DNA of 64,000 nt from an uncultured delta proteobacterium (GTDB taxonomy: Bacteria; Desulfobacterota; Binatia; UBA9968): NCBI GenBank assembly GCA_963760795.1, contig CAVXEP010000019.1:192001-256000 (forward strand). Reading direction: 5' to 3'. The notes beneath the pieces are model-generated. The model worked only from the letters and a program-made list of their open reading frames with translations, was not told where the DNA came from and did not search any database. Below are positions 1 to 64,000 of the stretch, piece after piece. Position 1 is the first letter of the stretch. Each line of letters opens with the position of its first letter. The position numbers and the translations under genes are program-made.

Positions 1-361
1 GCGCGCCTTCAATGTCGCGCCTGACTAGCCCAGTATTGCGCGGCCGGACGATACCTTGGGCAACGCTCCAAGGTTCAGCGCTCTGGGCGCGCGAGCGCGG
101 TTTTCTTTCCAGGCCGCTGACCCGGTGCACGACATAATCATTCCAAGCGGTCTTGCTGAGCTCGCCGTCGTCGACGATGTCGATGCCGACTTCGATTTGG
201 CGCCGGACCACGTCGCCGATGGCGGTTGTCAGTGTGGCGTCGATGACGGCCTGATCGTAGGTTTCGCCGCGGCGCTTGGCGGCGAGGGCTTGACGCACCG
301 GCGCCGGCAGCGGCAGGCTGCCGGTATGGGTGGTGAGAATACGGTCGCTACTGCGCTTCAT
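1..361 (-). CDS. Cobalamin-independent methionine synthase II (MetE C-terminal-like) family protein, partial; runs off the window start
   Basis: Not in the ORF track. Hand translation of the minus strand from ATG at 361 gives MKRSSDRILTTHTGSLPLP...VVRRQIEVGIDIVDDGELSK, the typical family N-terminus. The ATG overlaps the upstream MFS stop (TAATG). Confidence 0.85.
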   Translation of the reverse strand, partial: MKRSSDRILTTHTGSLPLPAPVRQALAAKRRGETYDQAVIDATLTTAIGDVVRRQIEVGIDIVDDGELSKTAWNDYVVHRVSGLERKPRSRAQSAEPWSVAQGIVRPRNTGLVRRDIEGA

Positions 362-1605
362 TATGCTGGCTCTTGCACGAACGCCGCCGGCTCTTTGCCT
401 TCTTCACGGATCGCCATGACGAGTAGATTGGCGACAAACACCGTGCCGGCGAGAAAATAAAAGGCACTCAAGATGCCCCAGCGGTCGGCGATGATTCCGC
501 ACAGCCACGGCGAGACCGAGCTCAGCAAAGACTGCGCGCCGGAGAAGAAGCTCACCGTGCTGCCGCCGACTTCTTTGGGACTGAGGTCGAGAACCCAGGC
601 CCAGATCACCGGCCGCACGGCGTAGAGGAAGAAGCCGAGCATCGCCAGGCCACTGATAAACAACCAATTCAAGCGAAAGTAGGCGAGCACCACGAGCGCG
701 ATGCTGGTGGAAAATAGGCCGGCGGAGAGCACGCGCTTTCGGCCGCTGCGATCGGAGATGCTGCCGGCGATGGGCGTGCCGACCAGGCCGGCGGTCTGAA
801 TGACCGATAGATAGAGGCCGGCTACTGCGCTCGAAAATCCCAGATCGTTGGTCAGGTAGATTGGGATGAACGTGTGCAGTCCTTGCTGGGTCATCGAGCG
901 CATGCCGGCGACCAGTACGAGCATGAGAATGCTCGGATTCTGCGCGAGCTTTTTCATTCCTGAGAAATATTCTTTGGCCGACAAGCCTTTTTTCGCCTGG
1001 GTGCGGCTTTCGAGCTTGCCAAAGAGAAACTTCCACAGCACGAAGGCGATGACTATGCCGGGAATCAAATTGATGAACAGCACGTTGCGCCAGGATAGGT
1101 AGAGCAGCAAGATGCCGACGAACAGCGGCGCCAGGCTTTCGCCGACGTTGGGCCCCATGGCGTGGATCGCGATGGCGAAGCCGCGCTTGTCGGGATAGCG
1201 CTCCGACAGCGTCGAGATCGCCGCCGGATGCCACAGGTAGTTGCCAACCCCGACAAACGCCATGAACAGGGCGATCCAAAAATAGTTCTGGCTGACGCCG
1301 ACGAGAAAGTACGGCACGCCGGTGGCGACCAGCGCCAACGCCATCAGCAGCGCCTTCTTGCCGATCAAGTCGACGAGCATGCCAGCCGGTATATTGATCA
1401 ACAGATTGGCCGCGGCACGGATCGTGACCAGAAAGCCGGCTTGGCTGTAGGTGAGCCCCATTTCCTTAACCAAAAACGGCAGCAGCAGATAGAAAGTGGC
1501 CGGGCACCAGTGGGTAAAGGTGTGGCCCAAGGCGATCATCCAGAGAATCGAGTCGGTTTGGCGCAGCTCGCGAACCTGAGCCGAAAGTTTTTGTTTCAGG
1601 GACAT
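361..1605 (-). CDS. MFS transporter
   Basis: 414 aa with about 12 hydrophobic segments. Motif A-like sequences GMLVDLIGKK and GSISDRSGRKR. GGAAACC precedes the ATG. Confidence 0.9.
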   Translation of the reverse strand: MSLKQKLSAQVRELRQTDSILWMIALGHTFTHWCPATFYLLLPFLVKEMGLTYSQAGFLVTIRAAANLLINIPAGMLVDLIGKKALLMALALVATGVPYFLVGVSQNYFWIALFMAFVGVGNYLWHPAAISTLSERYPDKRGFAIAIHAMGPNVGESLAPLFVGILLLYLSWRNVLFINLIPGIVIAFVLWKFLFGKLESRTQAKKGLSAKEYFSGMKKLAQNPSILMLVLVAGMRSMTQQGLHTFIPIYLTNDLGFSSAVAGLYLSVIQTAGLVGTPIAGSISDRSGRKRVLSAGLFSTSIALVVLAYFRLNWLFISGLAMLGFFLYAVRPVIWAWVLDLSPKEVGGSTVSFFSGAQSLLSSVSPWLCGIIADRWGILSAFYFLAGTVFVANLLVMAIREEGKEPAAFVQEPA

Positions 1606-1782
1606 GGAGGTTTCCTGGTGTTCAAGACTATCGATTTTGTACTTATTCCGGCAGCGGGATTTTTACAAGCAAAGGGAGTCTTGGCGTTTCCGTCGGGTTA
1701 AGGTGCAGCTACTTATCTTTCGCGTGCGCTCAGGGCATGCTCACGGCGCAACTAAATTTCGCGACATGGGTGAAAACCCTGG

Positions 1783-1806
1783 CATCCGGCTTTCGCCGGC
1801 ATGACG
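1783..1806. repeat. REP-like GC-rich hairpin
   Basis: CATCCGGC-TTTC-GCCGGCATGACG: a CCGGC/GCCGG stem with a TTTC loop in an intergenic gap. Confidence 0.45.
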
Positions 1807-1892
1807 AGAATCGGCGTCGACATCGAATCGACAAACTGGCCGATGGCATTGTCCCGCTGGGAAAGTTATAAAGCTGTCAAGGCAATCGAACA

Positions 1893-2541
1893 TTGACTGG
1901 TCTCGCAAAAACAAGACCGCGTTGCTCGCAATGTGATTCCTCGTTGACCCTGTGCATGTGCGCGGTGTTGCCGCGGTTGGAGTTGCGCACGAAGGTTACG
2001 CTGGTGATCCATCGGCATGAACGGCTGCGCAGTAGTAATACCGGCATGCTGGCGCGCCGAGCGCTGGTCAATAGCGCATTGCGCATACGCGGCGAAAGGC
2101 GCGAGATGCTCGATCTTAGCGATCTATTATCGCCGCGGTATCGATCTTTGCTGTTTTATCCGAGCTCGGATGCCGTCGAACTCACCGCGGAACTGGTTGC
2201 GCGAAGATCCCCGGCCGATTCAGTTGATTGTCCCGGACGGCACCTGGCGTCAGGCACGCAAGATTCACTCGCGCCATCACGAACTCAAAGCCATTCCGCG
2301 GGTAAAGATCAGCACGCCCAACGATTCGACCTATCAGTTGCGCGCCCAGAGCCGGCGGGAGGGGATGGCGACTTTGTTGGCGATCGCCTTTGCTCTTGGA
2401 ATCATTGAAGGTGAAGTTGTAGCGGCGCAGTTGATGCAGCTCTATCAGGCGCGGGTGGCACGGACGCTGAAGGCGCGCGGACTGCTGCCGAAGCATTCAG
2501 AGTGGGAGTTGCCCGCACTAGTGAATTCGAAAACCCTGTAG
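1893..2541 (+). CDS. DTW-domain tRNA-uridine aminocarboxypropyltransferase (TapT/YfiP family); apparent frameshift at ~2202
   Basis: Frame 1 has RCSQC...LCMC, HRHE...SNTG and LFYPS. Frame 2 has LIVPDGTWRQARK and EGMATL. Removing one base at ~2202 gives a 215-aa protein. Confidence 0.85.
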
Positions 2542-2557
2542 AAATCTCTCAACGAGT

Positions 2558-3641
2558 TTAGTCGCGGATATCCTGCAAAAACCAATCGGTGGGGATCTCT
2601 TGGCCGAGGCCGCGTTTTTTCGCTTCGCGGACGACCCAGCCGGCGGTGGAAGCGAACTGCAATCCTTGGGTGCCGCTGTTGGCGAAGAACGTCACTTGAT
2701 TCTTGTCGGTGCGGCCTTTGAGCTTGCCGGACATGATATCGGTGAGCAGCGGATAGTCTCTGGAAAAGATGTCGACCTTCGGATTGACGATGCGCTTGAT
2801 CTCTTCGGCGTTGCCGGCGACCACCGCGGCTTCGCCGCCGATGCGCAGTTGGCCGACATCGAGATTCAATGTCGGGCGGCCCATGCGAATCACTACGTCG
2901 GACTGCTTGACGATCTCGGGGCTCCACTCGTTGGCTTTGACGCAGGTGAGATGCATGCCGGATTCAATCAGATCGGGATCGCTGACCAAGACTTGGATCG
3001 AATCGGTGCAGGTGGCGACGATGTCCGAGCCGCGCAGGACTTCTTCCGGCTTGTCTACGGGATTGATTTCTACGCCTAATTTTGTGCCCATCTCTTCGGC
3101 GAAGGTTTCGCGATTCTTCTTGGTCGGGCTGTAGACTTTTACTTTGGCGATCTTGCGCACCTCGTTGAAGGCCATGAGATAGGTGCGTGCCATGCCGCCG
3201 GAACCGAAAATGCCCACGGTTTTGGAATCTTCGCGGGAGAGATACTTTACGCCGAGACCGGCGCAGGCGCCGACGCGCATATGTTGGATGATGCCGTCGT
3301 TGATGATCGCCAGCGGCTCGCCGTTCTTGGTCGAGAAAACCATGACGAAACCGCAGATACGTGCCGGGCTGGACGCAGTACTTTTCCACGGTCTTGCCGT
3401 CCGGCCACTCGAGCATGTCGGACTTCATTCTGATGGCAAAGGTCTCGAAGGAACGCGACGCGCCTTCCATGGTGCCCCATCGATACATCAGCTTGGGATC
3501 GTCATTGGGCACGAAGAAGTCGTAGCGGCCGCGGTAGTTGGCCCGTTCGTTGACCAGGTCGCGGTAGCCGGTATCGAGGGCTTCGATGCAGCCCTTCATG
3601 TCGAGAATTTGTTCGACGACTTGGTTATTGATCAGCAGCAT
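2558..3641 (-). CDS. Ornithine cyclodeaminase/mu-crystallin family protein; apparent frameshift at ~3356
   Basis: ORFs 2964-3641 and 2558-3343 join as KYCVQPGTY-CGFVMVFS, matching KYCMQPGTWCGLVMVFS in the intact paralog at 59420. Rossmann motif GIFGSGGMA. Repaired length 360 aa. Confidence 0.88.
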
Positions 3642-3739
3642 GGAGCCTCCCGTTTCAGCGCACGGACGATTCTATTTCGTAGAAGCGCGGTGAATGCAAG
3701 GGAGGATATTGCCATACTTGCTTACGCCGCGAAGGGGGA

Positions 3740-3770
3740 CGAATTTCTTCGCTTTGCTCGGAATGACAAC
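3740..3770. repeat. REP-like element half
   Basis: Minus strand reads GTCATTCCGAGCAAAGCGAAGAAATTC, resembling the widespread GTCATTCCGAGCGAAGCGAGGAATC-type REP. Confidence 0.4.
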
Positions 3771-3871
3771 TGGGCTAGATGACTTCTGAAGAAGGACGGC
3801 TTTGCTGGATGGTATGTAACATAAAGCGCCGGTGGCGGCGCTTTGCATGAACAATTCTGTGGGAACCAAGA

Positions 3872-4318
3872 TTAACTGTCGAGCTCGGGCTTGGGCAGCG
3901 GCATGCAGGGCACGCCTTCTTCGGCGAGCTCTTTGACTTCGCTGATGGTGGCGGTGCCGTGAATCGGTCGCTCGGCCGCTTCGCCTTTGTGAATCTGCTT
4001 GGCTTCCTCGGCGAAGCGCGGGCCGACGTCTTCGAAGTTTTCTTTGACGTAGTGATGGACGCGCAGGAGCATTTCCTTAAATTCAGCGGCGGTCGGCGGC
4101 GCAGCCGGTGCCGGTACGGTCTTTTTTGCCGGCGGCGCGGGCGGCTGCTCTTTTTTTACATGAACCGCGCAGGCGTGGGGCACTTTTTCGACTTTGGTGG
4201 TGCCGCAGGTGGGACAAGAAATCAGCTTCTTGTCAGCCTGCTTTTGGAAGTCTTCGAAGCTCGGAAACCAGCCTTCGAAGTTATGTTTCTTCTTACAGAG
4301 GAGATTGTAAATTACCAT
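3872..4318 (-). CDS. DUF1178 family protein (putative zinc ribbon)
   Basis: MVIYNLLCKKKHNFEGWF...ISCPTCG...EDVGPRFAEEAKQIHKGEA.ERPIHG. Start reassigned to ATG at 4318. Confidence 0.88.
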   Translation of the reverse strand: MVIYNLLCKKKHNFEGWFPSFEDFQKQADKKLISCPTCGTTKVEKVPHACAVHVKKEQPPAPPAKKTVPAPAAPPTAAEFKEMLLRVHHYVKENFEDVGPRFAEEAKQIHKGEAAERPIHGTATISEVKELAEEGVPCMPLPKPELDS

Positions 4319-4475
4319 AGGAAATCTACCGCTGAGACAATCAATAAGGTCGCCAGGACGGCTTGTCAAGGGTGGGTGCCGGACGGAAGGGGAATCAACG
4401 CGCCAAAAGCGGCTTCGATTCCAATCTTTGGCGTAAAAGTATAAAAGAGCCAAAGTATCAGCTAGGATTAGAACC

Positions 4476-5636
4476 ATGGCCGAGCAAATTAGCCTGCGAG
4501 TGGTGCAGAGAATTGCCGATGTGCCGCGCGAGCGTTGGGATGCGCTGGTCGGCGCGGCAACGCCGTTTCTCAAGTGGGATTGGTTGGAAAGCCTCGAACA
4601 GTCGGGCTGTGTCAACGATAGGAGCGGCTGGTTGCCGCATCATATTGTCGTGGAAAAGGGCGGTGCGTTGATTGCGGCCTGCGCGATGTATTTGAAGCTG
4701 CACAGCATGGGTGAGTTCGTTTTCGACTACGAATGGGCCGAGGCGGCGCAGCATGCGGGCATTCGATATTATCCCAAGATGCTGGTCGGCGTGCCGTTCA
4801 CGCCGGTGACCGGCCACCGTTTCATCACCGCGCCCGGCGAAGACCGCGCGCATCTGATTCAGTTCATGGGCCAGGCGCTGGCCAAGATCGCCGCCGACAA
4901 CAAGATCTCGTCGGTGCATGTTAATTTTTGCCTGGCCGACGAACGCGAGGCGCTCGAAGCGGTGGGTTTCTTGCCACGCCACGGCATTCAGTATCATTGG
5001 CAGAATCGCAGCTTCAATTCCTTCGATGACTATCTTGGCAGCTTTCGCAGCGACCGGCGTAACAAAGTTAAGCGCGAGCGGCGCGAGGTGGCCGAACGCG
5101 GCATCACGATCCGCGCCTATGAGGGCGCCGAGCTCACGCAAAAACAGCTGCGCACGATGTTTCGCCTATACAAGGGCCATGTCGACCGGCTGTATTACGG
5201 CCGGCAGTATTTGACCCAGGAATTTTTTGACGAACTGCACAAACGCTTTGCCGCCCATCTCTGCTTGATGCTCGCCGAGCGCGACGGCAAGATCATCGCC
5301 GGCACCTTCAACGTGCGCGATGACCAGGCGATGTATGGCCGCTACTGGGGCTGCGCCGAGGAACATCCGTTTCTCCACTTCAATGTCTGTTACTACTCGG
5401 CCATCGAACATTCGATTCGCACCGGTCTCGAACGCTTCGAGGCCGGCGCCGGCGGCAGTTTTAAGCAATTGCGCGGTCTCGAGCCGGAACACACCACGAG
5501 CGTTCACTACATCGTCGACGGACAGTTTCGCCGCGCCGTCGAACGTTTCCTCGCCCAGGAGCGCGAGATGATCCGGCGCAAGCGCGAGATGCAGCTCGAG
5601 CATAGCCAGTTGAAGCACGAGCAGGAAGAACCTTAG
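4476..5636 (+). CDS. FemAB-related GNAT-family protein (DUF482)
   Basis: YLKLHSMGEFVFDYEWA, YYPKMLVGVPFTPVTG, YGRYWG, LHFNVCYY and FEAGAGG motifs. Confidence 0.9.
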   Translation: MAEQISLRVVQRIADVPRERWDALVGAATPFLKWDWLESLEQSGCVNDRSGWLPHHIVVEKGGALIAACAMYLKLHSMGEFVFDYEWAEAAQHAGIRYYPKMLVGVPFTPVTGHRFITAPGEDRAHLIQFMGQALAKIAADNKISSVHVNFCLADEREALEAVGFLPRHGIQYHWQNRSFNSFDDYLGSFRSDRRNKVKRERREVAERGITIRAYEGAELTQKQLRTMFRLYKGHVDRLYYGRQYLTQEFFDELHKRFAAHLCLMLAERDGKIIAGTFNVRDDQAMYGRYWGCAEEHPFLHFNVCYYSAIEHSIRTGLERFEAGAGGSFKQLRGLEPEHTTSVHYIVDGQFRRAVERFLAQEREMIRRKREMQLEHSQLKHEQEEP

Positions 5637-5667
5637 GTCAGTGATCGCGTTACCGCGGTCGCGGTGC

Positions 5668-5697
5668 GTTCAAGGTTCAAAAGTTCAAAGGTTCAAG
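5668..5697. repeat. Short tandem repeat (GTTCAAR, 7-8 bp x4) between convergent genes
   Basis: GTTCAAG GTTCAAAA GTTCAAAG GTTCAAG. Confidence 0.8.
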
Positions 5698-5736
5698 GCC
5701 GGAGTCGGAATGGACTGCCAAGAGTTTGCTTGCGTC

Positions 5737-7050
5737 CTAAAGCAGGGTGCCGCGCAGGACCACGGCCGCGACGGTAAAATAGATCACCAGACCGGTGACA
5801 TCCACCAGGGTGGCGACAAACGGCGCGGATGCGCTTGCCGGGTCGAAGCCCAGAGAACGCAGGATGAAGGGCAGGATCGAGCCCATCAACGAGCCCCACA
5901 TCACCACGCCGACCAAACTTAAGCCGACGGTCAGGGCGATGAGAAAGTAGTGCTCGCCGTAGGCGTCAAAGAAGACCTGCCAGAGCAGAATGCGAACCAG
6001 GCCGATGGCCGCGAGAATGCCGCCGAGCGCCAGCCCCGTGGCAAACTCACGGCGGATGACGCGCCACCAGTCACGCAGGCGCACTTCACCCAACGCCATA
6101 GCGCGGATTACCAGCGTGGTCGCTTGGGAGCCGGAGTTGCCGCCGCTGCTGATGATCAACGGCACGAACAGCGCGAGGATCACCGCTCTGGCGATCTCCG
6201 CTTCGAAATATCCCATGGCCGTCGCGGTCAACATCTCGCCCAAAAACAGCGCGGCAAGCCAACCGGCCCGCTTGCGGATCATTTTGGCTAACGAGACCTG
6301 TAAGTATGGCCCGTCCAACGACTCGGCGCCGCCGATCTTTTGAATGTCTTCCGTGGCTTCTTCTTGGACAACGTCGACGATATCATTGACGCTGACGATG
6401 CCTTTGATGCGCCCGGCGCCATCGACCACGGGAATCATCAACAAATGGTGCCGCATGAACAGCTTGCTCAACGCCTCTTGATCCATGTCCTCGCGCGCGG
6501 AAATGATCTCGGTGCGCATTACCTCGTGAATCAATTTATCGGCCGGAGCGACGATCAAATCGCGAAAGGTGATGACGCCGAGCAAGCGCTCTTCAGGGTC
6601 GACGACATAGGCGTAATAGGTCGTTCGCGCGCGTGTTTGGGCATCGCGGCGCAGATAGCTGATCGCCTCGCCGACTGTCATATCCGAACGGAGCCGGGAG
6701 TAGCGCGTGTTCATCAGGCCGCCGGCGTCGTCCTCGGCGTAATCGAGCAGCCCTTTGACTTCTCGTTGCGTCCCATCATCCAGCAACGCGAGCAATTCGG
6801 CTCGCGCTTCGGCGGCGGCTTCTTGTATGAGATCGGCGGCGTCGTCCGGGGCGAGCAGGCGCATCCAAAGCCGGCGTTCGCCCGCTGGCAGACCGAGCAC
6901 CAAGTTGGCGCGCTCGCGCACGTTCAATTGCAGAAAAAAAGATTCGGCGTCGTCCCGTTGCAGGCACTCGAAGCCTTCGACTCGCTCGGTGCCGGAGAGT
7001 GATGGCCAGGCGTCCCATAACTCGGTGAGTGTAAAATGATTCTGTGCCAT
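5737..7050 (-). CDS. mgtE: Magnesium transporter MgtE
   Basis: N-domain, CBS pair (AGGLMN...YVVD), GGNSGSQ and PFVATLVDVTG. Probable start ATG at 7050 after GGAGG. Confidence 0.93.
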   Translation of the reverse strand: MAQNHFTLTELWDAWPSLSGTERVEGFECLQRDDAESFFLQLNVRERANLVLGLPAGERRLWMRLLAPDDAADLIQEAAAEARAELLALLDDGTQREVKGLLDYAEDDAGGLMNTRYSRLRSDMTVGEAISYLRRDAQTRARTTYYAYVVDPEERLLGVITFRDLIVAPADKLIHEVMRTEIISAREDMDQEALSKLFMRHHLLMIPVVDGAGRIKGIVSVNDIVDVVQEEATEDIQKIGGAESLDGPYLQVSLAKMIRKRAGWLAALFLGEMLTATAMGYFEAEIARAVILALFVPLIISSGGNSGSQATTLVIRAMALGEVRLRDWWRVIRREFATGLALGGILAAIGLVRILLWQVFFDAYGEHYFLIALTVGLSLVGVVMWGSLMGSILPFILRSLGFDPASASAPFVATLVDVTGLVIYFTVAAVVLRGTLL

Positions 7051-7227
7051 CGCGTGCCATCCTCCGCAACCACGGTACTCATTTCTAGCATATCGCCCTG
7101 CTCGTGCAATTTGGCGCGACCCTGGGGATTGCCGTTGAGTTTGTCCTTGTGTCTGAATGATCATTACCTCAGGCTAAATTCTTGACTCCACTGAAGCTTT
7201 CCATTAACGTCGGCGCGGAGTGCAGCT

Positions 7228-8004
7228 GTGAAATCTTCCTGGAAAAATGTCGCCGAGCCGGTGGTCTTCTTCATCGTCTTACTGTTATTGTGGGAACTCC
7301 TCGTCGAAGTCATCAAGGTTCCCTCGTTCATTTTGCCGCCGCCGCGGGATCTGTGGACGGCATTTTTCAAAAAACTGCCGATCTTAGGCCACCATTCACT
7401 GGTCACTTTCATTGAAGCCTTCGGCGGTTTCGCATTGTCACTCGTTCTCGGCGTTGGTTTCGCCATCTCCGTGGTCTACTCACGCCACTTGCAAAACACC
7501 ATCTATCCATTGATCGTGATTCTCTACGCCATGCCGAAAAGCGCGTTTGCGCCGTTGATGGTGATCTGGGTCGGTTATGGCATTTTTTCGAAGATTTCCA
7601 TCGCTTTTTTGGTGGCGTTTTTTCCCATCGTCGTCAACACGGTGGTCGGATTGAAAGAGGTCGAACCCGAGCTGTTGGAGTTAGCGCGCATCAACCGCGG
7701 CTCGGCTTGGGATGTCTTTAAAAAAATCCGCCTGCCCAACTCGCTGCCCTATATGTTCGCCGGTATCAAGGTCGCCATCGTGCTGTCGGTCACCGGCGCA
7801 ATCGTCGCCGAGTTTGTCGCCGCCAACGAAGGCTTGGGATATTTGGTCCTGCAAGCCAACTATAGTTTGGATACGGCGTTCGCACTGGTGATCTTGCTGA
7901 TTCTCGCGGTCTTGTCTCTCGGCTTATTTTGGCTGGCGGAGTTCTGCCAGAGAAAACTGGCGCCCTGGAGCGCGGCGGTGCGCGAAGTCGAAGGTTCGTT
8001 TTGA
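7228..8004 (+). CDS. ABC transporter permease (SsuC/TauC/NitT type)
   Basis: ILPPP motif; EAA-like loop ELARINRGS; GAIVAEFVAANEGLGY. Confidence 0.92.
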   Translation: MKSSWKNVAEPVVFFIVLLLLWELLVEVIKVPSFILPPPRDLWTAFFKKLPILGHHSLVTFIEAFGGFALSLVLGVGFAISVVYSRHLQNTIYPLIVILYAMPKSAFAPLMVIWVGYGIFSKISIAFLVAFFPIVVNTVVGLKEVEPELLELARINRGSAWDVFKKIRLPNSLPYMFAGIKVAIVLSVTGAIVAEFVAANEGLGYLVLQANYSLDTAFALVILLILAVLSLGLFWLAEFCQRKLAPWSAAVREVEGSF

Positions 8005-8023
8005 TTTTCTAATTGCGGAGGGA

Positions 8024-9022
8024 ATGGTGAAGTTTCTAATCTCTACATTGATAGCGTTGGCCCTAGCGATTCTCGATTCTGGCACTTCGCTGGAAGCAGC
8101 GGAACTGACGCCGGCGAACGTGCGCATGGACTTCATCATCGGCGGCAAGCATGCGCCCTGGTATGTCGCTTTGGAAAAGGGTTTCTACGCCAAGCGCGGT
8201 TTGGCGGCGACGATCCAGGCGAGCACGGGCTCAGCGGATACCTTGCGCACCATCGGTTCCGGCGGCGCCGACTTCGGTTTCGCCGATGCCGCGACCATGA
8301 TCGTCGCCAAATCCCGCGGCACACCGGTGCAAGCGGCGGCGCAGTTCGGTTATGTCGGCGCGACGATTTTGTGGCGCGACGAGGGTGTGATCAAAAGCAT
8401 CAAGGATTTACCCGGTAAATCGTTGGCGATCAGCCCAGGGCAGGCGCAGTGGTTCCTGATGCCGGCTTACGCGCGCATCAACAAGATCGATTTCAAGGCG
8501 ATCAAGATTCAGGAAACCGCGGCGCCGATCCAGCCCGCGGCTTTGGCGACCAAGAAGGCCGACTTTATTATTATGTTCCGGGCTTCCAACGATGAAGTCG
8601 CCGAGATGGCGGCGGCGAAGGTCGGCGTCAAGCTCAGCCGGGTGTTTATGAAAGACACCGGTTTGGATATTTACGGAACCAGTCTGATCGTCAAGGATGA
8701 GGATGTCAAAAAACGACCGGAGTTCGTGCGCGCCTATGTCGAAGGAACTTTGGAAGGGTTGCGTTATGCGCGCGACAATCAGGAAGAGGCGCTAAAGATT
8801 CTGCTCAAGCATAAACCCGAACTCGATTCGGTCCTGACCACGCAGCAGCTCAAGAACGCACTGACCGAAGTGTTCCTGCCGTTGGAGTCGGTCAACGTCG
8901 GCATGGGTTACATGAAGCCCGAGATCATGGAAAAAACTGTCAGGGTGGTCAACGAGTACTTCGATGTCGGCCGCAAGGTGAGCGCCAAAGAAGTCTACAC
9001 CAACCAGTTTATCAAGCGTTAA
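8024..9022 (+). CDS. ABC substrate-binding protein, NMT1/THI5-like
   Basis: Signal peptide; HAPWYVALEKGFY...GS; sits between permease and ATPase genes. Confidence 0.9.
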   Translation: MVKFLISTLIALALAILDSGTSLEAAELTPANVRMDFIIGGKHAPWYVALEKGFYAKRGLAATIQASTGSADTLRTIGSGGADFGFADAATMIVAKSRGTPVQAAAQFGYVGATILWRDEGVIKSIKDLPGKSLAISPGQAQWFLMPAYARINKIDFKAIKIQETAAPIQPAALATKKADFIIMFRASNDEVAEMAAAKVGVKLSRVFMKDTGLDIYGTSLIVKDEDVKKRPEFVRAYVEGTLEGLRYARDNQEEALKILLKHKPELDSVLTTQQLKNALTEVFLPLESVNVGMGYMKPEIMEKTVRVVNEYFDVGRKVSAKEVYTNQFIKR

Positions 9023-9029
9023 CCTGCCC

Positions 9030-9842
9030 TTGGTCGAAAGTGATGACGTGCCGCCGCTGATCGTTGTCGAACAAGTCTCGCGGGTCTTTTCGACCACTAC
9101 CCGGACCGTTACGGCGCTGGATAATATCTCGTTCGATATTCAACCGGGCAACTTCGTTGCCATCGTCGGTCCGAGCGGCTGCGGCAAGAGCACGCTGCTG
9201 AAAATCATTTCGGGCTTGATGCCGGCATCCTTCGGCACGGTCGCGGTGGCCGGCCATCAGGTCGATTGTCCGCTGGAAAATGTCGGCATGGTTTTTCAGG
9301 CGCCGGTGCTGCTCAAATGGCGCTCGGTGTTGGGCAATGTGCTCCTGCCGGTGGAGTTCGCTAAACTCAATGTCGCCAATTATGCTGACAAGGCGCGCGC
9401 CTTGATCAAGCTCGTCGGGTTAGACGGCTTCGAAGAAATGTATCCCCATGAGCTCTCCGGCGGCATGCAGCAGCGCGCCTCGCTGTGCCGCGCGCTGGTG
9501 ACCGACCCGCAGCTGTTGTTGATGGACGAGCCCTTCGGCGCACTCGACGCCATGACCCGCGACGAGTTGGACATGGAACTGCTGCGCATTTGGGAAGAGC
9601 GCAAGAAGACTGTGCTGTTTGTCACTCACAGCATTCAAGAAGCGGTGTTTCTCTCCGACCTGGTGTTCGTCATGTCGGCACGGCCGGGCCGCCTGCTCGA
9701 GACCATCGCCATCGATTTGCCGCGGCCACGCACTATGGAAATGATGAGTACGGTCAAGTTCGGTGAATACACCCTCAAGATTCGCGCTCTGCTCGCCTCG
9801 GCTAGCGGTGCCAATGCCACTGGAACTGGCTCGACCATGTGA
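9030..9842 (+). CDS. ABC transporter ATP-binding protein (TauB/SsuB type)
   Basis: [28 protein letters not shown]. Start uncertain (TTG 9030 or GTG 9048). Confidence 0.93.
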   Translation: MVESDDVPPLIVVEQVSRVFSTTTRTVTALDNISFDIQPGNFVAIVGPSGCGKSTLLKIISGLMPASFGTVAVAGHQVDCPLENVGMVFQAPVLLKWRSVLGNVLLPVEFAKLNVANYADKARALIKLVGLDGFEEMYPHELSGGMQQRASLCRALVTDPQLLLMDEPFGALDAMTRDELDMELLRIWEERKKTVLFVTHSIQEAVFLSDLVFVMSARPGRLLETIAIDLPRPRTMEMMSTVKFGEYTLKIRALLASASGANATGTGSTM

Positions 9843-9935
9843 AATTCCGTTTTCAGTGCGCTATTATCCCGGGGATGGCGTGGATGATCCGCCCCCACAC
9901 CGGTAAACGAATTCAAGCAACGAATTTAGGTTCTA

Positions 9936-10979
9936 ATGACAACTCCAAAAGGTCTTACTTACGCCCAGGCCGGCGTTAACATCGAAGCCGGCGCTGAACT
10001 GGTGCGGCGCATCGGCCCCATCGCCAAGCAAACCAAGGTACCCGGCGTGCTCGCCGGCGTCGGCGGCTTCAGCGCGCTATTCGATCTCAAATCGCGCGGC
10101 TATCGCGATCCGGTCTTGGTCTCGTCCACCGACGGTGTCGGCACCAAGCTGAAGATCGCTTTCATGACCGGCATTCACGACACCATCGGCATCGATCTGG
10201 TCGCCATGGGCGTCAACGATATCCTGACCCAGGGTGCGACGCCGCTGTTTTTTCTGGACTACTTCGTCTGCGGCAAGCTCGACGTGAAAATCACCGAAGC
10301 GGTGGTGCGCGGCATCGCCGCCGGCTGCCGCCAAGCCGGTTGCGCGCTGATCGGTGGCGAGACCGCCGAGCATCCCGGTGATTTTCCTAACGGAGAGTAC
10401 GACCTCGCCGGCTTTGTCGTCGGCGCTTTGGAGAAAAAGAAAATTATCGATGCGGCAGCGGTCACGCCCGGCGATGTCTTGATCGGCATCCCCGCCAGCG
10501 GACTGCACAGCAATGGTTATTCGCTAGCGCGTAAGGTTCTGCTCGAACGGGGCGGACTGAAATTAAACCGGCGCATTCCCGAGCTCGGTCGCAACCTCGG
10601 CGAAGAGTTGCTCGAACCGACGCGCATTTATGCTAAAATTGCCAAGAAACTGTTCGGCGCCTTTCGCATCAAAGGCGCAGCGCATATCACCGGCGGCGGT
10701 ATTAGCGGCAATCTGCCGCGGGTATTGCCGCAAGGGCGGCATGCGGTGGTTGAGCGGTCAAGTTGGCCGGTGCCGCCGGTCTTCGGCTTGATTCAGAAAA
10801 TCGGCGCGGTCACCCAGCCGGAGATGGAGGCGACGTTTAATATGGGCCTGGGCATGATTCTCGTTGCGGACAAGAAGGACGCCGACCCGGTGGTCCGAAT
10901 GCTGAAACGCATTGGCGAGCGCAGTTTCGTCGTCGGTGAAATTCGCCAAGGCGCGAAGGGTGCAACGATTCGTTCTTGA
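9936..10979 (+). CDS. purM: Phosphoribosylformylglycinamidine cyclo-ligase (AIR synthase)
   Basis: YAQAGV, STDGVGTKL, GGETAE, SGLHSNGYSL, HITGGG, FNMGLG. Confidence 0.97.
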   Translation: MTTPKGLTYAQAGVNIEAGAELVRRIGPIAKQTKVPGVLAGVGGFSALFDLKSRGYRDPVLVSSTDGVGTKLKIAFMTGIHDTIGIDLVAMGVNDILTQGATPLFFLDYFVCGKLDVKITEAVVRGIAAGCRQAGCALIGGETAEHPGDFPNGEYDLAGFVVGALEKKKIIDAAAVTPGDVLIGIPASGLHSNGYSLARKVLLERGGLKLNRRIPELGRNLGEELLEPTRIYAKIAKKLFGAFRIKGAAHITGGGISGNLPRVLPQGRHAVVERSSWPVPPVFGLIQKIGAVTQPEMEATFNMGLGMILVADKKDADPVVRMLKRIGERSFVVGEIRQGAKGATIRS

Positions 10980-10985
10980 AATAAT

Positions 10986-11649
10986 ATGGCAAGACAAGTT
11001 CCTATCGCGGTGTTGCTCTCCGGCGGCGGTACCAATCTTCAGGCGATTATCGACGCCATTGAGGCGAAAAAACTCGATGCTAAGATTGAATTGGTTTTGA
11101 GCAACAAAGCCGACGCTTTCGGTCTGGTGCGAGCGCAAAATCACGGCATCCCGACCGAAGTCTTGGACCACCAGACATATCCGAGCCGTGAAGCCTACGA
11201 TCAAGCGGTCGTCGATCGGTTGCGCGGGCGCGGCGTTGAGCTGGTGGCGCTCGCCGGCTTCATGCGTTTGCTCTCGCCGGTTTTCATCAAGGCCTACTCC
11301 AATCGGATCATGAACATTCACCCGGCCTTGCTGCCGTCATTCCCGGGTCTTCATGTGCAGCGCAAGGCCGTCGAGCATGGCGTGCGCTTTTCCGGCTGCA
11401 CGGTGCATTTCGTCAACGAAGAGTGCGACGAGGGGCCGATCATCATCCAAGCGGTCGTGCCGGTTTTTCCCGACGATACGGAAGAATCACTGGCGGCGCG
11501 GATTCTCAAGCAAGAACATCGAATTTTTCCCCGTGCCATCCAGCTCTTACGCCGAGGGGCGCCTGCATGTCAGTGGGCGCCGAGTGCTCGTGGATGGACT
11601 GAGTAAGGATGATGGCCAGGTGCTGATCCAACCGCCGCTGGAACGATGA
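10986..11649 (+). CDS. purN: Phosphoribosylglycinamide formyltransferase; apparent frameshift at ~11547
   Basis: SGGGTNLQA, LAGFMRLL, NIHPALLP, GCTVHFV...DEGPII, EHR. The C-terminus continues in another frame as YAEGRLHVSGRRV. Confidence 0.95.
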
Positions 11650-12621
11650 AAAAGGCCAAACCTATTATTGATTTTGTTAGTGAAGCTGCTCGTTAGCGGC
11701 GGTCTGTTAGCCTATTTTCTGTCGCGAGTTCATCCCGAGCGCTTTCTGCAAACCTTTGCGACGGCGAATTATTGGTGGATCGCGCTGGCGCTGGTCATCT
11801 ATCTGTGTACCCAAGCGATTAGTGCCGCGCGCTGGGCCACCCTCGGGCGGCCGTTGGGGATCGAGACGCGGTTCATAGATCTGCTCAAATATTACTTGAT
11901 CGGCATGTTCTTCAATCTGTTCGCGCCGGGCACGGTGGGCGGCGATGTCAGCCGGGTTCTTTACCTCGCGCGCGGTCAAGAATCTCACGCCAAGGGGCGC
12001 GCTGTGACGACCACGCACGCCGCCATGTCGGTGCTGATGGATCGCGCCATCGGTATGACCGTGTTGGTCTGGATAGGCGCCGCGGGGTTGCTGTTGTTTC
12101 CCGAATACGCGGTTCCGCCGACGGTTCGTTCGGTCACGCTTATGATCGCGGCGGGTTTTGTCGGCGCGGTTTTGCTGCTGCCGTTGCTTAGAGGTGTGTT
12201 GCCAGAGGACGGCCATCCGATGGTGGTCAAGATCCGCTTAGCCCTGCACAGTTATCGAACCCAGTGGCGCGCGTTGGCGGCCGCGGCTGGGCTCTCCCTG
12301 GTCGCTCATTTAATCCAAGCCTGGATGCATCTTGTGATGGGCCGCGCGCTCGGTTTAGAGGTGCCGCTTTCGTTTTGTATCATCGTCTATCCGTTGGTGG
12401 GGACCTTTGCGGCGATCCCGGTGAGTTTGAATGGATTGGGGCTGCGCGAAGGCGGTTACATCTATATGCTTGCCGTGATTGGCATCAGCAGTGAAAATGG
12501 CATCGCCTTCGGTCTGTTGTTGTTCTTGATCGTCGTCATCGACAGTTTAATTGGCGGCGTCCTGTTCTTGCTGCAAAAGTCGCCCAAAGCGGCCAACGTG
12601 ATTGCCGAGAAGACGATCTAG
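11646..12621 (+). CDS. Lysylphosphatidylglycerol-synthase TM-domain / flippase-like protein (UPF0104)
   Basis: RW, GMFFNLFAPGTVGGD, DR and PVSLNGLGLREG motifs. The ATG at 11646 (overlapping the purN stop) is one base out of frame with ORF 11668, so there is a probable insertion at ~11664. Confidence 0.85.
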
Positions 12622-13970
12622 ATCAAATAACTGCGAAAGATCGTCGCCAGACCGAGAAACGAGAGAAAGCCAAAGGCATCGGTAAGGCCGGTAACGATGA
12701 TGCCGGAACCGAGCGCGGGGTCGAGTTTCATGCCTTTGAGCAATAAGGGGATGACCGCACCGGCAAAGCCCGCCATCAGTCCGAGATTCAGTAACATCGC
12801 GGCGGCCAGTACCAGTCCCAAGTAAGGATTGCCTTTCCACAAAATTGCCGCCACGGCGATCATGGCGCCGGCGGCGATGGCGATGCAGATATTGACCGAC
12901 ACCTGTTTGACCACCGCCTTCCAGGCCGAGGAAAACTCGAGCTCGCCGAGGGCAATGGCGCGAATGATCACTGTCGCGGTTTGCGTAGCGCCGTTGCCGC
13001 CGACACCGGCGACCACCGGCATGAAGGTGACCAACGTGACAATTTCATGGAGCGTACCCTCGAACAGGCCGACGATAGAGGCGGCGAGCGTAGCGGTTAA
13101 CAAATTGAGGAAGGTCCAAGGCAGGCGCATTTTTACCGAGCGCGACACCGGCGTAAACACACGGTCTTCCTCGGCCAGGCCGACCATCTTGTACATGTCC
13201 TCGGTGCTTTCTTCCTTGATGATGTCGATGACATCGTCGACGGTGATGATGCCTTCCAAGCGGCCCCCTTCATCGACGATCGGCAGCGCCAATAGCTCGT
13301 ACTTGGCGACGATTCGCGCGGCGTCTTCTTGATCCATGAAGACATCGGCTTTGATCGGATCGGCGATCATCATCTCGCTCAATTTGCGTGCCGGCGGGGC
13401 GATCACCAAATTGCGAATCGGCACGACGCCCACCAGTTTGCCGTCGCTGTCGACGACATAGAGATAGAAAAAACTCTCGAGTTCACCGCGCTCGCGAATC
13501 TTGTCGATGGCGCCTTGGGCGGTGGCGTCAGGAGGCAGTGCCATGAATTCGGTGGTCATCAAGCGGCCGACGGTGCCCTCGGGATAATTGATGATTTCAC
13601 GCACCGCGGCTCGGCGCTCCGGGTCGAGCAAGCCCATGACCTGCTCGCGGCGCTCGTCGGGGAGGCAGTCGATGAAGGTGACCGCGTCGTCCGGGTCCGC
13701 GCGCACGATCAGCCGGCCGATCTTCTCGTCGTCGATCAAGGCGAGAATGTCGGGCAATAGTTCGAGAGGCAGCTCTTTAAGGGTCTTGGCGGCGCGGCGC
13801 GACGAGAACAGCACGTCGAACAGCTGGCGCACTTCCGCCGAATCGAGGCCTTTGAACAGCAACGCGATGTCGGCGGGGTGGCTTTTGCCGATGAAACGCA
13901 GCACGCGGTCCGGCGTCGCGGTGCGCAACATCTCGCGCACGGTGTCGTAATCGATGGGAGCGGGTTTCAT
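12618..13970 (-). CDS. mgtE: Magnesium transporter MgtE (second paralog)
   Basis: HPADIA, CBS pair, GGNGATQ, DPALGSGIIVTGLTD. Confidence 0.92.
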   Translation of the reverse strand: MKPAPIDYDTVREMLRTATPDRVLRFIGKSHPADIALLFKGLDSAEVRQLFDVLFSSRRAAKTLKELPLELLPDILALIDDEKIGRLIVRADPDDAVTFIDCLPDERREQVMGLLDPERRAAVREIINYPEGTVGRLMTTEFMALPPDATAQGAIDKIRERGELESFFYLYVVDSDGKLVGVVPIRNLVIAPPARKLSEMMIADPIKADVFMDQEDAARIVAKYELLALPIVDEGGRLEGIITVDDVIDIIKEESTEDMYKMVGLAEEDRVFTPVSRSVKMRLPWTFLNLLTATLAASIVGLFEGTLHEIVTLVTFMPVVAGVGGNGATQTATVIIRAIALGELEFSSAWKAVVKQVSVNICIAIAAGAMIAVAAILWKGNPYLGLVLAAAMLLNLGLMAGFAGAVIPLLLKGMKLDPALGSGIIVTGLTDAFGFLSFLGLATIFRSYLI

Positions 13971-14116
13971 GGTTGCTTTCGACGATAAGGCTGGTTACTT
14001 CATAGACACTGAGATGGTTATTTGCAAATGTTTTGGCGTTTCGTTCGCCGTTTCGCCGCGCCCGGAAAATTTGCTATTGTGCTGGCAGAGTCGAATCTAT
14101 CGAGGATCTATCGCTG

Positions 14117-15554
14117 ATGTTTACACGTGATCGATCGTTAAGGCCCCGGTATTTGATCGCCAGTCTATTGTATTGCCTGAGCGGGCTTGGATTGCTGCCG
14201 CTCGGCGAAGCCCACGCCGCGAACCTCGGCTGCCTTGGACGGCAACCGTCCTCCCAGCTTCGCCAGCATCGCCAAAAAAACCATGCCGGTGGTGGTCAAC
14301 ATTTCGACTTTGACGCAACGCTCGCCGCGTTCGAGCTCCAACGATCCCATCGAAGAGTTCTTCAATCGATTTTTCGGCGAGTCGGCGCCGCGAGAGAACA
14401 ACTCGCGCAGTTTGGGCTCGGGGATTTTAATCAGCCGCGATGGAGAGATTCTCACCAGTTATCATGTCGTGCGCAGCGCCGACACGATCAAGGTGAAACT
14501 GGCGGATCACAGCGAGCATGAAGCGCGCTTGATCGGTAAGGACGATCGCACCGACTTGGCCTTGATCAAGATCCGTCGCTCCGGCGGCAATCTGCCCTTC
14601 GCCAAGCTCGGCAACTCGAGCCAGCTGGACGTCGGCGATTGGGTGATGGCGATCGGCAACCCCTTCGGTCTCGAACATACCGTCACCGCGGGAATCATCA
14701 GCGCCAAGGGGCGGGTGATCGGCGCCGGTCCCTACGACAATTTCATTCAAACCGATGCCTCGATCAACCCTGGCAATAGCGGTGGACCGCTGATCAGCGC
14801 CGACGGCGAAGTGATCGGCGTCAATACCGCGATCTTCAGTCAATCCGGCGGCAACGTCGGTATCGGTTTCGCGATTCCCATCGATCTGGCGAAAAAGGTC
14901 TTGGACCAGTTGCGCAAAAACGGCAAAGTGGTGCGCGGTTGGCTGGGGGTGCGCGCCCAGGATCTTAGCGCCACCCAGGCCGCTTCACTAGGAGTCACGC
15001 GATCCGCCGCCGATCTAGCGATCGTCACCGAGGTGGCAGACAAGAGCCCCGCGGCCGAAGCAGGCATCAAAACCGGCGATGTAATCGTCGAGTTCAATGG
15101 CAAAGCGGTGCCCAAGAGCAATGAGTTCCCCGGCGTGATCGCCGATATCGCGCCGGGGCAAAAAGTTTCGCTCAAAATATTGCGCGAGAAAAAGGAGCAA
15201 ACCGTCGCGGTGCGCATCGGCGAACTCGGCGACGAAGCCGATATCAATCAGCAGGCCGAGGCGCGCGATGCCGAGATCGGTCTGCGGGTGCAGCGCATTA
15301 CCCCGGAAGCGGCGCGGCGCTTGGGTTTGAGTTCAGCCAAAGGGGTCTTGGTGGTCGAGGTGCAGCCGGGCAGCCCGGCCGACCTGGTCGGCATCGAACC
15401 GGCGGACGTGATTCGCGAGGTTAACCAGCGCGCCGTGGCCAATGTCAAAGATTTTGAACGGGCGACGCGGCAAGGCCGGCGCGGCGACCGCATCTTGCTG
15501 CTTGTACAGCGGGGTGATAACGCGGTATTCTTCGCCGTGAAGCGCAAAGCTTAG
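14117..15554 (+). CDS. Do/DegP/HtrA serine endopeptidase with two PDZ domains; apparent frameshift at ~14219
   Basis: A signal peptide MFTRDR...LGEAHA (ATG 14117, GAGGA RBS) is in one frame. SLGSG, SYHVV, TDLALIK, QTDASINPGNSGGPL and the PDZ domains are in the next frame. Confidence 0.92.
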
Positions 15555-15562
15555 GAGGATTC

Positions 15563-15754
15563 ATGTTTGGACTTGGTGTGCCGGAACTGATGGTGATTCT
15601 CGTGATCGCTCTGGTGATCTTCGGTCCCAGTAAGCTGCCGCAGATCGGCAGCGGACTAGGCAAAGCGATCCGGGATTTCAAAAAAGGCGTTACCGAAAAA
15701 GATGACGAAGCGGAGAAAGAAGTGAAGAAGGATCCCAAAGACCTGCCGCGATAA
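15563..15754 (+). CDS. tatA: Twin-arginine translocase TatA/E subunit
   Basis: MFGLGVPELMVILVIALVIFGPSKLPQIGSGLGKAIRDFKK; AGGAGG RBS. Confidence 0.95.
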   Translation: MFGLGVPELMVILVIALVIFGPSKLPQIGSGLGKAIRDFKKGVTEKDDEAEKEVKKDPKDLPR

Positions 15755-15935
15755 TTGCCCAACGATCCCACCTCGTGAATGACTGCCAGTCCACGTCCGA
15801 TAACGATTGCATCACCGGTCACCGGAGACAATTGCTAACCGCGTTCTTTCGGTTCTAGGCAAACTTGTCAGCCGATTTTGCTGGCGCAGGCCGACCCGTC
15901 AAACCATCGATTTGCGGCGTCCATGCACGCTGAGG

Positions 15936-16607
15936 CTAGAGTTCACGCGCGACATAGCGACCGTTGGAGTTGGAGTCTTTTCTGGCCAATACCACGGTGT
16001 AGAGGGAAGTCTTGTTAATTTTATAAACCCTTTCAATGATGAGGCCAGTGGTTGCGATGAACGGTTTAAGCTGGAGATCGGTGCGCCAACCGAGCCAGCG
16101 GGTGAGCGGGTCCATGGATCGAGTGAGCGTGCCGAGCACCGGAACGTCGCTGGTGAAGTGATTGACGATAACAATCTTGCCGCTCGGCTTGCAGACCCGT
16201 TTGACCTCAGCAATCATGCGCACCGGATCGGGAACCACGGTGACGACATGAAACGCCATGACGTAGTCGAAGCTGTTGTCGGGAAACTTGAGATCGAGGG
16301 CGTTCATCTCGATCACTTTGAGATGGCGCCAGCCGTTGTCGACGATTTTTTGCCGCGCGCGCGCGAGCATGTCCGGCGCCAAGTCTATGCCAGTAACATT
16401 GCAATGAGTGGGATAGGCCGGAAAAGAAGTGCCCGTGCCGGCGCCAACTTCGAGAACCTGCGCGCCCGGAGGAATGCCGACATCGTCAATCACCCGCTCG
16501 AGCCGACTGTAGAAAATCTTGCCGAAGATTTTGTCGTAGAGCGGGGCGAACTCTCCATACAGTTTGCTCTCATGCGCTTCGTTTTCAGCCATGCGCCCCA
16601 ACCCCAA
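15936..16607 (-). CDS. Class I SAM methyltransferase, PmtA-like phospholipid N-methyltransferase
   Basis: YGEFAPLYD, VLEVGAGTG, GIDLAPDML, VVTVVPDP, IVIVNHF. Confidence 0.75.
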   Translation of the reverse strand: MGLGRMAENEAHESKLYGEFAPLYDKIFGKIFYSRLERVIDDVGIPPGAQVLEVGAGTGTSFPAYPTHCNVTGIDLAPDMLARARQKIVDNGWRHLKVIEMNALDLKFPDNSFDYVMAFHVVTVVPDPVRMIAEVKRVCKPSGKIVIVNHFTSDVPVLGTLTRSMDPLTRWLGWRTDLQLKPFIATTGLIIERVYKINKTSLYTVVLARKDSNSNGRYVAREL

Positions 16608-16621
16608 TCATCCACATCCGG

Positions 16622-16816
16622 CTACGCGTCGCGGATATCCTTCGGTTGTTTCTTGTAGAAAATTGAAATGTCGCGCTTGCGAAATCGCCATTGCTTGCCC
16701 TTTTTGAAGGCCGGCAGGATGTTTTTCCGGGCAAATTCATTGACAGTGTCCGGACTCATGTCGAGAATCACGGCGACTTGTTTGCTGTTGAGCAGTTCTT
16801 CTTCTCGATCCACCAT
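16622..16816 (-). CDS. Small excisionase-like / HTH_17 DNA-binding protein
   Basis: LLNSKQVAVILDMSPDTV...ILPAFKKGKQWRFRK. ATG at 16816 follows GAGGAGAG. Confidence 0.85.
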   Translation of the reverse strand: MVDREEELLNSKQVAVILDMSPDTVNEFARKNILPAFKKGKQWRFRKRDISIFYKKQPKDIRDA

Positions 16817-17133
16817 AGACTCTCTCCTCGGTAAACACCAGTAGGCGAAAAAGTTCGTTTTATCTAACAAGTTCATCCAGGGCTGTCAAGGCAAGAACCG
16901 CGCAGCGGCGGTGAACGATTGCAAAACTATGCAAACCGATAAAGCCGCGAACCGATGCGCTATATTTTCCTCTTTGCGGGAACTCATCAATAGTAACTCT
17001 GGGGGACTGCGTTGGCGCCGATTTACGCTTGCGACTCCGGTGAACTTGCTTTAGCATTGCCATGGTTTAGCGTTCCGCATTCCCACCGAGGAGAGCAACC
17101 GCCCGAAGCATTGAAGCGCGACTCTGTTTACTC

Positions 17134-20100
17134 ATGAAAAAACTCCTCCAGATCGGCGTGTTCGTCGGCATTACCGCGGCGCTTTTTTTCTTTGTTTGCG
17201 CCCTGGCATTTTACCATCTGGTTCGAGTCGGCGAATTCCGCAGTTTTGTCATCGACGAAATCGAAAAAAACACCGCTCTCAAGGTGGGTCTTGGCGCCGC
17301 GGATATTGAAATCGGTTGGGTCACGGGAATAGCATTTCGCGATGTCGCCATCTCGATGCCGGGCAGCGCTAGGCCGGAGATCGCCGCCGAGCGGGTCACG
17401 GCGCGGGTTGCGCTGCTGCCGTTGCTGCAGCGTCAAGTGATATTTTATGAGATTCGCTTGCAGCAGCCCACCGTCGCCCTGGCCGGCGATGCCGAGGGGC
17501 GCATCCCATTGCTCGAAAAGCTGATTAATTTGCCGATATTCAAACGCCACGGTGAGCAGTTCAGTCTCGATCTCCAAACCATCAAGATCCACAACGGCGC
17601 CATCGATTATTTGGATGGGCGTAAGCGTGTCGGCCTGGGCGAATGGCGCTTACGCCAAGCCGATGTCACGGTCGAGCGCGTGCGCGGCCAGCGGCTGCGC
17701 GAGTTCATGAAGGATATGCTGGCGCGCCCATCGACGGAATCGACCGGTGCGGCGCTGCATTTCGAAATTACCAGCCAGGTAGAAAAAGACTATGCGCCGA
17801 TGCAGCTCAAGGCCTCTGGACGGTTGGCGTTTCCGCAGGCAGTTCTGGATTTTCACCAAGCGCACTGGAACGCCGATGTCGATCTCATCGATTTTCCGGC
17901 GGCGCTGATCAAAGTCCAGCTCGGCGCCGATTTGCCGATCAAGTCGGCGAGCGGTCATCTCGCTCATCGGCTCCATCTAGAAGGCTATCCCGAGAAACAG
18001 CTGCGGCTCAAAGGCGTTATCGAATTCAGAAAGATCTCTATCGACGCGCCCGAACTGTTGCTAGCGCCGCTGACCGGCGCGGACGGCCTGGCCAGCTTCG
18101 AGGCGGAGTGGAGCCGGGGAAAATTGGCGATCAAGCGCGCCGATCTGCGCGTCGACGATCTCAAGTTCGCCCTGGCCGGCAGTATCGGCGCGCTCAACAG
18201 CGCGGAACCCCATATATCGCTGCAGCTCTCTCAGCTGTCGGCGCCGCTAACGACGCTGCGCCGCTACTTGCCTTTGAAAATCATCGAATCGCCGCAATGG
18301 GAAAAGAGCCTGAGCTCGATCCAGAGCGGGCAAGTGGAGCTTAAGAGTGCCGGTGTTAACGCCACACTCGGCGAACTGCGCCGGCTGGCGCAGACGGGTA
18401 TCGGCAAACAGCTCTGGTTCGACGCTGAATTGCGCGACGTCTCGGGCAGTCTCGCCGCCCGCGGCACATTGCCGCTGCGTGGCGTTCATGGGCGGGTGAG
18501 TTTGCAAGACGGCCGGTTAACGGTGCGCGATCTCAAGGGCGCCTATGGCGATTCCCAATTGCAAGATGTCGATGCCAGCTATGATTTGACGCCGAGCGGA
18601 CACGGCGGGCTCGAGCTCGCGGCCCGAGGCGATTTCAACTTGGCGGAGCTGCGCAATCAGCTGAAAGCCGAGTTTGTTTCCGAGCACACCGCCAAGATCG
18701 CCGCGTCGATAAGTGAACTCGATGGCCGCAGCCGCGTCGATTTGACTGTGAAACGTGGCGCCAATGAGCCGCTTCAATTCGCCGGGAAAGTCGCTCTGGA
18801 CAACGCCCGGCTGCGCTACGACGACTATGCCTTGAGCGAGATCAAGGGCGAAGTCGCCTTTTCGTCCAAGGAGATCAAGGGTGAAAAGATCCGCGCGCAA
18901 ATGAGTGGGGCACCGGTGCAGCTCCAATTGGCGCTCACAGACTATGACACCGACGACGGCACTTTTGACCTGGGTGTCGAGTCCACCGGCGTGCGCGCCG
19001 GCGTGATCGCGCACTTGCTGCTCGACCAGGGATCGCTCAACGATCCCGGCATTGTCAGCGGCGCGGTGCGCTACCGCGGCGCTTTCGCGAACAAAAACAC
19101 GCGCAAGTTCACCGGAGATTTGGACTTGGCCAACGTCCAGCTGCTGGTGAAACCGCTCTTGCAGCCGCTGCGCGAGCTCAGCGGCAAGGTCAAGATCGAC
19201 GAGTCGGGCATCGATTTTCACAATCTCAAGGCATTGCTCGTCGGGGTTCCGGCAAGCCTCAGCGGGCGCTGGCGCTACGCCGAAAAGCCGCCGTTGCTCT
19301 TCGACTTCGCTGCGCCCAATTTGGATGTGACCTATTTGATTTCGCAAATTGACGCCGAGGCCAGCGAGTTTTACGCAAATCTTCAGGCCGAGGGGAAAAT
19401 TGCCTTGGCCAAAGGGCGGATCAGGAACTTCGAGTTCAGCGACATGAAGACCGATGCGACGATCGACCGGCGGGTCTGGCGATTGACCAATCTGAACGCG
19501 CGCTCCGCCGGCGGCACCATCGTCGGCGTGACGACGATTTTCGACCGGCCGGACACTCTCGCGGTGGTGGCCGAGCCGAAAGTTCAGGGTGTCCCGATAC
19601 AGTCCTTTTTGAATTGGTTCAACGTCACCAATACCGAAATGACCGGCCGGGTGAATCTCACCGGCAAGCTCGAAACGGTCGGTAAGAATGACCTCGAACG
19701 CAAGCAGAATCTCAACGGAGCGTTCAACCTGCGCATCGAGGACGGCACGATCAACCGGATGCGCATCCTGGTGCAAATTCTCAATCTGCTCGACTTGTCG
19801 CGTTGGTTTACCTTGCAGTTGCCCGATCTCACCAAACAAGGGATTCGCTTCCGCGCCATCACCGCCGACTTCAAAGTGACCAAAGGGATTTACGTAACGG
19901 AAAATTTGCTCGTCGACAGCAATGACTTGCGCATGAGCGGCGCCGGCAAAATCGATGTGCCGAACGATGAGATCGACCTGGTGGTTGCCGTGCGGCCCTT
20001 CGCCGGCATCGAATCGGCGTTCAATCAAGTGCCGATTTTAGGCCGAGGCGTCGCCGCCATCATGAATTCCTTCCTGGTCGGTAGTTTTAGCATCAAGGGC

Positions 20101-20253
20101 CGTATCGAAGAGCCGACCATCACGGCGATGCCGTTAGGAACTTTATCCGAAATGTTTTGGAGCGTTCTCGGCATCCCCAAAAGCATCCTCACGCTGGGTG
20201 ACACCGAGAAAAAACAAGAACCTAAAGAACCTGCCAAGACACCGGCCAAATGA
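17134..20253 (+). CDS. AsmA-family (YhdP/AsmA-like) membrane-anchored protein
   Basis: 1039 aa with an N-terminal TM helix and beta-rich repeats. AsmA-like C-terminus: FRAITADFKVTKG, MSGAGKIDV, VPILGR, FSIKGRIEEP. Confidence 0.85.
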   Translation: MKKLLQIGVFVGITAALFFFVCALAFYHLVRVGEFRSFVIDEIEKNTALKVGLGAADIEIGWVTGIAFRDVAISMPGSARPEIAAERVTARVALLPLLQRQVIFYEIRLQQPTVALAGDAEGRIPLLEKLINLPIFKRHGEQFSLDLQTIKIHNGAIDYLDGRKRVGLGEWRLRQADVTVERVRGQRLREFMKDMLARPSTESTGAALHFEITSQVEKDYAPMQLKASGRLAFPQAVLDFHQAHWNADVDLIDFPAALIKVQLGADLPIKSASGHLAHRLHLEGYPEKQLRLKGVIEFRKISIDAPELLLAPLTGADGLASFEAEWSRGKLAIKRADLRVDDLKFALAGSIGALNSAEPHISLQLSQLSAPLTTLRRYLPLKIIESPQWEKSLSSIQSGQVELKSAGVNATLGELRRLAQTGIGKQLWFDAELRDVSGSLAARGTLPLRGVHGRVSLQDGRLTVRDLKGAYGDSQLQDVDASYDLTPSGHGGLELAARGDFNLAELRNQLKAEFVSEHTAKIAASISELDGRSRVDLTVKRGANEPLQFAGKVALDNARLRYDDYALSEIKGEVAFSSKEIKGEKIRAQMSGAPVQLQLALTDYDTDDGTFDLGVESTGVRAGVIAHLLLDQGSLNDPGIVSGAVRYRGAFANKNTRKFTGDLDLANVQLLVKPLLQPLRELSGKVKIDESGIDFHNLKALLVGVPASLSGRWRYAEKPPLLFDFAAPNLDVTYLISQIDAEASEFYANLQAEGKIALAKGRIRNFEFSDMKTDATIDRRVWRLTNLNARSAGGTIVGVTTIFDRPDTLAVVAEPKVQGVPIQSFLNWFNVTNTEMTGRVNLTGKLETVGKNDLERKQNLNGAFNLRIEDGTINRMRILVQILNLLDLSRWFTLQLPDLTKQGIRFRAITADFKVTKGIYVTENLLVDSNDLRMSGAGKIDVPNDEIDLVVAVRPFAGIESAFNQVPILGRGVAAIMNSFLVGSFSIKGRIEEPTITAMPLGTLSEMFWSVLGIPKSILTLGDTEKKQEPKEPAKTPAK

Positions 20254-20543
20254 CGGCCAAGTTGACGCTATATTCGCGCAAGGATTGTTGCCTGTGCGAC
20301 GCCATGAAGGCGGTGATTAATAAAGTCGCGGCCAATCTGCCGCTCGAAATTGACGAGATCGACGTCGACGGCTCGTTGGAGTTGCGCGAAAAATTCGCCG
20401 ACCAAGTGCCGGTGCTGTTCATCGACGGACGCAAGGCGTTCAAGTACCGGGTTAGCGCCAAACAGCTGGCAAAGAAGCTCAGCCGAAAACCGCCAAAACT
20501 TTTTACCATCATCACAGGTTTCTTGGGAAAGGGGGAATCATGA
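20250..20543 (+). CDS. Glutaredoxin-like protein (DUF836)
   Basis: LTLYSRKDCCLCD...VPVLFIDG. ATGA overlaps at both ends. Confidence 0.88.
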   Translation: MTAKLTLYSRKDCCLCDAMKAVINKVAANLPLEIDEIDVDGSLELREKFADQVPVLFIDGRKAFKYRVSAKQLAKKLSRKPPKLFTIITGFLGKGES

Positions 20544-21541
20544 AGGTAATCTTGCTGCAGTTGTTCCTGGTGGTGTTAACGTTGGCTGAGGGCCGTCTGC
20601 TGTCAGCGGCGGAGCGCTTGATCGGCGTGCAGTCGGCGCGGGTCATGTCGCAGTCGATGCCGTGGATCGCCGAGGAGACCGGCATTTTTCGCAAGTATAA
20701 TTTGGAGTTTCCGCTGGTCTACATTGGCACCTCGCCGTTGGCAACGGCGGCAATGTTGGGCGGCGACGCGCAGTTGATGATTGACGGCGGCGTCGGTCTG
20801 GTGCGCACGGTGGTGGGCGGCAACAACGATCTGGTATTCATCGCCGGCATCAAGAACCATTTGACTCAAAGCATTCTCGCCAAGCCGGAGATCAAACGGC
20901 TGGAAGACTTGCGCGGCAAGAAGATTGGCGTCACGCGCATCGGCGCGACCACCCACTATTTCGCGCTCCAAGCGTTCAAGCGGCGCGGCATGGAAGCGGG
21001 ACGGGACTATGCGATGGTGCAGACCGGCGGCGCGCCGGAGATGTTGGCGGCGCTGCTCTCCGGCGCCATCGACGCCGGCACCATGTCTGCGCCTTGGGAT
21101 GCCCGCGCTGTCTCCCAGGGTTACCAGTATGTTGTCTACGGCCCAGATCTGCGCATCGCGCATGTTGCCGTGTCGTTTATCACGCGCCGCTCGTTTATCG
21201 CCCAGAACTCACCGCTGCTTGGCCGCTTCATGCGCGCCATGGCCGAGGCCGCGAAGATTTTGCACAGCGACAAAGAAATAGTCTTCAAAGTCCTGAGCAA
21301 ATACCTGCGCATCGACGACCGCAAAGTGCTCGACCAGGCTTACAATGCCGAGATCAAATCTCTCGAACCGCGCATGGAGCTGCGCCTCGAAGCCGTGCAG
21401 GCGATCCTCGACGACATCGCACCCACTGACTCACGGGCGAAGAAATACAAACCGCAGGATTTGTACGACCGGCGCTACTTGGACGAAATGGACAAGAGTG
21501 GGTTTATGGACAAGCTGTGGGCTAAAGCGGCGGCGAAGTGA
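20540..21541 (+). CDS. ABC substrate-binding protein, NMT1/SsuA-like (no adjacent permease)
   Basis: Signal peptide; PWIAEETGIFRKYNL; IKRLEDLRGKKIGVTRIG. Confidence 0.88.
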   Translation: MKVILLQLFLVVLTLAEGRLLSAAERLIGVQSARVMSQSMPWIAEETGIFRKYNLEFPLVYIGTSPLATAAMLGGDAQLMIDGGVGLVRTVVGGNNDLVFIAGIKNHLTQSILAKPEIKRLEDLRGKKIGVTRIGATTHYFALQAFKRRGMEAGRDYAMVQTGGAPEMLAALLSGAIDAGTMSAPWDARAVSQGYQYVVYGPDLRIAHVAVSFITRRSFIAQNSPLLGRFMRAMAEAAKILHSDKEIVFKVLSKYLRIDDRKVLDQAYNAEIKSLEPRMELRLEAVQAILDDIAPTDSRAKKYKPQDLYDRRYLDEMDKSGFMDKLWAKAAAK

Positions 21542-21939
21542 AATTTGATGGACTCGCTTACGCGCTAGCGCCGTTGCGTTAACGCAATTAATCCGTTCAT
21601 CGGGGTCTTGGCTGTCGCTACTGGTTCGGTTGCGGGGCAATTGTTTTCCACCGCATCACGGTATGTCAGGACCCTGGGTCGGCGGCAGTTTGTCGAAGAA
21701 AGCTTGGACAGAATCAGGACCCCGGGATTCGATTTATGAGAAATCAAAGTACCTGCCTACGCTGAAAGAGTTAAAAAGGCCTACGTGAGAAATTCCACGC
21801 CAATGGCCATCAGGCCGACTTGAAAGAATTCAAAGCCGGCATCCGTCCGGCAAGTGCCGGCACCGTCAGCGGGGATTCACGTCATGTTCGTGCGCACGGA
21901 ACACTACGAAAGGAAGCTGCCGAGGGAGAGGAAATAAGG

Positions 21940-23775
21940 TTAATCTTCCTCTTCGTGGCGCCGGCGCGGCCGGTCGGCTTGTTTGAGAATCTTTTTGCGC
22001 AGTCTAATTGACTGCGGCGTGACTTCGACCAACTCATCGTCAGAGATCCATTCCAAGCCCGCTTCCAGCCCCATTTCGCGGTGCGGTGAGATGATGATGT
22101 TTTCGTCTTTGCCGGCGGCGCGCATGTTGCTGAGCTTTTTCTCTTTGCAGACGTTGACGTTCAAGTCATTCTCGCGCGAGTATTCGCCGACCACCATGCC
22201 TTCGTAGACTTTGGTGCCCGGCGCGATGAACATGACGCCGCGTTCTTGCAGGTGATAGATCGCGTAGGGCGGGGCGGAGCCTTCGCGGTCGGCGACCATG
22301 GCAGCGTTGGTGCGCGATTGAATCAGGCCATGCCAGGGCTCCCAGCCGTTGAACAGCGCGTTCATGATGCCGGTGCCGCGGGTGTCGGTGAGAAAGCGCG
22401 AGCGAAAGCCGATCAAGCCGCGCGACGGCACGGCGAATTCCAAACGCACGCGGCTCGTTCCGCCGTGTGTCATCTTGGTCATCTTGCCCTTGCGCATCGC
22501 CAACAGCTGCGACACCACGCCGATGAAATCCTCGGGAACATCAATCACCAAGAGTTCCATCGGTTCATTGATAGCGCCATTGATCTCGCGGGTGATGACG
22601 GTGGGTTTCGAGACCATCATCTCGTAGCCTTCGCGGCGCATGGTCTCGATGACGATGGCCAGGGCGAATTCGCCTCGGCCGGTGACTTGAAAGGCATCCG
22701 GCTGGGCGGTTTCCTCGACCCGCAGACTGACGTTGCGCCGGGCTTCGAAGAACAATCGTTCGCGCAGCTTGCGCGAGGTGACATGTTCACCTTCACGGCC
22801 GGACCAGGGCGAATTGTTGGCGCAGAACAACATGGCGATGGTCGGTTCGTCGATGCGCAGCGGGGGTAGCGCTTGAGGCTTTTCCCGGTCGGTGATGGTA
22901 TCGCCGATGCCGATGTCCTCGATGCCGGCGATGGCGGCGATGTCGCCGGCTTGCACCGATGCGACTTCGACTCGTTTGAGCCCCTGCCAGCCATAGACTT
23001 GGGTGATTTTGACCACCTCTTGCTTGCCGCCGACGCGGCAAAGCATATATTGCCCCGGCGCGAGCGTGCCGTTCTTCACCCGGCCCACGGCGAGCCTGCC
23101 GACGTAGTCGTTGTAATCGAGATTGTTAGCCTGGAATTGTGTCGGCATCGCCGGGTCGTAGCTTGGGCCCGGCAGCGTGTTGACGATCAGCTCGAACATC
23201 GGCTTCAAATTTTCCCCGGGCTGTTTCAAGTCGAGTGTCGCGGTGCCGGCGCGGGCATTGGTATAGACCACCGGAAAATCGAGCTGGTCTTCGCTGGCGT
23301 CAAGATCGATGAACAGGTCATAGATTTCATCGAGCACCACGGCGATACGCGCGTCGGCCCGGTCGATCTTATTGATGCAGACGATCGGCGTGAGTTTGGC
23401 TTCAAGGGCTTTCTTCAAAACGAAGCGGGTCTGCGGCAGCGGCCCTTCCGAGGCGTCGACCAGCAGCATGACGCCGTCGACCATCGCCAAGGTGCGTTCC
23501 ACTTCGCCGCCGAAATCGGCATGGCCCGGCGTATCGACGATGTTGATCTTGGCGTTGCCGTAATGGATCGACGTGTTTTTCGCCATGATCGTAATGCCGC
23601 GCTCGCGCTCGAGATCCATCGAATCCATGATGCGTTCGGCGACATGCTCGTTGGCGCGGAAAATACCGCTCTGGTGCAGCAATGCGTCGACCAGAGTGGT
23701 CTTGCCGTGATCGACGTGGGCGATGATCGCGATGTTGCGCAAATCGTCGCGGCGGGTGAGTTGAGCTTGAGTCAT
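21940..23775 (-). CDS. typA: Translational GTPase TypA/BipA
   Basis: [59 protein letters not shown]. Confidence 0.97.
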
Positions 23776-23899
23776 AACCGATGAGTATCAAAGTTGGCTC
23801 CTCCGAAGTCAAGCGAACGGCGAAAATGTCCACAATTCTCGAGCGTTGGCGTTCGTTACCTTGCGATTACCGGGGCTGTAGAGTATTTTTAGGGTTTAC

Positions 23900-25639
23900 A
23901 TGGGGCGATTGTGGCAATATTTGCGGCGCTATTGGCGGCGTTACCTGATTGGCGGGCTATGTCTGCTCGGCACCGCCACGCTGGTCATGGCGATCCCCTG
24001 GTGGACCCGTGAAGTGGTGCGCATCATCGAGCAGGGCGGCTCGCTCAGCGACGTGCGCTTTTACGCCTTGCTGATCATCGCGGCGGCGGTCCTCCAGGGT
24101 ATCGTGCGCACCTATTCGCGGGCATTGATCTTCAACGCCGGCCGCGATGTCGAATACGATCTGCGCAACGATCTGTTCGCGCACTTGGAAAAGCTGCCGC
24201 TGGCGTTTTATCAAGCCAACCGCACCGGCGATCTGATGTCGCGGGTGATCAACGATATTTCCGCCGTCCGCGTCATGCTCGGTCCCGGCGTGCTCAACTT
24301 CGTCAACGCGCCGGTGTATTACGTCTACGCGGTGATTCTCATGCTGTCGATGGATGTGCGTATGACCTTGGCCGCTCTGGCGCCGTTTCCGTTGTTGATG
24401 ATTGTCGCCCGCGTTTTTCGCGGCAAAATCATGAAAAGCTCCCTGGAAGTGCAGCAGCAGATGTCGGTACTGAGCAGCCATGTGCAGGAAAATTTGAGCG
24501 GCATGCATGTGGTCAAAGCCTATTCCCAGGAAGACTTTCAAACCCAGCAGTTCATCGGACTCAACAAAGACTATGAAGTCAAAAGCATGCAGATGGCCAA
24601 GATGCGCGGCATCGTCAACCCGCTGATGCAGGGGATTAACGGGCTGACCGTGTTGATTGTCATCTGGTACGGCGGCGTGCGCGTGTTGCGCGGCGATTTA
24701 CTGGTCGCTGACATCGTTGCCTTTATAGCTTACTTGAACGTGCTCGCGTGGCCGACGGCGGCCTTCGGCTGGATGCTTTCGCTCGTCGAGCGCGGCCGGG
24801 CGGCGATGCGCCGGCTCGAAGAAATTCTCGCGACCGAACCGGCGATTGCCAGCCAAGCGGCGCCGTTGCCGGTTCAGGGCCTCAAGCAGGGCATGGAATT
24901 TCGCAACGTCGCGTTTGCCTACAATGGCCAACGCAACGGTCACGCGGCCATCGAAGGTATCAGCTTCAAACTCCCCGTCGGCAAGTCGGTCGGATTGGTC
25001 GGCCGCATCGGTTCGGGCAAGAGCACCGTCGCGCAATTGGTACCGCGGCTGTTCGATGCCAGCAGCGGCGAGATTCTCTTAGATGGGCAGCCGCTCACCG
25101 AGCTGCCGCTCTCGGAACTGCGCCGGATGATGGGCTATGTGCCGCAGGATCCGTTTCTGTTTTCGACCACGCTGCGGCGCAATATCGCGCTGGGCCGCGA
25201 GGAGTACAGCGAAGCGGAGCTTAATCGGGCGATCGCGATCGCCAAGCTCGACCGCGATTTGGCAATCTTTCCCAAAGGTTTGGATACCCTGGTGGGCGAG
25301 CGCGGCGTGACCCTTTCCGGCGGGCAAAAGCAGCGCGCGACCTTGGCGCGGGCGTTGATCATGGACTCGCCGGTGCTGGTTCTCGATGACTGTCTTTCCA
25401 GTGTCGACGCTCAGACCGAAGCGGAGATCCTCGCCGGGCTGCGGACGTTTCTCAAGGAAAAAACCTGCCTGATCATTTCGCACCGTATTTCCGCGGTGAA
25501 AGAGGCCGATGAGATTCTCGTGCTTGACGACGGCAGGATCATCGAGCGCGGCGATCACGAAGCCTTGGTGCGCCGGGGCGGCGTCTACGCCGATCTGTAC
25601 CAGCAGCAACGCTTGAGCGAGGAGCTCGAACAAATCTAA
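23900..25639 (+). CDS. Heterodimeric ABC exporter subunit A (TMD-NBD)
   Basis: GRIGSGKST, LSGGQKQR, and degenerate Walker B VLDDCLS. Confidence 0.92.
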   Translation: MGRLWQYLRRYWRRYLIGGLCLLGTATLVMAIPWWTREVVRIIEQGGSLSDVRFYALLIIAAAVLQGIVRTYSRALIFNAGRDVEYDLRNDLFAHLEKLPLAFYQANRTGDLMSRVINDISAVRVMLGPGVLNFVNAPVYYVYAVILMLSMDVRMTLAALAPFPLLMIVARVFRGKIMKSSLEVQQQMSVLSSHVQENLSGMHVVKAYSQEDFQTQQFIGLNKDYEVKSMQMAKMRGIVNPLMQGINGLTVLIVIWYGGVRVLRGDLLVADIVAFIAYLNVLAWPTAAFGWMLSLVERGRAAMRRLEEILATEPAIASQAAPLPVQGLKQGMEFRNVAFAYNGQRNGHAAIEGISFKLPVGKSVGLVGRIGSGKSTVAQLVPRLFDASSGEILLDGQPLTELPLSELRRMMGYVPQDPFLFSTTLRRNIALGREEYSEAELNRAIAIAKLDRDLAIFPKGLDTLVGERGVTLSGGQKQRATLARALIMDSPVLVLDDCLSSVDAQTEAEILAGLRTFLKEKTCLIISHRISAVKEADEILVLDDGRIIERGDHEALVRRGGVYADLYQQQRLSEELEQI

Positions 25640-27453
25640 TGGCCCAAGCCGCACAGCAAGAAGACGTCCTCGGTAAAGCCTATGATCTGCGCCTGATCCG
25701 GCGCTTGTGGAAGTTCATCATTCCCTACAAGCGGCTGTTTTATCTCACCATGCTGCTCTTGCCGCTGCAGCAGGCTTTCGGCGTCGCCCAGCCGTATTTA
25801 ATGAAAATCGGCATCGACCAGTATATCGCCGGCAAGGATCTCTGGGGTTTGCAGAACGTCATGCTGCTTTTCCTCGCCGCGCTGATCGGCGAGACGGTGG
25901 CGGCGTTTGCGCACCATTACTTTTCAATGTTAGTGGCGCAGCGTTGTTTGGCGGACATGCGCGCGGCGGTGTTCGCCCATGTGCAGAAATTGCCGATGAG
26001 TTATTTCGACCGCAATCCGGTGGGCCGTTTGGTGACGCGCATGACCACCGACGTCGACGTGCTGCAGGAGATGTTTTCCTCCGGTGTCCTGACGCTGGTG
26101 TCCGACCTCATCATGGTGGTGTGGATCGTCAGCATCATGTTCTATCTCAACGTTGGCTTGGCGTTGGTGTCCTTGGCGTTGATCCCGCCGATGATGTTCG
26201 CGATTAATTTTTTCCGCGTCAAGGCACGCCAGAACTACCGCCAGATCCGCGAGCGCATCGCCAGGGTGAATGCCTATCTAGGAGAGGCGATTTCCGGCAT
26301 GATGGTCATCCAGCTGTTCTCCCGCGAGACCAAAACCTATCGCGAGTTCGAAGCGCTTAACGCCGATCATCGCGATGCTTACCATCTGTCGAACAGTTAC
26401 GAGGCCGCACTCTATTCCATGGTCGAAGCCGCTGGCTCGGTGAGCCTGGGGCTGTTGCTCTGGTACGGCGGCGGCGAGGTCTTGCATGGCATCATCGGCA
26501 TCGGCACGGTGGTGGCCTTCAAAGAATACGTGCACCGGTTCTTTGTGCCGATGCGCGATTTTAGCCAGAAGTACGCGGTCATGCAGTCGGCGATGGCATC
26601 GGCGGAGCGGATTTTCCAACTGCTCGACACCGAGGTCGATATTCAAAACCCGAAAAACGCCGTGGTGCCCAAGCCGTTTCGCGGCGAAGTGGTCTTCGAT
26701 AACGTTTGGTTTCACTACAAGGCCGGCGATCCGGTGTTGAAAGGCGTCTCGTTTCGCATCGCGCCTGGGGAAAAAGTCGCCGTCGTCGGCGCTACCGGAT
26801 CGGGCAAGACGACCACCATCAAGCTGCTCAACCGCTCCTACGATATCCAACAGGGCTCGATCAAAGTCAGCGGCGTCGATGTGCGCGAGTGGGATTTACA
26901 CGCCTTGCGCCGCCATATCGGCGTGGTGTTGCAAGATGTGTTTTTGTTTTCCGGCGACGTGCGCGGCAACCTGATCTTGGGCGATCCGTCGGTCTCCCAG
27001 GAACGCGTCGAACAAGCGGCCAAGCACGCCAACGCCGATCAGTTCATTCGCCGGTTGCCCGACGGCTATCTTGCCCAGGTGCGCGAACGGGGCAGCAATT
27101 TTTCCGTTGGCCAACGCCAGCTCTTATCGCTGGCGCGGGTGCTGGTTTTCGGCCCGGAAATTTTGGTGATGGACGAGGCGACCTCCAGCGTCGACACTGA
27201 AACCGAAGCGTTGATCCAAGACGCTCTGGATAAAGTCATGCGCGACCGCACCTGTCTGTTGATCGCGCACCGGCTGTCGACCATCCGCAACGCCGACCGC
27301 ATTATCGTCCTACACCATGGCGAAGTGCGCGAGATGGGTTCTCACGCCCAGCTGATGGACAAGCGCGGCATCTATCATCGCCTGTACCAATTGCAGTACG
27401 AGCGCGAAGAGTTGAAGCTCACCATCCATGCCGACTCCAAGGTAGTTGCCTAA
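25639..27453 (+). CDS. Heterodimeric ABC exporter subunit B (TMD-NBD)
   Basis: GATGSGKTT, degenerate signature FSVGQ, and consensus Walker B MDEATS. TAATG coupling to subunit A. Confidence 0.92.
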   Translation: MAQAAQQEDVLGKAYDLRLIRRLWKFIIPYKRLFYLTMLLLPLQQAFGVAQPYLMKIGIDQYIAGKDLWGLQNVMLLFLAALIGETVAAFAHHYFSMLVAQRCLADMRAAVFAHVQKLPMSYFDRNPVGRLVTRMTTDVDVLQEMFSSGVLTLVSDLIMVVWIVSIMFYLNVGLALVSLALIPPMMFAINFFRVKARQNYRQIRERIARVNAYLGEAISGMMVIQLFSRETKTYREFEALNADHRDAYHLSNSYEAALYSMVEAAGSVSLGLLLWYGGGEVLHGIIGIGTVVAFKEYVHRFFVPMRDFSQKYAVMQSAMASAERIFQLLDTEVDIQNPKNAVVPKPFRGEVVFDNVWFHYKAGDPVLKGVSFRIAPGEKVAVVGATGSGKTTTIKLLNRSYDIQQGSIKVSGVDVREWDLHALRRHIGVVLQDVFLFSGDVRGNLILGDPSVSQERVEQAAKHANADQFIRRLPDGYLAQVRERGSNFSVGQRQLLSLARVLVFGPEILVMDEATSSVDTETEALIQDALDKVMRDRTCLLIAHRLSTIRNADRIIVLHHGEVREMGSHAQLMDKRGIYHRLYQLQYEREELKLTIHADSKVVA

Positions 27454-27824
27454 GAAGTTAGACTTTTACTTCCGGTCTGGAACAGTGCTGCATCTTCGGT
27501 ATCACAGAATTTGGCGCCAGGCTGCTAAACAAATTCAGTAAACCCGCCGATTGCCGTGGTGAGATGGCGTGTTTGATCGCCCACTAAATTCAACGCCGCA
27601 TAGAGACTTGGCCGACGCGGATGCTCCTCAATCGAGCGGCGACCTCAATCTGCAATAGTCCACGAAAACGTTTGAAGTTGTTAGGCAAGCATCGGCCCGA
27701 CTGAATCCGCCCCCTTCTCCCATGTACACCGATTGCTAGCCTCACGCACAGCAAAATCGATTACATAGAATCGCCTGGGTCCTTTTTTCTGGGTGCGTGT
27801 CTCTCGATATACGCTGTGACGTTT

Positions 27825-29129
27825 TTATTGTTTGATATCTCGCGGCGCGCTTTTCCTTAGTAACGAGGCGAGAAGCTCAAGGCGCTCCTTCGAAAGATTC
27901 TTGAGCGCGGATGACGAACGATCGCTCTCGCGGGCGTACGCGTCTTGCTTTACCGCAGGCACAGCAGCCAGATTTTCCAGATATTCCTCAACCGGCGCGA
28001 TCGAAAGCTTCGAAACATAGTTCTCTGCGGCCTCCCGGGAGGCTGTAGATAGCTCGTCGTAATGCTGCCGATCAGAGAGAAGTCGCTTCAACGCGTCGAG
28101 CCAAGGCCGAATGTCTTGCTCGGGGACGAACGGGACTGGAAGCATCTGGTCATCTCTGTGCGTTTGGTATCGCGCGATGGGTTCAACCGGCAAGAGATAG
28201 TCCACACCTAGTTTTGCTTCGGGTAGGCCGCCCAGATTGCTAGCCAAGACCGGAATTCCTCTGAGCATCGACTCGACGACGATCTTGCCAAAGGCTTCCC
28301 CCCAGAGCGATGGCACCAGCATAATGCGGGTCCGGGCAAAAATCTGATCTATATCCTCGGTCGGCTGAAGCATCTCTACATTAGGAAATTGTTTTAGGGC
28401 AACCCGGTCGGCAGCGGTGGTAGCCCAAGTCGGCACAGCAGCAAACTTTTCCGCAGGTAATGCGCGCGCCAGCTCTAAAAAGATGGCAATTCCTTTGATC
28501 GCCGACGGGTTGACCATCGTAATGAAGGGGTTATCCAATGATCCGAAGTAGGGCCACGGGGGGTTCCCGAAAACCGGCAAGGAAATGGCGACCGAGTTCA
28601 GGCCGCCCCACTTAAAAATATAACTCTTCAGGTAATTGCTGACCGCTATGATTCCGGCCGTTCGTTGGAGCATTTCTGCTTTCAATGGATCTGGCGAAAA
28701 ACACTCTGGACCGAAAGGCAGAGTTGCCTGGCTGTGCGATAGAAAAACAACACGCCCCGGCACGCTCTCCAGGGCAGCCGCAAGGGCGAGATAACTAGGA
28801 TCCTCGGATATCAAAATCCAATCCGGCCTAAACTCTTCAGCTTGCTTCAGAAGCTCGCCGCAAAATTGACTGGGGTCGGCGAGTTGGTGAACCTGAACGC
28901 CATGGAGATCAAATTTCTCGGCCAAAGGCGAGAATCCCGCATGGGTCGGATCCAATGACTCGTTGCGCGATCCGCGGCGCGGCGCGAAATGTGTTGCGGT
29001 GTGCGACAACGCGAGGACTCTGCACAGGTGGCCTCTTCGGCTAAGATATTGCAGCAGCTCGCGGTTCGATTTTGCTGCCCCGGTCCATGTCGGTGAATAG
29101 GATAATTTCTGCGCCAGAAATATTTTCAC
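27825..29129 (-). CDS. Glycosyltransferase family 4 (GT-B) with a C-terminal docking-like tail
   Basis: TGAAKSNR, AVSNY, NPSAIKG, PSLWGEAFGKIVVESMLRGIPVLASNLGGLPE. Tail LKNLSKERLELLASLLRK. Confidence 0.9.
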   Translation of the reverse strand: MKIFLAQKLSYSPTWTGAAKSNRELLQYLSRRGHLCRVLALSHTATHFAPRRGSRNESLDPTHAGFSPLAEKFDLHGVQVHQLADPSQFCGELLKQAEEFRPDWILISEDPSYLALAAALESVPGRVVFLSHSQATLPFGPECFSPDPLKAEMLQRTAGIIAVSNYLKSYIFKWGGLNSVAISLPVFGNPPWPYFGSLDNPFITMVNPSAIKGIAIFLELARALPAEKFAAVPTWATTAADRVALKQFPNVEMLQPTEDIDQIFARTRIMLVPSLWGEAFGKIVVESMLRGIPVLASNLGGLPEAKLGVDYLLPVEPIARYQTHRDDQMLPVPFVPEQDIRPWLDALKRLLSDRQHYDELSTASREAAENYVSKLSIAPVEEYLENLAAVPAVKQDAYARESDRSSSALKNLSKERLELLASLLRKSAPRDIKQ

Positions 29130-29142
29130 GAATACGCCACAC

Positions 29143-31341
29143 TCAGTCCTGGCTGTGATCTTCCCTGGTTAGCAGCGATTTAACCTGATCATCGGATAGT
29201 CCTTCGATTTTCTTCAAAACGACATCAAGTTCATCGACGCTGGCGGCATCTGCTTGTGCCATTAGAATCTCTCGGCAGAGTCCGCCGATAGTAAGTTTAG
29301 TCGTAAAGAATAGTCTCACTGGGAGCTCAACGCCCAAATCTTTTCGGATGCGGGAGAGAACCTGCATACCGAGAAGTGAGTGACCTCCCAAATCGAAAAA
29401 GTTGTCATCGACGCCAATACGCTCCAATCCCAGCAGTTCCGACCACATGTGAGCCAGACGGTTCTCGAGCGGAGAACGCGGCGGCACGAACGGCACGACC
29501 TCCCGCGGCAGAGGACGGCGCGTTTGTAAAACCACGCGGTGGATTCTTTCGGCGTCGTTAAGTTCAATGGCAATAGAACTCAACAGCGACGCCTTTTCTC
29601 GGGCACCTCGCGTATCGGCGGCAATGACCGAAGACTCCTCGTCCTCGGCGGTCGCCGCGGTGATTGTCGCCGCCTCCTGTGGCCGGTATTCGATGGCCGC
29701 CGCATACACGGCGGGAAATTTGAAAAGATAACCTCCGTCAATTGTTTCCTTCAAATCCGCGCCGACACTCTCCAAAAACTCCAATGCGGGGCGATTTTTC
29801 TTGGTTTGGAGATAGCGCACTTCGACTCGATCGAAATCTCGCTGCATAGCAATTTCGCCTAGTCTCGACAGCAGGCGATGCTCTACGCCTTTGCCGAGAG
29901 CGCGGCAACTCAGCAGGAAGGTGTCCACGAGAATGCAAGCAACGGCTCTAAAAATAATTGCGCCAACGAGACCATAGTCGCCAAACCGATCTCTCAGGTT
30001 TACGGTGAGACACTCTGCGTCTTCTTTTTGACAGAGACTCTGAATTTCGCTCTCGGAACGTCGCTGGGTCGTACAGTTAAACTGGTTGGTTCTCTGGGTT
30101 AATTCCGCCACGCGGGGAATTTGACGCGTCACCAACGGCGCAATCTCGATTGTCAGATCGAGACCCGCTAGGAAATCGCTAAAACTAAGCGATGCCTTAT
30201 GAAAACTCGCCCGCTCGGAACTCTGTTTATACGCTAGATTGCGTTGTTGTCCTTCGGCGGTGACTTTGAGATGATCAAAGATCCACAGATGCGATAAAAA
30301 CTGCCCCGCCTGCTCGGGGTCCCGCGGAACTTGGAAGGTCAACACTTCAGGGCAGTGCGATTGCACTTCCGCGCACTCGACGGGATCGTCATCGAGAAAG
30401 ATGAAACTGTCGGCGCCGAGGTTCAACTCCTGTGCTAAAGCTCTGATGTTTTCCGATTTTTGCCGCCAATTGATTCGCCGGGCGACAAAATGATCGAGTT
30501 TCAAAGGCATATCGGAGCGATTTGTAAATACCTCGACGACATCAGCCTCATTGTTTTTGCTGCACAAACAAAGGAGCATTCCGGCATGATATTGTTCGAG
30601 CAGGAACTCTTGGATTTTCTTCCATGGCGGAGTTATCGCTATGCCAGCCGCGCCATCTTCGCCGCATACCCCGCCCCAGAGCGTCTGATCGCAATCCAGC
30701 ACGATTACCTTATAGGGGTCGCTCGTAAGGGTGTAAATTTTACGCGCGAGCATTGTCGCCAAGGCGCTGAAGAATAATGGCGTGAACGGGATATGCGCTA
30801 ACCTGTCACTGTCAGGATCATAATATTCCGCTACCGGATAGCAGGCGAATAGTTCAGCCGGCGTAATGACGTGGACTCCGGGTATTGCTTGCAGCTCGGT
30901 CTGCAGCGACGCGACTATATCTTCGACAAATCGTTTTCTCTCCGGGTCCATCACAACCGCCGGTGACGCCGGACATAAACAGACGAGCTGCGGCGTCGCC
31001 GAACGCTCGGCGGCGGTTGTAACGGCGCGCGCAAAGTCGCGCGCGTCACGTTCGAGCGCCGGAAACGACAGTTCGGCAGCTTGACGCCCTGCGGCACTCT
31101 TTTGCCAGTCTTCAAAGCCTACCAGAATAATATTGACACCCGTGCGGTTGGTGGCGAGCAAGCTAGACGGATCGACGAGTTGTTGAAATACCTGGTTGTA
31201 CGGCGCAAAAGTGATCCGCGCCGGTATCTGGAGTTCCTCCAGCCAGAAGGTCAGCGGTCGCTCGAGCGGCTCTGCTGTAAAGGTAGCTGTGATCGCGATC
31301 GTTTGCTCTGCGTTCCGAGTATCCAACTCATCATTCAACAT
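29143..31341 (-). CDS. FkbH-like (HAD-IIIC) glyceryl transferase fused to a phosphopantetheine carrier domain
   Basis: N-terminal ATFTAEP...FAPYNQVFQQL; HAD motif VLDCDQTLWGG; SKN; FLDDDP; RTNQFN; DRFGDYG; LLSCRALG. Carrier motif DDNFFDLGGHSLL. Start reassigned to ATG at 31341. Confidence 0.92.
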   Translation of the reverse strand: MLNDELDTRNAEQTIAITATFTAEPLERPLTFWLEELQIPARITFAPYNQVFQQLVDPSSLLATNRTGVNIILVGFEDWQKSAAGRQAAELSFPALERDARDFARAVTTAAERSATPQLVCLCPASPAVVMDPERKRFVEDIVASLQTELQAIPGVHVITPAELFACYPVAEYYDPDSDRLAHIPFTPLFFSALATMLARKIYTLTSDPYKVIVLDCDQTLWGGVCGEDGAAGIAITPPWKKIQEFLLEQYHAGMLLCLCSKNNEADVVEVFTNRSDMPLKLDHFVARRINWRQKSENIRALAQELNLGADSFIFLDDDPVECAEVQSHCPEVLTFQVPRDPEQAGQFLSHLWIFDHLKVTAEGQQRNLAYKQSSERASFHKASLSFSDFLAGLDLTIEIAPLVTRQIPRVAELTQRTNQFNCTTQRRSESEIQSLCQKEDAECLTVNLRDRFGDYGLVGAIIFRAVACILVDTFLLSCRALGKGVEHRLLSRLGEIAMQRDFDRVEVRYLQTKKNRPALEFLESVGADLKETIDGGYLFKFPAVYAAAIEYRPQEAATITAATAEDEESSVIAADTRGAREKASLLSSIAIELNDAERIHRVVLQTRRPLPREVVPFVPPRSPLENRLAHMWSELLGLERIGVDDNFFDLGGHSLLGMQVLSRIRKDLGVELPVRLFFTTKLTIGGLCREILMAQADAASVDELDVVLKKIEGLSDDQVKSLLTREDHSQD

Positions 31342-31361
31342 TGGCTCTTTGCTCCATCGAT

Positions 31362-32861
31362 CTAGGCGATGTGACCTGACCATAAATATGCAGCGGCCTT
31401 ACTGCCTTCGAGCTGGTGCACCGTCACCAGGCGTCCGACAACGGCTTCGGCGAGGGCGACGCGTGGATACCGGCCCTGTGGCCCGGAGCCGGAAGCACGG
31501 ACGTTTTTAGCGCCGGCGAGATTGACCCAAAAGGGATCATCTTCGGTCCTCGGCTTATCCGGGCCGACCATACGGCGCAGCGCGGCAGCGCTGCGCCAGC
31601 TTGCGGCTCCAACGGCAACCCAGCATTGGTAGCGGTCGGTATTAGTCGTTAAAGTCAAAAACGCGTGAGGTCGCACGGCTTCGACTGCCTGAGAATCGAG
31701 TTGATCGACCATTACTAACAACGGTTCGCCCGGCCGGTCATTGGTCAGAGGCCGGATCATAACATTCAAGTTCCGATTATCTGCAGCTTGCAAATGCGCT
31801 GGCAATCTCTCGAATAGTTGGTCGGGATCTAAAGCGGCTTCGGAAGCAAGCAACTCGCCGGAATCAGTCGTCAGCAACAAGTCAAATCGATCCTTGTCGA
31901 CGGATAAAAACAGCGCAATGATGAGCTGCGCCTGCTCCAAGCAGGAGCGGGAATCGGTCGGTGCAGTTGCGCTGATGTTGAGACCGGTCATCAGGCGACG
32001 ATGCCCTCGGGCCCAGCGTGAAGTTGTGTGATCCGCTTCGGGTTCAGTCTTGTCTGTGAAGAAGCGCACGGTCGTGACGTTCCACTTTTGATTAAAATGC
32101 TGCACTGTCCTCAGGTTCCAAGCTTCACTCCAGCGCAACATAAAATAGGCTAGATCCGACTCTTCACAAGCAGGCGGCGGAATGTAGCTGGTGACCGCCG
32201 TCGGCTCGATGTATACCGCTCCTCCGGCCTTTTGCACTTCCAAACACAGGTCAATGTGCTCTTGGTGGCTCAATAACTTTTCATCCAGCGGGCCGAGTTT
32301 CGCGAATACGTCCGTGCGCACCAACATGCAATGGAATTCTGCGTAGTCCCAAACGCTTCTTTGAAGCGGCACTTCTAGGTTAGCCATGGGAGTATCGAAA
32401 CGATATTGCTCGTCGTAAAGCACTCGGTGCCCTTGTTGCTCCGTGAATTTTAAAATTCCGCCAGCCATGTGGATCTTCTGGCGCTCGATCTCGCCAAAAA
32501 GATAAAGCGGGCCGACCACCCATGCTCCGGTTTCTTCGGCGCATTGCACTAAAGCCTCGAGCCAACCGCGTGTGACTAGCGCATCATTGTCCAAGAAGAC
32601 GAGGTATTCGGTGCTGACCTCTCTCAAGCCGAGATTTCGCGCTTGGTTAGGCGATAAAAACCGGTCCGAGTGAATAAGCGTGAAGCCCTTTGATTCCGCC
32701 TGGGCCGCGATCCGATGGTACATAGGTTTCGGCGTGCCGGCGCTGACATAAATCAGTTTGAAGGGAAGTGTCGTTTCCTGGTAGACGGTTTCGAGGGTGC
32801 GCTCACTATGGCTGAAACGCTCCCGCGGTACGATCACGATGGTGACTTGTGGCTCTGACAT
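31362..32861 (-). CDS. Glycosyltransferase family 2 fused to a RepB-type primase-like C-terminal domain
   Basis: Residues 1-260 are GT-A (VTIVIVPRER, ARNLGL, VFLDND, EHIDLC). Residues ~309-486 contain NVMIRP, LVMVDQL, FLTLTTNTDRYQCWV, NLAGAKN and YPRVAL. Confidence 0.82.
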   Translation of the reverse strand: MSEPQVTIVIVPRERFSHSERTLETVYQETTLPFKLIYVSAGTPKPMYHRIAAQAESKGFTLIHSDRFLSPNQARNLGLREVSTEYLVFLDNDALVTRGWLEALVQCAEETGAWVVGPLYLFGEIERQKIHMAGGILKFTEQQGHRVLYDEQYRFDTPMANLEVPLQRSVWDYAEFHCMLVRTDVFAKLGPLDEKLLSHQEHIDLCLEVQKAGGAVYIEPTAVTSYIPPPACEESDLAYFMLRWSEAWNLRTVQHFNQKWNVTTVRFFTDKTEPEADHTTSRWARGHRRLMTGLNISATAPTDSRSCLEQAQLIIALFLSVDKDRFDLLLTTDSGELLASEAALDPDQLFERLPAHLQAADNRNLNVMIRPLTNDRPGEPLLVMVDQLDSQAVEAVRPHAFLTLTTNTDRYQCWVAVGAASWRSAAALRRMVGPDKPRTEDDPFWVNLAGAKNVRASGSGPQGRYPRVALAEAVVGRLVTVHQLEGSKAAAYLWSGHIA

Positions 32862-33264
32862 AATAAAAGACTCAGTTATCGGCCGATCCCGTTACAGCTC
32901 ATTCCGAGCGTCTTCCATCCTTTTACAGAATCTGACCGGCGGAATTTCGGTCCTGACTTGTTTGTCCTGTCGGTTGCGGTTTCTGCTTTTTTACAACACC
33001 AGCATTATCATACATTATCCACGGTTCAGCCAACAGCCGATACGTTATCGGCAGTCGATGGAGCTTCGGCGGTGGCGGGCTCAGACTTTATATTCTTGAC
33101 AGACTAAACCAAATCGCCGGCCTGCCGGTCGGAAAAGCATGACGCTGACGAAATCATCGTCGAAACCTCTCGATCCAAACAGCTCGCGACGTCTTTAAAG
33201 CTCATAGATGAAATCCAGGGTGTTGTTCGCTCATCGGTGGCCGCTGGCACAACCCGAAAATCGA

Positions 33265-34287
33265 TTAAGCTAATTGATTCTCGGTTTTTCCCAAGCCAAA
33301 AGTCTCCGCCAGCAGTTCGTAGGAACGGTGGCGCGGAGCGGGATCGTAAGTCCATGTGACCACGACCAGTTCGTCGAGGTCGAGACTTTTCGCGAGTTCT
33401 TTCAGTCGAGTGGTGACCTGTTCTGAAGATCCGACAATCGCCTTGCGATGTAACTTTTCCGCGATCGCCAATTCGGCGGGCGAATACGGGCGATTTGCTT
33501 CCTCCGGCGACATCAGCGGCTGGCGGATGCCAAGTTTGCGGTCGATCATGGCGCGTTCGCGGGATTTGAACTGGAACAGTGCCTCCTCCTCGGTATCGGC
33601 GGCCAGCGCCCAGACGCAAATCGTGCAGATCGGCTTGGGATTGTTTTCGCTGGAGCGATAATTCTTGCGGTAAAGATCCAGCGCCTGCTCGACGCCAAAG
33701 CCGTCGCTGAAGAAGTAGGCGAAGGCGTAGGGTAAACCAAAATAGGCGGCAAGTTGCGCGCCGTAGTCTGAGCTGCCGAGAATCCACATCTCCGGCGTGG
33801 TCGGTCCCGTCGGTTGGGCGACGATTCTCTGAAACGGATGACCTTCGGGCAGGGGTTTCCCGGACACCCAGTGTTGCAGCTCCTGGACTTGCCGGGGAAA
33901 TTGATCATGGACATTCTGCGGGTGCGGATTGAGAGCGTGGGATGTCAATTGATCCGATCCGGGTGCGCGGCCGACACCCAGGTCGATACGGCCCGGCGCA
34001 ATGGCGTCCAGGACGCGGAACTGCTCTGCAACTTTCAGCGCCGCATAGTGCGGCAGCATCACGCCGGCGCTGCCGATACGGATACGCGGCGTGGTGGCGG
34101 CGATCGCCGCCATGAGTATCTCGGGGGCGGTGCCGACGATATTACCGGAGTTGTGATGCTCCGAGACCCAGTAGCGATGGTAACCCAGCGCGTCGCAATG
34201 TCTCGCGAGATCCAGGGTCTCACGGATCGCATTGCCCTGCGCTCGGCCCTTGGCCGCGGTCGATTGATCGAGTACTGACAGCTTCAT
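33265..34287 (-). CDS. LLM-class flavin-dependent oxidoreductase (luciferase-like)
   Basis: MKLSVLDQS, YWVSEHHN, RIGSAGVMLPHY, GRIDLGVGRAPG, WILGSS. Start ATG at 34287. Confidence 0.93.
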   Translation of the reverse strand: MKLSVLDQSTAAKGRAQGNAIRETLDLARHCDALGYHRYWVSEHHNSGNIVGTAPEILMAAIAATTPRIRIGSAGVMLPHYAALKVAEQFRVLDAIAPGRIDLGVGRAPGSDQLTSHALNPHPQNVHDQFPRQVQELQHWVSGKPLPEGHPFQRIVAQPTGPTTPEMWILGSSDYGAQLAAYFGLPYAFAYFFSDGFGVEQALDLYRKNYRSSENNPKPICTICVWALAADTEEEALFQFKSRERAMIDRKLGIRQPLMSPEEANRPYSPAELAIAEKLHRKAIVGSSEQVTTRLKELAKSLDLDELVVVTWTYDPAPRHRSYELLAETFGLGKTENQLA

Positions 34288-34388
34288 GGATGACCTGCTT
34301 GTCGGGCACAGTTTATTGTGAATTTGTTGGGAAGAGCATTCATCACGAATGATACTGTGCGGCAAGCCCGCAACCAAACACCGGAATA

Positions 34389-34488
34389 TCTCGCGCCAAG
34401 CTCGCAAAGACCGCCAAGTTATGAGATCAAATCTCCTTGGGGCCTGGGGTTGGGAGGCCTTTGCGTGCTTGGTGCACTTGGCGTGAGA
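34389..34488. repeat. Intergenic inverted repeat built from ~9-bp periodic CGC(A/C)AAG units
   Basis: TCTCGCGCCAAGCTCGCAAAGACCGCCAAG ... CTTTGCGTGCTTGGTGCACTTGGCGTGAGA. Confidence 0.7.
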
Positions 34489-34498
34489 AATTCCTCTG

Positions 34499-35413
34499 TT
34501 AGCCGAGCCGATCGCCGATGTTTAATCCCGCCTGTTTGGCAAATTCCGCGCCGCTGACTTTGGCGCCTGTGCCGCGAGCTTTCTTTATCGTCAGCGCGCC
34601 GCCATTCAGCGCGACGGTAATTCCTTCTCCACCGATGGCTGTCACTTGTCCAGCGGCCGCTGAATTCGGCCCGGCTTGCAGCCTAGCATCGAAGATGCGC
34701 ACCATCTTGCCTTGCCAATTCGTGTGCGCGCCGGGTTGGGGGTCGCAGCCGCGGATTAGGTTGTAGACTTCCTGCGCCGGTTTGGACCAGTCGATCTTGG
34801 CATGAGCGTCGTCGCAGATGGGGTCGTAATTGGCCTTGGATTCGTCTTGAACGATGCGCGGCGGGTTGCCGGCTTTGATGAGATCCACCGCTTCGCCGAT
34901 CGCTTCGATGCCCAGGGGAAATATTTTGTTGAAGTACAACGATCCGGTGGTGTCGTCCGGCTCGACCTTGACTTCTTTTTGCAACAGGATCGGCCCGGTA
35001 TCGATGCCTTTGTCGACCCAAAATAGCGAAAGTCCGGTGACCGATTCGCCTTTGATCAAGGCCCAGTTGATGGCGCTGGCGCCGCGATACTTGGGCAAAA
35101 GCGACGGATGAAAGCAGATGCTGCCGAGTTTTGGCACGCTGAAAACTTGCTGCGGGACGATCTGGGTGACGAAAGCGAGGATCGCTAGATCGGCGTTCAA
35201 CGCGACGAATTCGTCGCACACTTCCGGCGCTTTGAACGATTTAGGCTGTCGCACCTCGATGTGGAGATCGATGGCTTTCTGTTTTACCGGGTCGAATTTG
35301 CCGTTGGGCGGATCGGGCGGGCAATAGACCGCGACCACTTTCTCGCCTTTGCCAAGGAGTTTTTCCAGAGTCTTTTCGGCAAACGCCGCTTGTCCGATCA
35401 ATATTATTCGCAT
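34499..35413 (-). CDS. Fmt-like formyltransferase / 10-formyl-THF hydrolase-like protein
   Basis: MRIILIGQAAF, CFHPSLLPKYRGASAINW, GIDTGPIL, IDWSKPA.EVYNLIRGCDP.PGA. Confidence 0.85.
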   Translation of the reverse strand: MRIILIGQAAFAEKTLEKLLGKGEKVVAVYCPPDPPNGKFDPVKQKAIDLHIEVRQPKSFKAPEVCDEFVALNADLAILAFVTQIVPQQVFSVPKLGSICFHPSLLPKYRGASAINWALIKGESVTGLSLFWVDKGIDTGPILLQKEVKVEPDDTTGSLYFNKIFPLGIEAIGEAVDLIKAGNPPRIVQDESKANYDPICDDAHAKIDWSKPAQEVYNLIRGCDPQPGAHTNWQGKMVRIFDARLQAGPNSAAAGQVTAIGGEGITVALNGGALTIKKARGTGAKVSGAEFAKQAGLNIGDRLG

Positions 35414-35478
35414 TTGGTGAAACTCCGATACAGTAGAGCTAGCGCGTTACGAAGACGAGCCACGATCGCGATTTCTCG

Positions 35479-36006
35479 TTAGCCGATGATTTTAAAGTCG
35501 CCGCCCTTGTAGCTCCGGCATAGATTGACGTAGGTGGTTGAGCCCATCTTGATCCAGTGCAGCGCTTCGCCGGTAATTTCCTTCTTGACCTTGGCGGGCG
35601 CGCCGGCAGCGAGCACTCGAGGCGGGATGATCGTGTGCGGCGTTACCACGCTGCCGGCGCCGATCAGGGCTTCTTCGCCGATCTCGACATGTTCGAGCAG
35701 GGTGACGTTCATGCCGATGATCGCGCCGCGCTTGACCAGCGGACCTTCCATGATTGCGCCGTGGCCGATGGTGCAATCTTCTTCGATGATCGTCGGCGCT
35801 TCGCCGGAATGAATCACGCAGTTGTCTTGCACGCTGGTGCGGGCGCCGATGACGATGGGATTGGCGTTTTGATCCGAGCGCAAGACCGCGCCCCACCAGA
35901 TGCTCGCTTCGTCGCCGATGGTTACATCGCCGATGATCACTGCGGTGGGCGCGATGAACGCCGTGGGAGATACATGCGGTCGTTTGCCTTTGTATTCGAT
36001 GATCAT
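35479..36006 (-). CDS. Gamma carbonic anhydrase-like (left-handed beta-helix) protein
   Basis: AFIAPTAVIIGDV, VLRSD, SVQDNCVIH, hexapeptide repeats, GAPAK. Confidence 0.9.
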   Translation of the reverse strand: MIIEYKGKRPHVSPTAFIAPTAVIIGDVTIGDEASIWWGAVLRSDQNANPIVIGARTSVQDNCVIHSGEAPTIIEEDCTIGHGAIMEGPLVKRGAIIGMNVTLLEHVEIGEEALIGAGSVVTPHTIIPPRVLAAGAPAKVKKEITGEALHWIKMGSTTYVNLCRSYKGGDFKIIG

Positions 36007-36139
36007 GAAGAGCGATACCTCCGTGGATAAGTTTCACGATATTGGACGCTGCCCGGGGAAATCAAGATTGTTGGTGCAATGTCGCGAGTGTGGATTGACT
36101 CGATTGGTAAAATTGTTAATGCTTTGCCAACTTTGAAGA

Positions 36140-36180
36140 CCCTCAACCTAGCCCTTGCCCGCATGCCCGGGCGAGGGGAA
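36140..36180. repeat. REP-like hairpin
   Basis: CCCTCAACCTAGCCCTTGCCCGCATGCCCGGGCGAGGGG resembles CCCTCACCC...GGGAGAGGG-type REPs. Confidence 0.5.
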
Positions 36181-36217
36181 AGGATTAGCAGAGCGGTCGA
36201 TACCTATTGGAGGTTAG

Positions 36218-37291
36218 ATGGTGAAATATTTTCGTTGTCATTGCGATTTCACTTTGGTCACTCATCGGTGCAGTGGACGTCTCGCTCGCGCAGACCCGCG
36301 AGGCGACTCTCGCGGCGCTGGGAAAACTTCCCAGCCGCCGAGCGCCAGGCGCGTTTGGTCGAGGGGGCGAAGAAGGAGAATGGGCTGGTTTGGTACTCGA
36401 GCACGACGGCGGAAGACGCGCTGGCGCTGAGCAAGAAATTCAATGAGCAGCATCCGGCCATCAAGATCAATCATTTCCGCTCGTCCAGTGAGAAGTTACT
36501 CGAGCGGATTCTCGCCGAGTCCCGCGCCAATGCGTTCAAAGCCGACATCGTAACTCTACCCGAGTTGGAACTGTCGCTGATGATCAAGCGTAAACTATTA
36601 CTGCGCTACGAAGCCGTAGAGAATTCTTTCTATCCCGCCGAGACCAAGGATCCGCGCGGCTTTTGGACCGGGCTCTACACTTCGGCGTGGGTGCCTGGCT
36701 ACAACACCAAGCAGGTGGCCAAGGATCAGGCGCCGCGGACTTACAAAGATCTGCTCAACCCCAGGTGGAAGGGCAACATGGCGATGGATAACGAGCCTTT
36801 CAACTGGTACGTGATCTCGCTCAATTACTTGGAAAAACGCGACGGCAAGGAGGCCGCGGCCAACTACATGAAGCAACTGGCGGCGCAGCAGATGCAGTGG
36901 CGCAAAGGCCATTCGTCTGATCGGCCAGTTGATGGCGGCGGGCGAGTTTCCCCTCGCCGCCGAGCTGCAAGTGCACACGGTGGAGCGCGCCAAAGCGACC
37001 GGCGCGCCGGTCGAATGGTCGGTGCTCGACGGCGTGATTCCGATTTCGAAAGTCGGCGCGGCGGTCACCAGTACCGGCAACAGTATTTACACTTCGGCGC
37101 TGTTTTTTGATTTTCTCTTGTCCCGCGGCGGCATGGAGACGATCCGCGCGAGCCGGCGGATCCCGACGCGTCCGGATGTCACAGCGCCGTACTTAAAGCC
37201 GTACAAACTCATCCCATTCGAGCCCCAGGCGATCGACGACTTCGACAAATACGTGACACTGTTCCGCGATACCTTCAAGCCGGGAAACTAA
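36218..37291 (+). CDS. Extracellular solute-binding protein (Fe3+/thiamine-type SBP); three apparent frameshifts at ~36227, ~36331 and ~36917
   Basis: Removing three single bases gives MVKIFVVIAISLWSLIGAVDVSLAQTREATLAALGKLPAAERQARLVEGAKKE...YNT...DLLNPRWKG...KGHSLIGQLMAAGE, 356 aa. GGAGG RBS. Confidence 0.8.
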
Positions 37292-37464
37292 AAATAATGG
37301 ATACTGGAGAATGCAAAACTGACAACGCCGGTCGGAGTTAATTGCGTGAGTAGCTTTTGGCGTTGAGCTGGTCTAATTCTTTTTCTACGGCGTGGCGCGG
37401 GTAGAAAGCGTTTCGTTGCTGTGGTTAACTATTGCGCCGCTCTGCATTTTGCCGCCACCGACCC

Positions 37465-38888
37465 GTGATTTCACCGTCATCGACTCATAACAGCGACACC
37501 ATTCGCCGTCTGGTTCTGATCAATTCCATCTTGGGCGTGACCATCGCGGGAGTTTCCGCGCGGGTCTTCATGATCTCGGTGCCGACGTTGGCAACGGCGC
37601 TCAATACCGACATGTTGGGGATTTCCTGGGCGCTGATTGTCTATCAAATGGCCGGTATCGGCCTGGGCGTGATCTGCGGCCGGCTGGGAGATATTCACGG
37701 CCACCACAAGACCTACGGGTCGGTATGTGGGTGATGGCGGTGGCTTCACTGCTCTGCGGCTTTTCACAAAATATCTGGCAGTTGATTCTGTTCCGCTTTC
37801 TCCAGGGTATCGGCGGCGCGATAATTCAATCTTCCGGACGGACGCTGGCTTTTAAAGCGATGCCCGCCGGCTCCGAAGGAAAAGCCCAAGGGTTAATGGC
37901 GATGTCCCATCAATTGGGCTTCTTTATCGGCCCACCTATCGGCGGGCTGATCATCGATCTGGTGCATTGGCGCGGGGTTTTTTTTCTACTGTTTGTCCCG
38001 AGTCTGGCGGGCGCGGCTTTGTGCCTGGTGACGGGGCGCGCCGCGGCCGCCGAACCGGCGCGCCAGCAGGCGATCGATTACCGCGGCGCCTTGCTGCTCT
38101 TCGCCTTGACGGTACTCGCGACCTTGTTGCTCGATCAGAAAGTCGCCCAGGCGGTGGGCGCCGGCAGCGAGCTGTTGTTGGGCTCGGTATTTCTCGCCGC
38201 GCTGTGGCTTTTTCTCGGCCACGAAAAGCGCGCGCCAAGTCCGCTGATCAATCTGTCGATGTTCTCGGTTAAAGTGTTCGGCTATGGTTCGGTGGGGCTG
38301 TTGTTCTGCAATATCAACCAGGGCCTCTCGACCTTCATCACGCCGTTTTACCTACAGCAGGTGCTCAACTTATCGCCGACGTTCATGGGGGCGATTTTTC
38401 TCGTGCCGTCGTTGTTGAGCATGGTACTGTCGCCGGTGAGCGGTGCTCTGACCGACCGCATTGGTCCACGCTTGCTGTTGATTGTCGGCGCGCTGGTGCT
38501 GATGGCGAGCTTTATCATCGGCGCCTACCTGCGCAGCGATTCCCACTGGCTGCTGCCGACGATTTTATTAGCTCTTACCGGTATCGGTTCGGCGTTTTTC
38601 AATACGGCATCGCAGGCGGCGATGATCCGCGCCTTGCCCAAGGAAAATTGGGGTACGGCGATCGGCATCATCAACGGGGTTTTCGGTCTCGGCCATATGC
38701 TCGGCATTTCCTTGAGCGGCATCTTCTTGACCCTGGCGTTTCGCTACTACACCGGCGACGCCGCCGCGACGCCCGACCCAGCGAATAGCACTTTGTTCGT
38801 TGCGGCGATGAATTTGACCTACCTCTTTGCTTTGGCACTCGCCGTCATCCCGTTGTTTACCTCGACTAAGATTAAGCGCAGTGAATAG
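37465..38888 (+). CDS. MFS transporter (DHA2/EmrB-like); apparent frameshift at ~37720
   Basis: GRLGDIHGHHK in the first frame. LILFRFLQGIGG, GPPIGG, WRGVF and PLINLSMF in the second. Start approximate. Confidence 0.85.
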
Positions 38889-38963
38889 CGTGGAGCCGGC
38901 GCGATAGCAAAACGTCTATACGCGCAGTGCGATCGCAGCTGACGAGAGTTAGGACGTGGGCAA

Positions 38964-38989
38964 GCGTCTTTGCGCCTTTGCGGGAGAAA
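38964..38989. repeat. CTTTGCG/CGCAAAG periodic repeat half-site
   Basis: GCGTCTTTGCGCCTTTGCGGGAGAAA; same family as 34389-34488. Confidence 0.6.
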
Positions 38990-39024
38990 AATCCGTATCC
39001 GAAAGTCTTCGACTCCCAACAAAG

Positions 39025-39234
39025 CTATAACACCTGAAACCCTGCCTTCAGCACGGCGCGTAGGAAGTCGTCGATATGCGATAGGGCAGGGTCGAATTCG
39101 AGTACGGCGACGCTGCGCTCCAGGCTGAAATCGATCTTGCCGACGCCGGGCACGGCTTGAAACGCTGCGCGCAGGGTCGGGAGATTTTCAGCGGTGAGAT
39201 TGCCGATGGAGAGGATCGCGGTTTTTGTGCTCAT
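39025..39234 (-). CDS. Heavy-metal-associated (HMA)-fold small protein lacking CxxC
   Basis: KTAILSIGNLT...VPGV.KIDFSL...AVLEFDP...FLRAVLKAGF follows the CopZ/HMA pattern but has no Cys. Confidence 0.7.
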   Translation of the reverse strand: MSTKTAILSIGNLTAENLPTLRAAFQAVPGVGKIDFSLERSVAVLEFDPALSHIDDFLRAVLKAGFQVL

Positions 39235-39487
39235 CGGATTTTTCTTGTCGAGACTTTGACAAATCCGATCTGATTGCGCAATCGACGCGCTAGTCGCCCT
39301 CGTGTTTCGCTGCTAAAACCCGCGCGGACAAAGTCTGGACCGCGCATGTTTTGAAAGCCATCAGTTCGCATAATCGTTTTTTGTCGCGTCGTCGATGGTT
39401 TGTTGCGGTTAGGTTGGCGAGCCTGTATAGCTCGCTCTACGGCATTGGTCCTGCAAATAATATTCACCGTCGATTTCGCTCCACAAC

Positions 39488-40366
39488 ATGAGTTCCATTC
39501 CCGCTGAGTTCTACGCCCTCGCCAACGCTTTCCTGTTCGCGGTGCACAATATCTTTATGAAAAAGGCGTTGCGCCATTCGAACCCGGCCACAGGCGTGAT
39601 CAGCACTTTGTTGATCAATATCGTGTTTCTCTGGACCATTGCGCTCTTGTTTGTGCCGATGGCCAACGTGACGCTGGCGTCGCTGCTGATTTTCGTCGGC
39701 GTGGGTTTCTTTCAACCCGGCCTAACCCGCTTGCTCACTTACAAAGGCATCGATGCTTTGGGTGTGGCGATCACCGATCCGATCCGCGCCAGCACGCCGC
39801 TGTTTAGCGCGGCCATGGCGATCGTCTTTCTCGGCGAGGAGATCACCTTGCCGATCATTGTCGCGACACTCATGATCATCGGCGGCATCACGCTGTTGTC
39901 GTGGCGCCACGGGGCGATGAAGCTCGCCGGCTCGGCGGTCTATCTCTGGTTTCCCATTGCCGCCTCGGTGCTCGCGGGTGCGTCTCAGGTGGTGCGCAAG
40001 TTCGGCATGGCCGCCGTGCCCCATCCATTTCTCGCCGCCGCGGTGACCGCGACTTCGTCATTGATCATTTCGGTGCTGGTGATGTGGTACGTCGAAAAGA
40101 CGCAAGAGACCTGGAAAATGAATCGCCAGTGCGTCTGGTGGTTTCTCGCCGCCGGCATCACCGTCAGCTTCGCCATGACGTCGATCTACCACGCTTTGGA
40201 TCTCGGCAAAGTCTCGGTGGTGATTCCCTTGAGCAGCACCGCGCCGTTGTTTTCGCTGATCCTCACCGCGCTGTTCCTGCGCGGCGTCGAACGGGTGACG
40301 CCACGCATCGTTGTTAGCACGGTGCTGATCGTCAGCGGTGTCGCGCTGATCACGTGGTGGAAGTAG
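39488..40366 (+). CDS. EamA/DMT family transporter
   Basis: Two EamA repeats: PLFSAAMAIVFLGE and PLFSLILTALFLRGVE. Confidence 0.9.
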   Translation: MSSIPAEFYALANAFLFAVHNIFMKKALRHSNPATGVISTLLINIVFLWTIALLFVPMANVTLASLLIFVGVGFFQPGLTRLLTYKGIDALGVAITDPIRASTPLFSAAMAIVFLGEEITLPIIVATLMIIGGITLLSWRHGAMKLAGSAVYLWFPIAASVLAGASQVVRKFGMAAVPHPFLAAAVTATSSLIISVLVMWYVEKTQETWKMNRQCVWWFLAAGITVSFAMTSIYHALDLGKVSVVIPLSSTAPLFSLILTALFLRGVERVTPRIVVSTVLIVSGVALITWWK

Positions 40367-40379
40367 GGAAGAAGACATT

Positions 40380-40399
40380 TAGCCGCAAAGAACGCAAAG
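40380..40399 (+). repeat. Dispersed 20-bp repeat, copy 1
   Basis: TAGCCGCAAAGAACGCAAAG, identical to 63174-63193. Confidence 0.75.
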
Positions 40400-40470
40400 G
40401 GTACAAAATAAACGGATGATCAGGACTCTGAACTTCGTGGTGAAACCTTCTTTCCCGCGAATCAGCTCGA

Positions 40471-41124
40471 TCAATTTAGACGGGACAGATAGTGGGCGAG
40501 GTCTTGAAAGTCGGCGTCGGTGAGCGGATGGAGCGCGTCGGCCATGGACGGGTCGTAGGCGCGCCGGCTATTGTTCTTGTACTCGCGTAGGGCTTTAAGC
40601 AAGTAATCTTCTCGTTGGCCGGCCAGACGCGGCGCGTTGTCCTCACCGGAAAAATCTGGCTTATGACAGAAGTTGCAACGATGTTGCTGGATCAAGGCGC
40701 GGGCCTTTTCGGCGCGGGCGGGATCGAGCGCATTCGAGCTAGCTATCGGCGCAGGCAGTTTGGCGATCATCGCCGCGGCGCGGCGCAGCTCGTCGTCGCT
40801 CCAGCCTTGCATCATACCGGTCATGGGCTCGAGGTTACGCATTTTTTCCCGGAACATCAGCAGCTGGACGGAAAGAAAAAAAACCGGTTGGGCGCCAAGG
40901 GACGGCACTTCGGGGATGAGCGACTGGCCATTTTCGCCATGGCAGGCGAGGCAAGGCGCGAGCCGTTCGTCGACGGTCGCTGCAGGTGCCGTGACCGCCG
41001 CGACGAGTAGAAGAAACGCCGCGGCCAGAGCGCGAACGATATTGGCTTGCAATGGAGATTGGCCAGCGTGGAGCCGCCGCGGTGGTGACGCCGCGGCGGG
41101 CCGTGAGTTCTTAACGACTGGCAA
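40471..41124 (-). CDS. Diheme cytochrome c (c4/c553-like)
   Basis: CLACH and CNFCH; PSLGAQ and PRLAGQ; signal peptide. Start uncertain. Confidence 0.9.
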   Translation of the reverse strand: MPVVKNSRPAAASPPRRLHAGQSPLQANIVRALAAAFLLLVAAVTAPAATVDERLAPCLACHGENGQSLIPEVPSLGAQPVFFLSVQLLMFREKMRNLEPMTGMMQGWSDDELRRAAAMIAKLPAPIASSNALDPARAEKARALIQQHRCNFCHKPDFSGEDNAPRLAGQREDYLLKALREYKNNSRRAYDPSMADALHPLTDADFQDLAHYLSRLN

Positions 41125-42370
41125 GCTGCGGGCTGTAGGTGACGCGGTAAATCGCGCCGGCGAAATCGTCGGAGATCAACATCGAACCGTCTTTCATGAC
41201 GTGGACGTCGACCGGCCGGCCCCAGTATTCGTTGTTGTTAAGAAAGCCTGTGATAAATGGCTGCACGGATTTTACCGTGCCGTCGACGTTCAACTTCGCG
41301 ACAACGATATCGCCGCCGATTTTCTTGGTGCGGTTCCACGAGCCATGGCGGGCGATGAAGAGGGCGTTGCGGTATTCGCGGGGAAACATGGTGCCGGTGT
41401 AGAAGCGCAGGCCGAGGGCGGCGCTGTGCGGCCCCATCAACGCCACCGGCGGGGTGAATTCGTCGCAGGAGCGGCCCCAGCCCATCTCGCGGTCGGTGAA
41501 GTTGCCTTGGTGACAGTAGGGAAAGCCGAAGTGCTGGCCGACTTTGGTGACGCGATTCAATTCATCTTCCGGCAAATCTTCCGACAGCCAGTCGCGGCCG
41601 TTATCGGTGAAGTAGAAATCTTTGGTGATCGGATGCCAGTCGAAGCCGACGGAGTTGCGCACGCCGCGGGCGAACACTTCTGCGCCGCTGCCGTCAAGAT
41701 TGATGCGGCGGATCTGGGCATTTTCCGCGGGCGGTTCGCAGATATTACACGGCGCGCCGACGTTTATGTAGAGCTTGTTGTCCGGACCAATGGCGATGAA
41801 CTTCCAACCATGGGACTGGTGATTGGGCAGGTCGCTGTAGATGACCACCGGCTTGCCGGGATTGTCGAGGTTGTCTTCGATTTTCTCCAGCTTGGAAATT
41901 TTCGTGCCCTCGCCGATGTAGAGCGTGCCGTTGTGATAGGCGAGGCCGTTGGGGCGGTCCAGGCCGGAGGCGATGACCTTGGCTTCGCGCTTGCCGCTGC
42001 GCTCGACGACGGCGTAGACTTTGTCAAGTTGGCGGTTGCTGACGAACACCGTGCCTTTATCGCCGATGCGCAACGAGCGGGCATTGGCGATGCCGCTGAT
42101 GTAAACCTCGAGCTTGAAGCCCTTGGGCATCTTCAGCTGGCCGATCTGTAATTTCTCCGCCGGTGTGGCAAACGGCGGCTGCGGTACACCGCGCAAAGTT
42201 TTCGCGACCTCCGCATTGGGAATGTCTGGACGGCCGGGCACCGTCGTCGGCGCCGGCTGAACATTGGGCGCAGGTTTTTCTTGGGACAGTGAGATTGCCG
42301 GCGCACCCATCGACAAAACGCCGAGGATGGCGGCGACGGTCGTCCGCAACAAGTTCGGGAATGAGGTCAT
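41111..42370 (-). CDS. PQQ-dependent sugar / L-sorbosone dehydrogenase family protein
   Basis: GAPCNIC, ARGVRNSVGFDWHP, TDNGRD, HGSWNR, GRPVDV. ATG at 42370 follows GAGGAGG. Confidence 0.9.
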   Translation of the reverse strand: MTSFPNLLRTTVAAILGVLSMGAPAISLSQEKPAPNVQPAPTTVPGRPDIPNAEVAKTLRGVPQPPFATPAEKLQIGQLKMPKGFKLEVYISGIANARSLRIGDKGTVFVSNRQLDKVYAVVERSGKREAKVIASGLDRPNGLAYHNGTLYIGEGTKISKLEKIEDNLDNPGKPVVIYSDLPNHQSHGWKFIAIGPDNKLYINVGAPCNICEPPAENAQIRRINLDGSGAEVFARGVRNSVGFDWHPITKDFYFTDNGRDWLSEDLPEDELNRVTKVGQHFGFPYCHQGNFTDREMGWGRSCDEFTPPVALMGPHSAALGLRFYTGTMFPREYRNALFIARHGSWNRTKKIGGDIVVAKLNVDGTVKSVQPFITGFLNNNEYWGRPVDVHVMKDGSMLISDDFAGAIYRVTYSPQLASR

Positions 42371-42524
42371 GGCGTGCCTCCTCAATAATGTTTTTGTTTT
42401 TGTCGAGAACGAGGTGCGACAAGAAAATAGGCATTTCGCCGCAACATTGCAAGTAGAAATTTTTACATCCTTCCGTGCGGCGGCGGGCAGTTCGGTCCCG
42501 CACGGCTAGATAGCAAACGGATGT

Positions 42525-43037
42525 TTACGGTCGCTTGGGCAGGTTTTTCATCATGTCGTTCATGTTGATGTCAGGCATGCCAGGCATGGAGATGTCGCCC
42601 GGCTTCTGGCCCGGCTTGCAAGCGCCCAGCCATTTGGCTTCCATCGTCGATGCAGACTCTTTCATGCCGTGCAGCGGCGGCTCGTAGGTCGATTTGATGT
42701 CGGCCTTATAACTAGAGTCGAATTGACCGGTGAAAACGCCCCTGGTCGTCGCCGTGCTGCCGCTCATCTTGCACACCGATTCGGTGATAAGTTTGGTGCC
42801 TTCGCGGCGGAATTCGTTCTTGGAGCAGGATTGTTTTTCCGTTCCGGCCATATTGTTTTTCATCATGTCGTCGGATTTTTCGTCGACGCATTGTTGCATG
42901 GTCTGGCTGCCCTTGGCGCTGTTGCTCGACACGGTTATTTCCCATAGGCCGGATTTGCGTTTGGGCATGTCGGAGGTGGCAGCGACAGCGCCACCCGCAG
43001 TAGCGAGTAGCGTGACAATCAAAGCGAGAGTTCTCAT
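42525..43037 (-). CDS. DUF3617 family secreted protein
   Basis: Signal peptide, PKRKSGLWEI, QQCVD, AKWLGAC.PGQKPGD. Confidence 0.85.
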   Translation of the reverse strand: MRTLALIVTLLATAGGAVAATSDMPKRKSGLWEITVSSNSAKGSQTMQQCVDEKSDDMMKNNMAGTEKQSCSKNEFRREGTKLITESVCKMSGSTATTRGVFTGQFDSSYKADIKSTYEPPLHGMKESASTMEAKWLGACKPGQKPGDISMPGMPDINMNDMMKNLPKRP

Positions 43038-43116
43038 AGCGGTCTCCTAACGTTAATTTGGCGAATTATAGCGGTGTATTGAAACATGCTCGCCGACCGA
43101 CAAGGTGAATGGGTGG

Positions 43117-44097
43117 CTAGATCGCCGCCGGCTGGTCCAGCTCAAAACCGAGATCGCGGATCATCTGGTGCGCGTCGGTGGCGTCTTGGCCGGGCGTGGT
43201 CAAGTAGCCGTTGACAAACATCGAGTTGGCTGGATAGAGGCTTAGCGGCTGCAGCGAGCGCAAGTTTACTTCGCGGCCGCCGGCGACGCGGATCTCTTTG
43301 GTCGGATTGACGAAGCGGAACAGGCACAGCGTCTTCAAGCAGCGCTGCGGCGTCAATTCGCGTTTCTCCTCGAAGGGCGTCTTGGGAATTGAATGCAAAA
43401 AATTTACCGGGATCGAGTCGATGCCCATGGCACGCAGCGTCATCGCCAGGTTGATGATGTCGTCGTCGCTTTCGCCCATGCCGATGATGCCGCCGGAGCA
43501 GGTGCCGATGCCGGCGCTCTTGACGCTCTCAATCGTCGCCACCCGATCGTCGAAGGAATGGGTGGTGACGATGTCGGCGTGGTGTTCGCGGCTGGTATTT
43601 AAATTATGATTGACCCGGCCGACGCCGGCGGCGGCGAGCTTCCGGGTCTTGTCGTCATTCATCAAGCCCAGCGAGCAGCAGACGTTCATGCCGGTCTGGG
43701 CGCGAATCTCGCGCACCGCCGCGGTGATGTCGTCGATTTCTTTGTTGGTCGGGCCGCGGCCGCTGTTGACGATGCAAAAGCGTACGGCGCCGGCTGCTTT
43801 GGCCTGGCGCGCGCTTTCGACCAGCTTGTCCTTGGACATGAAAGTGTACTTGTCGACGGGGGCTTCGGAGACCGAGGACTGCGAACAGTAGTGGCAGTCT
43901 TCCGGGCACAGGCCGCTCTTGGCGTTCTGCAAGACATGGATCTGCACGCGCTTGCCGTAGTAGTGGTGGCGCACTTTGAAGGCGGCGCTCAAGATTTCCG
44001 GTAGCTGTTCGTCCGGTGCGTTCAATACTTCACGCAGTTCCTCCCGCTCGGGTAGAATGCCTTGCAATGCTTTGTCCGCCAGTCGCTGAAAATCCAT
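43117..44097 (-). CDS. bioB: Biotin synthase
   Basis: Radical SAM motif CPEDCHYCSQS; NHNLNTS; CSGGIIGMGE; IPVNFL; RVAGGRE; YLTT.G. Start ATG at 44097 after GGAGG. Confidence 0.96.
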   Translation of the reverse strand: MDFQRLADKALQGILPEREELREVLNAPDEQLPEILSAAFKVRHHYYGKRVQIHVLQNAKSGLCPEDCHYCSQSSVSEAPVDKYTFMSKDKLVESARQAKAAGAVRFCIVNSGRGPTNKEIDDITAAVREIRAQTGMNVCCSLGLMNDDKTRKLAAAGVGRVNHNLNTSREHHADIVTTHSFDDRVATIESVKSAGIGTCSGGIIGMGESDDDIINLAMTLRAMGIDSIPVNFLHSIPKTPFEEKRELTPQRCLKTLCLFRFVNPTKEIRVAGGREVNLRSLQPLSLYPANSMFVNGYLTTPGQDATDAHQMIRDLGFELDQPAAI

Positions 44098-44322
44098 GCC
44101 GTCCTCCAAAACTAGCAAGTTTCTAGCATGCGAGGTGTAGCCATGCAATCTGCGGGTGGCTGGAAGGTAGTAATACTTCTGTAGATTTCGCTACTTAGGT
44201 GCGATCTTCAGCGTGCGGTTAAAAGACCCGGCAGTTAACCACATGCTCGTCAGTTTGCGCGGTAAGCCATTGATCGGCATCCGTTCGATTCAAAAGCATA
44301 GCTGACAACTATGCGAATTTTT

Positions 44323-44745
44323 TTATAAGTCGGTCATCACCTGGTGATAGTGGCCGAGAACGAATATGAACCCGGCCAAGACGAAGTGAAAAATGATTGG
44401 AATGACGTCGCCGAACCAGCGCATCTCGGGATGGAGAATCATGGTCAGAGCATAGCGCAGGATCATCAGTCCGGCATAGGCGCCGGCAAATTTTATCAGG
44501 AATTCCGCCCAGTGGGGGCGCACGACGGCGAAGGTGCCGGTGCCGCGCCAGACTTCACCGGTGATTTTCACCATCAGCATCAACATGAGAAGTTGGATGA
44601 TCAACAGTGAGGAGTAGGGAATCACGCCGGAAAACCATTGCTTCATAGCCGGTAGCCAGGAAATGCCGACAAAGGCGACCAGCGCTTGTCCCAAGACCCG
44701 GCACGCGAACAAAAACGTTATTAGGGCTAGGAGCGGTCCGTGCAT
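44323..44745 (-). CDS. Hypothetical membrane protein (~4 TM)
   Basis: Four hydrophobic segments, with WLPAMKQWFSG.IPY and IPIIFHFVLA. ATG lies 7 nt after the GH3 stop. Confidence 0.7.
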   Translation of the reverse strand: MHGPLLALITFLFACRVLGQALVAFVGISWLPAMKQWFSGVIPYSSLLIIQLLMLMLMVKITGEVWRGTGTFAVVRPHWAEFLIKFAGAYAGLMILRYALTMILHPEMRWFGDVIPIIFHFVLAGFIFVLGHYHQVMTDL

Positions 44746-44752
44746 TCTCTTG

Positions 44753-46437
44753 CTACTTGCACCCGTGCGTTGAGGCCCCGCTGAGTTCAATCACGCGTGT
44801 AATTTCGTCGGTTGCTTGCGGTGTCGTGCTGAGCAGTTGGGCTTTGAACTGAGTGTCGCGAGCGCCGCGGTGGAGTGCGGCGCTCGCCTGACGTTCGTAC
44901 CAGCCGGGCGGCATCAGGCAAAGCACCGGCGGCTTGAGACGCTGGGATGCGCGTTTCTGAGCGTATTCGATATTGAGCTGGGCAAGGTTTTGATCCAGCG
45001 CGGCGAGCAATTGCCTGAGCGCGTCGTCGCTTGGATTCGCGCCGTCGAATTCGATTGGGAATGAGTAGCGCGATTCTTCCGCGTCGGCGATTCCGCGGTA
45101 GTGTCGCGGCGTGATACCGGCGAGCGCTTGCGCCAGTTCCATCGCCTGGATGACCTGATTGACGTGGAGTTTCTCGCCGGTGATGTTGGTGAAATCGCGG
45201 CCTTTGCGGACAAATTCGAGCAGCGGGGTTTGCCGAAAGAATCCCGCGACGCGCACCACATCGTTGATATCGTAGCGGTACAAACCGCCTGGCGTGGTGA
45301 GGATGAGATAATAACTCTCGCCGGTTTTCAATTCCGCGCAGGTCAGCGTTGCCGGTTGTGGACTGTCGATTTCCGCTTCGGGAATGAACTCGTAAAAATT
45401 GCCGTTCAAATCAGGGATGCCGGCGAACCCGGAGTCGGATATCGGCAAGGTCATCTGCGCCTCGCTCGCCATATAGCCTAAATCGCGCACCGGCATGGAC
45501 TCGCCGAACCAGCGGTGCAGTTCATTCAAGCGCACACCGACCGTGCCGCCTTTCCAGCAACCGATCAATTGCAGTTGTGGCCAGTAATCCATGGGACGCA
45601 GGGCGCCGTATTGGTTCGCCAGCCGTTCGAGCTCGAGCCGCGCGGGCGGGATTTTTCTCGAGTTGCGCTGCGAGCTTTTGCCGCACCGCGCCGGGAATAT
45701 GCCAGCGCTCGCTGATGGTGCCGTCGCGAATGTCGCGGATGATTTCAGATTTATTATTGTCGGCGATTTCGACCAGGCGCAGAATCGTGCTCGGATTGGG
45801 CGTGCCGAGAAACGAGATTGGCTGCGCCAACGCCAACACGCATGATCAGGTAGTACTTGGCGGCGAAGTCTTTCACTTCGGCGACCTCGTAGGGTAGGGC
45901 GAAGGCGTTCTGAATCCAGCGTGGACTGCTCTGATAAATCAAGCCTGAGGCGGCGCCGTAGGGAATATTGCCGGCGGTTTTCCCTTCTTGGGCGGAACTG
46001 ACGACGCCGAGCATTTTGCCGTCGAACAAGCCGGGATGATCGAGGTTGGCGCGGTAGTACCAAAGGCGCGTAAGTCGACGGTGGTTGGCGCGGCTGTTCT
46101 CGGTCACCGGGATCAGCTTGGGTGCGCCGGTGCTGCCGCTGGTCAGCGTGAACATCTCGACTGGCGCTTCGGTCAAGACCTGAGCTTCGCCATTCTCGGC
46201 ACGCTCGACATAGGGGCGAAGCCGTTCATAGTCGCCAATGGCGACCCGCTCGCGGTAGTCCGCCAAGCTGCGAATCGCCGCGAAGCCATGATCCTTGCCA
46301 AAGGCGGTTCCGCGGTTGCGCTGAATGATGTCGAGCAATAGCCGGTTTTGCACCGTTGCCGGAACGGCGGACAATTTTTCCCAGCTGCTCCAAAGACGGC
46401 CGGTGACGAAGGCCGCTGCTTTGACGATCACGCTCAT
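44753..46437 (-). CDS. GH3-family acyl acid-amido synthetase; two apparent frameshifts at ~45837 and ~45638
   Basis: TAFGKDHGF, FTLTSGSTG..KLIP, GYMASE, FYEFIP, GLYRYDINDVV, TGEK. Repaired length 560 aa. Confidence 0.88.
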
Positions 46438-46441
46438 GGGT

Positions 46442-48308
46442 TTAACGCCGCAATTCGATTTTCTCGACGGTGAGTCGTTCGAGGGCTTCTTCCTTGACGG
46501 TGACGCTCAAGCCGCGGCTTTTCAGCAGTGGCGCGCGGCCGCCGAGGCCGAAGGCGACGTTGTCGAACGTGATGTCTTCCGACAACAGCCAGGTGCCGAA
46601 GGATCCTTCAGCACCGGCTAACTCGGGCACATGGGCCGCGAAAGTTCGGCCGGCGGCCGATAGGATGCCGGTCTCGCCGACCTGAGCGCCCACTTGGATT
46701 TTGATGCCGGCTTCCTGCGCAAGTTTAGCAATCGCCAGACTGCCGGTGATGCCGCCGTTTTTTGACAGACGAATGTTAAATAGATCGCAGGCTTTTTCTG
46801 CGATCAAGCGGCGCGCCTGCTCGACGGTGACCAGCGATTCGTCGGCCATGACCGGGATGGCGCACTGGGCGCGCACTTGTTTCATGCCATCGATATCGTC
46901 AGCCGCCACTGGCTGTTCGATTACGGCGAGTTTAAACAGCGCCAGCTGCTTCAAATGTTCAACTGCTTGCGCCGCGTTCCAAGCGCCGTTGGCGTCGGCG
47001 CGCAGTTCAACTTTGCTGCCCACCGCTTGACGCACCGCGTTCAGGCGCGCGGCGTCATCTGGCGTGCCGACTTTGATCTTGATCTGTTTGAGGCCCAATT
47101 GCGCCATGCGCTTGGCCAACGCCGCGGCGTCCTTCGGCGCATCGGCGGAGATCACGCCGCTGTAGACGACCTCGAAACGCGCCGGCGGAAGATAGTCCGC
47201 CAAAGCGCTATGATCCGTGCGCAGGTTCCAGTCGAGCAGCGCCAACTCGACGGCGCAAAACGCCGCATTCCAGGCAGTGACGCCATTGTTTGATTGCGGA
47301 AGTCCGCGTCCAGTCCGGCTGCAGCGACTGCAACTGCTCGATGGTCTGCCAGCCGGGGAAAAACGTTTGTTGAAAGATCCTTGGCGCAAGGAAATCGCGG
47401 ATCCGCGCGATCATCGATTCAGTGGTCTCGCCGGTGACGTAGACGCGCGGTAACCCTTCGCCAAAGCCGCTACGGCTGTCGCTGCCGGTGATTTTTACAA
47501 TTACGGCGTCGCTTTCGTCGCGGCTATGCAGCGCGTGGCTAAAGGCTTGGTGAAACGGAATGCGCAGGCGATAGATGGTGAGCGCGTCGACGCGCTGGGG
47601 CCCGACTGCTTTGCTGCGGGTTTTTAGCTTCGAGCTCGGCGGAAAATAATGGCGGCAGAAAAGCTGGTCGCCGAGAGTGAAGCCAGCGATCTGGTCGAAT
47701 AGCGAGTCGGAGATCTGATGAAACTCGCTGTAGTCTTGGATCACCGTGATCGCTTCTTCGGCGTGGCGGATATCGACTTCGGAATGAAGCTCGAACCAGC
47801 GTAGGGCGGCGCCCGCAATGGCATAGTTATCACACAGCGCGTTGGCCAGTTCGCTGGAGCAGCGCGACAGCATGAACTCGAAGCTCATGGTTTCGAGCAG
47901 CACCGACAGGCAGAGCTCGCGCAACGTCGCCACCGGCACGCGGGTGGCGCAAACCAGCGCGACGCGCCGGCGCGCGTCGGCGATCAGCTGATCGATTTCA
48001 TCGTTAGCGAAGCCGATGGCGCGAGCCATTTCCAAGAGCAGCTGGGAGTGGGGCGGCTCATGTTCCGACCGGCCCATTTCTTCGAGCAGGTTCTCTTTCA
48101 ACATCTCCGCGGCCGACGACGGCAGCGCGGCGAAACAAAGCGCGACGATATGCGATGACAGATAATGGGTGCGAAAGATATTGCGCAAAAACTCGTAGGC
48201 GGTCAGCATGCCCGCGGCGCCGCCGACGAGGTCGCGATATTCGCGGGCTTGCGTGAAATCGTTGGTGGCTTGCTCGAAGTATTTAACGATCTGTTGCGCG
48301 GCGACCAT
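46442..48308 (-). CDS. Fusion of a heme-oxygenase-like diiron (TenA/PqqC/CADD-like) domain and an enolase-superfamily (MLE-subgroup) domain; apparent frameshift at ~47300
   Basis: N-terminal ENLLEEMG..EHEPPH, LETMSFE and WFELHSEVDIRHAEE. Then capping domain GFGEGLPR.YVTGET, followed by KIKVG, RADAN, IEQP, MADES, NIRLSKNGG and GET. Repaired length 621 aa. GGAGG RBS. Confidence 0.85.
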
Positions 48309-48356
48309 GGTCACCTCCGATGCTGGTTGGGCAGCGGTTGAAGCTCGATGGCCATT

Positions 48357-51300
48357 CTAAGCGATTGCTTTTTCCAAGGCCATCGCTTTGACTCTTTTCA
48401 GATCGGCTTTGCCTGAGCCGAGGATGGGAATCTCGTCGATGGCGTGGAGATCTTCGCGCTTGGGAACCCACAGCTTGGGCAATGCGGATTTGTTGAGCTG
48501 GTCCCATAGCTCCTCGCGGCTGACGCCGTTCTTGGCGTAGAAAACCACCAGCCGCTCACCGCGCTGTTCGTCCGGGATCGCAGTCACCACCGATGCCGGG
48601 CTGCCGAGTAAGTCGTTGATCATCTCTTCGATCTTCATGTGCGGCACCATCTCGCCGCCGATCTTGCTGAAGCGCGACAAGCGGTCGGTGATGGCGATGA
48701 AGCCGTCCTCATCGATGGTCGCGATATCGCCAGTGACATACCAGCCTTGGCGCATCGCTTGATCGGTTAGGTTCTGCTGATTCAAGTAGCCGAGCATGAC
48801 GTTAGGTCCTTTGACGAGCAGCAGCCCTTCTTCGCCTGGGCCGAGGGTCTCGCCGCCATCGGGATCGATCACCTTGGTCGCGACGCCTGGGAGCGGATGG
48901 CCGACCGTGCCGGGCTTGTGGCCGGTCTGTTTTTCCTTGTCGTGGACAACATCGGGTGTGTTGACCGCGACCACGGGGGAGAGCTCCGTGCAGCCGTAGC
49001 CTTCGAGGAGGGTGATGCCGAATTTATCCTGATAACCCTTGGCGATCTGTGCGCGCAGCTTTTCCGCGCCGGAGATGACGTAGCGCAGCGAGGCGAACTG
49101 TTCCTTGGTGCAGCGGCGCCAGTAGCTGACGTAGAAGGTCGGCGTGCTGATCAATAATGACGCGCGGTATTTCTCGACGGTCTCACCAATAGTCTTGGCG
49201 TCGGTGGGATTGGGGTGATAGACCGCGCCGAAGCCGGTCAGCAGCGGCAACCAGATGGTCGCGGTGAAGCCGAAGGAGTGAAATAGCGGCAAGATGCCCA
49301 TGATACGATCCTGCGGCGTGAATTGAATCACCTGGCCGATCGCCTCGACGTTGGAAATAATGTTGTGGTGCGACAGCATCACGCCTTTGGGCGTGCCGGT
49401 GCTGCCGCTGGAAAATATGATCGTGGCGAGATCGTTGGAGCGCTGTTGTTTGCGCGCGCGGCGGTTGAGCCAACGCGCCGGCGTAACATAGGCTTTGACC
49501 GCGATGGCGAGTTTTCGCGCGCCGGTAAACGTCTGGCGGATCTCTTCAACAAAAACCATGCCGTCCATTTTCTCAAGATTGGCTTTGTCCAAAAACGTTC
49601 GCGAGGTGACGATGGTGGTGATCTTACATTGGGCCAGCGCCGCGGCCGTGGATTCTTTGCCGCCGGTGAAGTTCAAATTTACCGGCACTTTGCCCGCTAG
49701 CAGGGTGGCGATATTGACCAGCGCGCCGCCGACGCTGGCTGGCAGGATCACGCCAATCATCGACTGGCCGGCGCAATGGCTCCTCAGCCAGCGGCAAAAA
49801 AGCAGGCTGCCGATGAGCGCCTTGCCATAGGTGAGCTCTGTGCCGGTGGTGTCGGCCATGCAGAACCTCGACCAGTGGCGCTTGGCCATCTCGACGAACT
49901 TGGCGTGGAGCAGATCGCCGGGAAGCCGACGGTACTCCACCGCCTCGCTTTCCAGCTCTAAGATCGCGTTGCGCACCTGCACCACGGAGGAGGTTGGCGG
50001 CAGCGGCGCGCCAAACGACACCGTGACCGAGTAGGGGAATTGCATCGGCCACTTCCAAAAGAACTTACCGTCTTTGAAACTAAAGATGCTGCCCCAGAGC
50101 TGGTCCAAGTGCACCGGCACGATCGGAATATCCGAGCCCTCGACGATTTTCTCGAAGCCGCGCTTGAACGGCAGCAGCCGGCCGGTACGGCTGATCGCGC
50201 CCTCAGCGAAGATACACACCACATGGCCGTTTTCGAGTTCGTTTCTCGCCCGCTTGAGCGACTGGACGATGTCGCGCCGATTGTTCGCCGACACCGGGAT
50301 CGCATGCATGAGGCGGAAAAACCAGTTGAGCGATTTGAGATCGTAATACTCCCGATGCAGCATGAAGCGGACGAAGCGCGGCTGCGGCGCGCCGACCAAG
50401 AGCGCATCGACGAAGGAGACATGGTTGCAGACCAAGAGCGCCGGCCCCTGGAGCGGGATATTTTGTCCACCGACCACCCGGATGCGATAAAGCGTATTGG
50501 TCAACAGCCAGACGACGAAGCGGACGAAATAATCGGGCAGCAGGTACAAGATCGCCAGCGTGCCGGCGAGGGTAAACAGTCCGATCAGCAAGATGATGGT
50601 GTCGGGGGATAGTTGGAGCGGCGTTTTCAAGAACCAATGTAGCGCCGCTGCCAGGGCGATGCCGATGGTGTTCAGGAAATTATTGGTCGCGATCAATTGG
50701 CCCTTTTCCTCTTTGCCGCTACGTTGTTGCAATAGCGCGTTGAGCGGCACGGCGAACAGGCCGGCGGCAAAGCCGAGCAGCATCAAGGCCAGTGCAGTGT
50801 GCGGATAGGACGGTGCCGCCCAGGCGACCAGGGCAAGGCAAATGCCCATGCCCACCGAGCCGAGGGGTACCAAGCCCAATTCGATATGGTCGCCGGAGAG
50901 TTTGCCGGCGGCGAGACTGCCGATGCCGATGCCGATCGCCAAGAAAGTCCCCAATAGGCCGATGTGAAACTCATCGAGCTGCAACAGCTCCTTGCCGAAA
51001 AAAAGAATATTGATATTGACCAGCGCGCCGAGAAACCAAAAGTAAGAGATGCCGAGGACGGTAAACCACAGCGCCCGTTCGCGTCGCAGCCGGCGCAGGC
51101 CATCGGTAATTTCGCCGAAGGGGTTCAAGTTGAGCAGCTTGGTCGACCCCGAAGCCGGCACCCTGGCGATGCGCAGGCTGGTAAGATAACCGGCGATGGC
51201 GATGGCGATCATGATCAGGCCGATGCGCGGCAACTGGTTTTTCCAAACCGAGAAGATCGCGCTGCCCACCGACGTCCCCAGAATGATCGCCATGAAGGTG

Positions 51301-51749
51301 CTCATCTCCAACAAGCCGTTGCCGCGCGACAGTTCTTTATCCGGCAGCATTTCCGGCAAGATGCCGTACTTGGCGGGGCTGAAGAAGGCCGAGTGCAGGC
51401 CCATCAAGAAAACCGCCGCGAGCATGGGCCGGATGTCCGCGAAGTAGAATGACACCAGGACGAAAATCATGATGGCGATTTCGGCCGCTTTCACCGCCAC
51501 CAGGATTGTCCGCTTGCTATAGACGTCGGCGAGATGGCCGGCATAACCGGAAAACAGCGCCGACGGCAGGATAAATAGGATGGCGATCAGTTCGACGTAG
51601 AAATCGCCGCCGTGCCCGGCCAAGCTCAGGGCGACGAACGAGACCACGATTTTTAAGAAATTGTCATTGAATGCACCTAAGAACTGGGTGCAGAAGAAGG
51701 CAAGGAATCCCGGCTGTTTGAGCGTGACGGTGTAGTTGCCGTTATTCAT
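48357..51749 (-). CDS. aas: Aas-like trifunctional protein: LplT-type MFS + PlsC-type acyltransferase + acyl-ACP synthetase
   Basis: TQFLGAFNDN and FFSPAKYGILPE; NHVSFVD (HX4D) and IFAEG; FSSGSTGTPKG, EGYGCTE and WYVTGD. Confidence 0.92.
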   Translation of the reverse strand: MNNGNYTVTLKQPGFLAFFCTQFLGAFNDNFLKIVVSFVALSLAGHGGDFYVELIAILFILPSALFSGYAGHLADVYSKRTILVAVKAAEIAIMIFVLVSFYFADIRPMLAAVFLMGLHSAFFSPAKYGILPEMLPDKELSRGNGLLEMSTFMAIILGTSVGSAIFSVWKNQLPRIGLIMIAIAIAGYLTSLRIARVPASGSTKLLNLNPFGEITDGLRRLRRERALWFTVLGISYFWFLGALVNINILFFGKELLQLDEFHIGLLGTFLAIGIGIGSLAAGKLSGDHIELGLVPLGSVGMGICLALVAWAAPSYPHTALALMLLGFAAGLFAVPLNALLQQRSGKEEKGQLIATNNFLNTIGIALAAALHWFLKTPLQLSPDTIILLIGLFTLAGTLAILYLLPDYFVRFVVWLLTNTLYRIRVVGGQNIPLQGPALLVCNHVSFVDALLVGAPQPRFVRFMLHREYYDLKSLNWFFRLMHAIPVSANNRRDIVQSLKRARNELENGHVVCIFAEGAISRTGRLLPFKRGFEKIVEGSDIPIVPVHLDQLWGSIFSFKDGKFFWKWPMQFPYSVTVSFGAPLPPTSSVVQVRNAILELESEAVEYRRLPGDLLHAKFVEMAKRHWSRFCMADTTGTELTYGKALIGSLLFCRWLRSHCAGQSMIGVILPASVGGALVNIATLLAGKVPVNLNFTGGKESTAAALAQCKITTIVTSRTFLDKANLEKMDGMVFVEEIRQTFTGARKLAIAVKAYVTPARWLNRRARKQQRSNDLATIIFSSGSTGTPKGVMLSHHNIISNVEAIGQVIQFTPQDRIMGILPLFHSFGFTATIWLPLLTGFGAVYHPNPTDAKTIGETVEKYRASLLISTPTFYVSYWRRCTKEQFASLRYVISGAEKLRAQIAKGYQDKFGITLLEGYGCTELSPVVAVNTPDVVHDKEKQTGHKPGTVGHPLPGVATKVIDPDGGETLGPGEEGLLLVKGPNVMLGYLNQQNLTDQAMRQGWYVTGDIATIDEDGFIAITDRLSRFSKIGGEMVPHMKIEEMINDLLGSPASVVTAIPDEQRGERLVVFYAKNGVSREELWDQLNKSALPKLWVPKREDLHAIDEIPILGSGKADLKRVKAMALEKAIA

Positions 51750-51879
51750 TGTTGCTGGCTAATTTACTCGGCTCCGCGCGGTTCGGCAAGGTCGAAGCCA
51801 CGCCAATCCCGTCTATTCGGTTGCGCCTTGGTACAACCAGGCGCTTGCGTAAACGTGATGAAATTCACATAATCTGCCC

Positions 51880-52653
51880 ATGGAATTGACTCATTTAACA
51901 GTCCCGCAGTGGCAGAAGTACGACGGTTTGCTGCATGGCTTCACGGGCCGGCGCGGCGGCAGGAGCGTCGGACGCTATGCCGGGCTCAACGTTTCCTACC
52001 GCGTCGGCGACGATAACAAAGTGGTCAGCCAAAACGTTTGCGATGTGAAGCTGGCGATGGGTATCCACGACGGCAAGATCGTTACCATGCAACAGGTCCA
52101 TGGCGATAACCTCATCGAGGTCACGGACAAACAGACGAAAGAAGCCGGCGCAGCCGACTCCATGGTGACCGCCGAGAACGGCGTCTTTCTCGGTGTGCTC
52201 ACGGCGGACTGCGTGCCGCTGTTGTTCATTGCACCGAAACAACGGCTGGCCGCGGCGGTCCACGCGGGCTGGCGCGGCACGCTCGCGGGGATTGCCTCGA
52301 AGACCGTCGACTATTTTATGAGCCGCTACAATGTCGGAGCAGGCGACTTGGAAGTGGCGCTCGGTCCGTCCATCGGCGTGTGCTGCTATGAGGTCAACGA
52401 CGACGTCGCGACACCGCTGATGAAAAAATGGGGCGCGTTGACGACGCCGAGCATCGCAATGAAAGACGGCAAGCCCCATATCAATTTGAGCAGGCTCAAT
52501 CGCGATATACTGCGCGCCGCCGGCGTGCCCGGCACGCAACTCTTTCAAATCGGCCCCTGCACCGGCTGCGCCGCCGATGATTTTTTTTCTTACCGCCGCG
52601 AAGGGGGGGAGACCGGCCGGCAGATCGGTGTGGTCGGTTGGCAGGCGACTTAA
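51880..52653 (+). CDS. pgeF: Peptidoglycan editing factor PgeF / YfiH (laccase-domain protein)
   Basis: HGFTGR.GG.S, QVHG, TADCVPLL, HAGWRG, GPSI..CCYEV, FFSYRR. Confidence 0.93.
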   Translation: MELTHLTVPQWQKYDGLLHGFTGRRGGRSVGRYAGLNVSYRVGDDNKVVSQNVCDVKLAMGIHDGKIVTMQQVHGDNLIEVTDKQTKEAGAADSMVTAENGVFLGVLTADCVPLLFIAPKQRLAAAVHAGWRGTLAGIASKTVDYFMSRYNVGAGDLEVALGPSIGVCCYEVNDDVATPLMKKWGALTTPSIAMKDGKPHINLSRLNRDILRAAGVPGTQLFQIGPCTGCAADDFFSYRREGGETGRQIGVVGWQAT

Positions 52654-52963
52654 CGTCTTGGTCGTTATATCTTCCGCAATAGCAACAATATCGGGACTGT
52701 CCTGACGCGGGATACCGCCGTGACAAATCTATAAGCGAGGCGATGGAGGTTACGCCGACGGATCACTCGTGCGAGGTGAAATTTGCGAGAGCGTGGTTAT
52801 ATCAGCGGTGCCGAAAATCCAGAAGTCTTTGCGTGTTCCATCAATAACTCTCGTTGTCTCGGCTTGAGGGCCTTGGCGATCGCGCTTACCGGCCGGTTTC
52901 GGGGCGCCCCCTATACTGGATGCCCGGCTGGACTGCTCTCATCGTGCGCGACACCGTTTGCAG

Positions 52964-53083
52964 TTAACGAAGGATATTAACATGACGTTCCTGCTCTTTT
53001 TGAAACTTGTAAAACTCGGATTCGGGAATCCCCAAGATTGTCAGCGCGTGGCGTAATCTAGCGTCTTCATTATTGCTGTCCAT
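52964..53083 (-). CDS. Possible small protein (39 aa)
   Basis: MDSNNEDARLRHALTILGIPESEFYKFQKEQERHVNILR has protein-like composition but no clear RBS. Confidence 0.25.
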   Translation of the reverse strand: MDSNNEDARLRHALTILGIPESEFYKFQKEQERHVNILR

Positions 53084-53529
53084 AAATAGTTCTTGTGCCG
53101 TGCTGTGAGCGATTGGCAGAGATTTACGCAAGCCGACAAGGGTAGCGGGCGCCATTTCCGCTGAGGAAAATTTAGCGCCCCAAGCGGTCCGACTTGTTGC
53201 TGTTCGGTTGATGGTATAGCCATGGCGGTATCTGAGCCGACCACGCGTTATTTCTCGACAAATTGTTTCCTCTCTAGAAACTGCGTCTACAGACCTCACT
53301 TGCTTGCTTGAGCCCATCTAAAATCGGCCCATAATCAGGCCGATGGAAATCTCGGCTTGGACAACAGCAGGCCAGCAATCCGGTCCGTTGAAGTTGTCTT
53401 GCGTGATCCGCTGAAGGCGCCGAAGTGCGGCAAGCGTCGGGATTACCTCACTTTCATTATGCACTCACTTATATTAAGGAATAGGCGTCATATTCGAATC
53501 GTTGTCAAAAGATTTGGGGGTTCAGCGCT

Positions 53530-54492
53530 ATGAAAATCTCCCGTCGACATTTTCTCACTAAACTCTCCGTCGGTGTCGCCGGTTTATCGCTGGCGCGCGA
53601 TTTCGCGTCGGCGCAGGTCAAGGGCAAGGTGGGTTACATGAAGATCGTCGACAATGCGGCGATGTTCATGGCGATGGAAAAAGGTTTCTTCAAAGCGGAA
53701 GGCATCGAATTGGAAACCGTGCCGATGGCCGGCGGCGCGGTGATTGTCCAGGGCGTGACATCGGGCGATTTGCAATTTGGCTGGACCAACGTGATCTCGC
53801 TCTACCAGGCCCATGCCGAAGGTTTCGACTTCAAGCTCGTCGCCGGCGGCGCTACCAACATTCGCGGCAGCAATGAAACCCATGCGATCGTCGTCGGCAA
53901 GGATTCGCCGATCAAAAGCGCCAAGGATCTCGAAGGCAAGACCGTCGCGGTCAACACGCTTAACAACATTGTCCATCTGATGGCGCTCGCCTGGGTCGAC
54001 AAAAACGGCGGTAACTCGACCAAGGTTAAGTTCGTCGAGATTCCTTTCCCGCAAATGGAGCCATCGTTAATCGCGGGCAAAGTTGACGCCATTAGCGTGC
54101 ACGAACCCTTCGCCGCGGTGGCGGCACGCCGGCCGGAGGCCCGCGTGCTGGCGAATCCCTGGGGCGACGTCCTGCCGCGCTTTTTGATCGCCAGCTGGTT
54201 CGCTTCCGACAAATGGATTCAGAAGAACCGCGGCGTCGCGCAGGGGTTTGTGCGCGCGATCAATCGCGGCGTCGATGCCCTCCGCGCCGATAAAGAAGGC
54301 GCCCGCGCGGCGATGATCAAGTGGGCCGGCCTCAACCCCGATTTCGCCGGCAAGATCGGCTTGCCGGAATTTGAAAAATCGATTGCCGAAAAAGATGTCC
54401 AAGTGACCATGGACTTGACCTACAAGTACAAGATGATCTCCAAGCCGCTTAAAGCCAAGGATGTGCTCAGCGACCTGGCGGGAAAAGCGTAA
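53530..54492 (+). CDS. ABC substrate-binding protein (NMT1/SsuA-like) with a Tat-type signal
   Basis: MKISRRHFL; [11 protein letters not shown]; [17 protein letters not shown]; EIPFPQM. Confidence 0.9.
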
Positions 54493-54500
54493 AAGCCTAG

Positions 54501-54562
54501 TCGGGGTAATGGGTTCGGAAACACCCAACACCCCGTTACTGCATCACTCCAATACTCCATTC
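54501..54562. repeat. 8-bp periodic (ACTCCA/TGGAGT family) intergenic repeat
   Basis: GGGGTAATGGGT...ACCCAACA CCCCGTTA CTGCATCA CTCCAATA CTCCATT. Confidence 0.65.
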
Positions 54563-54574
54563 TGCTACTCTTCC

Positions 54575-55360
54575 GTGCCCATTCTCGACGTTCAATCGCT
54601 TTCGAAAAGCTACCGGCAAGCCGGTGGCGAGACTACCGTGGCGATTGGCAATATTACTTGCCAGATCGAGGCCGGTGAGTTTGTTTCCTTCGTCGGCCCT
54701 TCCGGCTGCGGCAAGACGACGCTGTTGATGTCCATCGCAGGTTTGTTGGCACCGAGTTCCGGACGCGTCATCGTCAACGGTAAGGAAGTCAGCGGGCCGC
54801 CGGCCAACTTGGTGCTGTTGTTTCAGGAGTACAATAAGTCGCTGTTCGCCTGGCGGTCGGTGCTGGGCAACGTGCGCTTCGGTTTGGCAGCGCGCGGCGC
54901 GCGCTCAAGGGGGGCGGCGGCAGCGGAAGATGAGGCGCGCAAGCTGATCGAGCTGGTCGGCTTGAAAGGATTTGAAACCCACTATCCTTGGGAACTCTCC
55001 GGTGGCATGCAGCAGCGGGTGGCGATCGCCCGGGCGCTCGCCTACGAGCCGGAAGTTTTGTTGATGGATGAACCGTTCGGTTCTCTCGATGCCCTGACGC
55101 GGCTGGAGCTCGAAGACACGCTCCTGCGGCTGTGGGCGGAACTCAAGACGACGATCCTGTTCATCACCCACGATATCGAAGAAGCGATTTATCTTTCCGA
55201 CCGCATCTGGGTGCTCAGCCGGCGGCCGTCACAAATCATTCAAGAACTCAAAAGTGATTTTCCCCGGCCGCGCCATCAAGTGACGACCCGCGCTGAAGCG
55301 CGCTTCATGGAGCTGCGCAACGACATATACCGCCAGATCGGTAACCAGGGTGCGCCGTGA
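54575..55360 (+). CDS. ABC transporter ATP-binding protein (TauB/SsuB type)
   Basis: [28 protein letters not shown]. Start reassigned to GTG at 54575. Confidence 0.93.
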
Positions 55361-56136
55361 ACCAGGCGAAACCTTTCAACTGGCCGGGATGGTCGAGCTT
55401 CGCATTGTTGCTTCTTTTTTGGGAGCTCAGCGCTCGTGCCACGCCCAAGCTCGAAGTCTACTTCCCGCCGGTGAGCCGGATTCTCGGCGCTCTCGGGCAA
55501 GCCCTCACCGTGGGTTCGATTACAAGTCATGCGCTGGTCACGTTGACGCGCTTTGCCGAAGGTTTCTTGCTTGCTGCGGTCCTGGCGGTGCTGTCTGGAG
55601 TCGTGCTTGGCTATTTTCGCTTCTTGAATAGCTTGTTGGCGACGCTGATTGAATTGCTGCGGCCGATGCCGTCGGTGGCGATCATTCCGGTGGCGATTCT
55701 GTTACTCGGCATCGGCGACGGCATGATCGTCAGCGTCACGGTCTATGCCAGCCTCTGGCCGATTCTCATCAACACCATCGACGGTGTGCGTAACATCGAC
55801 CACACGCTGATCGATACCGGCCGCACCTTCGGTCTCAGCCGCTGGCGGATTCTCTGGCAAATCATTCTGCCTGGCGCGTCGCCCTATATCGTCACCGGAC
55901 TGCGCATCGGCTTGTCCATCGCGCTGATCCTCGTCACCACTGCCGAGATGATCGCCGGCAGCAAGGGGCTGGGCTTCTTTATTCTCGATGAAGAACGGGC
56001 GATGAACAGCGCCAACATGTATTCCGGTATCGTGGTCGTCGCGCTATTGGGCTACGCTCTCAACCGGCTGTTCTTGTGGCTCGAAAGCCGCGCTATGAAA
56101 TGGCGCCATGGCATGATGGCGCGGCAGGCGGCGTGA
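55357..56136 (+). CDS. ABC transporter permease
   Basis: [27 protein letters not shown]. Confidence 0.92.
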
Positions 56137-56897
56137 TGGGACTACGGCGATTCAACGGCATTGCGTTTCTCTTGGCGCTTCTAACCCTCTGGGAGCTGGC
56201 TGCCCAGGCTGAGTGGATCAATGCGCTGATCGTGCCACCGCCGTCGAAGATTCTCAGTATATTTTCCGAGCTGCTCTGGTCCGGACAGATTCCGATACAG
56301 ATCCTCGTCAGTATGAAGCGAGCGTTGACAGGCTACTTCCTCGCCGCCGTGGTGTTTATCCCGCTGGGAATCTTCATGGGACTCTCACCATCGGTTTACC
56401 GCCTTTGCGAAGTCGTCGTTGAGATGCTTCGACCGGTGCCGCCGCCGGTGGTGATCCCGGTAGCAATGTTGTTTTTCGGCTTGGGAGACGAAATGAAGAT
56501 ATTTGTGATTTTCTTTTCCTGCGCCTGGCCGATTCTCTTAAATACCATTGACGGTGTGCGCGGCATCGACTGGGTGCTCTTGAACACCGCCAGAACTTTC
56601 GGCTTGTCGCGCGGTAAAATTATCTGGCAAGTGATCTTGCCGGCTGGTTCGCCGCAGATCGTCACCGGACTGCGGGTGAGTTTACCGATCATGCTGATTC
56701 TCGTGGTGATCTCGGAAATGGTCGGTAGCACCGATGGCATCGGCTACTTTGTGCTGGATTCCCAACGCCGCTTCAAGGTCGCGCAAATGTATGCCGGCAT
56801 GTTCGCTCTGGCGCTCCTGGGCTACACGCTCAATCAGCTATTCAATCTTTTGCAGCGGTTGTTGCTGCCGTGGCAGCGGGGCAGGGAATTGGAATAA
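56136..56897 (+). CDS. ABC transporter permease (second)
   Basis: VPPPSKI, LRPVPP, SEMVGSTDGIGY. TGATG coupling to the previous permease. Confidence 0.92.
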   Translation: MGLRRFNGIAFLLALLTLWELAAQAEWINALIVPPPSKILSIFSELLWSGQIPIQILVSMKRALTGYFLAAVVFIPLGIFMGLSPSVYRLCEVVVEMLRPVPPPVVIPVAMLFFGLGDEMKIFVIFFSCAWPILLNTIDGVRGIDWVLLNTARTFGLSRGKIIWQVILPAGSPQIVTGLRVSLPIMLILVVISEMVGSTDGIGYFVLDSQRRFKVAQMYAGMFALALLGYTLNQLFNLLQRLLLPWQRGRELE

Positions 56898-57006
56898 TGG
56901 AGTACTGGAGTAGCGGGGGATTGGAGTAATCGAGTGTTGGAGTAGTGGAGTGATGGATTCCGGAATTGTATTGTCCTCCAGTACTCCATCGCTCCAACAC
57001 TCCATT
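56896..57006. repeat. 8-bp periodic tandem repeat forming a long imperfect palindrome between convergent genes
   Basis: TGGAGTAC TGGAGTAG CGGGGGAT TGGAGTAA TCGAGTGT TGGAGTAG TGGAGTGA TGGA ... TCCAGTAC TCCATCGC TCCAACAC TCCATT. Confidence 0.85.
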
Positions 57007-57011
57007 CTTCC

Positions 57012-57923
57012 TCAGACGATATGCATGCCGCCTCCGGGAGGCGGGGTCGGCTGATTTTTGCCGGGGAGCCAGGGTACGTCTTTGCGCGGGCTGTTGCCGA
57101 CGACTTTGAACTTGGCCCGGCCCATGTTGGCGAACTCGATCTCGATGGTGTCGCCGGAGTTGACCGGCGCTAATCCCTCATGAAATGTTCCGGTGGCGAC
57201 GACGTCGCCGGGACTGAGTGTCAAGAGTTTGGTCAGCCAAGCGATCTGATTAGGAATCTTATGGGCCATGGCGCTGGTATTATAGTTTTGCCGTGGCTCG
57301 CCGTTGGTCCAGGATTTCACGTTGACGTTATGGGGATCGGGAATCTCATCCTTGGTGATGATCCACGGACCGCAGCAGCCATGGGAACCTTGGCCTTTAC
57401 CGACGAATTGGGTCCGCCGCACCATGCCACGGGTCGAGATATCGAACATCGGCACATAGCCGAAAACATAGTCGAGGGCCTTTTTTTCGGTAACATCCTT
57501 GGCGGTCTTGCCGATGACGAAGGCGAACTCGGCTTCGGGTTGATAGACGACGCAAGCGGGAATATCGCGCAGTTCGACTTGACCGTCGGGGCCGACGAGG
57601 TCCGGTGATTTGTAAAAATATTCATTGGGAAAGTTGTCGGCGGTACGTTCGGGCCGGTCGATGTAGTTGCTGAAAGCGGCAAGGCATTTGCCGGGCCGCG
57701 CCAGCGGACTGAGTAGTTGGACGCTCGCCAGTGGCACGCCGTCCTGCTCGGCCAGAACCTTTTCAAACCGTTTACGATATTTGCGCCAGCCGTCGATGAT
57801 CTCTTCCATTACCCGCTGCGGGCCTTTGGCTTTGCGCGCGCTGACGGTGTTGCTGACATCCACGACCATGTTGTCGTTTTTGATCACGCCAATCTGATCG
57901 TCGTTGAAACGAAGAATCTTCAC
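57012..57923 (-). CDS. Fumarylacetoacetate hydrolase family protein
   Basis: FYKSP, PEAEFAFVIGK, FDISTR, GPWIITKDEI, LSPGDVVATGT. GTG at 57923 follows GAGGAG. Confidence 0.9.
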   Translation of the reverse strand: MKILRFNDDQIGVIKNDNMVVDVSNTVSARKAKGPQRVMEEIIDGWRKYRKRFEKVLAEQDGVPLASVQLLSPLARPGKCLAAFSNYIDRPERTADNFPNEYFYKSPDLVGPDGQVELRDIPACVVYQPEAEFAFVIGKTAKDVTEKKALDYVFGYVPMFDISTRGMVRRTQFVGKGQGSHGCCGPWIITKDEIPDPHNVNVKSWTNGEPRQNYNTSAMAHKIPNQIAWLTKLLTLSPGDVVATGTFHEGLAPVNSGDTIEIEFANMGRAKFKVVGNSPRKDVPWLPGKNQPTPPPGGGMHIV

Positions 57924-58136
57924 GTTAATCTCCTCTCGGCCCAATTTCCGCATATCTTTGCGACAACCGGATGGGCTTGTCAAACTGAAAATCCCGGCGC
58001 AATTGCGGCAAAGGAGAACTACGCGCGCCGCGGTCGCGCGCGATGTTGTCGGATGGAATCGTTCGTGGTCGCGCTTGCTTCGGCGAGCGGCTAGGGAGTA
58101 GTGGCTATGCGGGGGCGAACGTCAAAGGCAGAGGAT

Positions 58137-59129
58137 TTATTGACCGAAACGCTGCAATTCGGCATTGGCGGCGTGAAAGAACGGCGTGTTGGGCGGGCAT
58201 TGGCTCCTGGCAGCCAGCAGCCGGGCAATCGCTTCGTCCTTGGCGCCCTTGAGCAGCTTGGCTTCAGCGACGTAGAAATTGGCTTGGCATTGCTGCTCCA
58301 TTTTCACCGTCTCTTCGGCTGTCTCAGTGGCGGCGTACAAGGAAGACTCGTCGATTTTGCCGAGATAATATTCGAATACGGCCGCTGGCCAGCGTTTATC
58401 CAGCCCGGCGCGCGCTGATTGCTCGGCAAGCTCGCGCGCGGCACTGCGATCGTCATTGGCTTTACCCAAGGCCAGATAGCGCCACAGCGCCGCGTGGCGA
58501 TTGTCCGGTTTGGCGCGGACCACTTGCTGTAGCGTCTGGGCGCTCTGGAGAAAGCGGCCTTGGAAAAATAACAGATCCGCCATCGGATGAGGATCGACGG
58601 CACTGAAGCCTAAGCGCATGGCTTCTGCGTAGTCGTCCACAGCCTGATCGTAGTTGCCGGCGTCCCGGTGGGCGATGGCGCGATCGCGCAGCGTCAAAAC
58701 GTTCAGCGGTTCGAGGGCGAGAGCGTTGTCGAAGTCCTTTAGTGCTTGGCGGTAGTCACGGCTCCCTTGGTGGGCGAGGGCGCGCTGGTGCAAAGCGCTG
58801 GCGAAAGAACTGTCCTGGGAGATCGCCTTGTCAAAGTCGTGTATCGCCTGGGTGAAGTCCTTCTGCTTCGCAAAAATCTGCCCACGCAGGTAGTAGGCCT
58901 GGGTATAGTATGGGTTGAGTTGGATCGCCGCGTGCAAATCTTCCAGGGCACGCTTATGGTTGCCGTCGTTGAGATTACCCAAGGCGCGCTGGTGCAGACT
59001 GGCGGCGTCGCTCAATTGTTCGTCATTGGCCACCCGGTTGTGCGCCAGCTCGCCTGGCACTTGAGCTGCAGCGATATGGGTGAACTGGAGTGCGGCGGCG
59101 AAGAGAGTCATTCCTATGACGTTGGGCAT
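58137..59129 (-). CDS. Tetratricopeptide-repeat protein, NlpI-like
   Basis: Signal-like N-terminus; TPRs (AYYLRG...AIHDFDKAI); NlpI-like C-terminus (LWRYLA, WP...YYLGKI, CQANFY). Confidence 0.85.
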   Translation of the reverse strand: MPNVIGMTLFAAALQFTHIAAAQVPGELAHNRVANDEQLSDAASLHQRALGNLNDGNHKRALEDLHAAIQLNPYYTQAYYLRGQIFAKQKDFTQAIHDFDKAISQDSSFASALHQRALAHQGSRDYRQALKDFDNALALEPLNVLTLRDRAIAHRDAGNYDQAVDDYAEAMRLGFSAVDPHPMADLLFFQGRFLQSAQTLQQVVRAKPDNRHAALWRYLALGKANDDRSAARELAEQSARAGLDKRWPAAVFEYYLGKIDESSLYAATETAEETVKMEQQCQANFYVAEAKLLKGAKDEAIARLLAARSQCPPNTPFFHAANAELQRFGQ

Positions 59130-59419
59130 AGAGGTCCTTCTGAGCAAAACCGGTGCCACGCGCCTGACGACAGATTGATGAGCTTCTGGCAGATTCGCTG
59201 CATCAATCCTGCCGAAAACATCCGGGTTCCCCTCGGCGGGCGGACGTGGGACGGGAGCTGCAACCTGCGTTGGGCAAAATTGTCAGCGCTGCGTCTGCGT
59301 TTATGCAGGAATAATCATGCACCCTAGCCATGACTTGAATGTCACTATCGCTGGGGCGTATAGAACTAAAGCGCAGCGAAATTTCATTTCGAGCCCTCTT
59401 CGTCAGTCTTGGAGGTTGA

Positions 59420-60508
59420 ATGTTACTGATCAATAATCAGGAAGTGGAAAAACTGTTTTCGATGAAAGATTGTCTCGCCGCCCTTGAAGACGGCTACGAC
59501 GATCTGATGATTGGCGACGCGGTCTATCGGCCGCGTTTGGATTTGTGGATGCCCTGCGAACGGCCCGACGGCTACTGGCGCTGGGGCACCATGGAAGGCG
59601 CGAGTCGCAAGATCGGCGTGTTCGCGATCCGTATGAAATCGGATGTGGTTTACTGGCCCGGCGGCGAGACCGAAGAAAAGTATTGCATGCAGCCCGGCAC
59701 CTGGTGCGGTTTGGTGATGGTCTTCAGCGTGCGCAACGGCGAACCGCTGGCGATGATCAATGACGGTTTGCTGCAACATATGCGAGTCGGCGGCTGCGCC
59801 GGTCTCGGCGTAAAATATCTTGCCCGCGAGGACGCCTGTGATGTCGGTATCTTCGGCTCCGGCGGCATGGCGCGCAGCTATCTGGAAGCGATTTACCAAG
59901 TGCGCAAGCTGCACAAGGTGAAAGTCTACAGCCCGACAAAGGCGAACCGCGATCGATTTGCCCAGGAGATGACCGGCAAACTCGACATCGAAGTCGTGGC
60001 GGTGGACGCGCCGGAAAAAGTCGTGCGCGACGCCGACATCGTGGCGACCTGCACGGACTCGACGCAAACGGTTTTCGACAACCCCGAATGGCTGAAAGAA
60101 GGCGCGCATATTACCTGCGTGCGCGCCTGCGAGGTCGGGCCCAAAGTGATCAAGCAATGCGACCTGTCGGTGAAGCTCGGCAGAAATACGATCGAAGCGA
60201 TGGACGAAGGCATGGTCCGTCTCCACGGCAACGTCGGCTACATCGCCGGCCAGCCGGAAGAGCGGGCGCGCATCCCCAATCCGGCGGTGGATAATTACAA
60301 GGGCGACTATTTCAAATACTTCATGGACGTGCGCTCCGGCAAGGTCCCCGGACGGCAGAACAATAAACAGGTGACTTTCTTCATCAACGCCGGCACCCAA
60401 GGACTGCAATTCGCCGCCTGCGCCGGCAAGGTGGTCGAGCTGGCGAAGAAAGCCAAGGTCGGTCGGGAGCTGCCGACGGAGTGGTTTTTACAGGATATCC
60501 GGGATTAA
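59420..60508 (+). CDS. Ornithine cyclodeaminase/mu-crystallin family protein (intact paralog)
   Basis: MLLINNQ...GIFGSGGMA...DIVATCTDS...QGLQFA...WFLQDIRD. GGAGG RBS. Confidence 0.9.
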   Translation: MLLINNQEVEKLFSMKDCLAALEDGYDDLMIGDAVYRPRLDLWMPCERPDGYWRWGTMEGASRKIGVFAIRMKSDVVYWPGGETEEKYCMQPGTWCGLVMVFSVRNGEPLAMINDGLLQHMRVGGCAGLGVKYLAREDACDVGIFGSGGMARSYLEAIYQVRKLHKVKVYSPTKANRDRFAQEMTGKLDIEVVAVDAPEKVVRDADIVATCTDSTQTVFDNPEWLKEGAHITCVRACEVGPKVIKQCDLSVKLGRNTIEAMDEGMVRLHGNVGYIAGQPEERARIPNPAVDNYKGDYFKYFMDVRSGKVPGRQNNKQVTFFINAGTQGLQFAACAGKVVELAKKAKVGRELPTEWFLQDIRD

Positions 60509-60527
60509 CGGGATTAAGGGTCGAGAA

Positions 60528-60594
60528 CGAGGATCGATAATCGAGAATGGAAAACTCTGAGTGTCCATCTGCCATTTTCCATCGTCGATCCTCG
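60528..60594. repeat. 7-bp periodic inverted repeat between convergent genes (possible bidirectional terminator)
   Basis: CGAGGATCGATAATCGAGAATGGAAAA ... CCATCTGCCATTTTCCATCGTCGATCCTCG, with perfect 10-bp outer arms. Confidence 0.7.
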
Positions 60595-60602
60595 GTTTAC
60601 TC

Positions 60603-60971
60603 TCAGTACCCCAAATCTTCGATCTCTTCTTCGTCCATGCCGAAGTAGTGGGCGATCTCGTGCAGCACCGTGAGACGAATTTCCTCGCGCAGTTCTTCGG
60701 GGTCGGGGAAGTCTTCTAAAAGTGGCTCGGCGAAGATGGTGATTTTGTCGGGCAAGAGCGGCGGATCGAGACTTGAGCGTTCCGGCAGCGGGATGCCCTG
60801 ATACAGACCGTAGAGGGTCTCTTCTTCAGGGTCCATATCCTCGGCGAGCAGGAGTTCTTCAGATGGCCGGTCTTCGACGACGAACTCGACGTTGCGTAGT
60901 TGCTCGCGGAATTGGCGCGGCAGCCGGTCGATGAGCCGGGCGACTTCTTTGCGAATATCTTGATGATTCAC
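60603..60971 (-). CDS. Zinicin-like metallopeptidase (DUF1025 type)
   Basis: LYGLYQGIPL, PDKITIF, TVLHEIAHYFG (HExxH). Probable GTG start at 60971. Confidence 0.9.
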   Translation of the reverse strand: MNHQDIRKEVARLIDRLPRQFREQLRNVEFVVEDRPSEELLLAEDMDPEEETLYGLYQGIPLPERSSLDPPLLPDKITIFAEPLLEDFPDPEELREEIRLTVLHEIAHYFGMDEEEIEDLGY

Positions 60972-60991
60972 CGCGGCTGAGTTTCCCGTAA

Positions 60992-62158
60992 ATGTTTCTG
61001 CGCTGCAAGCTCTCACAATTGTTTCTGGGCGTCGCGGTGGCCATCGCCGTGGCCGGCTGTGCGCTTCCGGTTACTGTGCCGTGGCCGGCGCTGCGCGACG
61101 ATCTCGACGTGGCGTCGCTGCGTTTGGCGATCGGCCACGGCATGAGTTATCTAAAAAAGTTGCCGCCGGAGCGGATCGTCGGCGAGCAGCCGCGACCGTT
61201 CACGGCGCGGGAGCTGCTCGACTCATTGATCACATTCGACCGATTGCTCGATCAGTGGCATTGCCGCGATTGCCTGGCGCGCGCGATCGCCGCGGCTTTC
61301 GAAATCATTCCATCGAGCGCTGCAGCGCATGAAGCGGAGGTCCTCTTCACCGGCTACTATCAGCCAGTGATCGATGGCAGTTTGACGCCGGGCGACGGAT
61401 TCGACTATGCGATTTACGGTGTGCCGGCGGATTTGTCAGGGCGGGAGCAAGCCGGCGCCAACGACGCTAAGAACGGTGAAACGACGCCCGGCAGGATCGA
61501 TAATGAACGGCCGGTAACGTATTATTCGCGCCGCGAGATCGACCAGCTCGGCGCCCTGCGCGGCCGCGCTCTCGAAATCGCCTGGGTCAAAGATCCCATC
61601 GATTTGTTCTTTCTCCATATCCAGGGCTCGGGTCTGTTGCGCTTGCGTGATGGCCGGGAGGTGACCGTCGGCTACGCGGCGCAGAACGGCTTGCCCTATC
61701 GCAGCATCGGCCGCTTGCTTATCGACGACGGCAAAGTTGCTAGAGAAGAGATGTCGATGCAGCGGCTGCGCCGTTACTTGGTGGAAAATCCCGGCGAGCA
61801 GAACGAGATATTCGCCTACAATGAGAGTTATGTTTTCTTTCGTTTCAATGAAGGCGGCCCGCTGGGCAGCCTCGGCGTGCCGGTTACCGCCGGCCGATCC
61901 ATCGCGACCGATTCACGATTGTTCCCACGCGGTGCGTTGGCGCTGGTGCAGATGGATATCCCCGTCATCGGCCCACAAGGTGAATTGGCGGGATGGCGGC
62001 CGGTTACACGTTTCGTGCTCAATCAAGATACCGGCGGGGCGATTCGCGGGCCGCAGCGGGCGGATTATTATTTTGGTACAGGCGATGAGGCTGGCGCACT
62101 GGCGGGATATATGAACCGGCAGGGGCGGCTATATTTCTTGGCGCGCAAACAGCGATGA
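60992..62158 (+). CDS. mltA: Membrane-bound lytic murein transglycosylase A
   Basis: Lipobox VAGC, FTGYYQP, FFLHIQGSG, NESYVFF, QDTGGAIRG..RADYYFG. Confidence 0.93.
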   Translation: MFLRCKLSQLFLGVAVAIAVAGCALPVTVPWPALRDDLDVASLRLAIGHGMSYLKKLPPERIVGEQPRPFTARELLDSLITFDRLLDQWHCRDCLARAIAAAFEIIPSSAAAHEAEVLFTGYYQPVIDGSLTPGDGFDYAIYGVPADLSGREQAGANDAKNGETTPGRIDNERPVTYYSRREIDQLGALRGRALEIAWVKDPIDLFFLHIQGSGLLRLRDGREVTVGYAAQNGLPYRSIGRLLIDDGKVAREEMSMQRLRRYLVENPGEQNEIFAYNESYVFFRFNEGGPLGSLGVPVTAGRSIATDSRLFPRGALALVQMDIPVIGPQGELAGWRPVTRFVLNQDTGGAIRGPQRADYYFGTGDEAGALAGYMNRQGRLYFLARKQR

Positions 62159-62240
62159 GACACAGACAGTTGCGGATTATTCTCAAGGCGTCTTGAGCCT
62201 TTCTCCGCGCGGGGGTAACTTAACAGCGATCCACGATTGC

Positions 62241-63113
62241 ATGGCGCGGCATACTGAAACACAGCGGTTGAAATGGGCTTTGATCATCAGTTCGGTCTAT
62301 TTCTTCGCCGAGTTGACCGCCGGTTTTCTCACCAACAGTTTGGCGTTGTTGTCCGACGCCGGCCATATGCTTTCTGACATCGGCGCTTTGGGGCTCAGCT
62401 TGTTCGCCTTCCGGGTCGCCAAGCGGCCGGCGACTCATCACAGCACTTACGGTTACCATCGCGTCGAAATTCTCGCGGCGCTGTTCAACGGCCTGACGCT
62501 TTGGCTGATCGTCGGCGTGATCTTCACTTCGGCCTACTATCGCTTGGCCAATCCGCCGGCGGTGGAAAGTTTCGGCATGATCGTCGTCGCGGTTATTGGG
62601 CTATTGGTCAATTTCGCCGCGGCGGCAATCCTCCACTCCGGCCATCAGCACAATCTCAACATGCGCGGCGCGTTTCTCCATGTCATAAGCGACGCCATCG
62701 GCTCGGTGGGCGCCATCGCCGCCGGCGCGATAATGTTGGCCACCGGCTGGTATCTGGCCGATCCGCTGATCAGTATGTTTATCGGCGCGCTGATTTTGTA
62801 CTCGTCCTGGAGCTTGATCAAAGACTCCCTCAGTGTGCTCATGCAGTCGGTGCCCAAAGGCATTCGTCTCGATGAAGTGCGCCAGACCATCGAAGCGGTG
62901 GACGGCGTCCACAAGGTTCACGACCTGCATGTTTGGGCGGTGACATCGGATATCTACACGCTGAGCGCCCATGCGGTGGTGGAGAACGGCGGCGACTTCC
63001 ATCAGGTGTTGAACGGCATCGAGGATACTTTGAAAGAGCGCTTTAACATCGAACATACGACGATCCAACTGGAAATCGAGAGCCGCGAGGACAAGGAGTT
63101 CAAGGATTTTTAG
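62241..63113 (+). CDS. Cation diffusion facilitator transporter (CzcD/ZitB-like)
   Basis: SLALLSDAGHMLSD, TYGYHRVEILAA, NMRGAFLHVISD, HDLHVW, HTTIQLE. Confidence 0.93.
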   Translation: MARHTETQRLKWALIISSVYFFAELTAGFLTNSLALLSDAGHMLSDIGALGLSLFAFRVAKRPATHHSTYGYHRVEILAALFNGLTLWLIVGVIFTSAYYRLANPPAVESFGMIVVAVIGLLVNFAAAAILHSGHQHNLNMRGAFLHVISDAIGSVGAIAAGAIMLATGWYLADPLISMFIGALILYSSWSLIKDSLSVLMQSVPKGIRLDEVRQTIEAVDGVHKVHDLHVWAVTSDIYTLSAHAVVENGGDFHQVLNGIEDTLKERFNIEHTTIQLEIESREDKEFKDF

Positions 63114-63173
63114 GATCGTTTCCACTACGAGCAACGAGCACGTTGTAGCCGAAACCAAAGTAGATAAGAGAAC

Positions 63174-63193
63174 TAGCCGCAAAGAACGCAAAG
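63174..63193 (+). repeat. Dispersed 20-bp repeat, copy 2
   Basis: TAGCCGCAAAGAACGCAAAG, identical to 40380-40399. Confidence 0.75.
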
Positions 63194-63279
63194 TTCACAA
63201 TAAGCGATCGGATCTGCATACAGGAAGCGTTTAAAACCCGCCCTCCTGATTTGGTTTTGAAGAGTTTGTCATTGTCTCC

Positions 63280-64000
63280 ATGAAAGCGAAGATCGTTCCC
63301 TGGATTATTCTTGGCGCCCTGATCGTTGTCGGCGCCGGTTATTCATTGCGTAACGTCTTCGGCAACCGCAGCGAATTCGTTATTTCCGGCATCGTCGAGG
63401 CGGACGATATTCATGTCGGTTCCAAGATTGGCGGGCGGGTCTTGAAAGTCGCGGCCAAGGAAGGCCAGGCGGTGAAAGCCGGCGAGCCGCTGGTGTTGCT
63501 CGAGCCGCGCGAGCTCAACGCGGCGCTCGCCGAGGCGCAGGCAAGCTTGCGCCAGGCGGACGCCAAGTTCGCATTGTTAAGCGCGGGCTACCGCAAGGAA
63601 GAAATCGAACAAGCAGAAGCCGCCATGGGCCAAGCCCAAGCGGAGCTCGACCAACAAATCTCCGGGCCGCGCCAGCAGGAAATTGCCCAGGCGGCGGCGG
63701 ACTGGCAGGCGGCCAAGGCGCAGGCCGAGAACGCGCGCAAGTTTCTCAGCCGCATGGACGATCTGGCCAAGCGCGAGCTGATTGCCAAGCAAGAATTTGA
63801 CGATGCCCTGACGAAATCCGATGAAGCCGAACAGAAAATGACCAGCGCCCGCGAGCGCTACGAGCTCTTGCTCGCCGGCACGCGCAAGGAGGAAGTCGAG
63901 CGGGCGCGCCAGCGCTGGGCCGAAGCCGATGCCAAGCGGCGCCAACTGCGCGGCGGCTTCCGCAAAGAAGAAATCGCCCAGGCCAAGTCGGAGATGGAAG
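63280..64000 (+). CDS. HlyD-family efflux membrane-fusion protein, partial; runs off the window end
   Basis: Hand translation gives MKAKIVPWIILGALIVVGAGY...SGIVEADDIHVGSKIGGRVLKVAAKEGQAVKAGEPLV, followed by coiled-coil repeats (AGYRKEEI). Confidence 0.9.
   Translation, partial: MKAKIVPWIILGALIVVGAGYSLRNVFGNRSEFVISGIVEADDIHVGSKIGGRVLKVAAKEGQAVKAGEPLVLLEPRELNAALAEAQASLRQADAKFALLSAGYRKEEIEQAEAAMGQAQAELDQQISGPRQQEIAQAAADWQAAKAQAENARKFLSRMDDLAKRELIAKQEFDDALTKSDEAEQKMTSARERYELLLAGTRKEEVERARQRWAEADAKRRQLRGGFRKEEIAQAKSEME

Follow-up and report, generated by a model that had tools for sequence, protein, structure and literature searches.

FkbH-type enzymes convert 1,3-bisphosphoglycerate into a glyceryl thioester on a carrier protein. 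In FkbH/OzmB-type systems, the glyceryl–ACP so formed feeds the methoxymalonyl–ACP and tetronate pathways, and vioprolide reportedly combines glycerate esterification with an FkbH–PCP loading module of its NRPS line. Carrier-free routes also exist: GpgS and MpgS lead to glucosylglycerate and mannosylglycerate from free 3-phosphoglycerate or glycerate. For suomilide and varlaxin, excerpts of the respective papers propose that glycerate loaded by FkbH is methylated and sulfated while still on its carrier (PMC10143770, PMC13122637).

We analysed a 64-kb stretch of DNA from an uncultured delta proteobacterium, hereafter the window, containing three adjacent genes that encode a GT2 glycosyltransferase with a RepB′-primase-like domain, an FkbH–PCP protein and a GT4 glycosyltransferase. 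Like the FkbH/OzmB systems, the FkbH–PCP protein possesses an FkbH domain scoring over the cut-off, a HAD DxD motif and a transfer Cys, and would be expected to form a glyceryl thioester. By contrast, it uses not a discrete ACP but a fused PCP of the NRPS type, extended by an extra tail, and its partners are two glycosyltransferases, with no FkbI/FkbK, FkbG or FabH-like enzyme in the window. AerB/BslA of suomilide and varlaxin share with it the order FkbH then PCP and, as far as the excerpts go, the predicted tailoring of carrier-bound glycerate before hand-over; there the proposed tailoring is O-methylation and sulfation (PMC10143770, PMC13122637), whereas in the window it would be glycosylation by a dedicated GT4. 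Unlike the AerB/BslA NRPS loading modules, the window FkbH–PCP is free-standing, with no C domain nearby. If the thioester were hydrolysed, the product would be of the same class as those of GpgS and MpgS, which differ in using no carrier protein. Judged from sequence, there is an even chance that the three genes constitute a working thiotemplate module that makes glycosylated glycerate on a carrier.

Layout, flanks and composition of the cassette

ORF calling in the 64-kb window placed all three cassette genes on the minus strand. The genes and their flanking intergenic regions are as follows.

31362..32861, minus strand: gene for the GT2 protein with a RepB′-primase-like domain (499-aa ORF)
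29143-31383, minus strand: FkbH–PCP gene, longest ORF (746 aa)
29143..31341, minus strand: FkbH–PCP gene from its most likely start, M15, at 31341 (732 aa)
27825..29129, minus strand: GT4 gene (434 aa, GTG start)
32862..33264, minus strand: upstream intergenic region, the likely cassette promoter region (403 nt, GC 0.50)
27454..27824, no strand assigned: convergent intergenic region from the ABC exporter end to the GT4 end (371 nt, GC 0.51)

The choice of M15 is based on the best full-length FkbH–PCP homologues, 14 of 15 of which are 724–732 aa long and cover 98% of the query; a GGAG also occurs 13 nt upstream of this start. With M15 as the start, the intergenic gaps are 20 and 13 nt, in agreement with the earlier note, which had described three co-oriented genes at this spacing. 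Its estimate of 370–400 nt of flanking DNA corresponds to a measured 371 nt (27454–27824) and 403 nt (32862–33264), and the neighbours are those it had named: an ABC exporter pair (23900–27453, plus strand) and an MsnO8-family LLM gene (33265–34407, minus strand). The only ORFs touching the flanks are one of 100 aa on the plus strand and one of 227 aa, the latter matching no Pfam family. The upstream region contains one weak sigma-70-like site (33033–33004, minus strand, 9/12 matches), but such sites were not enriched (4 found vs 3.1 expected), and the region had no Rfam match. No convincing terminator was found on the minus strand of 27454..27824, and searches for a tRNA, for flanking repeats and for integrase or relaxase genes were negative.

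The GC content of the cassette is 0.544, compared with 0.577 for the window, and is equally low in only 7 of 236 segments of the same length. Similarly, the GC3 values of the three genes (0.595, 0.581 and 0.620) lie below that of 28 other genes (0.750 ± 0.038). The impression, originally gained by eye, that the cassette is more AT-rich than its surroundings is thus substantiated by computation, and the GC3 deviation identifies the cassette as a compositional island. This island spans the three genes only. The GC3 of the adjacent ABC exporter pair is native (0.78). The three-gene module was probably acquired by horizontal transfer.

To survey the window for partner enzymes, 55 ORFs (3 + 23 + 29), each of at least 150 aa plus one of 97 aa, were scanned against Pfam. 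None matched the condensation, ketosynthase, thioesterase, FabH-like, acyl-CoA dehydrogenase, ACPS (PPTase) or A-domain families; the absence of the first four had been correctly read from the sequence. Nor did these ORFs contain a Pfam family of FkbI/FkbK-type dehydrogenases or the FkbG methyltransferase. Within 64 kb, there is accordingly no NRPS/PKS cluster in the sense of a C or KS domain with a release domain nearby, and no methoxymalonyl–ACP (FkbG–K) or tetronate set, as judged by the lack of acyl-CoA dehydrogenase-like, 3-hydroxyacyl dehydrogenase and FabH-like Pfam families. Because the window has no thioesterase, condensation domain or PPTase, its genes do not by themselves establish a complete pathway.

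The FkbH–PCP protein and its GT4 partner

The following features were located in these two proteins.

30727..31341, minus strand: FkbH N-terminal domain, residues 1–205 of the 732-aa protein (atlas search via a homologue)
29752..30711, minus strand: FkbH core, carrying the HAD phosphatase motif DCDQT and, within LSCR, the Cys for acyl transfer (TIGR01686, residues 225–544 of the 746-aa ORF)
29269..29460, minus strand: PCP domain, in which the Ser of GGHSL is the attachment site for phosphopantetheine (PF00550, residues 642–705 of the 746-aa ORF)
29170..29208, minus strand: motif IEGLSDDQVKSLL in the tail behind the PCP, a candidate element for docking GT4 (motif pattern vs loci)
28272..28298, minus strand: EX7E motif of GT4, E278...E286 (alignment)
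27852..27896, minus strand: C-terminal basic helix-like motif of GT4, LSKERLELLASLLRK, consensus LSPEKRALLALRL (alignment of relatives)

The FkbH–PCP protein, for which 8000 candidates were scored and 4298 relatives retained at E ≤ 0.001, comprises FkbH_N, an HAD-IIIC/FkbH core, a peptidyl carrier protein and a conserved tail, in that order. The core belongs to the FkbH family (TIGR01686, 305.1 bits vs a cut-off of 146.65, model positions 4–321 of 323) and the carrier to the PP-binding family (PF00550, 58.8 bits vs a threshold of 20.8). The N-terminal region of the window sequence itself had no Pfam match at E ≤ 10; when the atlas was searched with a 51% identical homologue, P0053, it yielded PF21211 FkbH_N clusters (feature score 0.95, TM 0.74–0.88), and the region was found in 78 of 79 related loci. 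The translation reads VLDCDQTLW and LLSCRALG, and residues D216, D218, T220, C479 and S655 (732-aa numbering) are invariant across 25 aligned relatives; the DCDQT, LSCR and GGHSL motifs are therefore intact, as had been claimed. We take DxDxT to be HAD motif I and the conserved Cys to carry the glyceryl group. The HAD part matches PDB entry 3slr and, among solved structures, the carrier is closest to NRPS PCPs (PvdL, LgrA, TycC).

The third protein scored above threshold on three Pfam models (PF13692, 39.2 bits vs 27; PF00534, 38.1 vs 26.4; PF13439, 31.8 vs 28.5) and contains an EX7E motif, presumably the mark of the GT4 family, and is thus a GT4 (GT-B) enzyme. In 29 aligned relatives, E278, K212, G213, G300, G301 and E304 are invariant and E286 is conserved in at least 90%. 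The protein lacks a hydrophobic segment, indicating that it is soluble. Its basic motif is conserved: standalone GT4s end with it, and in relatives fused to a C or TE domain it directly precedes that domain, whereas the one FkbM fusion aligned lacks it. The best-scoring NCBIfam names were those of BshA (34.9 bits, cut-off 273.7) and MshA (28.7 bits, cut-off 462.5), both small-acceptor GT4 enzymes from thiol cofactor biosynthesis, with matches limited to the nucleotide-sugar-binding stretch; BshA structures also appear among its weak PDB matches. With scores so far under the equivalog cut-offs, the window GT4 was rejected as a member of either family.

To place the pair in context, 79 loci with FkbH–PCP relatives were fetched, and C and A domains were sought from ∼7 kb upstream to 9 kb downstream. 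In 25 of 79 loci (blastp and tblastn), or 26 including the truncated copy of L018, the gene immediately following FkbH–PCP is orthologous to the window GT4; the window GT4 and the gene directly after FkbH–PCP in related loci are 37–55% identical over their full length. According to Pfam, this GT4 is fused to a thioesterase in four loci (L015, L005, L063, L026), to an FkbM methyltransferase in two (L027, L021) and to C-A-(MT)-T in three (L001, L006, L044), in the last case sitting exactly between FkbH–PCP and the next module. Domain-exemplar phmmer searches widened these fusions to 12 with TE and 4 with C. The fusions to TE, FkbM and C-A-T mark the GT4 as an in-line enzyme that acts on glyceryl bound to the carrier.

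The tail that follows the PCP has the form LSDEEV..LL, which is present in the window protein, and is a sequence-based candidate for an element that docks the GT4 partner. Under a strict pattern, 23 of 25 GT4-linked loci have the motif behind the FkbH domain, compared with 1 of the 54 remaining loci. When the pattern is widened and L018 is classed as GT4-linked, the 77 rows divide into 23 with both features, 2 with GT4 only, 2 with the motif only and 50 with neither. Only three phylogenetically independent pairs remain when the tree is taken into account, so the link between motif and GT4 does not reach significance there. In the FkbH tree, 19 GT4-linked loci fall in a single acidobacterial clade, and the window protein lies outside the GT4-linked clade in a poorly supported branch position.

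Alternatively, the cassette could be only the loading and tailoring module for a non-ribosomal peptide line encoded elsewhere in the genome, a C domain acting in trans to take the glycosyl–glyceryl starter. The NRPS-type PCP fits this possibility, as do the C-A-T fusions described above, that of L066, and L078 (Paenibacillus), in which the GT4 precedes C-A-T-TE-MFS; moreover, this FkbH type is found inside NRPS lines in most of the other 53 related loci. Nevertheless, no C, A or TE family occurs in the 55 ORFs over 64 kb, the compositional island is limited to the three genes and, in 20 of the 26 GT4-linked loci, the searched range is free of C and A domains. The last observation also answers the concern, raised in the earlier note, that homologues might always lie inside large NRPS clusters. 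On balance, we regard the trans-acting C domain as improbable, if a serious alternative. The product in such a scheme would be a glycosyl–glyceroyl amino acid or peptide.

Sets without a nearby NRPS provide the closest parallels to a self-contained glycosyl–glycerate module. Acidobacterial loci have the fixed order FkbH–PCP, GT4a, GT4b-TE, and the large genes near them are unrelated housekeeping genes. A Streptomyces plasmid cluster encodes ACP, an EryCIII-like GT, GT4, TE and FkbH–CP as separate genes, next to genes for dTDP-sugars, UDP-sugars and an MFS transporter; its GT4 and FkbH–CP are 40% and 38% identical, respectively, to the window proteins. The Acidobacteriota sets and the plasmids of Streptomyces sp. 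NBC_00441 and NBC_00209 (ACP/GT1/GT4/TE/FkbH–CP) share with the window the core pair of FkbH–carrier protein and orthologous GT4, one further GT and the lack of a nearby NRPS. They differ in carrying a release thioesterase, fused or separate, which the window lacks, and in their second GT, which is a GT4 paralogue in Acidobacteriota, a GT1 in Streptomyces and a GT2 fused to a RepB′-like domain in the window.

A plasmid of Aquisphaera giovannonii suggests a different use of the same chemistry. It bears a 1003-aa FkbH-family gene, 48% identical over residues 11–690, which the record annotation places amid GT2 and other glycosyltransferase, dTDP-rhamnose, WecB/TagA-type GT and exosortase-family genes and an ABC transporter pair. 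By analogy, carrier-bound glycerate could serve as a primer or glyceroyl decoration for an oligo- or polysaccharide of the cell envelope built by the GT2 and GT4, these being the usual polysaccharide families and an ABC exporter pair adjoining the cassette. Several observations make such a role quite unlikely: neither GT has a membrane segment; the window contains no polyprenyl-phosphate transferase, Wzx/Wzy or ABC-2 genes according to Pfam; the ABC pair, native in GC3, is not conserved, having only weak generic matches in 11 of 79 related loci; and the GT4-TE and GT4-C-A-T fusions of relatives fit a thiotemplate logic.

The GT2 protein and its RepB′-like domain

Two domains were delineated in the first cassette protein.

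32160..32852, minus strand: GT-A (GT2) catalytic domain, residues 4–234 (PF13641 at 4–234, PF00535 at 20–133)
31443..31904, minus strand: homologue of the RepB′-type (archaeo-eukaryotic primase superfamily) catalytic domain, residues 320–473 (profile, phmmer, structure clusters)

The protein is a GT2 enzyme (PF00535, 47.8 bits vs a cut-off of 23.3) with a DxD-type motif, LDNDA, of which D91 is retained in 37 of 40 relatives and N92 and D93 in all 40. The best NCBIfam name, mycofactocin glycosyltransferase MftF, scored 64 bits, far under its cut-off of 280. There are 1607 relatives at E ≤ 0.001, and proteins of ∼500 aa still match from end to end at identities as low as 46%. No 19-residue hydrophobic window reached KD ≥ 1.6, consistent with a soluble protein.

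The label "primase-like" given to the second domain proved correct at the level of homology. A family profile matched RSF1010 RepB′ (3h25_A, 3h20_A; E 1.5e-7) over RepB′ residues 15–172, and 7 of 40 family members matched PF16793. The domain of the window sequence alone had no Pfam match at E ≤ 10; in phmmer, window residues 300–499 matched P0366 (E 5.7e-28, 42% identity), which carries PF16793 and PF22448, the C-terminal helical domain. An atlas search via homologue P0132 returned RepB_primase clusters (feature score 0.90, TM 0.47–0.58). The window domain and RSF1010 RepB′ have in common the catalytic-domain fold and the motifs FD(I/L), (I/V)RP, (V/L)DDL, YQ(A/C)W and LAG. As compared with RSF1010 RepB′ (PDB 3h20, 3h25), the window domain has no helix bundle, does not conserve the catalytic Asp and Arg positions and is fused C-terminally to a GT2, as part of a biosynthetic cassette on the chromosome.

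If this domain were an active primase, the cassette might modify or prime nucleic acid, through DNA glycosylation or glycerylation, in a defence or mobile-element role. The homology to RepB-type primases is genuine, the cassette is a compositional island, and the window GT4 scored 23.3 bits on PF20706, "GT4 in conflict systems", which is under the cut-off of 26, many of its homologues being so labelled in precomputed Pfam. The residues argue otherwise. In the excerpts consulted, RepB′ requires D77, D78 and D134 for activity, with R145 also named, and needs its helix-bundle domain for primer synthesis (PMC8567376). D386, in the D77/D78 region, is Asp in 32 of 40 family members; position 387, equivalent to D78, is Asp in 20 of 40 and Gln in the window protein; position 447, equivalent to R145, is Arg in 14 of 40 and Asn in the window protein. 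Around D134 the alignment is variable or gapped, with gaps in 10–18 of 40 relatives, and DD plus R/K is retained in only 9 of 40. The PF22448 helix bundle is absent from the window protein and the 40 family members according to Pfam, just 26 residues remaining between the catalytic-domain match and the protein end. In addition, PADLOC-DB 2.0 returned no family for any of the three cassette proteins at E ≤ 0.001, tblastn of the GT2–RepB protein against 72,556 plasmids found nothing, and the tRNA, repeat, integrase and relaxase searches were likewise negative. With the helix bundle missing and the catalytic residues not conserved, the link to nucleic acids that the earlier note had entertained was not borne out, and we consider it highly improbable. 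Based on its sequence, the extra domain of the GT2 enzyme is borrowed from a plasmid primase, and our reading is that it has been exapted for binding or as a scaffold and does not prime.

Recurrence of the triad and the proposed pathway

The triad of GT2–RepB, FkbH–PCP and GT4 recurs on metagenome contigs of Binatia, Rokubacteria and Chloroflexota. Taking equal longest-contig sizes between the lists of the best 120 matches as a proxy for co-occurrence, FkbH–PCP and GT2–RepB share 21 contigs, FkbH–PCP and GT4 share 13, GT2–RepB and GT4 share 12, and all three share 5. On contigs shared with GT2–RepB, all 21 FkbH matches and every GT4 match are unfused, and in the GT4 tree the window protein clades with the GT4s of such contigs (SH-aLRT 96, 9 rows). 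Among the 79 fetched loci, GT2–RepB is present in just one, L002, in which the triad occurs in identical gene order (57%, 50% and 55% identity) flanked by a divergent PPTase gene, a C-A-T-TE gene and a downstream A-T gene. The description of the cassette as an orphan thus holds for the window, which lacks NRPS and PKS genes, but not for its sole visible triad relative, whose neighbours lend weight to the NRPS-starter alternative discussed above.

The same data speak to the integrity of the cassette. Its deviating GC3, the lack of a nearby release enzyme or PPTase, and a relative, L029, with an out-of-frame tail and a truncated GT4 could indicate a non-functional leftover of a larger, horizontally transferred cluster. 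However, none of the three frames is interrupted, the motifs are intact, close relatives at 68–96% identity retain the full lengths of 732, 499 and 434 aa, the triad recurs with standalone FkbH–PCP and GT4, and the window GT4 stops exactly where other standalone GT4s stop. A decayed remnant is therefore very unlikely.

We propose the following scheme for a functional glycosyl–glycerate module. Based on the established chemistry and the intact motifs, FkbH would remove phosphate from 1,3-bisphosphoglycerate and load a D-glyceryl thioester onto its own C-terminal PCP. The GT4, recruited via the conserved post-PCP tail, would glycosylate a glyceryl hydroxyl on the carrier, as the fusions and synteny suggest. 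The GT2 may then add or extend a second sugar, in keeping with the recurring combination of FkbH–PCP, GT4 and one further GT of variable family. The product would be a mono- or di-glycosylated glycerate derivative. As the window encodes no release enzyme, the product would be freed by hydrolysis, handed on by a factor whose gene lies elsewhere or, conceivably, released with the aid of the RepB′-like domain. Which transferase acts first, which sugars are used and how the product is released are predictions of this scheme. Of the minimal carrier-tethered pathway put forward earlier, the action of glycosyltransferases on FkbH-loaded glycerate is supported by GT4 synteny in 26 of 79 loci and by the fusions; its tie to nucleic acids is not.

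Glycosylation of FkbH-loaded glycerate by a GT4 is not described in the excerpts of the suomilide and varlaxin papers (PMC10143770, PMC13122637). The literature searched likewise contained no description of a cassette combining FkbH–PCP with glycosyltransferases, consistent with its earlier designation as a candidate undescribed system. The cassette apparently represents a small, previously undescribed pathway of many soil bacteria.

Organization and composition of the cassette

The cassette consists of three co-oriented ORFs on the minus strand:

31362-32861, minus strand: GT2-RepB, a GT2 glycosyltransferase with a RepB'-primase-like C-terminal domain, 499 aa
29143-31383 as the longest ORF, minus strand: FkbH-PCP, an FkbH fused to a peptidyl carrier protein, 746 aa
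27825-29129, minus strand: GT4, a GT4 glycosyltransferase, 434 aa, GTG start

Homologues of FkbH-PCP were 724-732 aa long at a query coverage of 98%, and GGAG occurs upstream of an ATG at 31341, features that point to 732 aa as the most likely length of the real protein. With this start, the intergenic gaps are 20 nt and 13 nt. The non-coding flanks of the cassette are 371 nt and 403 nt. According to Pfam, the GT2 domain spans residues 4-234 of the 499-aa protein, the C-terminal half of which matched no Pfam family, and the third protein is a GT4. FkbH-PCP scored 305 bits on TIGR01686 (cut-off 146.65) and contains a PP-binding domain. Its translation includes DCDQT, LSCR and GGHSL, the key residues of which were invariant across 25 aligned relatives. 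A DxD-type motif is intact in the GT2 and an EX7E motif in the GT4, and no membrane-like segment was found in GT2-RepB or GT4. At E ≤ 10, the N-terminus of the window's own FkbH and the C-terminus of its GT2 had no Pfam match. The genes, gaps, FkbH-PCP motifs and flanks described in the earlier note were thus confirmed in the sequence.

The same note had judged the cassette AT-rich by eye, and the computed composition bears this out. The GC content is 0.544, versus 0.577 for the window, a value as low in just 7 of 236 equally long windows; GC3 is 0.58-0.62 in the cassette genes versus 0.750 ± 0.038 in 28 other genes. The deviation is sharply confined to the three cassette genes and fits horizontal acquisition. 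At 33265-37110, the genes for a MsnO8-family luciferase-like oxidoreductase (LLM), a formyltransferase-like protein and a solute-binding protein have intermediate GC3 values of 0.68, 0.69 and 0.67 (mean 0.75), and the region of unusual composition may stretch slightly into them. We found neither tRNAs nor flanking repeats nor mobility genes at the cassette borders; mobile-element borders were therefore not seen.

Searches for regulatory signals yielded little. Rfam returned one sub-threshold match over 27300-33400, within the GT2 gene (19.6 bits versus 37), which we took as chance. Promoter-like sites were not enriched (4 versus 3.1 expected). Terminator-like sites numbered 14 versus 6.7 ± 2.3 expected; because 13 were intragenic and the other, in the downstream gap (27552-27569), was on the plus strand, we gave them no weight.

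A Pfam scan of 55 ORFs in the 64 kb, covering those of at least 150 aa plus one of 97 aa, revealed no condensation, ketosynthase, thioesterase (TE), FabH-like, acyl-CoA dehydrogenase or PPTase gene, upholding the claim that the window holds no NRPS or PKS partner. The neighbours of the cassette are an ABC exporter pair, the LLM, a formyltransferase scoring below the fmt cut-off and a gamma-carbonic-anhydrase-like protein.

Elsewhere in the window, a GH3-family gene at 44753-46437 (minus) seems to be divided between two ORFs that overlap in different frames: 45754-46437 encodes the GH3 N-terminal domain, and 44753-46063 encodes GH3_M and GH3_C, with a weak match to the model of the lyso-ornithine lipid synthetase OlsH. 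The split may reflect a frameshift or an assembly error. The gene adjoins an enolase-superfamily gene, a haem-oxygenase-like gene and an LplT-acyltransferase-acyl-ACP ligase fusion (48357-51749), neighbours that raise the possibility of a lipid-remodelling cluster. Similarly, an ornithine cyclodeaminase/mu-crystallin ORF at 2558-3343 (minus) matches only positions 92-295 of the 314-position profile and is overlapped by an ORF at 2964-3641 to which no family was assigned. The gene at 2558-3641 may be another frameshifted one; a second copy, at 59420-60508, looks intact.

Association of FkbH-PCP with GT4 in related loci

We compared the cassette with 79 loci, listed out of 599 matching stretches, from species-representative genomes. 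Their FkbH-PCPs are 38-55% identical to that of the window, and the set leaves out close Binatia relatives at 80-94% identity. Among FkbH-PCP homologues that are 88% identical, P0005 and P0244 are labelled Binatia and P0245 Limisphaerales; the window probably derives from Binatia. In 25 of the 79 loci listed, a full-length orthologue of the window's GT4 (37-55% identity) directly follows FkbH-PCP; a shortened orthologue at a contig end, in L018, brings the GT4-linked total to 26 of 79. None of the cassette's neighbours in the window recurred beside these relatives. Among the 79 loci listed, the LLM was found once (a weak match) and the formyltransferase and carbonic anhydrase not at all, and we rejected these three as cassette members. 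ABC proteins occurred in 11 loci, as generic matches only. The adjacent ABC pair was likewise rejected as a dedicated exporter, being not conserved in relatives and having native GC3.

The earlier note had considered that such cassettes might always lie inside large NRPS clusters, the window's copy being a decaying fragment. Among the GT4-linked loci listed, 20 of 26 lacked any C or A domain in the ~7 kb upstream and the ~9 kb downstream; such domains were nearby in the other six (L001, L002, L006, L044, L066 and L078). A constant location inside large NRPS clusters is therefore refuted. The large genes flanking the acidobacterial cassettes are unrelated, encoding proteases, TonB receptors, MacB, histidine kinases and a tRNA synthetase. 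In the remaining 53 loci listed, the FkbH type is mostly found inside NRPS lines, as C-FkbH-T, FkbH-T-TE or FkbH-T followed by a C-A-T module. In L078, from Paenibacillus algorifonticola NRS-1337, FkbH-PCP and GT4 are directly followed by a 1856-aa C-A-T-TE-MFS protein (13482-19052), which, by its domains, is an unusual fusion of synthesis (NRPS module plus release domain) and export.

Several GT4 orthologues are fused to other domains. According to Pfam, GT4 is fused to a thioesterase in L015, L005, L063 and L026 and to an FkbM methyltransferase in L027 and L021, with a separate FkbM gene in L022. In L001, L006 and L044, it is fused to an NRPS C-A-(MT)-T and lies exactly between FkbH-PCP and the next module. 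Domain-exemplar counts among the loci listed were 12 TE fusions and four C fusions. Fusions of GT4 to TE, FkbM and C-A-T are hard to explain unless GT4 acts on a carrier-held intermediate. Acidobacteriota have a uniform order of FkbH-PCP, GT4a and GT4b-TE, in which GT4a is a distant paralogue. In a locus from Paludibaculum (L029, 3710-8495), the FkbH-PCP tail is not in frame and the first GT4 has just 210 aa, which suggests a decaying version of the acidobacterial cassette.

The C-terminus of the GT4 is a basic motif, LSKERLELLASLLRK (consensus LSPEKRALLALRL), that is kept in standalone forms and just ahead of a fused C or TE domain. The window's GT4 ends where other standalone GT4s end, which rules out that it is a truncated fusion. 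The window's FkbH-PCP ends, after the carrier, in ...IEGLSDDQVKSLL... This acidic motif, with the consensus E(I/L)E.LSDEEV..LL, follows the carrier in 13 of 13 GT4-linked proteins compared and is missing from 11 of 12 proteins then followed by a C-domain gene. Among the loci listed, a strict form of the pattern occurred in 23 of 25 GT4-linked loci versus 1 of 54 others. With a wider pattern and L018 counted as GT4-linked, 77 rows comprised 23 with both motif and GT4, two with GT4 only, two with the motif only and 50 with neither. Nineteen of the GT4-linked loci form one acidobacterial clade, so these counts hold only three independent contrasts and a tree-aware test of tail against GT4 was not significant. 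The tail motif is a lead towards a putative docking element, not proof of one.

Two plasmid loci extend the range of contexts:

NZ_CP107920.1 80804-87727 (L080): plasmid of the cultured strain Streptomyces sp. NBC_00441, split version of the pathway
NZ_CP042998.1 20128-23139 plus flanks (L082): Aquisphaera giovannonii plasmid pOJF2_1, gene for a 1003-aa FkbH-family protein

An independent, annotated example comes from plasmids of Streptomyces sp. NBC_00441 and NBC_00209, on which the set is encoded by individual genes for an ACP, an EryCIII-like GT, a GT4 (40% identical to the window's), a thioesterase and an FkbH-CP (38% identical). The recurring unit is thus an FkbH-carrier, this GT4, a further GT of variable family and a release enzyme. 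Beside the set are dTDP-sugar genes, UDP-sugar genes and an MFS transporter; near L080, we noted rfbC and genes for a glucose-1-phosphate thymidylyltransferase, a nucleotide-sugar dehydrogenase, an epimerase/dehydratase, the MFS transporter and a GH38 enzyme. The Aquisphaera gene lies inside an annotated polysaccharide-type cluster with a GT2, other GTs, dTDP-rhamnose genes, an ABC pair, a WecB/TagA GT and an exosortase-family protein, a context that suggests that glycerate derived from FkbH-PCP also goes into glycans. In a Ralstonia plasmid record, FkbH occurs in a PKS-like context. By its NRPS, PKS-like and polysaccharide/exosortase contexts, FkbH-PCP serves several kinds of pathway.

The GT2-RepB sub-type and its primase-like domain

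Only one of the 79 loci listed, L002, contains the GT2-RepB gene. It keeps the window's gene order, with identities of 57%, 50% and 55%, and its GT4 shares all 400 compared residues with a protein labelled Rokubacteria. The flanks of L002 hold a PPTase, a C-A-T-TE gene and an A-T gene, none of which is present in the window. The GT2 family comprises 1607 proteins at E ≤ 0.001 in a large protein collection, almost all of them ~500 aa long. By a proxy, the agreement of longest-contig values between the lists for the three proteins, at least 21 contigs were shared by FkbH-PCP and GT2-RepB, at least 13 by FkbH-PCP and GT4, at least 12 by GT2-RepB and GT4 and at least five by all three, these being lower bounds because each list consists of the best 120 matches. 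The FkbH and GT4 proteins on contigs shared with GT2-RepB were all unfused forms. In the GT4 tree, the window's GT4, two Binatia copies, that of L002 and four that share contigs with GT2-RepB fall in a clade of nine rows (SH-aLRT 96) separate from the TE-, FkbM- and C-fused GT4s. In the FkbH tree, the window's FkbH-PCP did not group with the GT4-linked clade. The triad is a coherent cassette type that is vertically maintained, with Binatia, Rokubacteria and Chloroflexota among the names seen.

A 40-member profile of the GT2-RepB family matched the catalytic domain of RSF1010 RepB' (3h25_A, 3h20_A) over RepB' residues 15-172 with an E-value of 1.5e-7. The motifs FD(I/L), (I/V)RP, (V/L)DDL, YQ(A/C)W and LAG are common to both. 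On their own, seven of the 40 members reached PF16793; the window sequence did not, even at E ≤ 10. A phmmer search of the full library with window residues 300-499 yielded 220 proteins at E ≤ 0.001, which were fragments or full-length forms of the GT2 fusion and otherwise RepB-family proteins. One of these, P0366 (E 5.7e-28, 42% identity to the window domain), carries PF16793 and the helical PF22448. An Atlas look-up through the homologue P0132 also agrees with RepB homology. These comparisons establish the primase-like domain as a genuine homologue of RepB.

According to the available text of a study of RepB', primer synthesis requires D77, D78, D134 and a helix-bundle domain (PMC8567376). 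GT2-RepB ends 26 residues past the catalytic domain. At the position equivalent to D77, 32 of 40 members have D; at that of D78, 20 of 40 have D and the window has Q; at that of R145, 14 of 40 have R and the window has N. The region of D134 varies or contains gaps, and just nine of 40 retain DD plus R/K. The domain is thus unlikely to prime nucleic acid. From its short C-terminus and degenerate catalytic positions, we read it as a putative exapted, non-priming module, for which carrier docking, ligand binding and release are candidate roles. PADLOC returned no match for the three cassette proteins, and tblastn of GT2-RepB against plasmids returned none. The fusion clearly exemplifies how a replication domain from mobile elements has been recruited into an enzyme of metabolism. 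Another protein recovered by the phmmer search, P0505 (411 aa), pairs a borderline match to the TubC_N NRPS docking domain (26.4 bits versus a cut-off of 26) with a RepB_primase domain in which the DD and R positions are intact. This pairing may reflect a further connection of RepB-type domains with assembly lines, or it may be due to chance.

A proposed carrier-tethered glycosylation pathway

FkbH-PCP units are known loaders of glycerate for NRPS and PKS lines. In vioprolide biosynthesis, carrier-bound glycerate is reportedly esterified. The available text on suomilide and varlaxin describes FkbH-PCP loading modules with proposed on-carrier O-methylation and sulfation (PMC10143770, PMC13122637). 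Early glycosylation integral to the assembly line has been suggested for myxoglucamides (PMC13638107); as far as the available text goes, these differ in that the glycosylation is on a fatty-acyl unit and occurs without FkbH. No description of the FkbH-PCP/GT4 pair or of the GT2-RepB fusion was found in the full-text literature searched, the coverage of which excludes most subscription journals, making 'not described' provisional.

The fusions, synteny and tail motif suggest that GT4 would glycosylate glyceryl-S-PCP and that a second GT, here the GT2, would add or extend a sugar. In the acidobacterial and Streptomyces versions, the thioesterase would set free a glycosylated glycerate; in NRPS-linked versions, the C domain would hand the glycosyl-glycerate unit to an amino acid. 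The window's version has neither in cis. Family assignment covers an FkbH with intact motifs, its fused PCP and a pair of glycosyltransferases that are soluble and likewise keep their motifs; every functional statement beyond it is one that we infer.

The earlier note had interpreted the cassette as a minimal carrier-tethered pathway, possibly tied to nucleic acids through the primase-like domain. By the genomic evidence, a minimal carrier-tethered glycosylation pathway is likely, and the link to nucleic acids is disfavoured by the degeneracy of the RepB'-like domain. A more specific proposal, which we consider rather improbable as a whole, is that the triad is a self-sufficient, protein-templated route in which glycerate-primed glycosides or short oligosaccharides would be built on a carrier-held glyceryl thioester, with the RepB'-like domain as a docking or release/hand-off element replacing the acidobacterial/Streptomyces thioesterase. 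Such a route would be a carrier-based counterpart of the free-substrate pathways to glucosylglycerate-type primers. What is new here is best classed as glycerate loading by FkbH-PCP with a dedicated in-line glycosyltransferase, represented in the window by a sub-type that contains a domesticated primase domain and lacks a release enzyme in cis.

FkbH-PCP with a dedicated GT4 occurs in at least four phyla (Acidobacteriota, Chloroflexota, Bacillota and Actinomycetota) and on metagenome contigs of Binatia and Rokubacteria; the cassette pathway is widespread and apparently unstudied. Cultured carriers, namely P. algorifonticola NRS-1337 and the two Streptomyces strains, make the idea that GT4 acts on the carrier directly testable. 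If GT4 does act on the thioester-bound glyceryl unit, the reaction would exemplify glycosylation on the carrier of an assembly line, for which, in the case of glycerate, we found no paper. If true, these cassettes would represent a widespread class of small, unexplored pathways of soil bacteria, the products of which would be glycosylated glycerates or their amides or peptides.

Follow-up and report, generated by a model that had tools for sequence, protein, structure and literature searches.

A heme-oxygenase-like domain joined to an enolase-superfamily domain beside a GH3-family ligase gene: a widely conserved two-domain enzyme in an uncultured Binatia bacterium and its split counterparts in other lineages

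The window analysed here, 64,000 nucleotides of contig CAVXEP010000019.1 (assembly GCA_963760795.1) from an uncultured delta proteobacterium of the Binatia, encodes on its minus strand a genuine and widely conserved two-domain enzyme, in which an N-terminal heme-oxygenase-like (HDO-type) domain is fused to an enolase-superfamily domain and which is followed by a gene for a GH3-family acyl-acid amido synthetase. Its architecture, the sets of ligand and catalytic residues, the folds of both domains and the conserved gene order define the system, and the fusion is the lineage-specific form of a gene pair that in most lineages is split but adjacent. With moderate confidence we read the fusion as a bifunctional tailoring enzyme and partner of the GH3 ligase, both working on the same carboxylate, which is probably an N-acyl amino acid; its place next to the gene of an amide-forming ligase points to a pathway not yet described, probably one for modified acyl-amino acids.

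In the window, a single minus-strand reading frame, from 48308 to about 47300, covers the HDO domain, the linker and the beginning of the enolase capping domain (Table 1), as the initial annotation had claimed. The corresponding open reading frame (47208-48314, 368 aa), which holds the segments ENLLEEMGRSEHEPPH, LETMSFE and HSEVDIRH, overlaps a second one in another frame (46442-47389, 315 aa), and its start at 48308 (MVAAQQ) matches the starts of relatives. The first approximately 100 residues of the capping domain are still read in the HDO frame, and MR_MLE_N is found in intact relatives at the residues that correspond to 47300..47618. When compared with the intact 621-aa relative P0002, the in-frame part A (336 aa) is identical to residues 1-335 at 313 of 335 positions, and part B to residues 341-621 at 256 of 281 positions. 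Since the two alignments meet inside the enolase domain, the change of frame is located there; intact relatives are equally fused, and the frameshift near 47300 does not, as already proposed, create the fusion. Relative to four related loci (L001, L007, L002 and L003), blastn gap lists and local alignments place one extra base at 47293-47299, where the reading passes from ...QPDWTRT to ...QSNNGVTAWNAAF.

Table 1. Location of the fusion gene, its parts and its neighbours in the window
Feature	Coordinates	Strand	Evidence and remarks
Terminator-like hairpin after the membrane-protein stop	44296..44314	-	Pattern scan: 8-pair stem, T-rich tail
Small membrane protein, 155 aa listed; relatives suggest an MHGP start at ~44745	44323..44790	-	Hydrophobic segments, tblastn
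GH3-family acyl-acid amido synthetase gene, in three frames	44753..46437	-	Insertions near 45837 and 45636
Rest of capping domain and TIM-barrel domain; stop codon 46442-46444	46442..47292	-	MR_MLE_C, identity to P0002, catalytic codons
Site of one-base insertion (+1 frameshift)	47293..47299	-	Relative to four related loci
Linker (YFPP...) and first part of enolase N-terminal capping domain	47300..47618	-	HDO frame; gapless alignment to P0002 231-335
HDO domain, fusion residues 1-230	47619..48308	-	PF14518, AF2, Foldseek, ligand codons
Aas-type MFS (LplT-like)/acyltransferase/acyl-ACP synthetase	48357..51749	-	48 nt upstream, same strand

The N-terminal part is an HDO-type domain. PF14518 (Haem_oxygenas_2) matches residues 41-195 of the first open reading frame with 58.5 bits (cut-off 28.9) and scores 65-68 bits for the relatives P0121 and P0122. 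As anticipated, the domain models as a heme-oxygenase-like helical bundle: its AF2 model is all-helical (pLDDT 88.7), the top 10 Foldseek matches in the PDB comprise CADD, HrmI and PqqC, the best matches overall include in addition UndA, RohS and FlcD, and CADD (8vag/1rcw) is the closest fold (Foldseek E about 1e-5, TM 0.68/0.74). The complete set of putative diiron ligands noticed at the outset, with codons in the window for E77 (48078-80), H87 (48048-50), E144 (47877-79), H175 (47784-86), D179 (47772-74) and H182 (47763-65), aligns at all six positions to E81/H88/E142/H174/D178/H181 of CADD, which we take to be the metal ligands of that protein. The six positions are invariant among 26 N-domains from at least seven groups, those outside the window's own clade being only 30-36% identical to the window sequence, and the motif H[SAG]EVD[IV]RHAE is found in all 80 related loci. 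A set of three histidines and three carboxylates defines the HDO superfamily, in which N-oxygenases of the SznF/RohS type possess an extra coordinating glutamate in auxiliary helix 2 (PMC7848743, in part). Residues 34-61 of the N-domain alignment A4, which is not a structure-based alignment to SznF, contain no invariant acidic residue. From sequence and model, the domain is predicted to be an oxidase of the heme-oxygenase-like type that activates O2 at a dimetal site (Fe/Fe or Fe/Mn), as part of the overall reading and with the same moderate confidence.

Among characterized HDOs, CADD (CT610) of Chlamydia trachomatis, a p-aminobenzoate synthase (1rcw, 8va9, 8vag), is the best sequence match of the N-domain (E 0.018), although the identity is just 16-18%. 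Whereas CADD stands alone and belongs to a folate context, the domain described here has an enolase-type enzyme, as fusion partner or neighbour, and a GH3 ligase beside it. [quoted passage not shown] Fusion of an HDO domain to another catalytic domain as such has a precedent in SznF, where the partner is a cupin; an HDO paired with or fused to an enolase-superfamily enzyme is not mentioned in the HDO papers searched, and an Atlas search with the N-domain returned generic PF14518 clusters only.

Enolase-superfamily proteins consist of a capping domain and a TIM barrel with three carboxylate ligands for magnesium at strands 3, 4 and 5. The C-terminal part of the fusion conforms to this plan, with an MR_MLE_C match of 174 bits (cut-off 29.4) in the second open reading frame, a fold match of the enolase part to PDB entries with TMt up to 0.93 and an AF2 model of intact P0002 which reaches pLDDT 92.3 and pTM 0.90 over all domains. 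K410-x-K412, D438, E464 and D489 are invariant in the enolase-domain alignment, and the codons for K410, K412, D438, E464, D489, R513 and K516 are present in the window; K410/K412, at the strand-2 end where the catalytic lysine (KxK) is expected, align to LKIKVG of 1jpm, and the metal ligands D438, E464 and D489 to the corresponding 1jpm positions, including E219 and D244. The closest structures are the N-succinyl Arg/Lys racemase 2p88 (TMt 0.93), the L-Ala-D/L-Glu epimerase 1jpm, dipeptide epimerases and N-acylamino-acid racemases, all of which act on N-acylated amino acids or dipeptides. With these relatives (sequence E 1e-41 to 1e-36, TMt 0.89-0.93) the domain has in common the strand-2 KxK, the D/E/D metal ligands and a K-x-G-G after strand 6; unlike them, it is fused or coupled to an oxidase. 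Predicted from sequence and model within the same moderately confident reading, the C-terminal domain would be a Mg-dependent domain of the muconate-lactonizing (MLE) type which abstracts the alpha-proton of a carboxylate.

One catalytic position, however, sets the domain apart. MLE-type racemases are expected to carry a catalytic lysine where strand 6 ends, and the racemase and epimerase families a positive residue at position '+3' (AmyNSAR 266, BsDE K271; 10.1101/2022.03.03.481873, in part). K516 aligns to K271 of 1jpm, so that the positive '+3' residue is present, but K268 of 1jpm, the catalytic lysine of strand 6, aligns to R513. The motif FN[ILV]R[LIV]SK[CN]GG has this arginine in all 74 of the 80 loci in which it is readable, and so do stand-alone enolase relatives in alignment A3 wherever the motif matched (19 of 22). 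Because of this replacement, the domain is not a standard member of the racemase or cycloisomerase families, a two-base racemase mechanism is doubtful, and the likeness to N-acyl-amino-acid racemases may not extend to chemistry or substrate. The family models for NSAR/OSBS (TIGR01928, 102.4 bits, cut-off 200.65), muconate cycloisomerase (TIGR02534, 141.1 against 334.95) and DgcA (NF042940, 125.9 against 400) all stay under their cut-offs. Enolase domains of the same subfamily, 37-39% identical, also occur fused to an alpha/beta-hydrolase (Hydrolase_4/MR_MLE proteins P0185, P0214 and P0224), the N-terminal partner there being a serine hydrolase and here an oxidase.

Intact fused relatives have 618-624 aa, and 110 of the 120 relatives listed combine PF14518 and PF13378 in proteins of 595-640 aa. 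The fused form occurs in 33 of 80 loci and is confined to Binatia-like and Dehalococcoidia genomes (26 of the 80 with an uninterrupted fused open reading frame of standard length), while HDO and enolase are separate adjacent genes in 45 loci, which come from cyanobacteria and no fewer than five further groups, as in Calothrix PCC 7103, where the HDO gene (10001-10708) overlaps the enolase gene (10705-11850) in ATGA. In a tree of 41 rows, a branch with an SH-aLRT value of 100 sets the fused forms apart, a pattern for which, on that tree, a single fusion or fission event suffices. The alternation of fused and split forms argues that the two activities belong together. Larger fusions of HDO, enolase and GH3 were not found among proteins of 1088-3105 aa, which is weak evidence, and a 980-aa open reading frame of L001 that runs from the fusion on into GH3 was discounted, as its record has other one-base indels.

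Immediately downstream of the HDO/enolase genes, 77 of 80 loci have the GH3 gene, and the remaining three run out at the contig edge. The Pfam domains GH3, GH3_M and GH3_C are found in the pieces of the window and in L051; in the window, the N-terminal domain is encoded in 45754-46437, profile positions 191-260 in 45522-45839, and GH3_M and GH3_C in 44753-46063. Both one-base insertions that separate these pieces are seen in comparison with L001, L007, L002 and L003. The nucleotide-binding motifs TSGTTGxPK, NFYEFIP and GLYRYDxxD are invariant (alignment A6). The sole NCBIfam match, that of the N-terminal part to the OlsH model NF052613, reaches 84.3 bits against a cut-off of 620, and the cassette GH3 is therefore not an OlsH orthologue. 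OlsH, a bacterial GH3 enzyme, uses ATP to couple free fatty acid with ornithine, giving N-acyl ornithine, and the planctomycete OlsH/OlsI pathway, with an alpha/beta-hydrolase as O-acyltransferase, places a GH3 enzyme in a lipid-tailoring operon (PMC12493201, in part). Similarly, cyanobacterial cassettes come with an alpha/beta-hydrolase and Binatia-like ones with an acyltransferase; OlsH operons with HDO or enolase genes are not reported there, and the words 'enolase', 'racemase' and 'heme oxygenase' are absent from the text (PMC12493201). Ornithine lipids have, according to part of a review, not been found in cyanobacteria (PMC12971839). The near-constant GH3 neighbour is the best clue to the substrate.

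From this we infer which class of substrate is used, in what order the steps follow and what kinds of reaction occur. The GH3 ligase would join, at the expense of ATP, an acyl acid and an amino acid to an N-acyl amino acid, possibly lipidic, of which the enolase domain would enolise the amino-acid carboxylate, while the HDO domain would oxidise the same molecule. Two coupled steps on one carboxylate, as initially suggested, are plausible from the sequences and fit the pattern of fusion and adjacency. Since the catalytic lysine of strand 6 is replaced by an invariant arginine, one-base chemistry would be favoured over two-base racemisation, such that the enolate might expel, by beta-elimination, a group that the HDO domain had introduced, or undergo a related lyase step. 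Against this reading speak that the cassette GH3 is only distantly related to OlsH, that the membrane protein encoded after GH3 in the window is not adjacent in any of the 14 Dehalococcoidia loci and that no acyltransferase is conserved across phyla. A bolder version, which we consider rather unlikely, would see in HDO/enolase, GH3 and membrane protein an undescribed widespread pathway to an oxidatively tailored N-acyl amino acid, be it a new aminolipid head-group chemistry or a signalling conjugate, with a reaction of the arginine-bearing enolase domain that is new to the superfamily, for example an enolate-driven elimination of a group added by the dimetal oxidase, leading to a dehydro-amino-acid or enamide.

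Other assignments of the cassette draw on the same relatives. A route for stereo-inversion or salvage would proceed like the N-succinylamino-acid racemase pathway, by an acylate/racemise/deacylate logic: a D- or unusual amino acid would be acylated by GH3, inverted at C-alpha by the enolase domain and freed of its acyl group by a hydrolase, with the HDO domain oxidising substrate or product. It agrees with the nearest structures and NCBIfam models (2p88, the N-acetyl-D-Glu racemase DgcA, dipeptide epimerases and NAAAR), with the lysine at the second-shell '+3' position, which according to the source cited above is positive in all characterized racemase and epimerase families, with the CocE/NonD hydrolase that follows the cassette in 13 cyanobacterial loci and with the placement of NSAR genes within operons of a D-amino-acid conversion pathway (PMC12006748, in part). 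As all racemase family models remain far under their cut-offs, the hydrolase is confined to cyanobacteria and the O2-activating domain and the membrane protein are left without a role, we regard such a route as decidedly unlikely.

It is highly improbable that the cassette serves the recycling of peptidoglycan peptides or dipeptides with an L-Ala-D/L-Glu-type dipeptide epimerase, even though 1jpm is the best PDB sequence match (E 8.7e-41), source names at JGI include 'L-Ala-D/L-Glu epimerase' and a hydrolase of a peptidase family adjoins the cassette in cyanobacteria. The equivalog models NF041118 (105.9 bits against 500) and NF011708 (91.3 against 343) are missed, the strand-6 lysine is an arginine, and a GH3 ligase and an oxidase would find no place. 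In dipeptide epimerases a DxD on strand 8 binds the ammonium group of the dipeptide; LDLDG of 3rit aligns to VE--GS, and the DxD is not kept. The N-domain, for its part, has CADD as top match in sequence and structure and matches the model of the CADD family of putative folate metabolism proteins (TIGR04305), yet with 25.1 bits against a cut-off of 200, which, like the low identity, argues against a self-sacrificing p-aminobenzoate synthase that is related to folate synthesis and was fused to an enolase-type enzyme by chance. CADD sacrifices the side chains of Tyr27 and Lys152 (PMC13108848 and PMC9522330, both in part), of which Lys152 corresponds to Leu154 in the window, and conserved folate genes were not found around the cassette, so that this origin appears extremely improbable. 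The reading as a bifunctional tailoring enzyme with a GH3 ligase is the one we prefer.

As for the window copy itself, three one-base insertions, none of them compensated, fall within a span of about 1.7 kb of the cassette; the fusion gene has one and GH3 the other two. All three are seen against four relatives, and with these breaks the system may be dead in the window organism. That fusion and GH3 form a recently inactivated pair of pseudogenes, a statement on this copy and not on the family, seems somewhat unlikely to us. In favour of decay, none of the insertions lies inside a run of more than two identical bases, and neither the neighbouring Aas gene of 3.4 kb nor BioB is broken; on the other hand, an unrelated DTW gene at about 2200, 44 kb away, is split as well, with Pfam profile positions 1-98 in one frame and 108-193 in another, and related long contigs break at differing sites in the fusion gene and in Aas. 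An OCD gene in the window may also be frameshifted. As at least two other genes of the window are frameshifted, the break is probably an assembly indel or consensus error rather than biology. Among related records, 7 of 11 with names of the 'contig_N' type have breaks, at differing sites, compared with none of 11 with names of the k141, NODE or scaffold type. The dN/dS values are 0.12-0.20 for both halves of the fusion, similar to the 0.06-0.14 of intact neighbours, all broken pieces taken together range from 0.08 to 0.23, the pieces in correct frame are free of in-frame stops and every catalytic codon is intact; with intact codons and such low values any decay would have to be very recent. 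In view of the split DTW gene, the idea that the frameshifts cluster in the cassette and are hence real was dropped. A programmed frameshift was rejected, as the truncated relatives P0044, P0049, P0052 and P0104 and the loci L002, L007, L019, L021 and L035 shift at differing sites and most relatives are uninterrupted.

The HDO and enolase superfamilies count among the best-studied of the 'mechanistically diverse' kind. In line with the initial annotation, which knew of no characterized fusion of this type, a search of Creative-Commons PMC papers and bioRxiv, in their main texts, found no published HDO-enolase fusion, pair or GH3 cassette. While the window alone offers the more modest result of a broken copy of a conserved gene, the near-universal GH3 neighbour leads to a testable hypothesis on the substrate, and the exchange of lysine for arginine marks the enolase subfamily apart from assigned chemistries. 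Should an N-acyl amino acid prove to be the product, the system would broaden what was recently found for bacterial GH3 enzymes, namely that they build aminolipids. As the cassette is also present in cultured cyanobacteria (Calothrix PCC 7103, PCC 7716, Leptolyngbya PCC 6406, Nodosilinea and Nostoc), bench work is possible without the uncultured Binatia-like organisms.

The small membrane protein encoded after GH3 has at least three strongly hydrophobic segments and conserved motifs (alignment A8). It has no match in Pfam or NCBIfam, falls in the Atlas only into clusters of 'hypothetical protein' and shows no likeness to the ICMT-type protein of L037. By tblastn, 38 of 80 loci have a relative, which in about 37 cases comes immediately after GH3 in the same orientation; the one match in Dehalococcoidia (L036), where the cassette lies amid housekeeping genes (ZnuA, PNPase, S15, Asd, DapB), is on the opposite strand. 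The hairpin after its stop codon is a possible operon end, for which it is weak evidence, since the scan gave 18 terminator-like sites against 11.1 expected in shuffles. No riboswitch or other RNA leader emerged: Rfam has no family at gathering score in the window, and in six loci yielded just two tRNAs and NsiR1, none inside the cassette.

Upstream of the fusion gene, the Aas-type gene, a lineage-specific neighbour, combines MFS_1, Acyltransferase and AMP-binding domains and exceeds the cut-off of NF006386 (1396.8 bits against 1221). It is present in 19 of 25 Binatia-like loci, in 18 of them directly upstream, a synteny which may reflect plain inherited gene order, and a similar three-domain gene is located two genes downstream of GH3 in the Omnitrophota locus L032. 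Neighbours in other lineages include an ICMT-type membrane methyltransferase (L037), an LCM carboxyl methyltransferase (L045) and an LPG_synthase_TM protein (L079). The CocE/NonD alpha/beta-hydrolase of the cyanobacterial loci adjoins the cassette in two further loci with members of the same cluster. Hints of lipids thus come from several genes near the cassettes, namely those for the membrane protein after GH3, the Aas-type proteins, the methyltransferases, LPG_synthase_TM and the CocE/NonD hydrolase.

The minus-strand gene at 46442-48308 joins an N-terminal heme-oxygenase-like dimetal oxidase (HDO) domain to a C-terminal enolase-superfamily domain, and the fusion proposed in the initial annotation is confirmed. 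Its start, MVAAQQ at 48308, matches the starts of relatives, and the gene is covered by two overlapping ORFs in different frames. The in-frame part 48308-47301 is identical to the intact 621-aa relative P0002 (residues 1-335) at 313 of 335 positions and the part 47290-46445 (residues 341-621) at 256 of 281, which means that a single frame covers the HDO domain, the linker and ~100 residues at the beginning of the enolase capping domain. The alignment thus bears out both the in-frame joining of the domains and the location of the frame change inside the enolase domain and not between the two, and the three motifs originally quoted as diiron ligands are all found. The order on the minus strand is Aas-type gene, 48-nt gap, fusion, 4-nt gap, GH3 ligase gene, membrane protein gene, terminator-like hairpin and BioB.

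Features of the window and of related loci
Feature	Sequence	Position	Strand	Remarks
Fusion, ORF 1	window	47208-48314	minus	368 aa; PF14518 (Haem_oxygenas_2) at residues 41-195, 58.5 bits vs cut-off 28.9 (Pfam)
Fusion, ORF 2	window	46442-47389	minus	315 aa; MR_MLE_C, 174 bits (Pfam)
Aas-type gene	window	48357-51749	minus	
GH3	window	44753-46437	minus	
DTW-domain gene	window	1872-2541	plus	Pfam profile positions 1-98 in 1872-2408, 108-193 in 2008-2541
Ornithine cyclodeaminase/mu-crystallin (OCD) family gene	window	2558-3671	minus	seems to lack N-terminal ~80 profile positions
LPG_synthase_TM protein	window	11650-12618	plus	stand-alone
Glycosyltransferase gene run	window	27828-35446	minus	
HDO gene	Calothrix sp. 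PCC 7103	10001-10708		
Enolase gene	Calothrix sp. PCC 7103	10705-11850		overlaps HDO gene (ATGA)
HDO ORF	L064	9206-10654		
HDO ORF	L079	9239-10642		
NsiR1 match	L051	8777-8830	plus	52 bits vs gathering score 39
Open frame	L001	9800-12739		980 aa
ICMT-type membrane methyltransferase	L037			lineage-specific cassette neighbour
LCM carboxyl methyltransferase	L045			lineage-specific cassette neighbour
RidA-like protein	L032			lineage-specific cassette neighbour
Large LPG_synthase_TM protein	L079			1814 aa; directly upstream of cassette

In the PDB, the HDO domain matches only CADD/CT610 by sequence (1rcw, 8va9; E 0.018), and its residues E77, H87, E144, H175, D179 and H182, counted along the alignment, correspond to CADD E81, H88, E142, H174, D178 and H181, which we take to be metal ligands. 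All six are invariant in 26 N-domains representing all groups, and such a 3-His/3-carboxylate set is described as the hallmark of the HDO superfamily (PMC7848743). The AF2 model of the window N-domain (pLDDT 88.7) has CADD as best fold match (TM 0.68/0.74), followed by HrmI, PqqC, UndA, RohS, FlcD and the heme oxygenase HmuO.

The full-length model of P0002 (pLDDT 92.3, pTM 0.90) matches, with its enolase part, the N-succinyl Arg/Lys racemase 2p88 best (TMt 0.93) and further the L-Ala-D/L-Glu epimerase 1jpm, dipeptide epimerases and N-acylamino-acid racemases, in agreement with the sequence matches; NCBIfam family models on this domain all score far under their cut-offs. K410-x-K412, D438, E464 and D489 do not vary. 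In the 1jpm alignment, Arg513 stands opposite the strand-6 catalytic lysine K268 and Lys516 opposite the second-shell K271 (window 46760-46771, minus strand), with the arginine of FN[ILV]R[LIV]SK[CN]GG present in all 74 of 80 loci with a readable motif, and stand-alone enolase relatives (36-55% identity) also carry Arg at this position and Lys three residues on. Catalytic lysines at strands 2 and 6 are reported to define the MLE subgroup, and every characterised racemase/epimerase family to carry a positively charged residue at '+3' (10.1101/2022.03.03.481873); this subfamily thus keeps the '+3' lysine and not the catalytic one.

A word-indexed protein search returned 326 relatives, and 110 of the 120 listed have 595-640 aa and both PF14518 and PF13378. 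Among the best 150 of the 50%-identity representatives in an exhaustive search, full-length two-domain matches are only P0121 (63%) and P0122 (46%), the others being enolase-type or HDO-type proteins that stand alone, apart from three Hydrolase_4/MR_MLE fusions. The latter (P0185, P0214 and P0224, 683-711 aa) combine an N-terminal lysophospholipase-like alpha/beta-hydrolase with an enolase domain of the same subfamily. The HDO of Calothrix has 405 relatives as stand-alone HDO (E <= 1e-10), with generic names only. The motif H[SAG]EVD[IV]RHAE occurs in all 80 loci of the genome scan: in 33 the frame continues into the enolase domain (21 Binatia-like, i.e. records titled Binatia, delta proteobacterium, Syntrophobacter and similar, and 12 Dehalococcoidia), in 45 a stop 57-77 residues past the motif precedes a separate enolase gene, and two (L035, L070) are broken just past the motif. 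Split loci comprise 26 cyanobacteria, five Rokubacteria, three Sericytochromatia/Tanganyikabacteria, two Omnitrophota, two Pyrinomonadaceae, three 'uncultured bacterium' and L064, L065, L067 and L068. The HDO ORFs of L064 and L079 are longer at the N-terminus by ~230-250 residues, a stretch that no Pfam family matches and that may be a real extension or an upstream open-frame run in GC-rich DNA. In a quick LG+G4 tree of 41 concatenated or fused sequences, built without ten fused rows that nearly duplicate others, without any broken locus and without split loci with a filter-missed enolase ORF (including all Rokubacteria and Sericytochromatia), a branch with SH-aLRT 100 separates the 17 fused rows from the rest. 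On this unrooted tree a single event, either a fusion or a fission, suffices to explain the pattern.

The sequences are not new, as the fusion proteins are already in public databases under generic or guessed names ('enolase C-terminal domain-like protein', 'muconate cycloisomerase', 'L-Ala-D/L-Glu epimerase', 'PQQ biosynthesis protein C'). As far as could be seen, the fusion architecture, the conserved four-gene cassette and the Arg-for-Lys enolase subfamily are undescribed: no description of the architecture was found in the literature searched (main texts, few subscription journals), 'fused', 'fusion', 'enolase' and 'GH3' are absent from a 2026 HDO mini-review, and 'enolase', 'racemase' and 'heme oxygenase' from the OlsH paper. 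The family is a good lead for enzyme discovery, the window copy itself being broken.

In 77 of 80 loci the next gene downstream, in the same orientation, is GH3; the contigs of the three exceptions (L009-L011) stop within about 330 nt of the match. GH3 has invariant adenylation motifs, and its only NCBIfam match is the OlsH model (84.3 bits vs cut-off 620). A small hydrophobic membrane protein of 142-169 aa, for which no known family was found, follows, often overlapping the GH3 stop; tblastn matches it in 38 loci, and in ~37 of these, which are Binatia-like, cyanobacterial and Rokubacteria loci, it is the next gene after GH3 in the same orientation. None adjoins the cassette in Dehalococcoidia, where the single match (L036) is on the opposite strand and the cassette neighbours are housekeeping genes. 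Of 25 Binatia-like loci, 19 have an Aas-type MFS/acyltransferase/acyl-ACP-synthetase gene, which recurs two genes downstream of GH3 in Omnitrophota L032; a CocE/NonD alpha/beta-hydrolase is a neighbour in a 15-locus cluster (13 cyanobacterial). The window also encodes a lysyl-phosphatidylglycerol synthase/flippase-type membrane protein with the same domain as the 1814-aa protein of L079. The Calothrix PCC 7103 cassette is preceded, at a distance of about 1.2 kb and next to lgt, by a match to the nitrogen stress-induced sRNA NsiR1. An apparent cluster for glycolipid or polysaccharide modification lies elsewhere in the window, where a GT4 glycosyltransferase, a 751-aa PP-binding-only protein, a GT2 glycosyltransferase, a luciferase-like monooxygenase and a formyltransferase with a C-terminal domain are encoded in a row.

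By their residues, the two domains are predicted to be catalytic, each with a complete metal-binding set. They are joined in two lineages, adjacent in the rest and nearly always accompanied by a gene for an ATP-dependent amide-forming ligase. HDO, enolase and GH3 are proposed to act on one carboxylate. GH3 enzymes couple an acyl acid to an amino acid. OlsH, described as the one characterised bacterial GH3, forms N-acyl ornithine from free fatty acid (PMC12493201), and all proteins closest in structure to the enolase domain have N-acylated amino acids or dipeptides as substrates. The simplest choice of a shared substrate is therefore an N-acyl amino acid, presumably made by GH3. The membrane protein and lipid-handling neighbours hint at a lipidic acyl group; aminolipids are reported to be tailored by hydroxylases, including OlsE, a di-iron enzyme of another superfamily (PMC12971839).

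The enolase would then catalyse a one-base enolisation, after which a group that the HDO had installed would be eliminated or undergo a related lyase step. This is favoured over classical racemisation because strand 6 carries Arg and not Lys, and is the weakest link of the proposal. Rival readings are an acylate/invert/deacylate route, as in the N-succinylamino-acid racemase pathway, and dipeptide recycling; N-succinyl Arg/Lys racemase and dipeptide epimerases are among the fold matches, set against the same arginine where inversion is concerned. A CADD-like pABA synthase, in line with the best HDO match, has the family model and the Lys152 equivalent against it.

Compared with four related loci (L001, L007, L002, L003), the window fusion has one extra base at 47293-47299 and GH3 two more, near 45837 and 45636, so that GH3 is read in three frames, its adenylation motifs remaining intact. 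Programmed recoding as cause of the fusion break was rejected, since shifted relatives break at other sites; uninterrupted fused ORFs of standard length in 26 of 80 loci also argue against it. Against L003, L004 and L012, dN/dS is 0.12-0.20 for both fusion halves and 0.08-0.23 for the GH3 pieces (intact neighbour genes, 0.06-0.14), and with every catalytic codon intact there is no sign of long-term decay in these measures. Idiosyncratic breaks or run-on affect seven of 11 Binatia-like records named 'contig_N' (L001, L002, L007, L019, L021, L035, L070) and none of 11 with k141/NODE/scaffold-type names. A consensus indel error is the probable cause of the window break, a recent inactivation being possible. 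In L001 the fusion runs on into GH3, probably as an artefact, as this record differs from the window by several more one-base indels, among them one in the Aas gene (window position 50265). Unrelated to the cassette, the DTW-domain gene is split over two frames near 2200, and the OCD-family gene possibly has a further frameshift near 3400, where ORF 2964-3671, itself with no Pfam match, overlaps it in another frame and offers a plausible N-terminus at its start.
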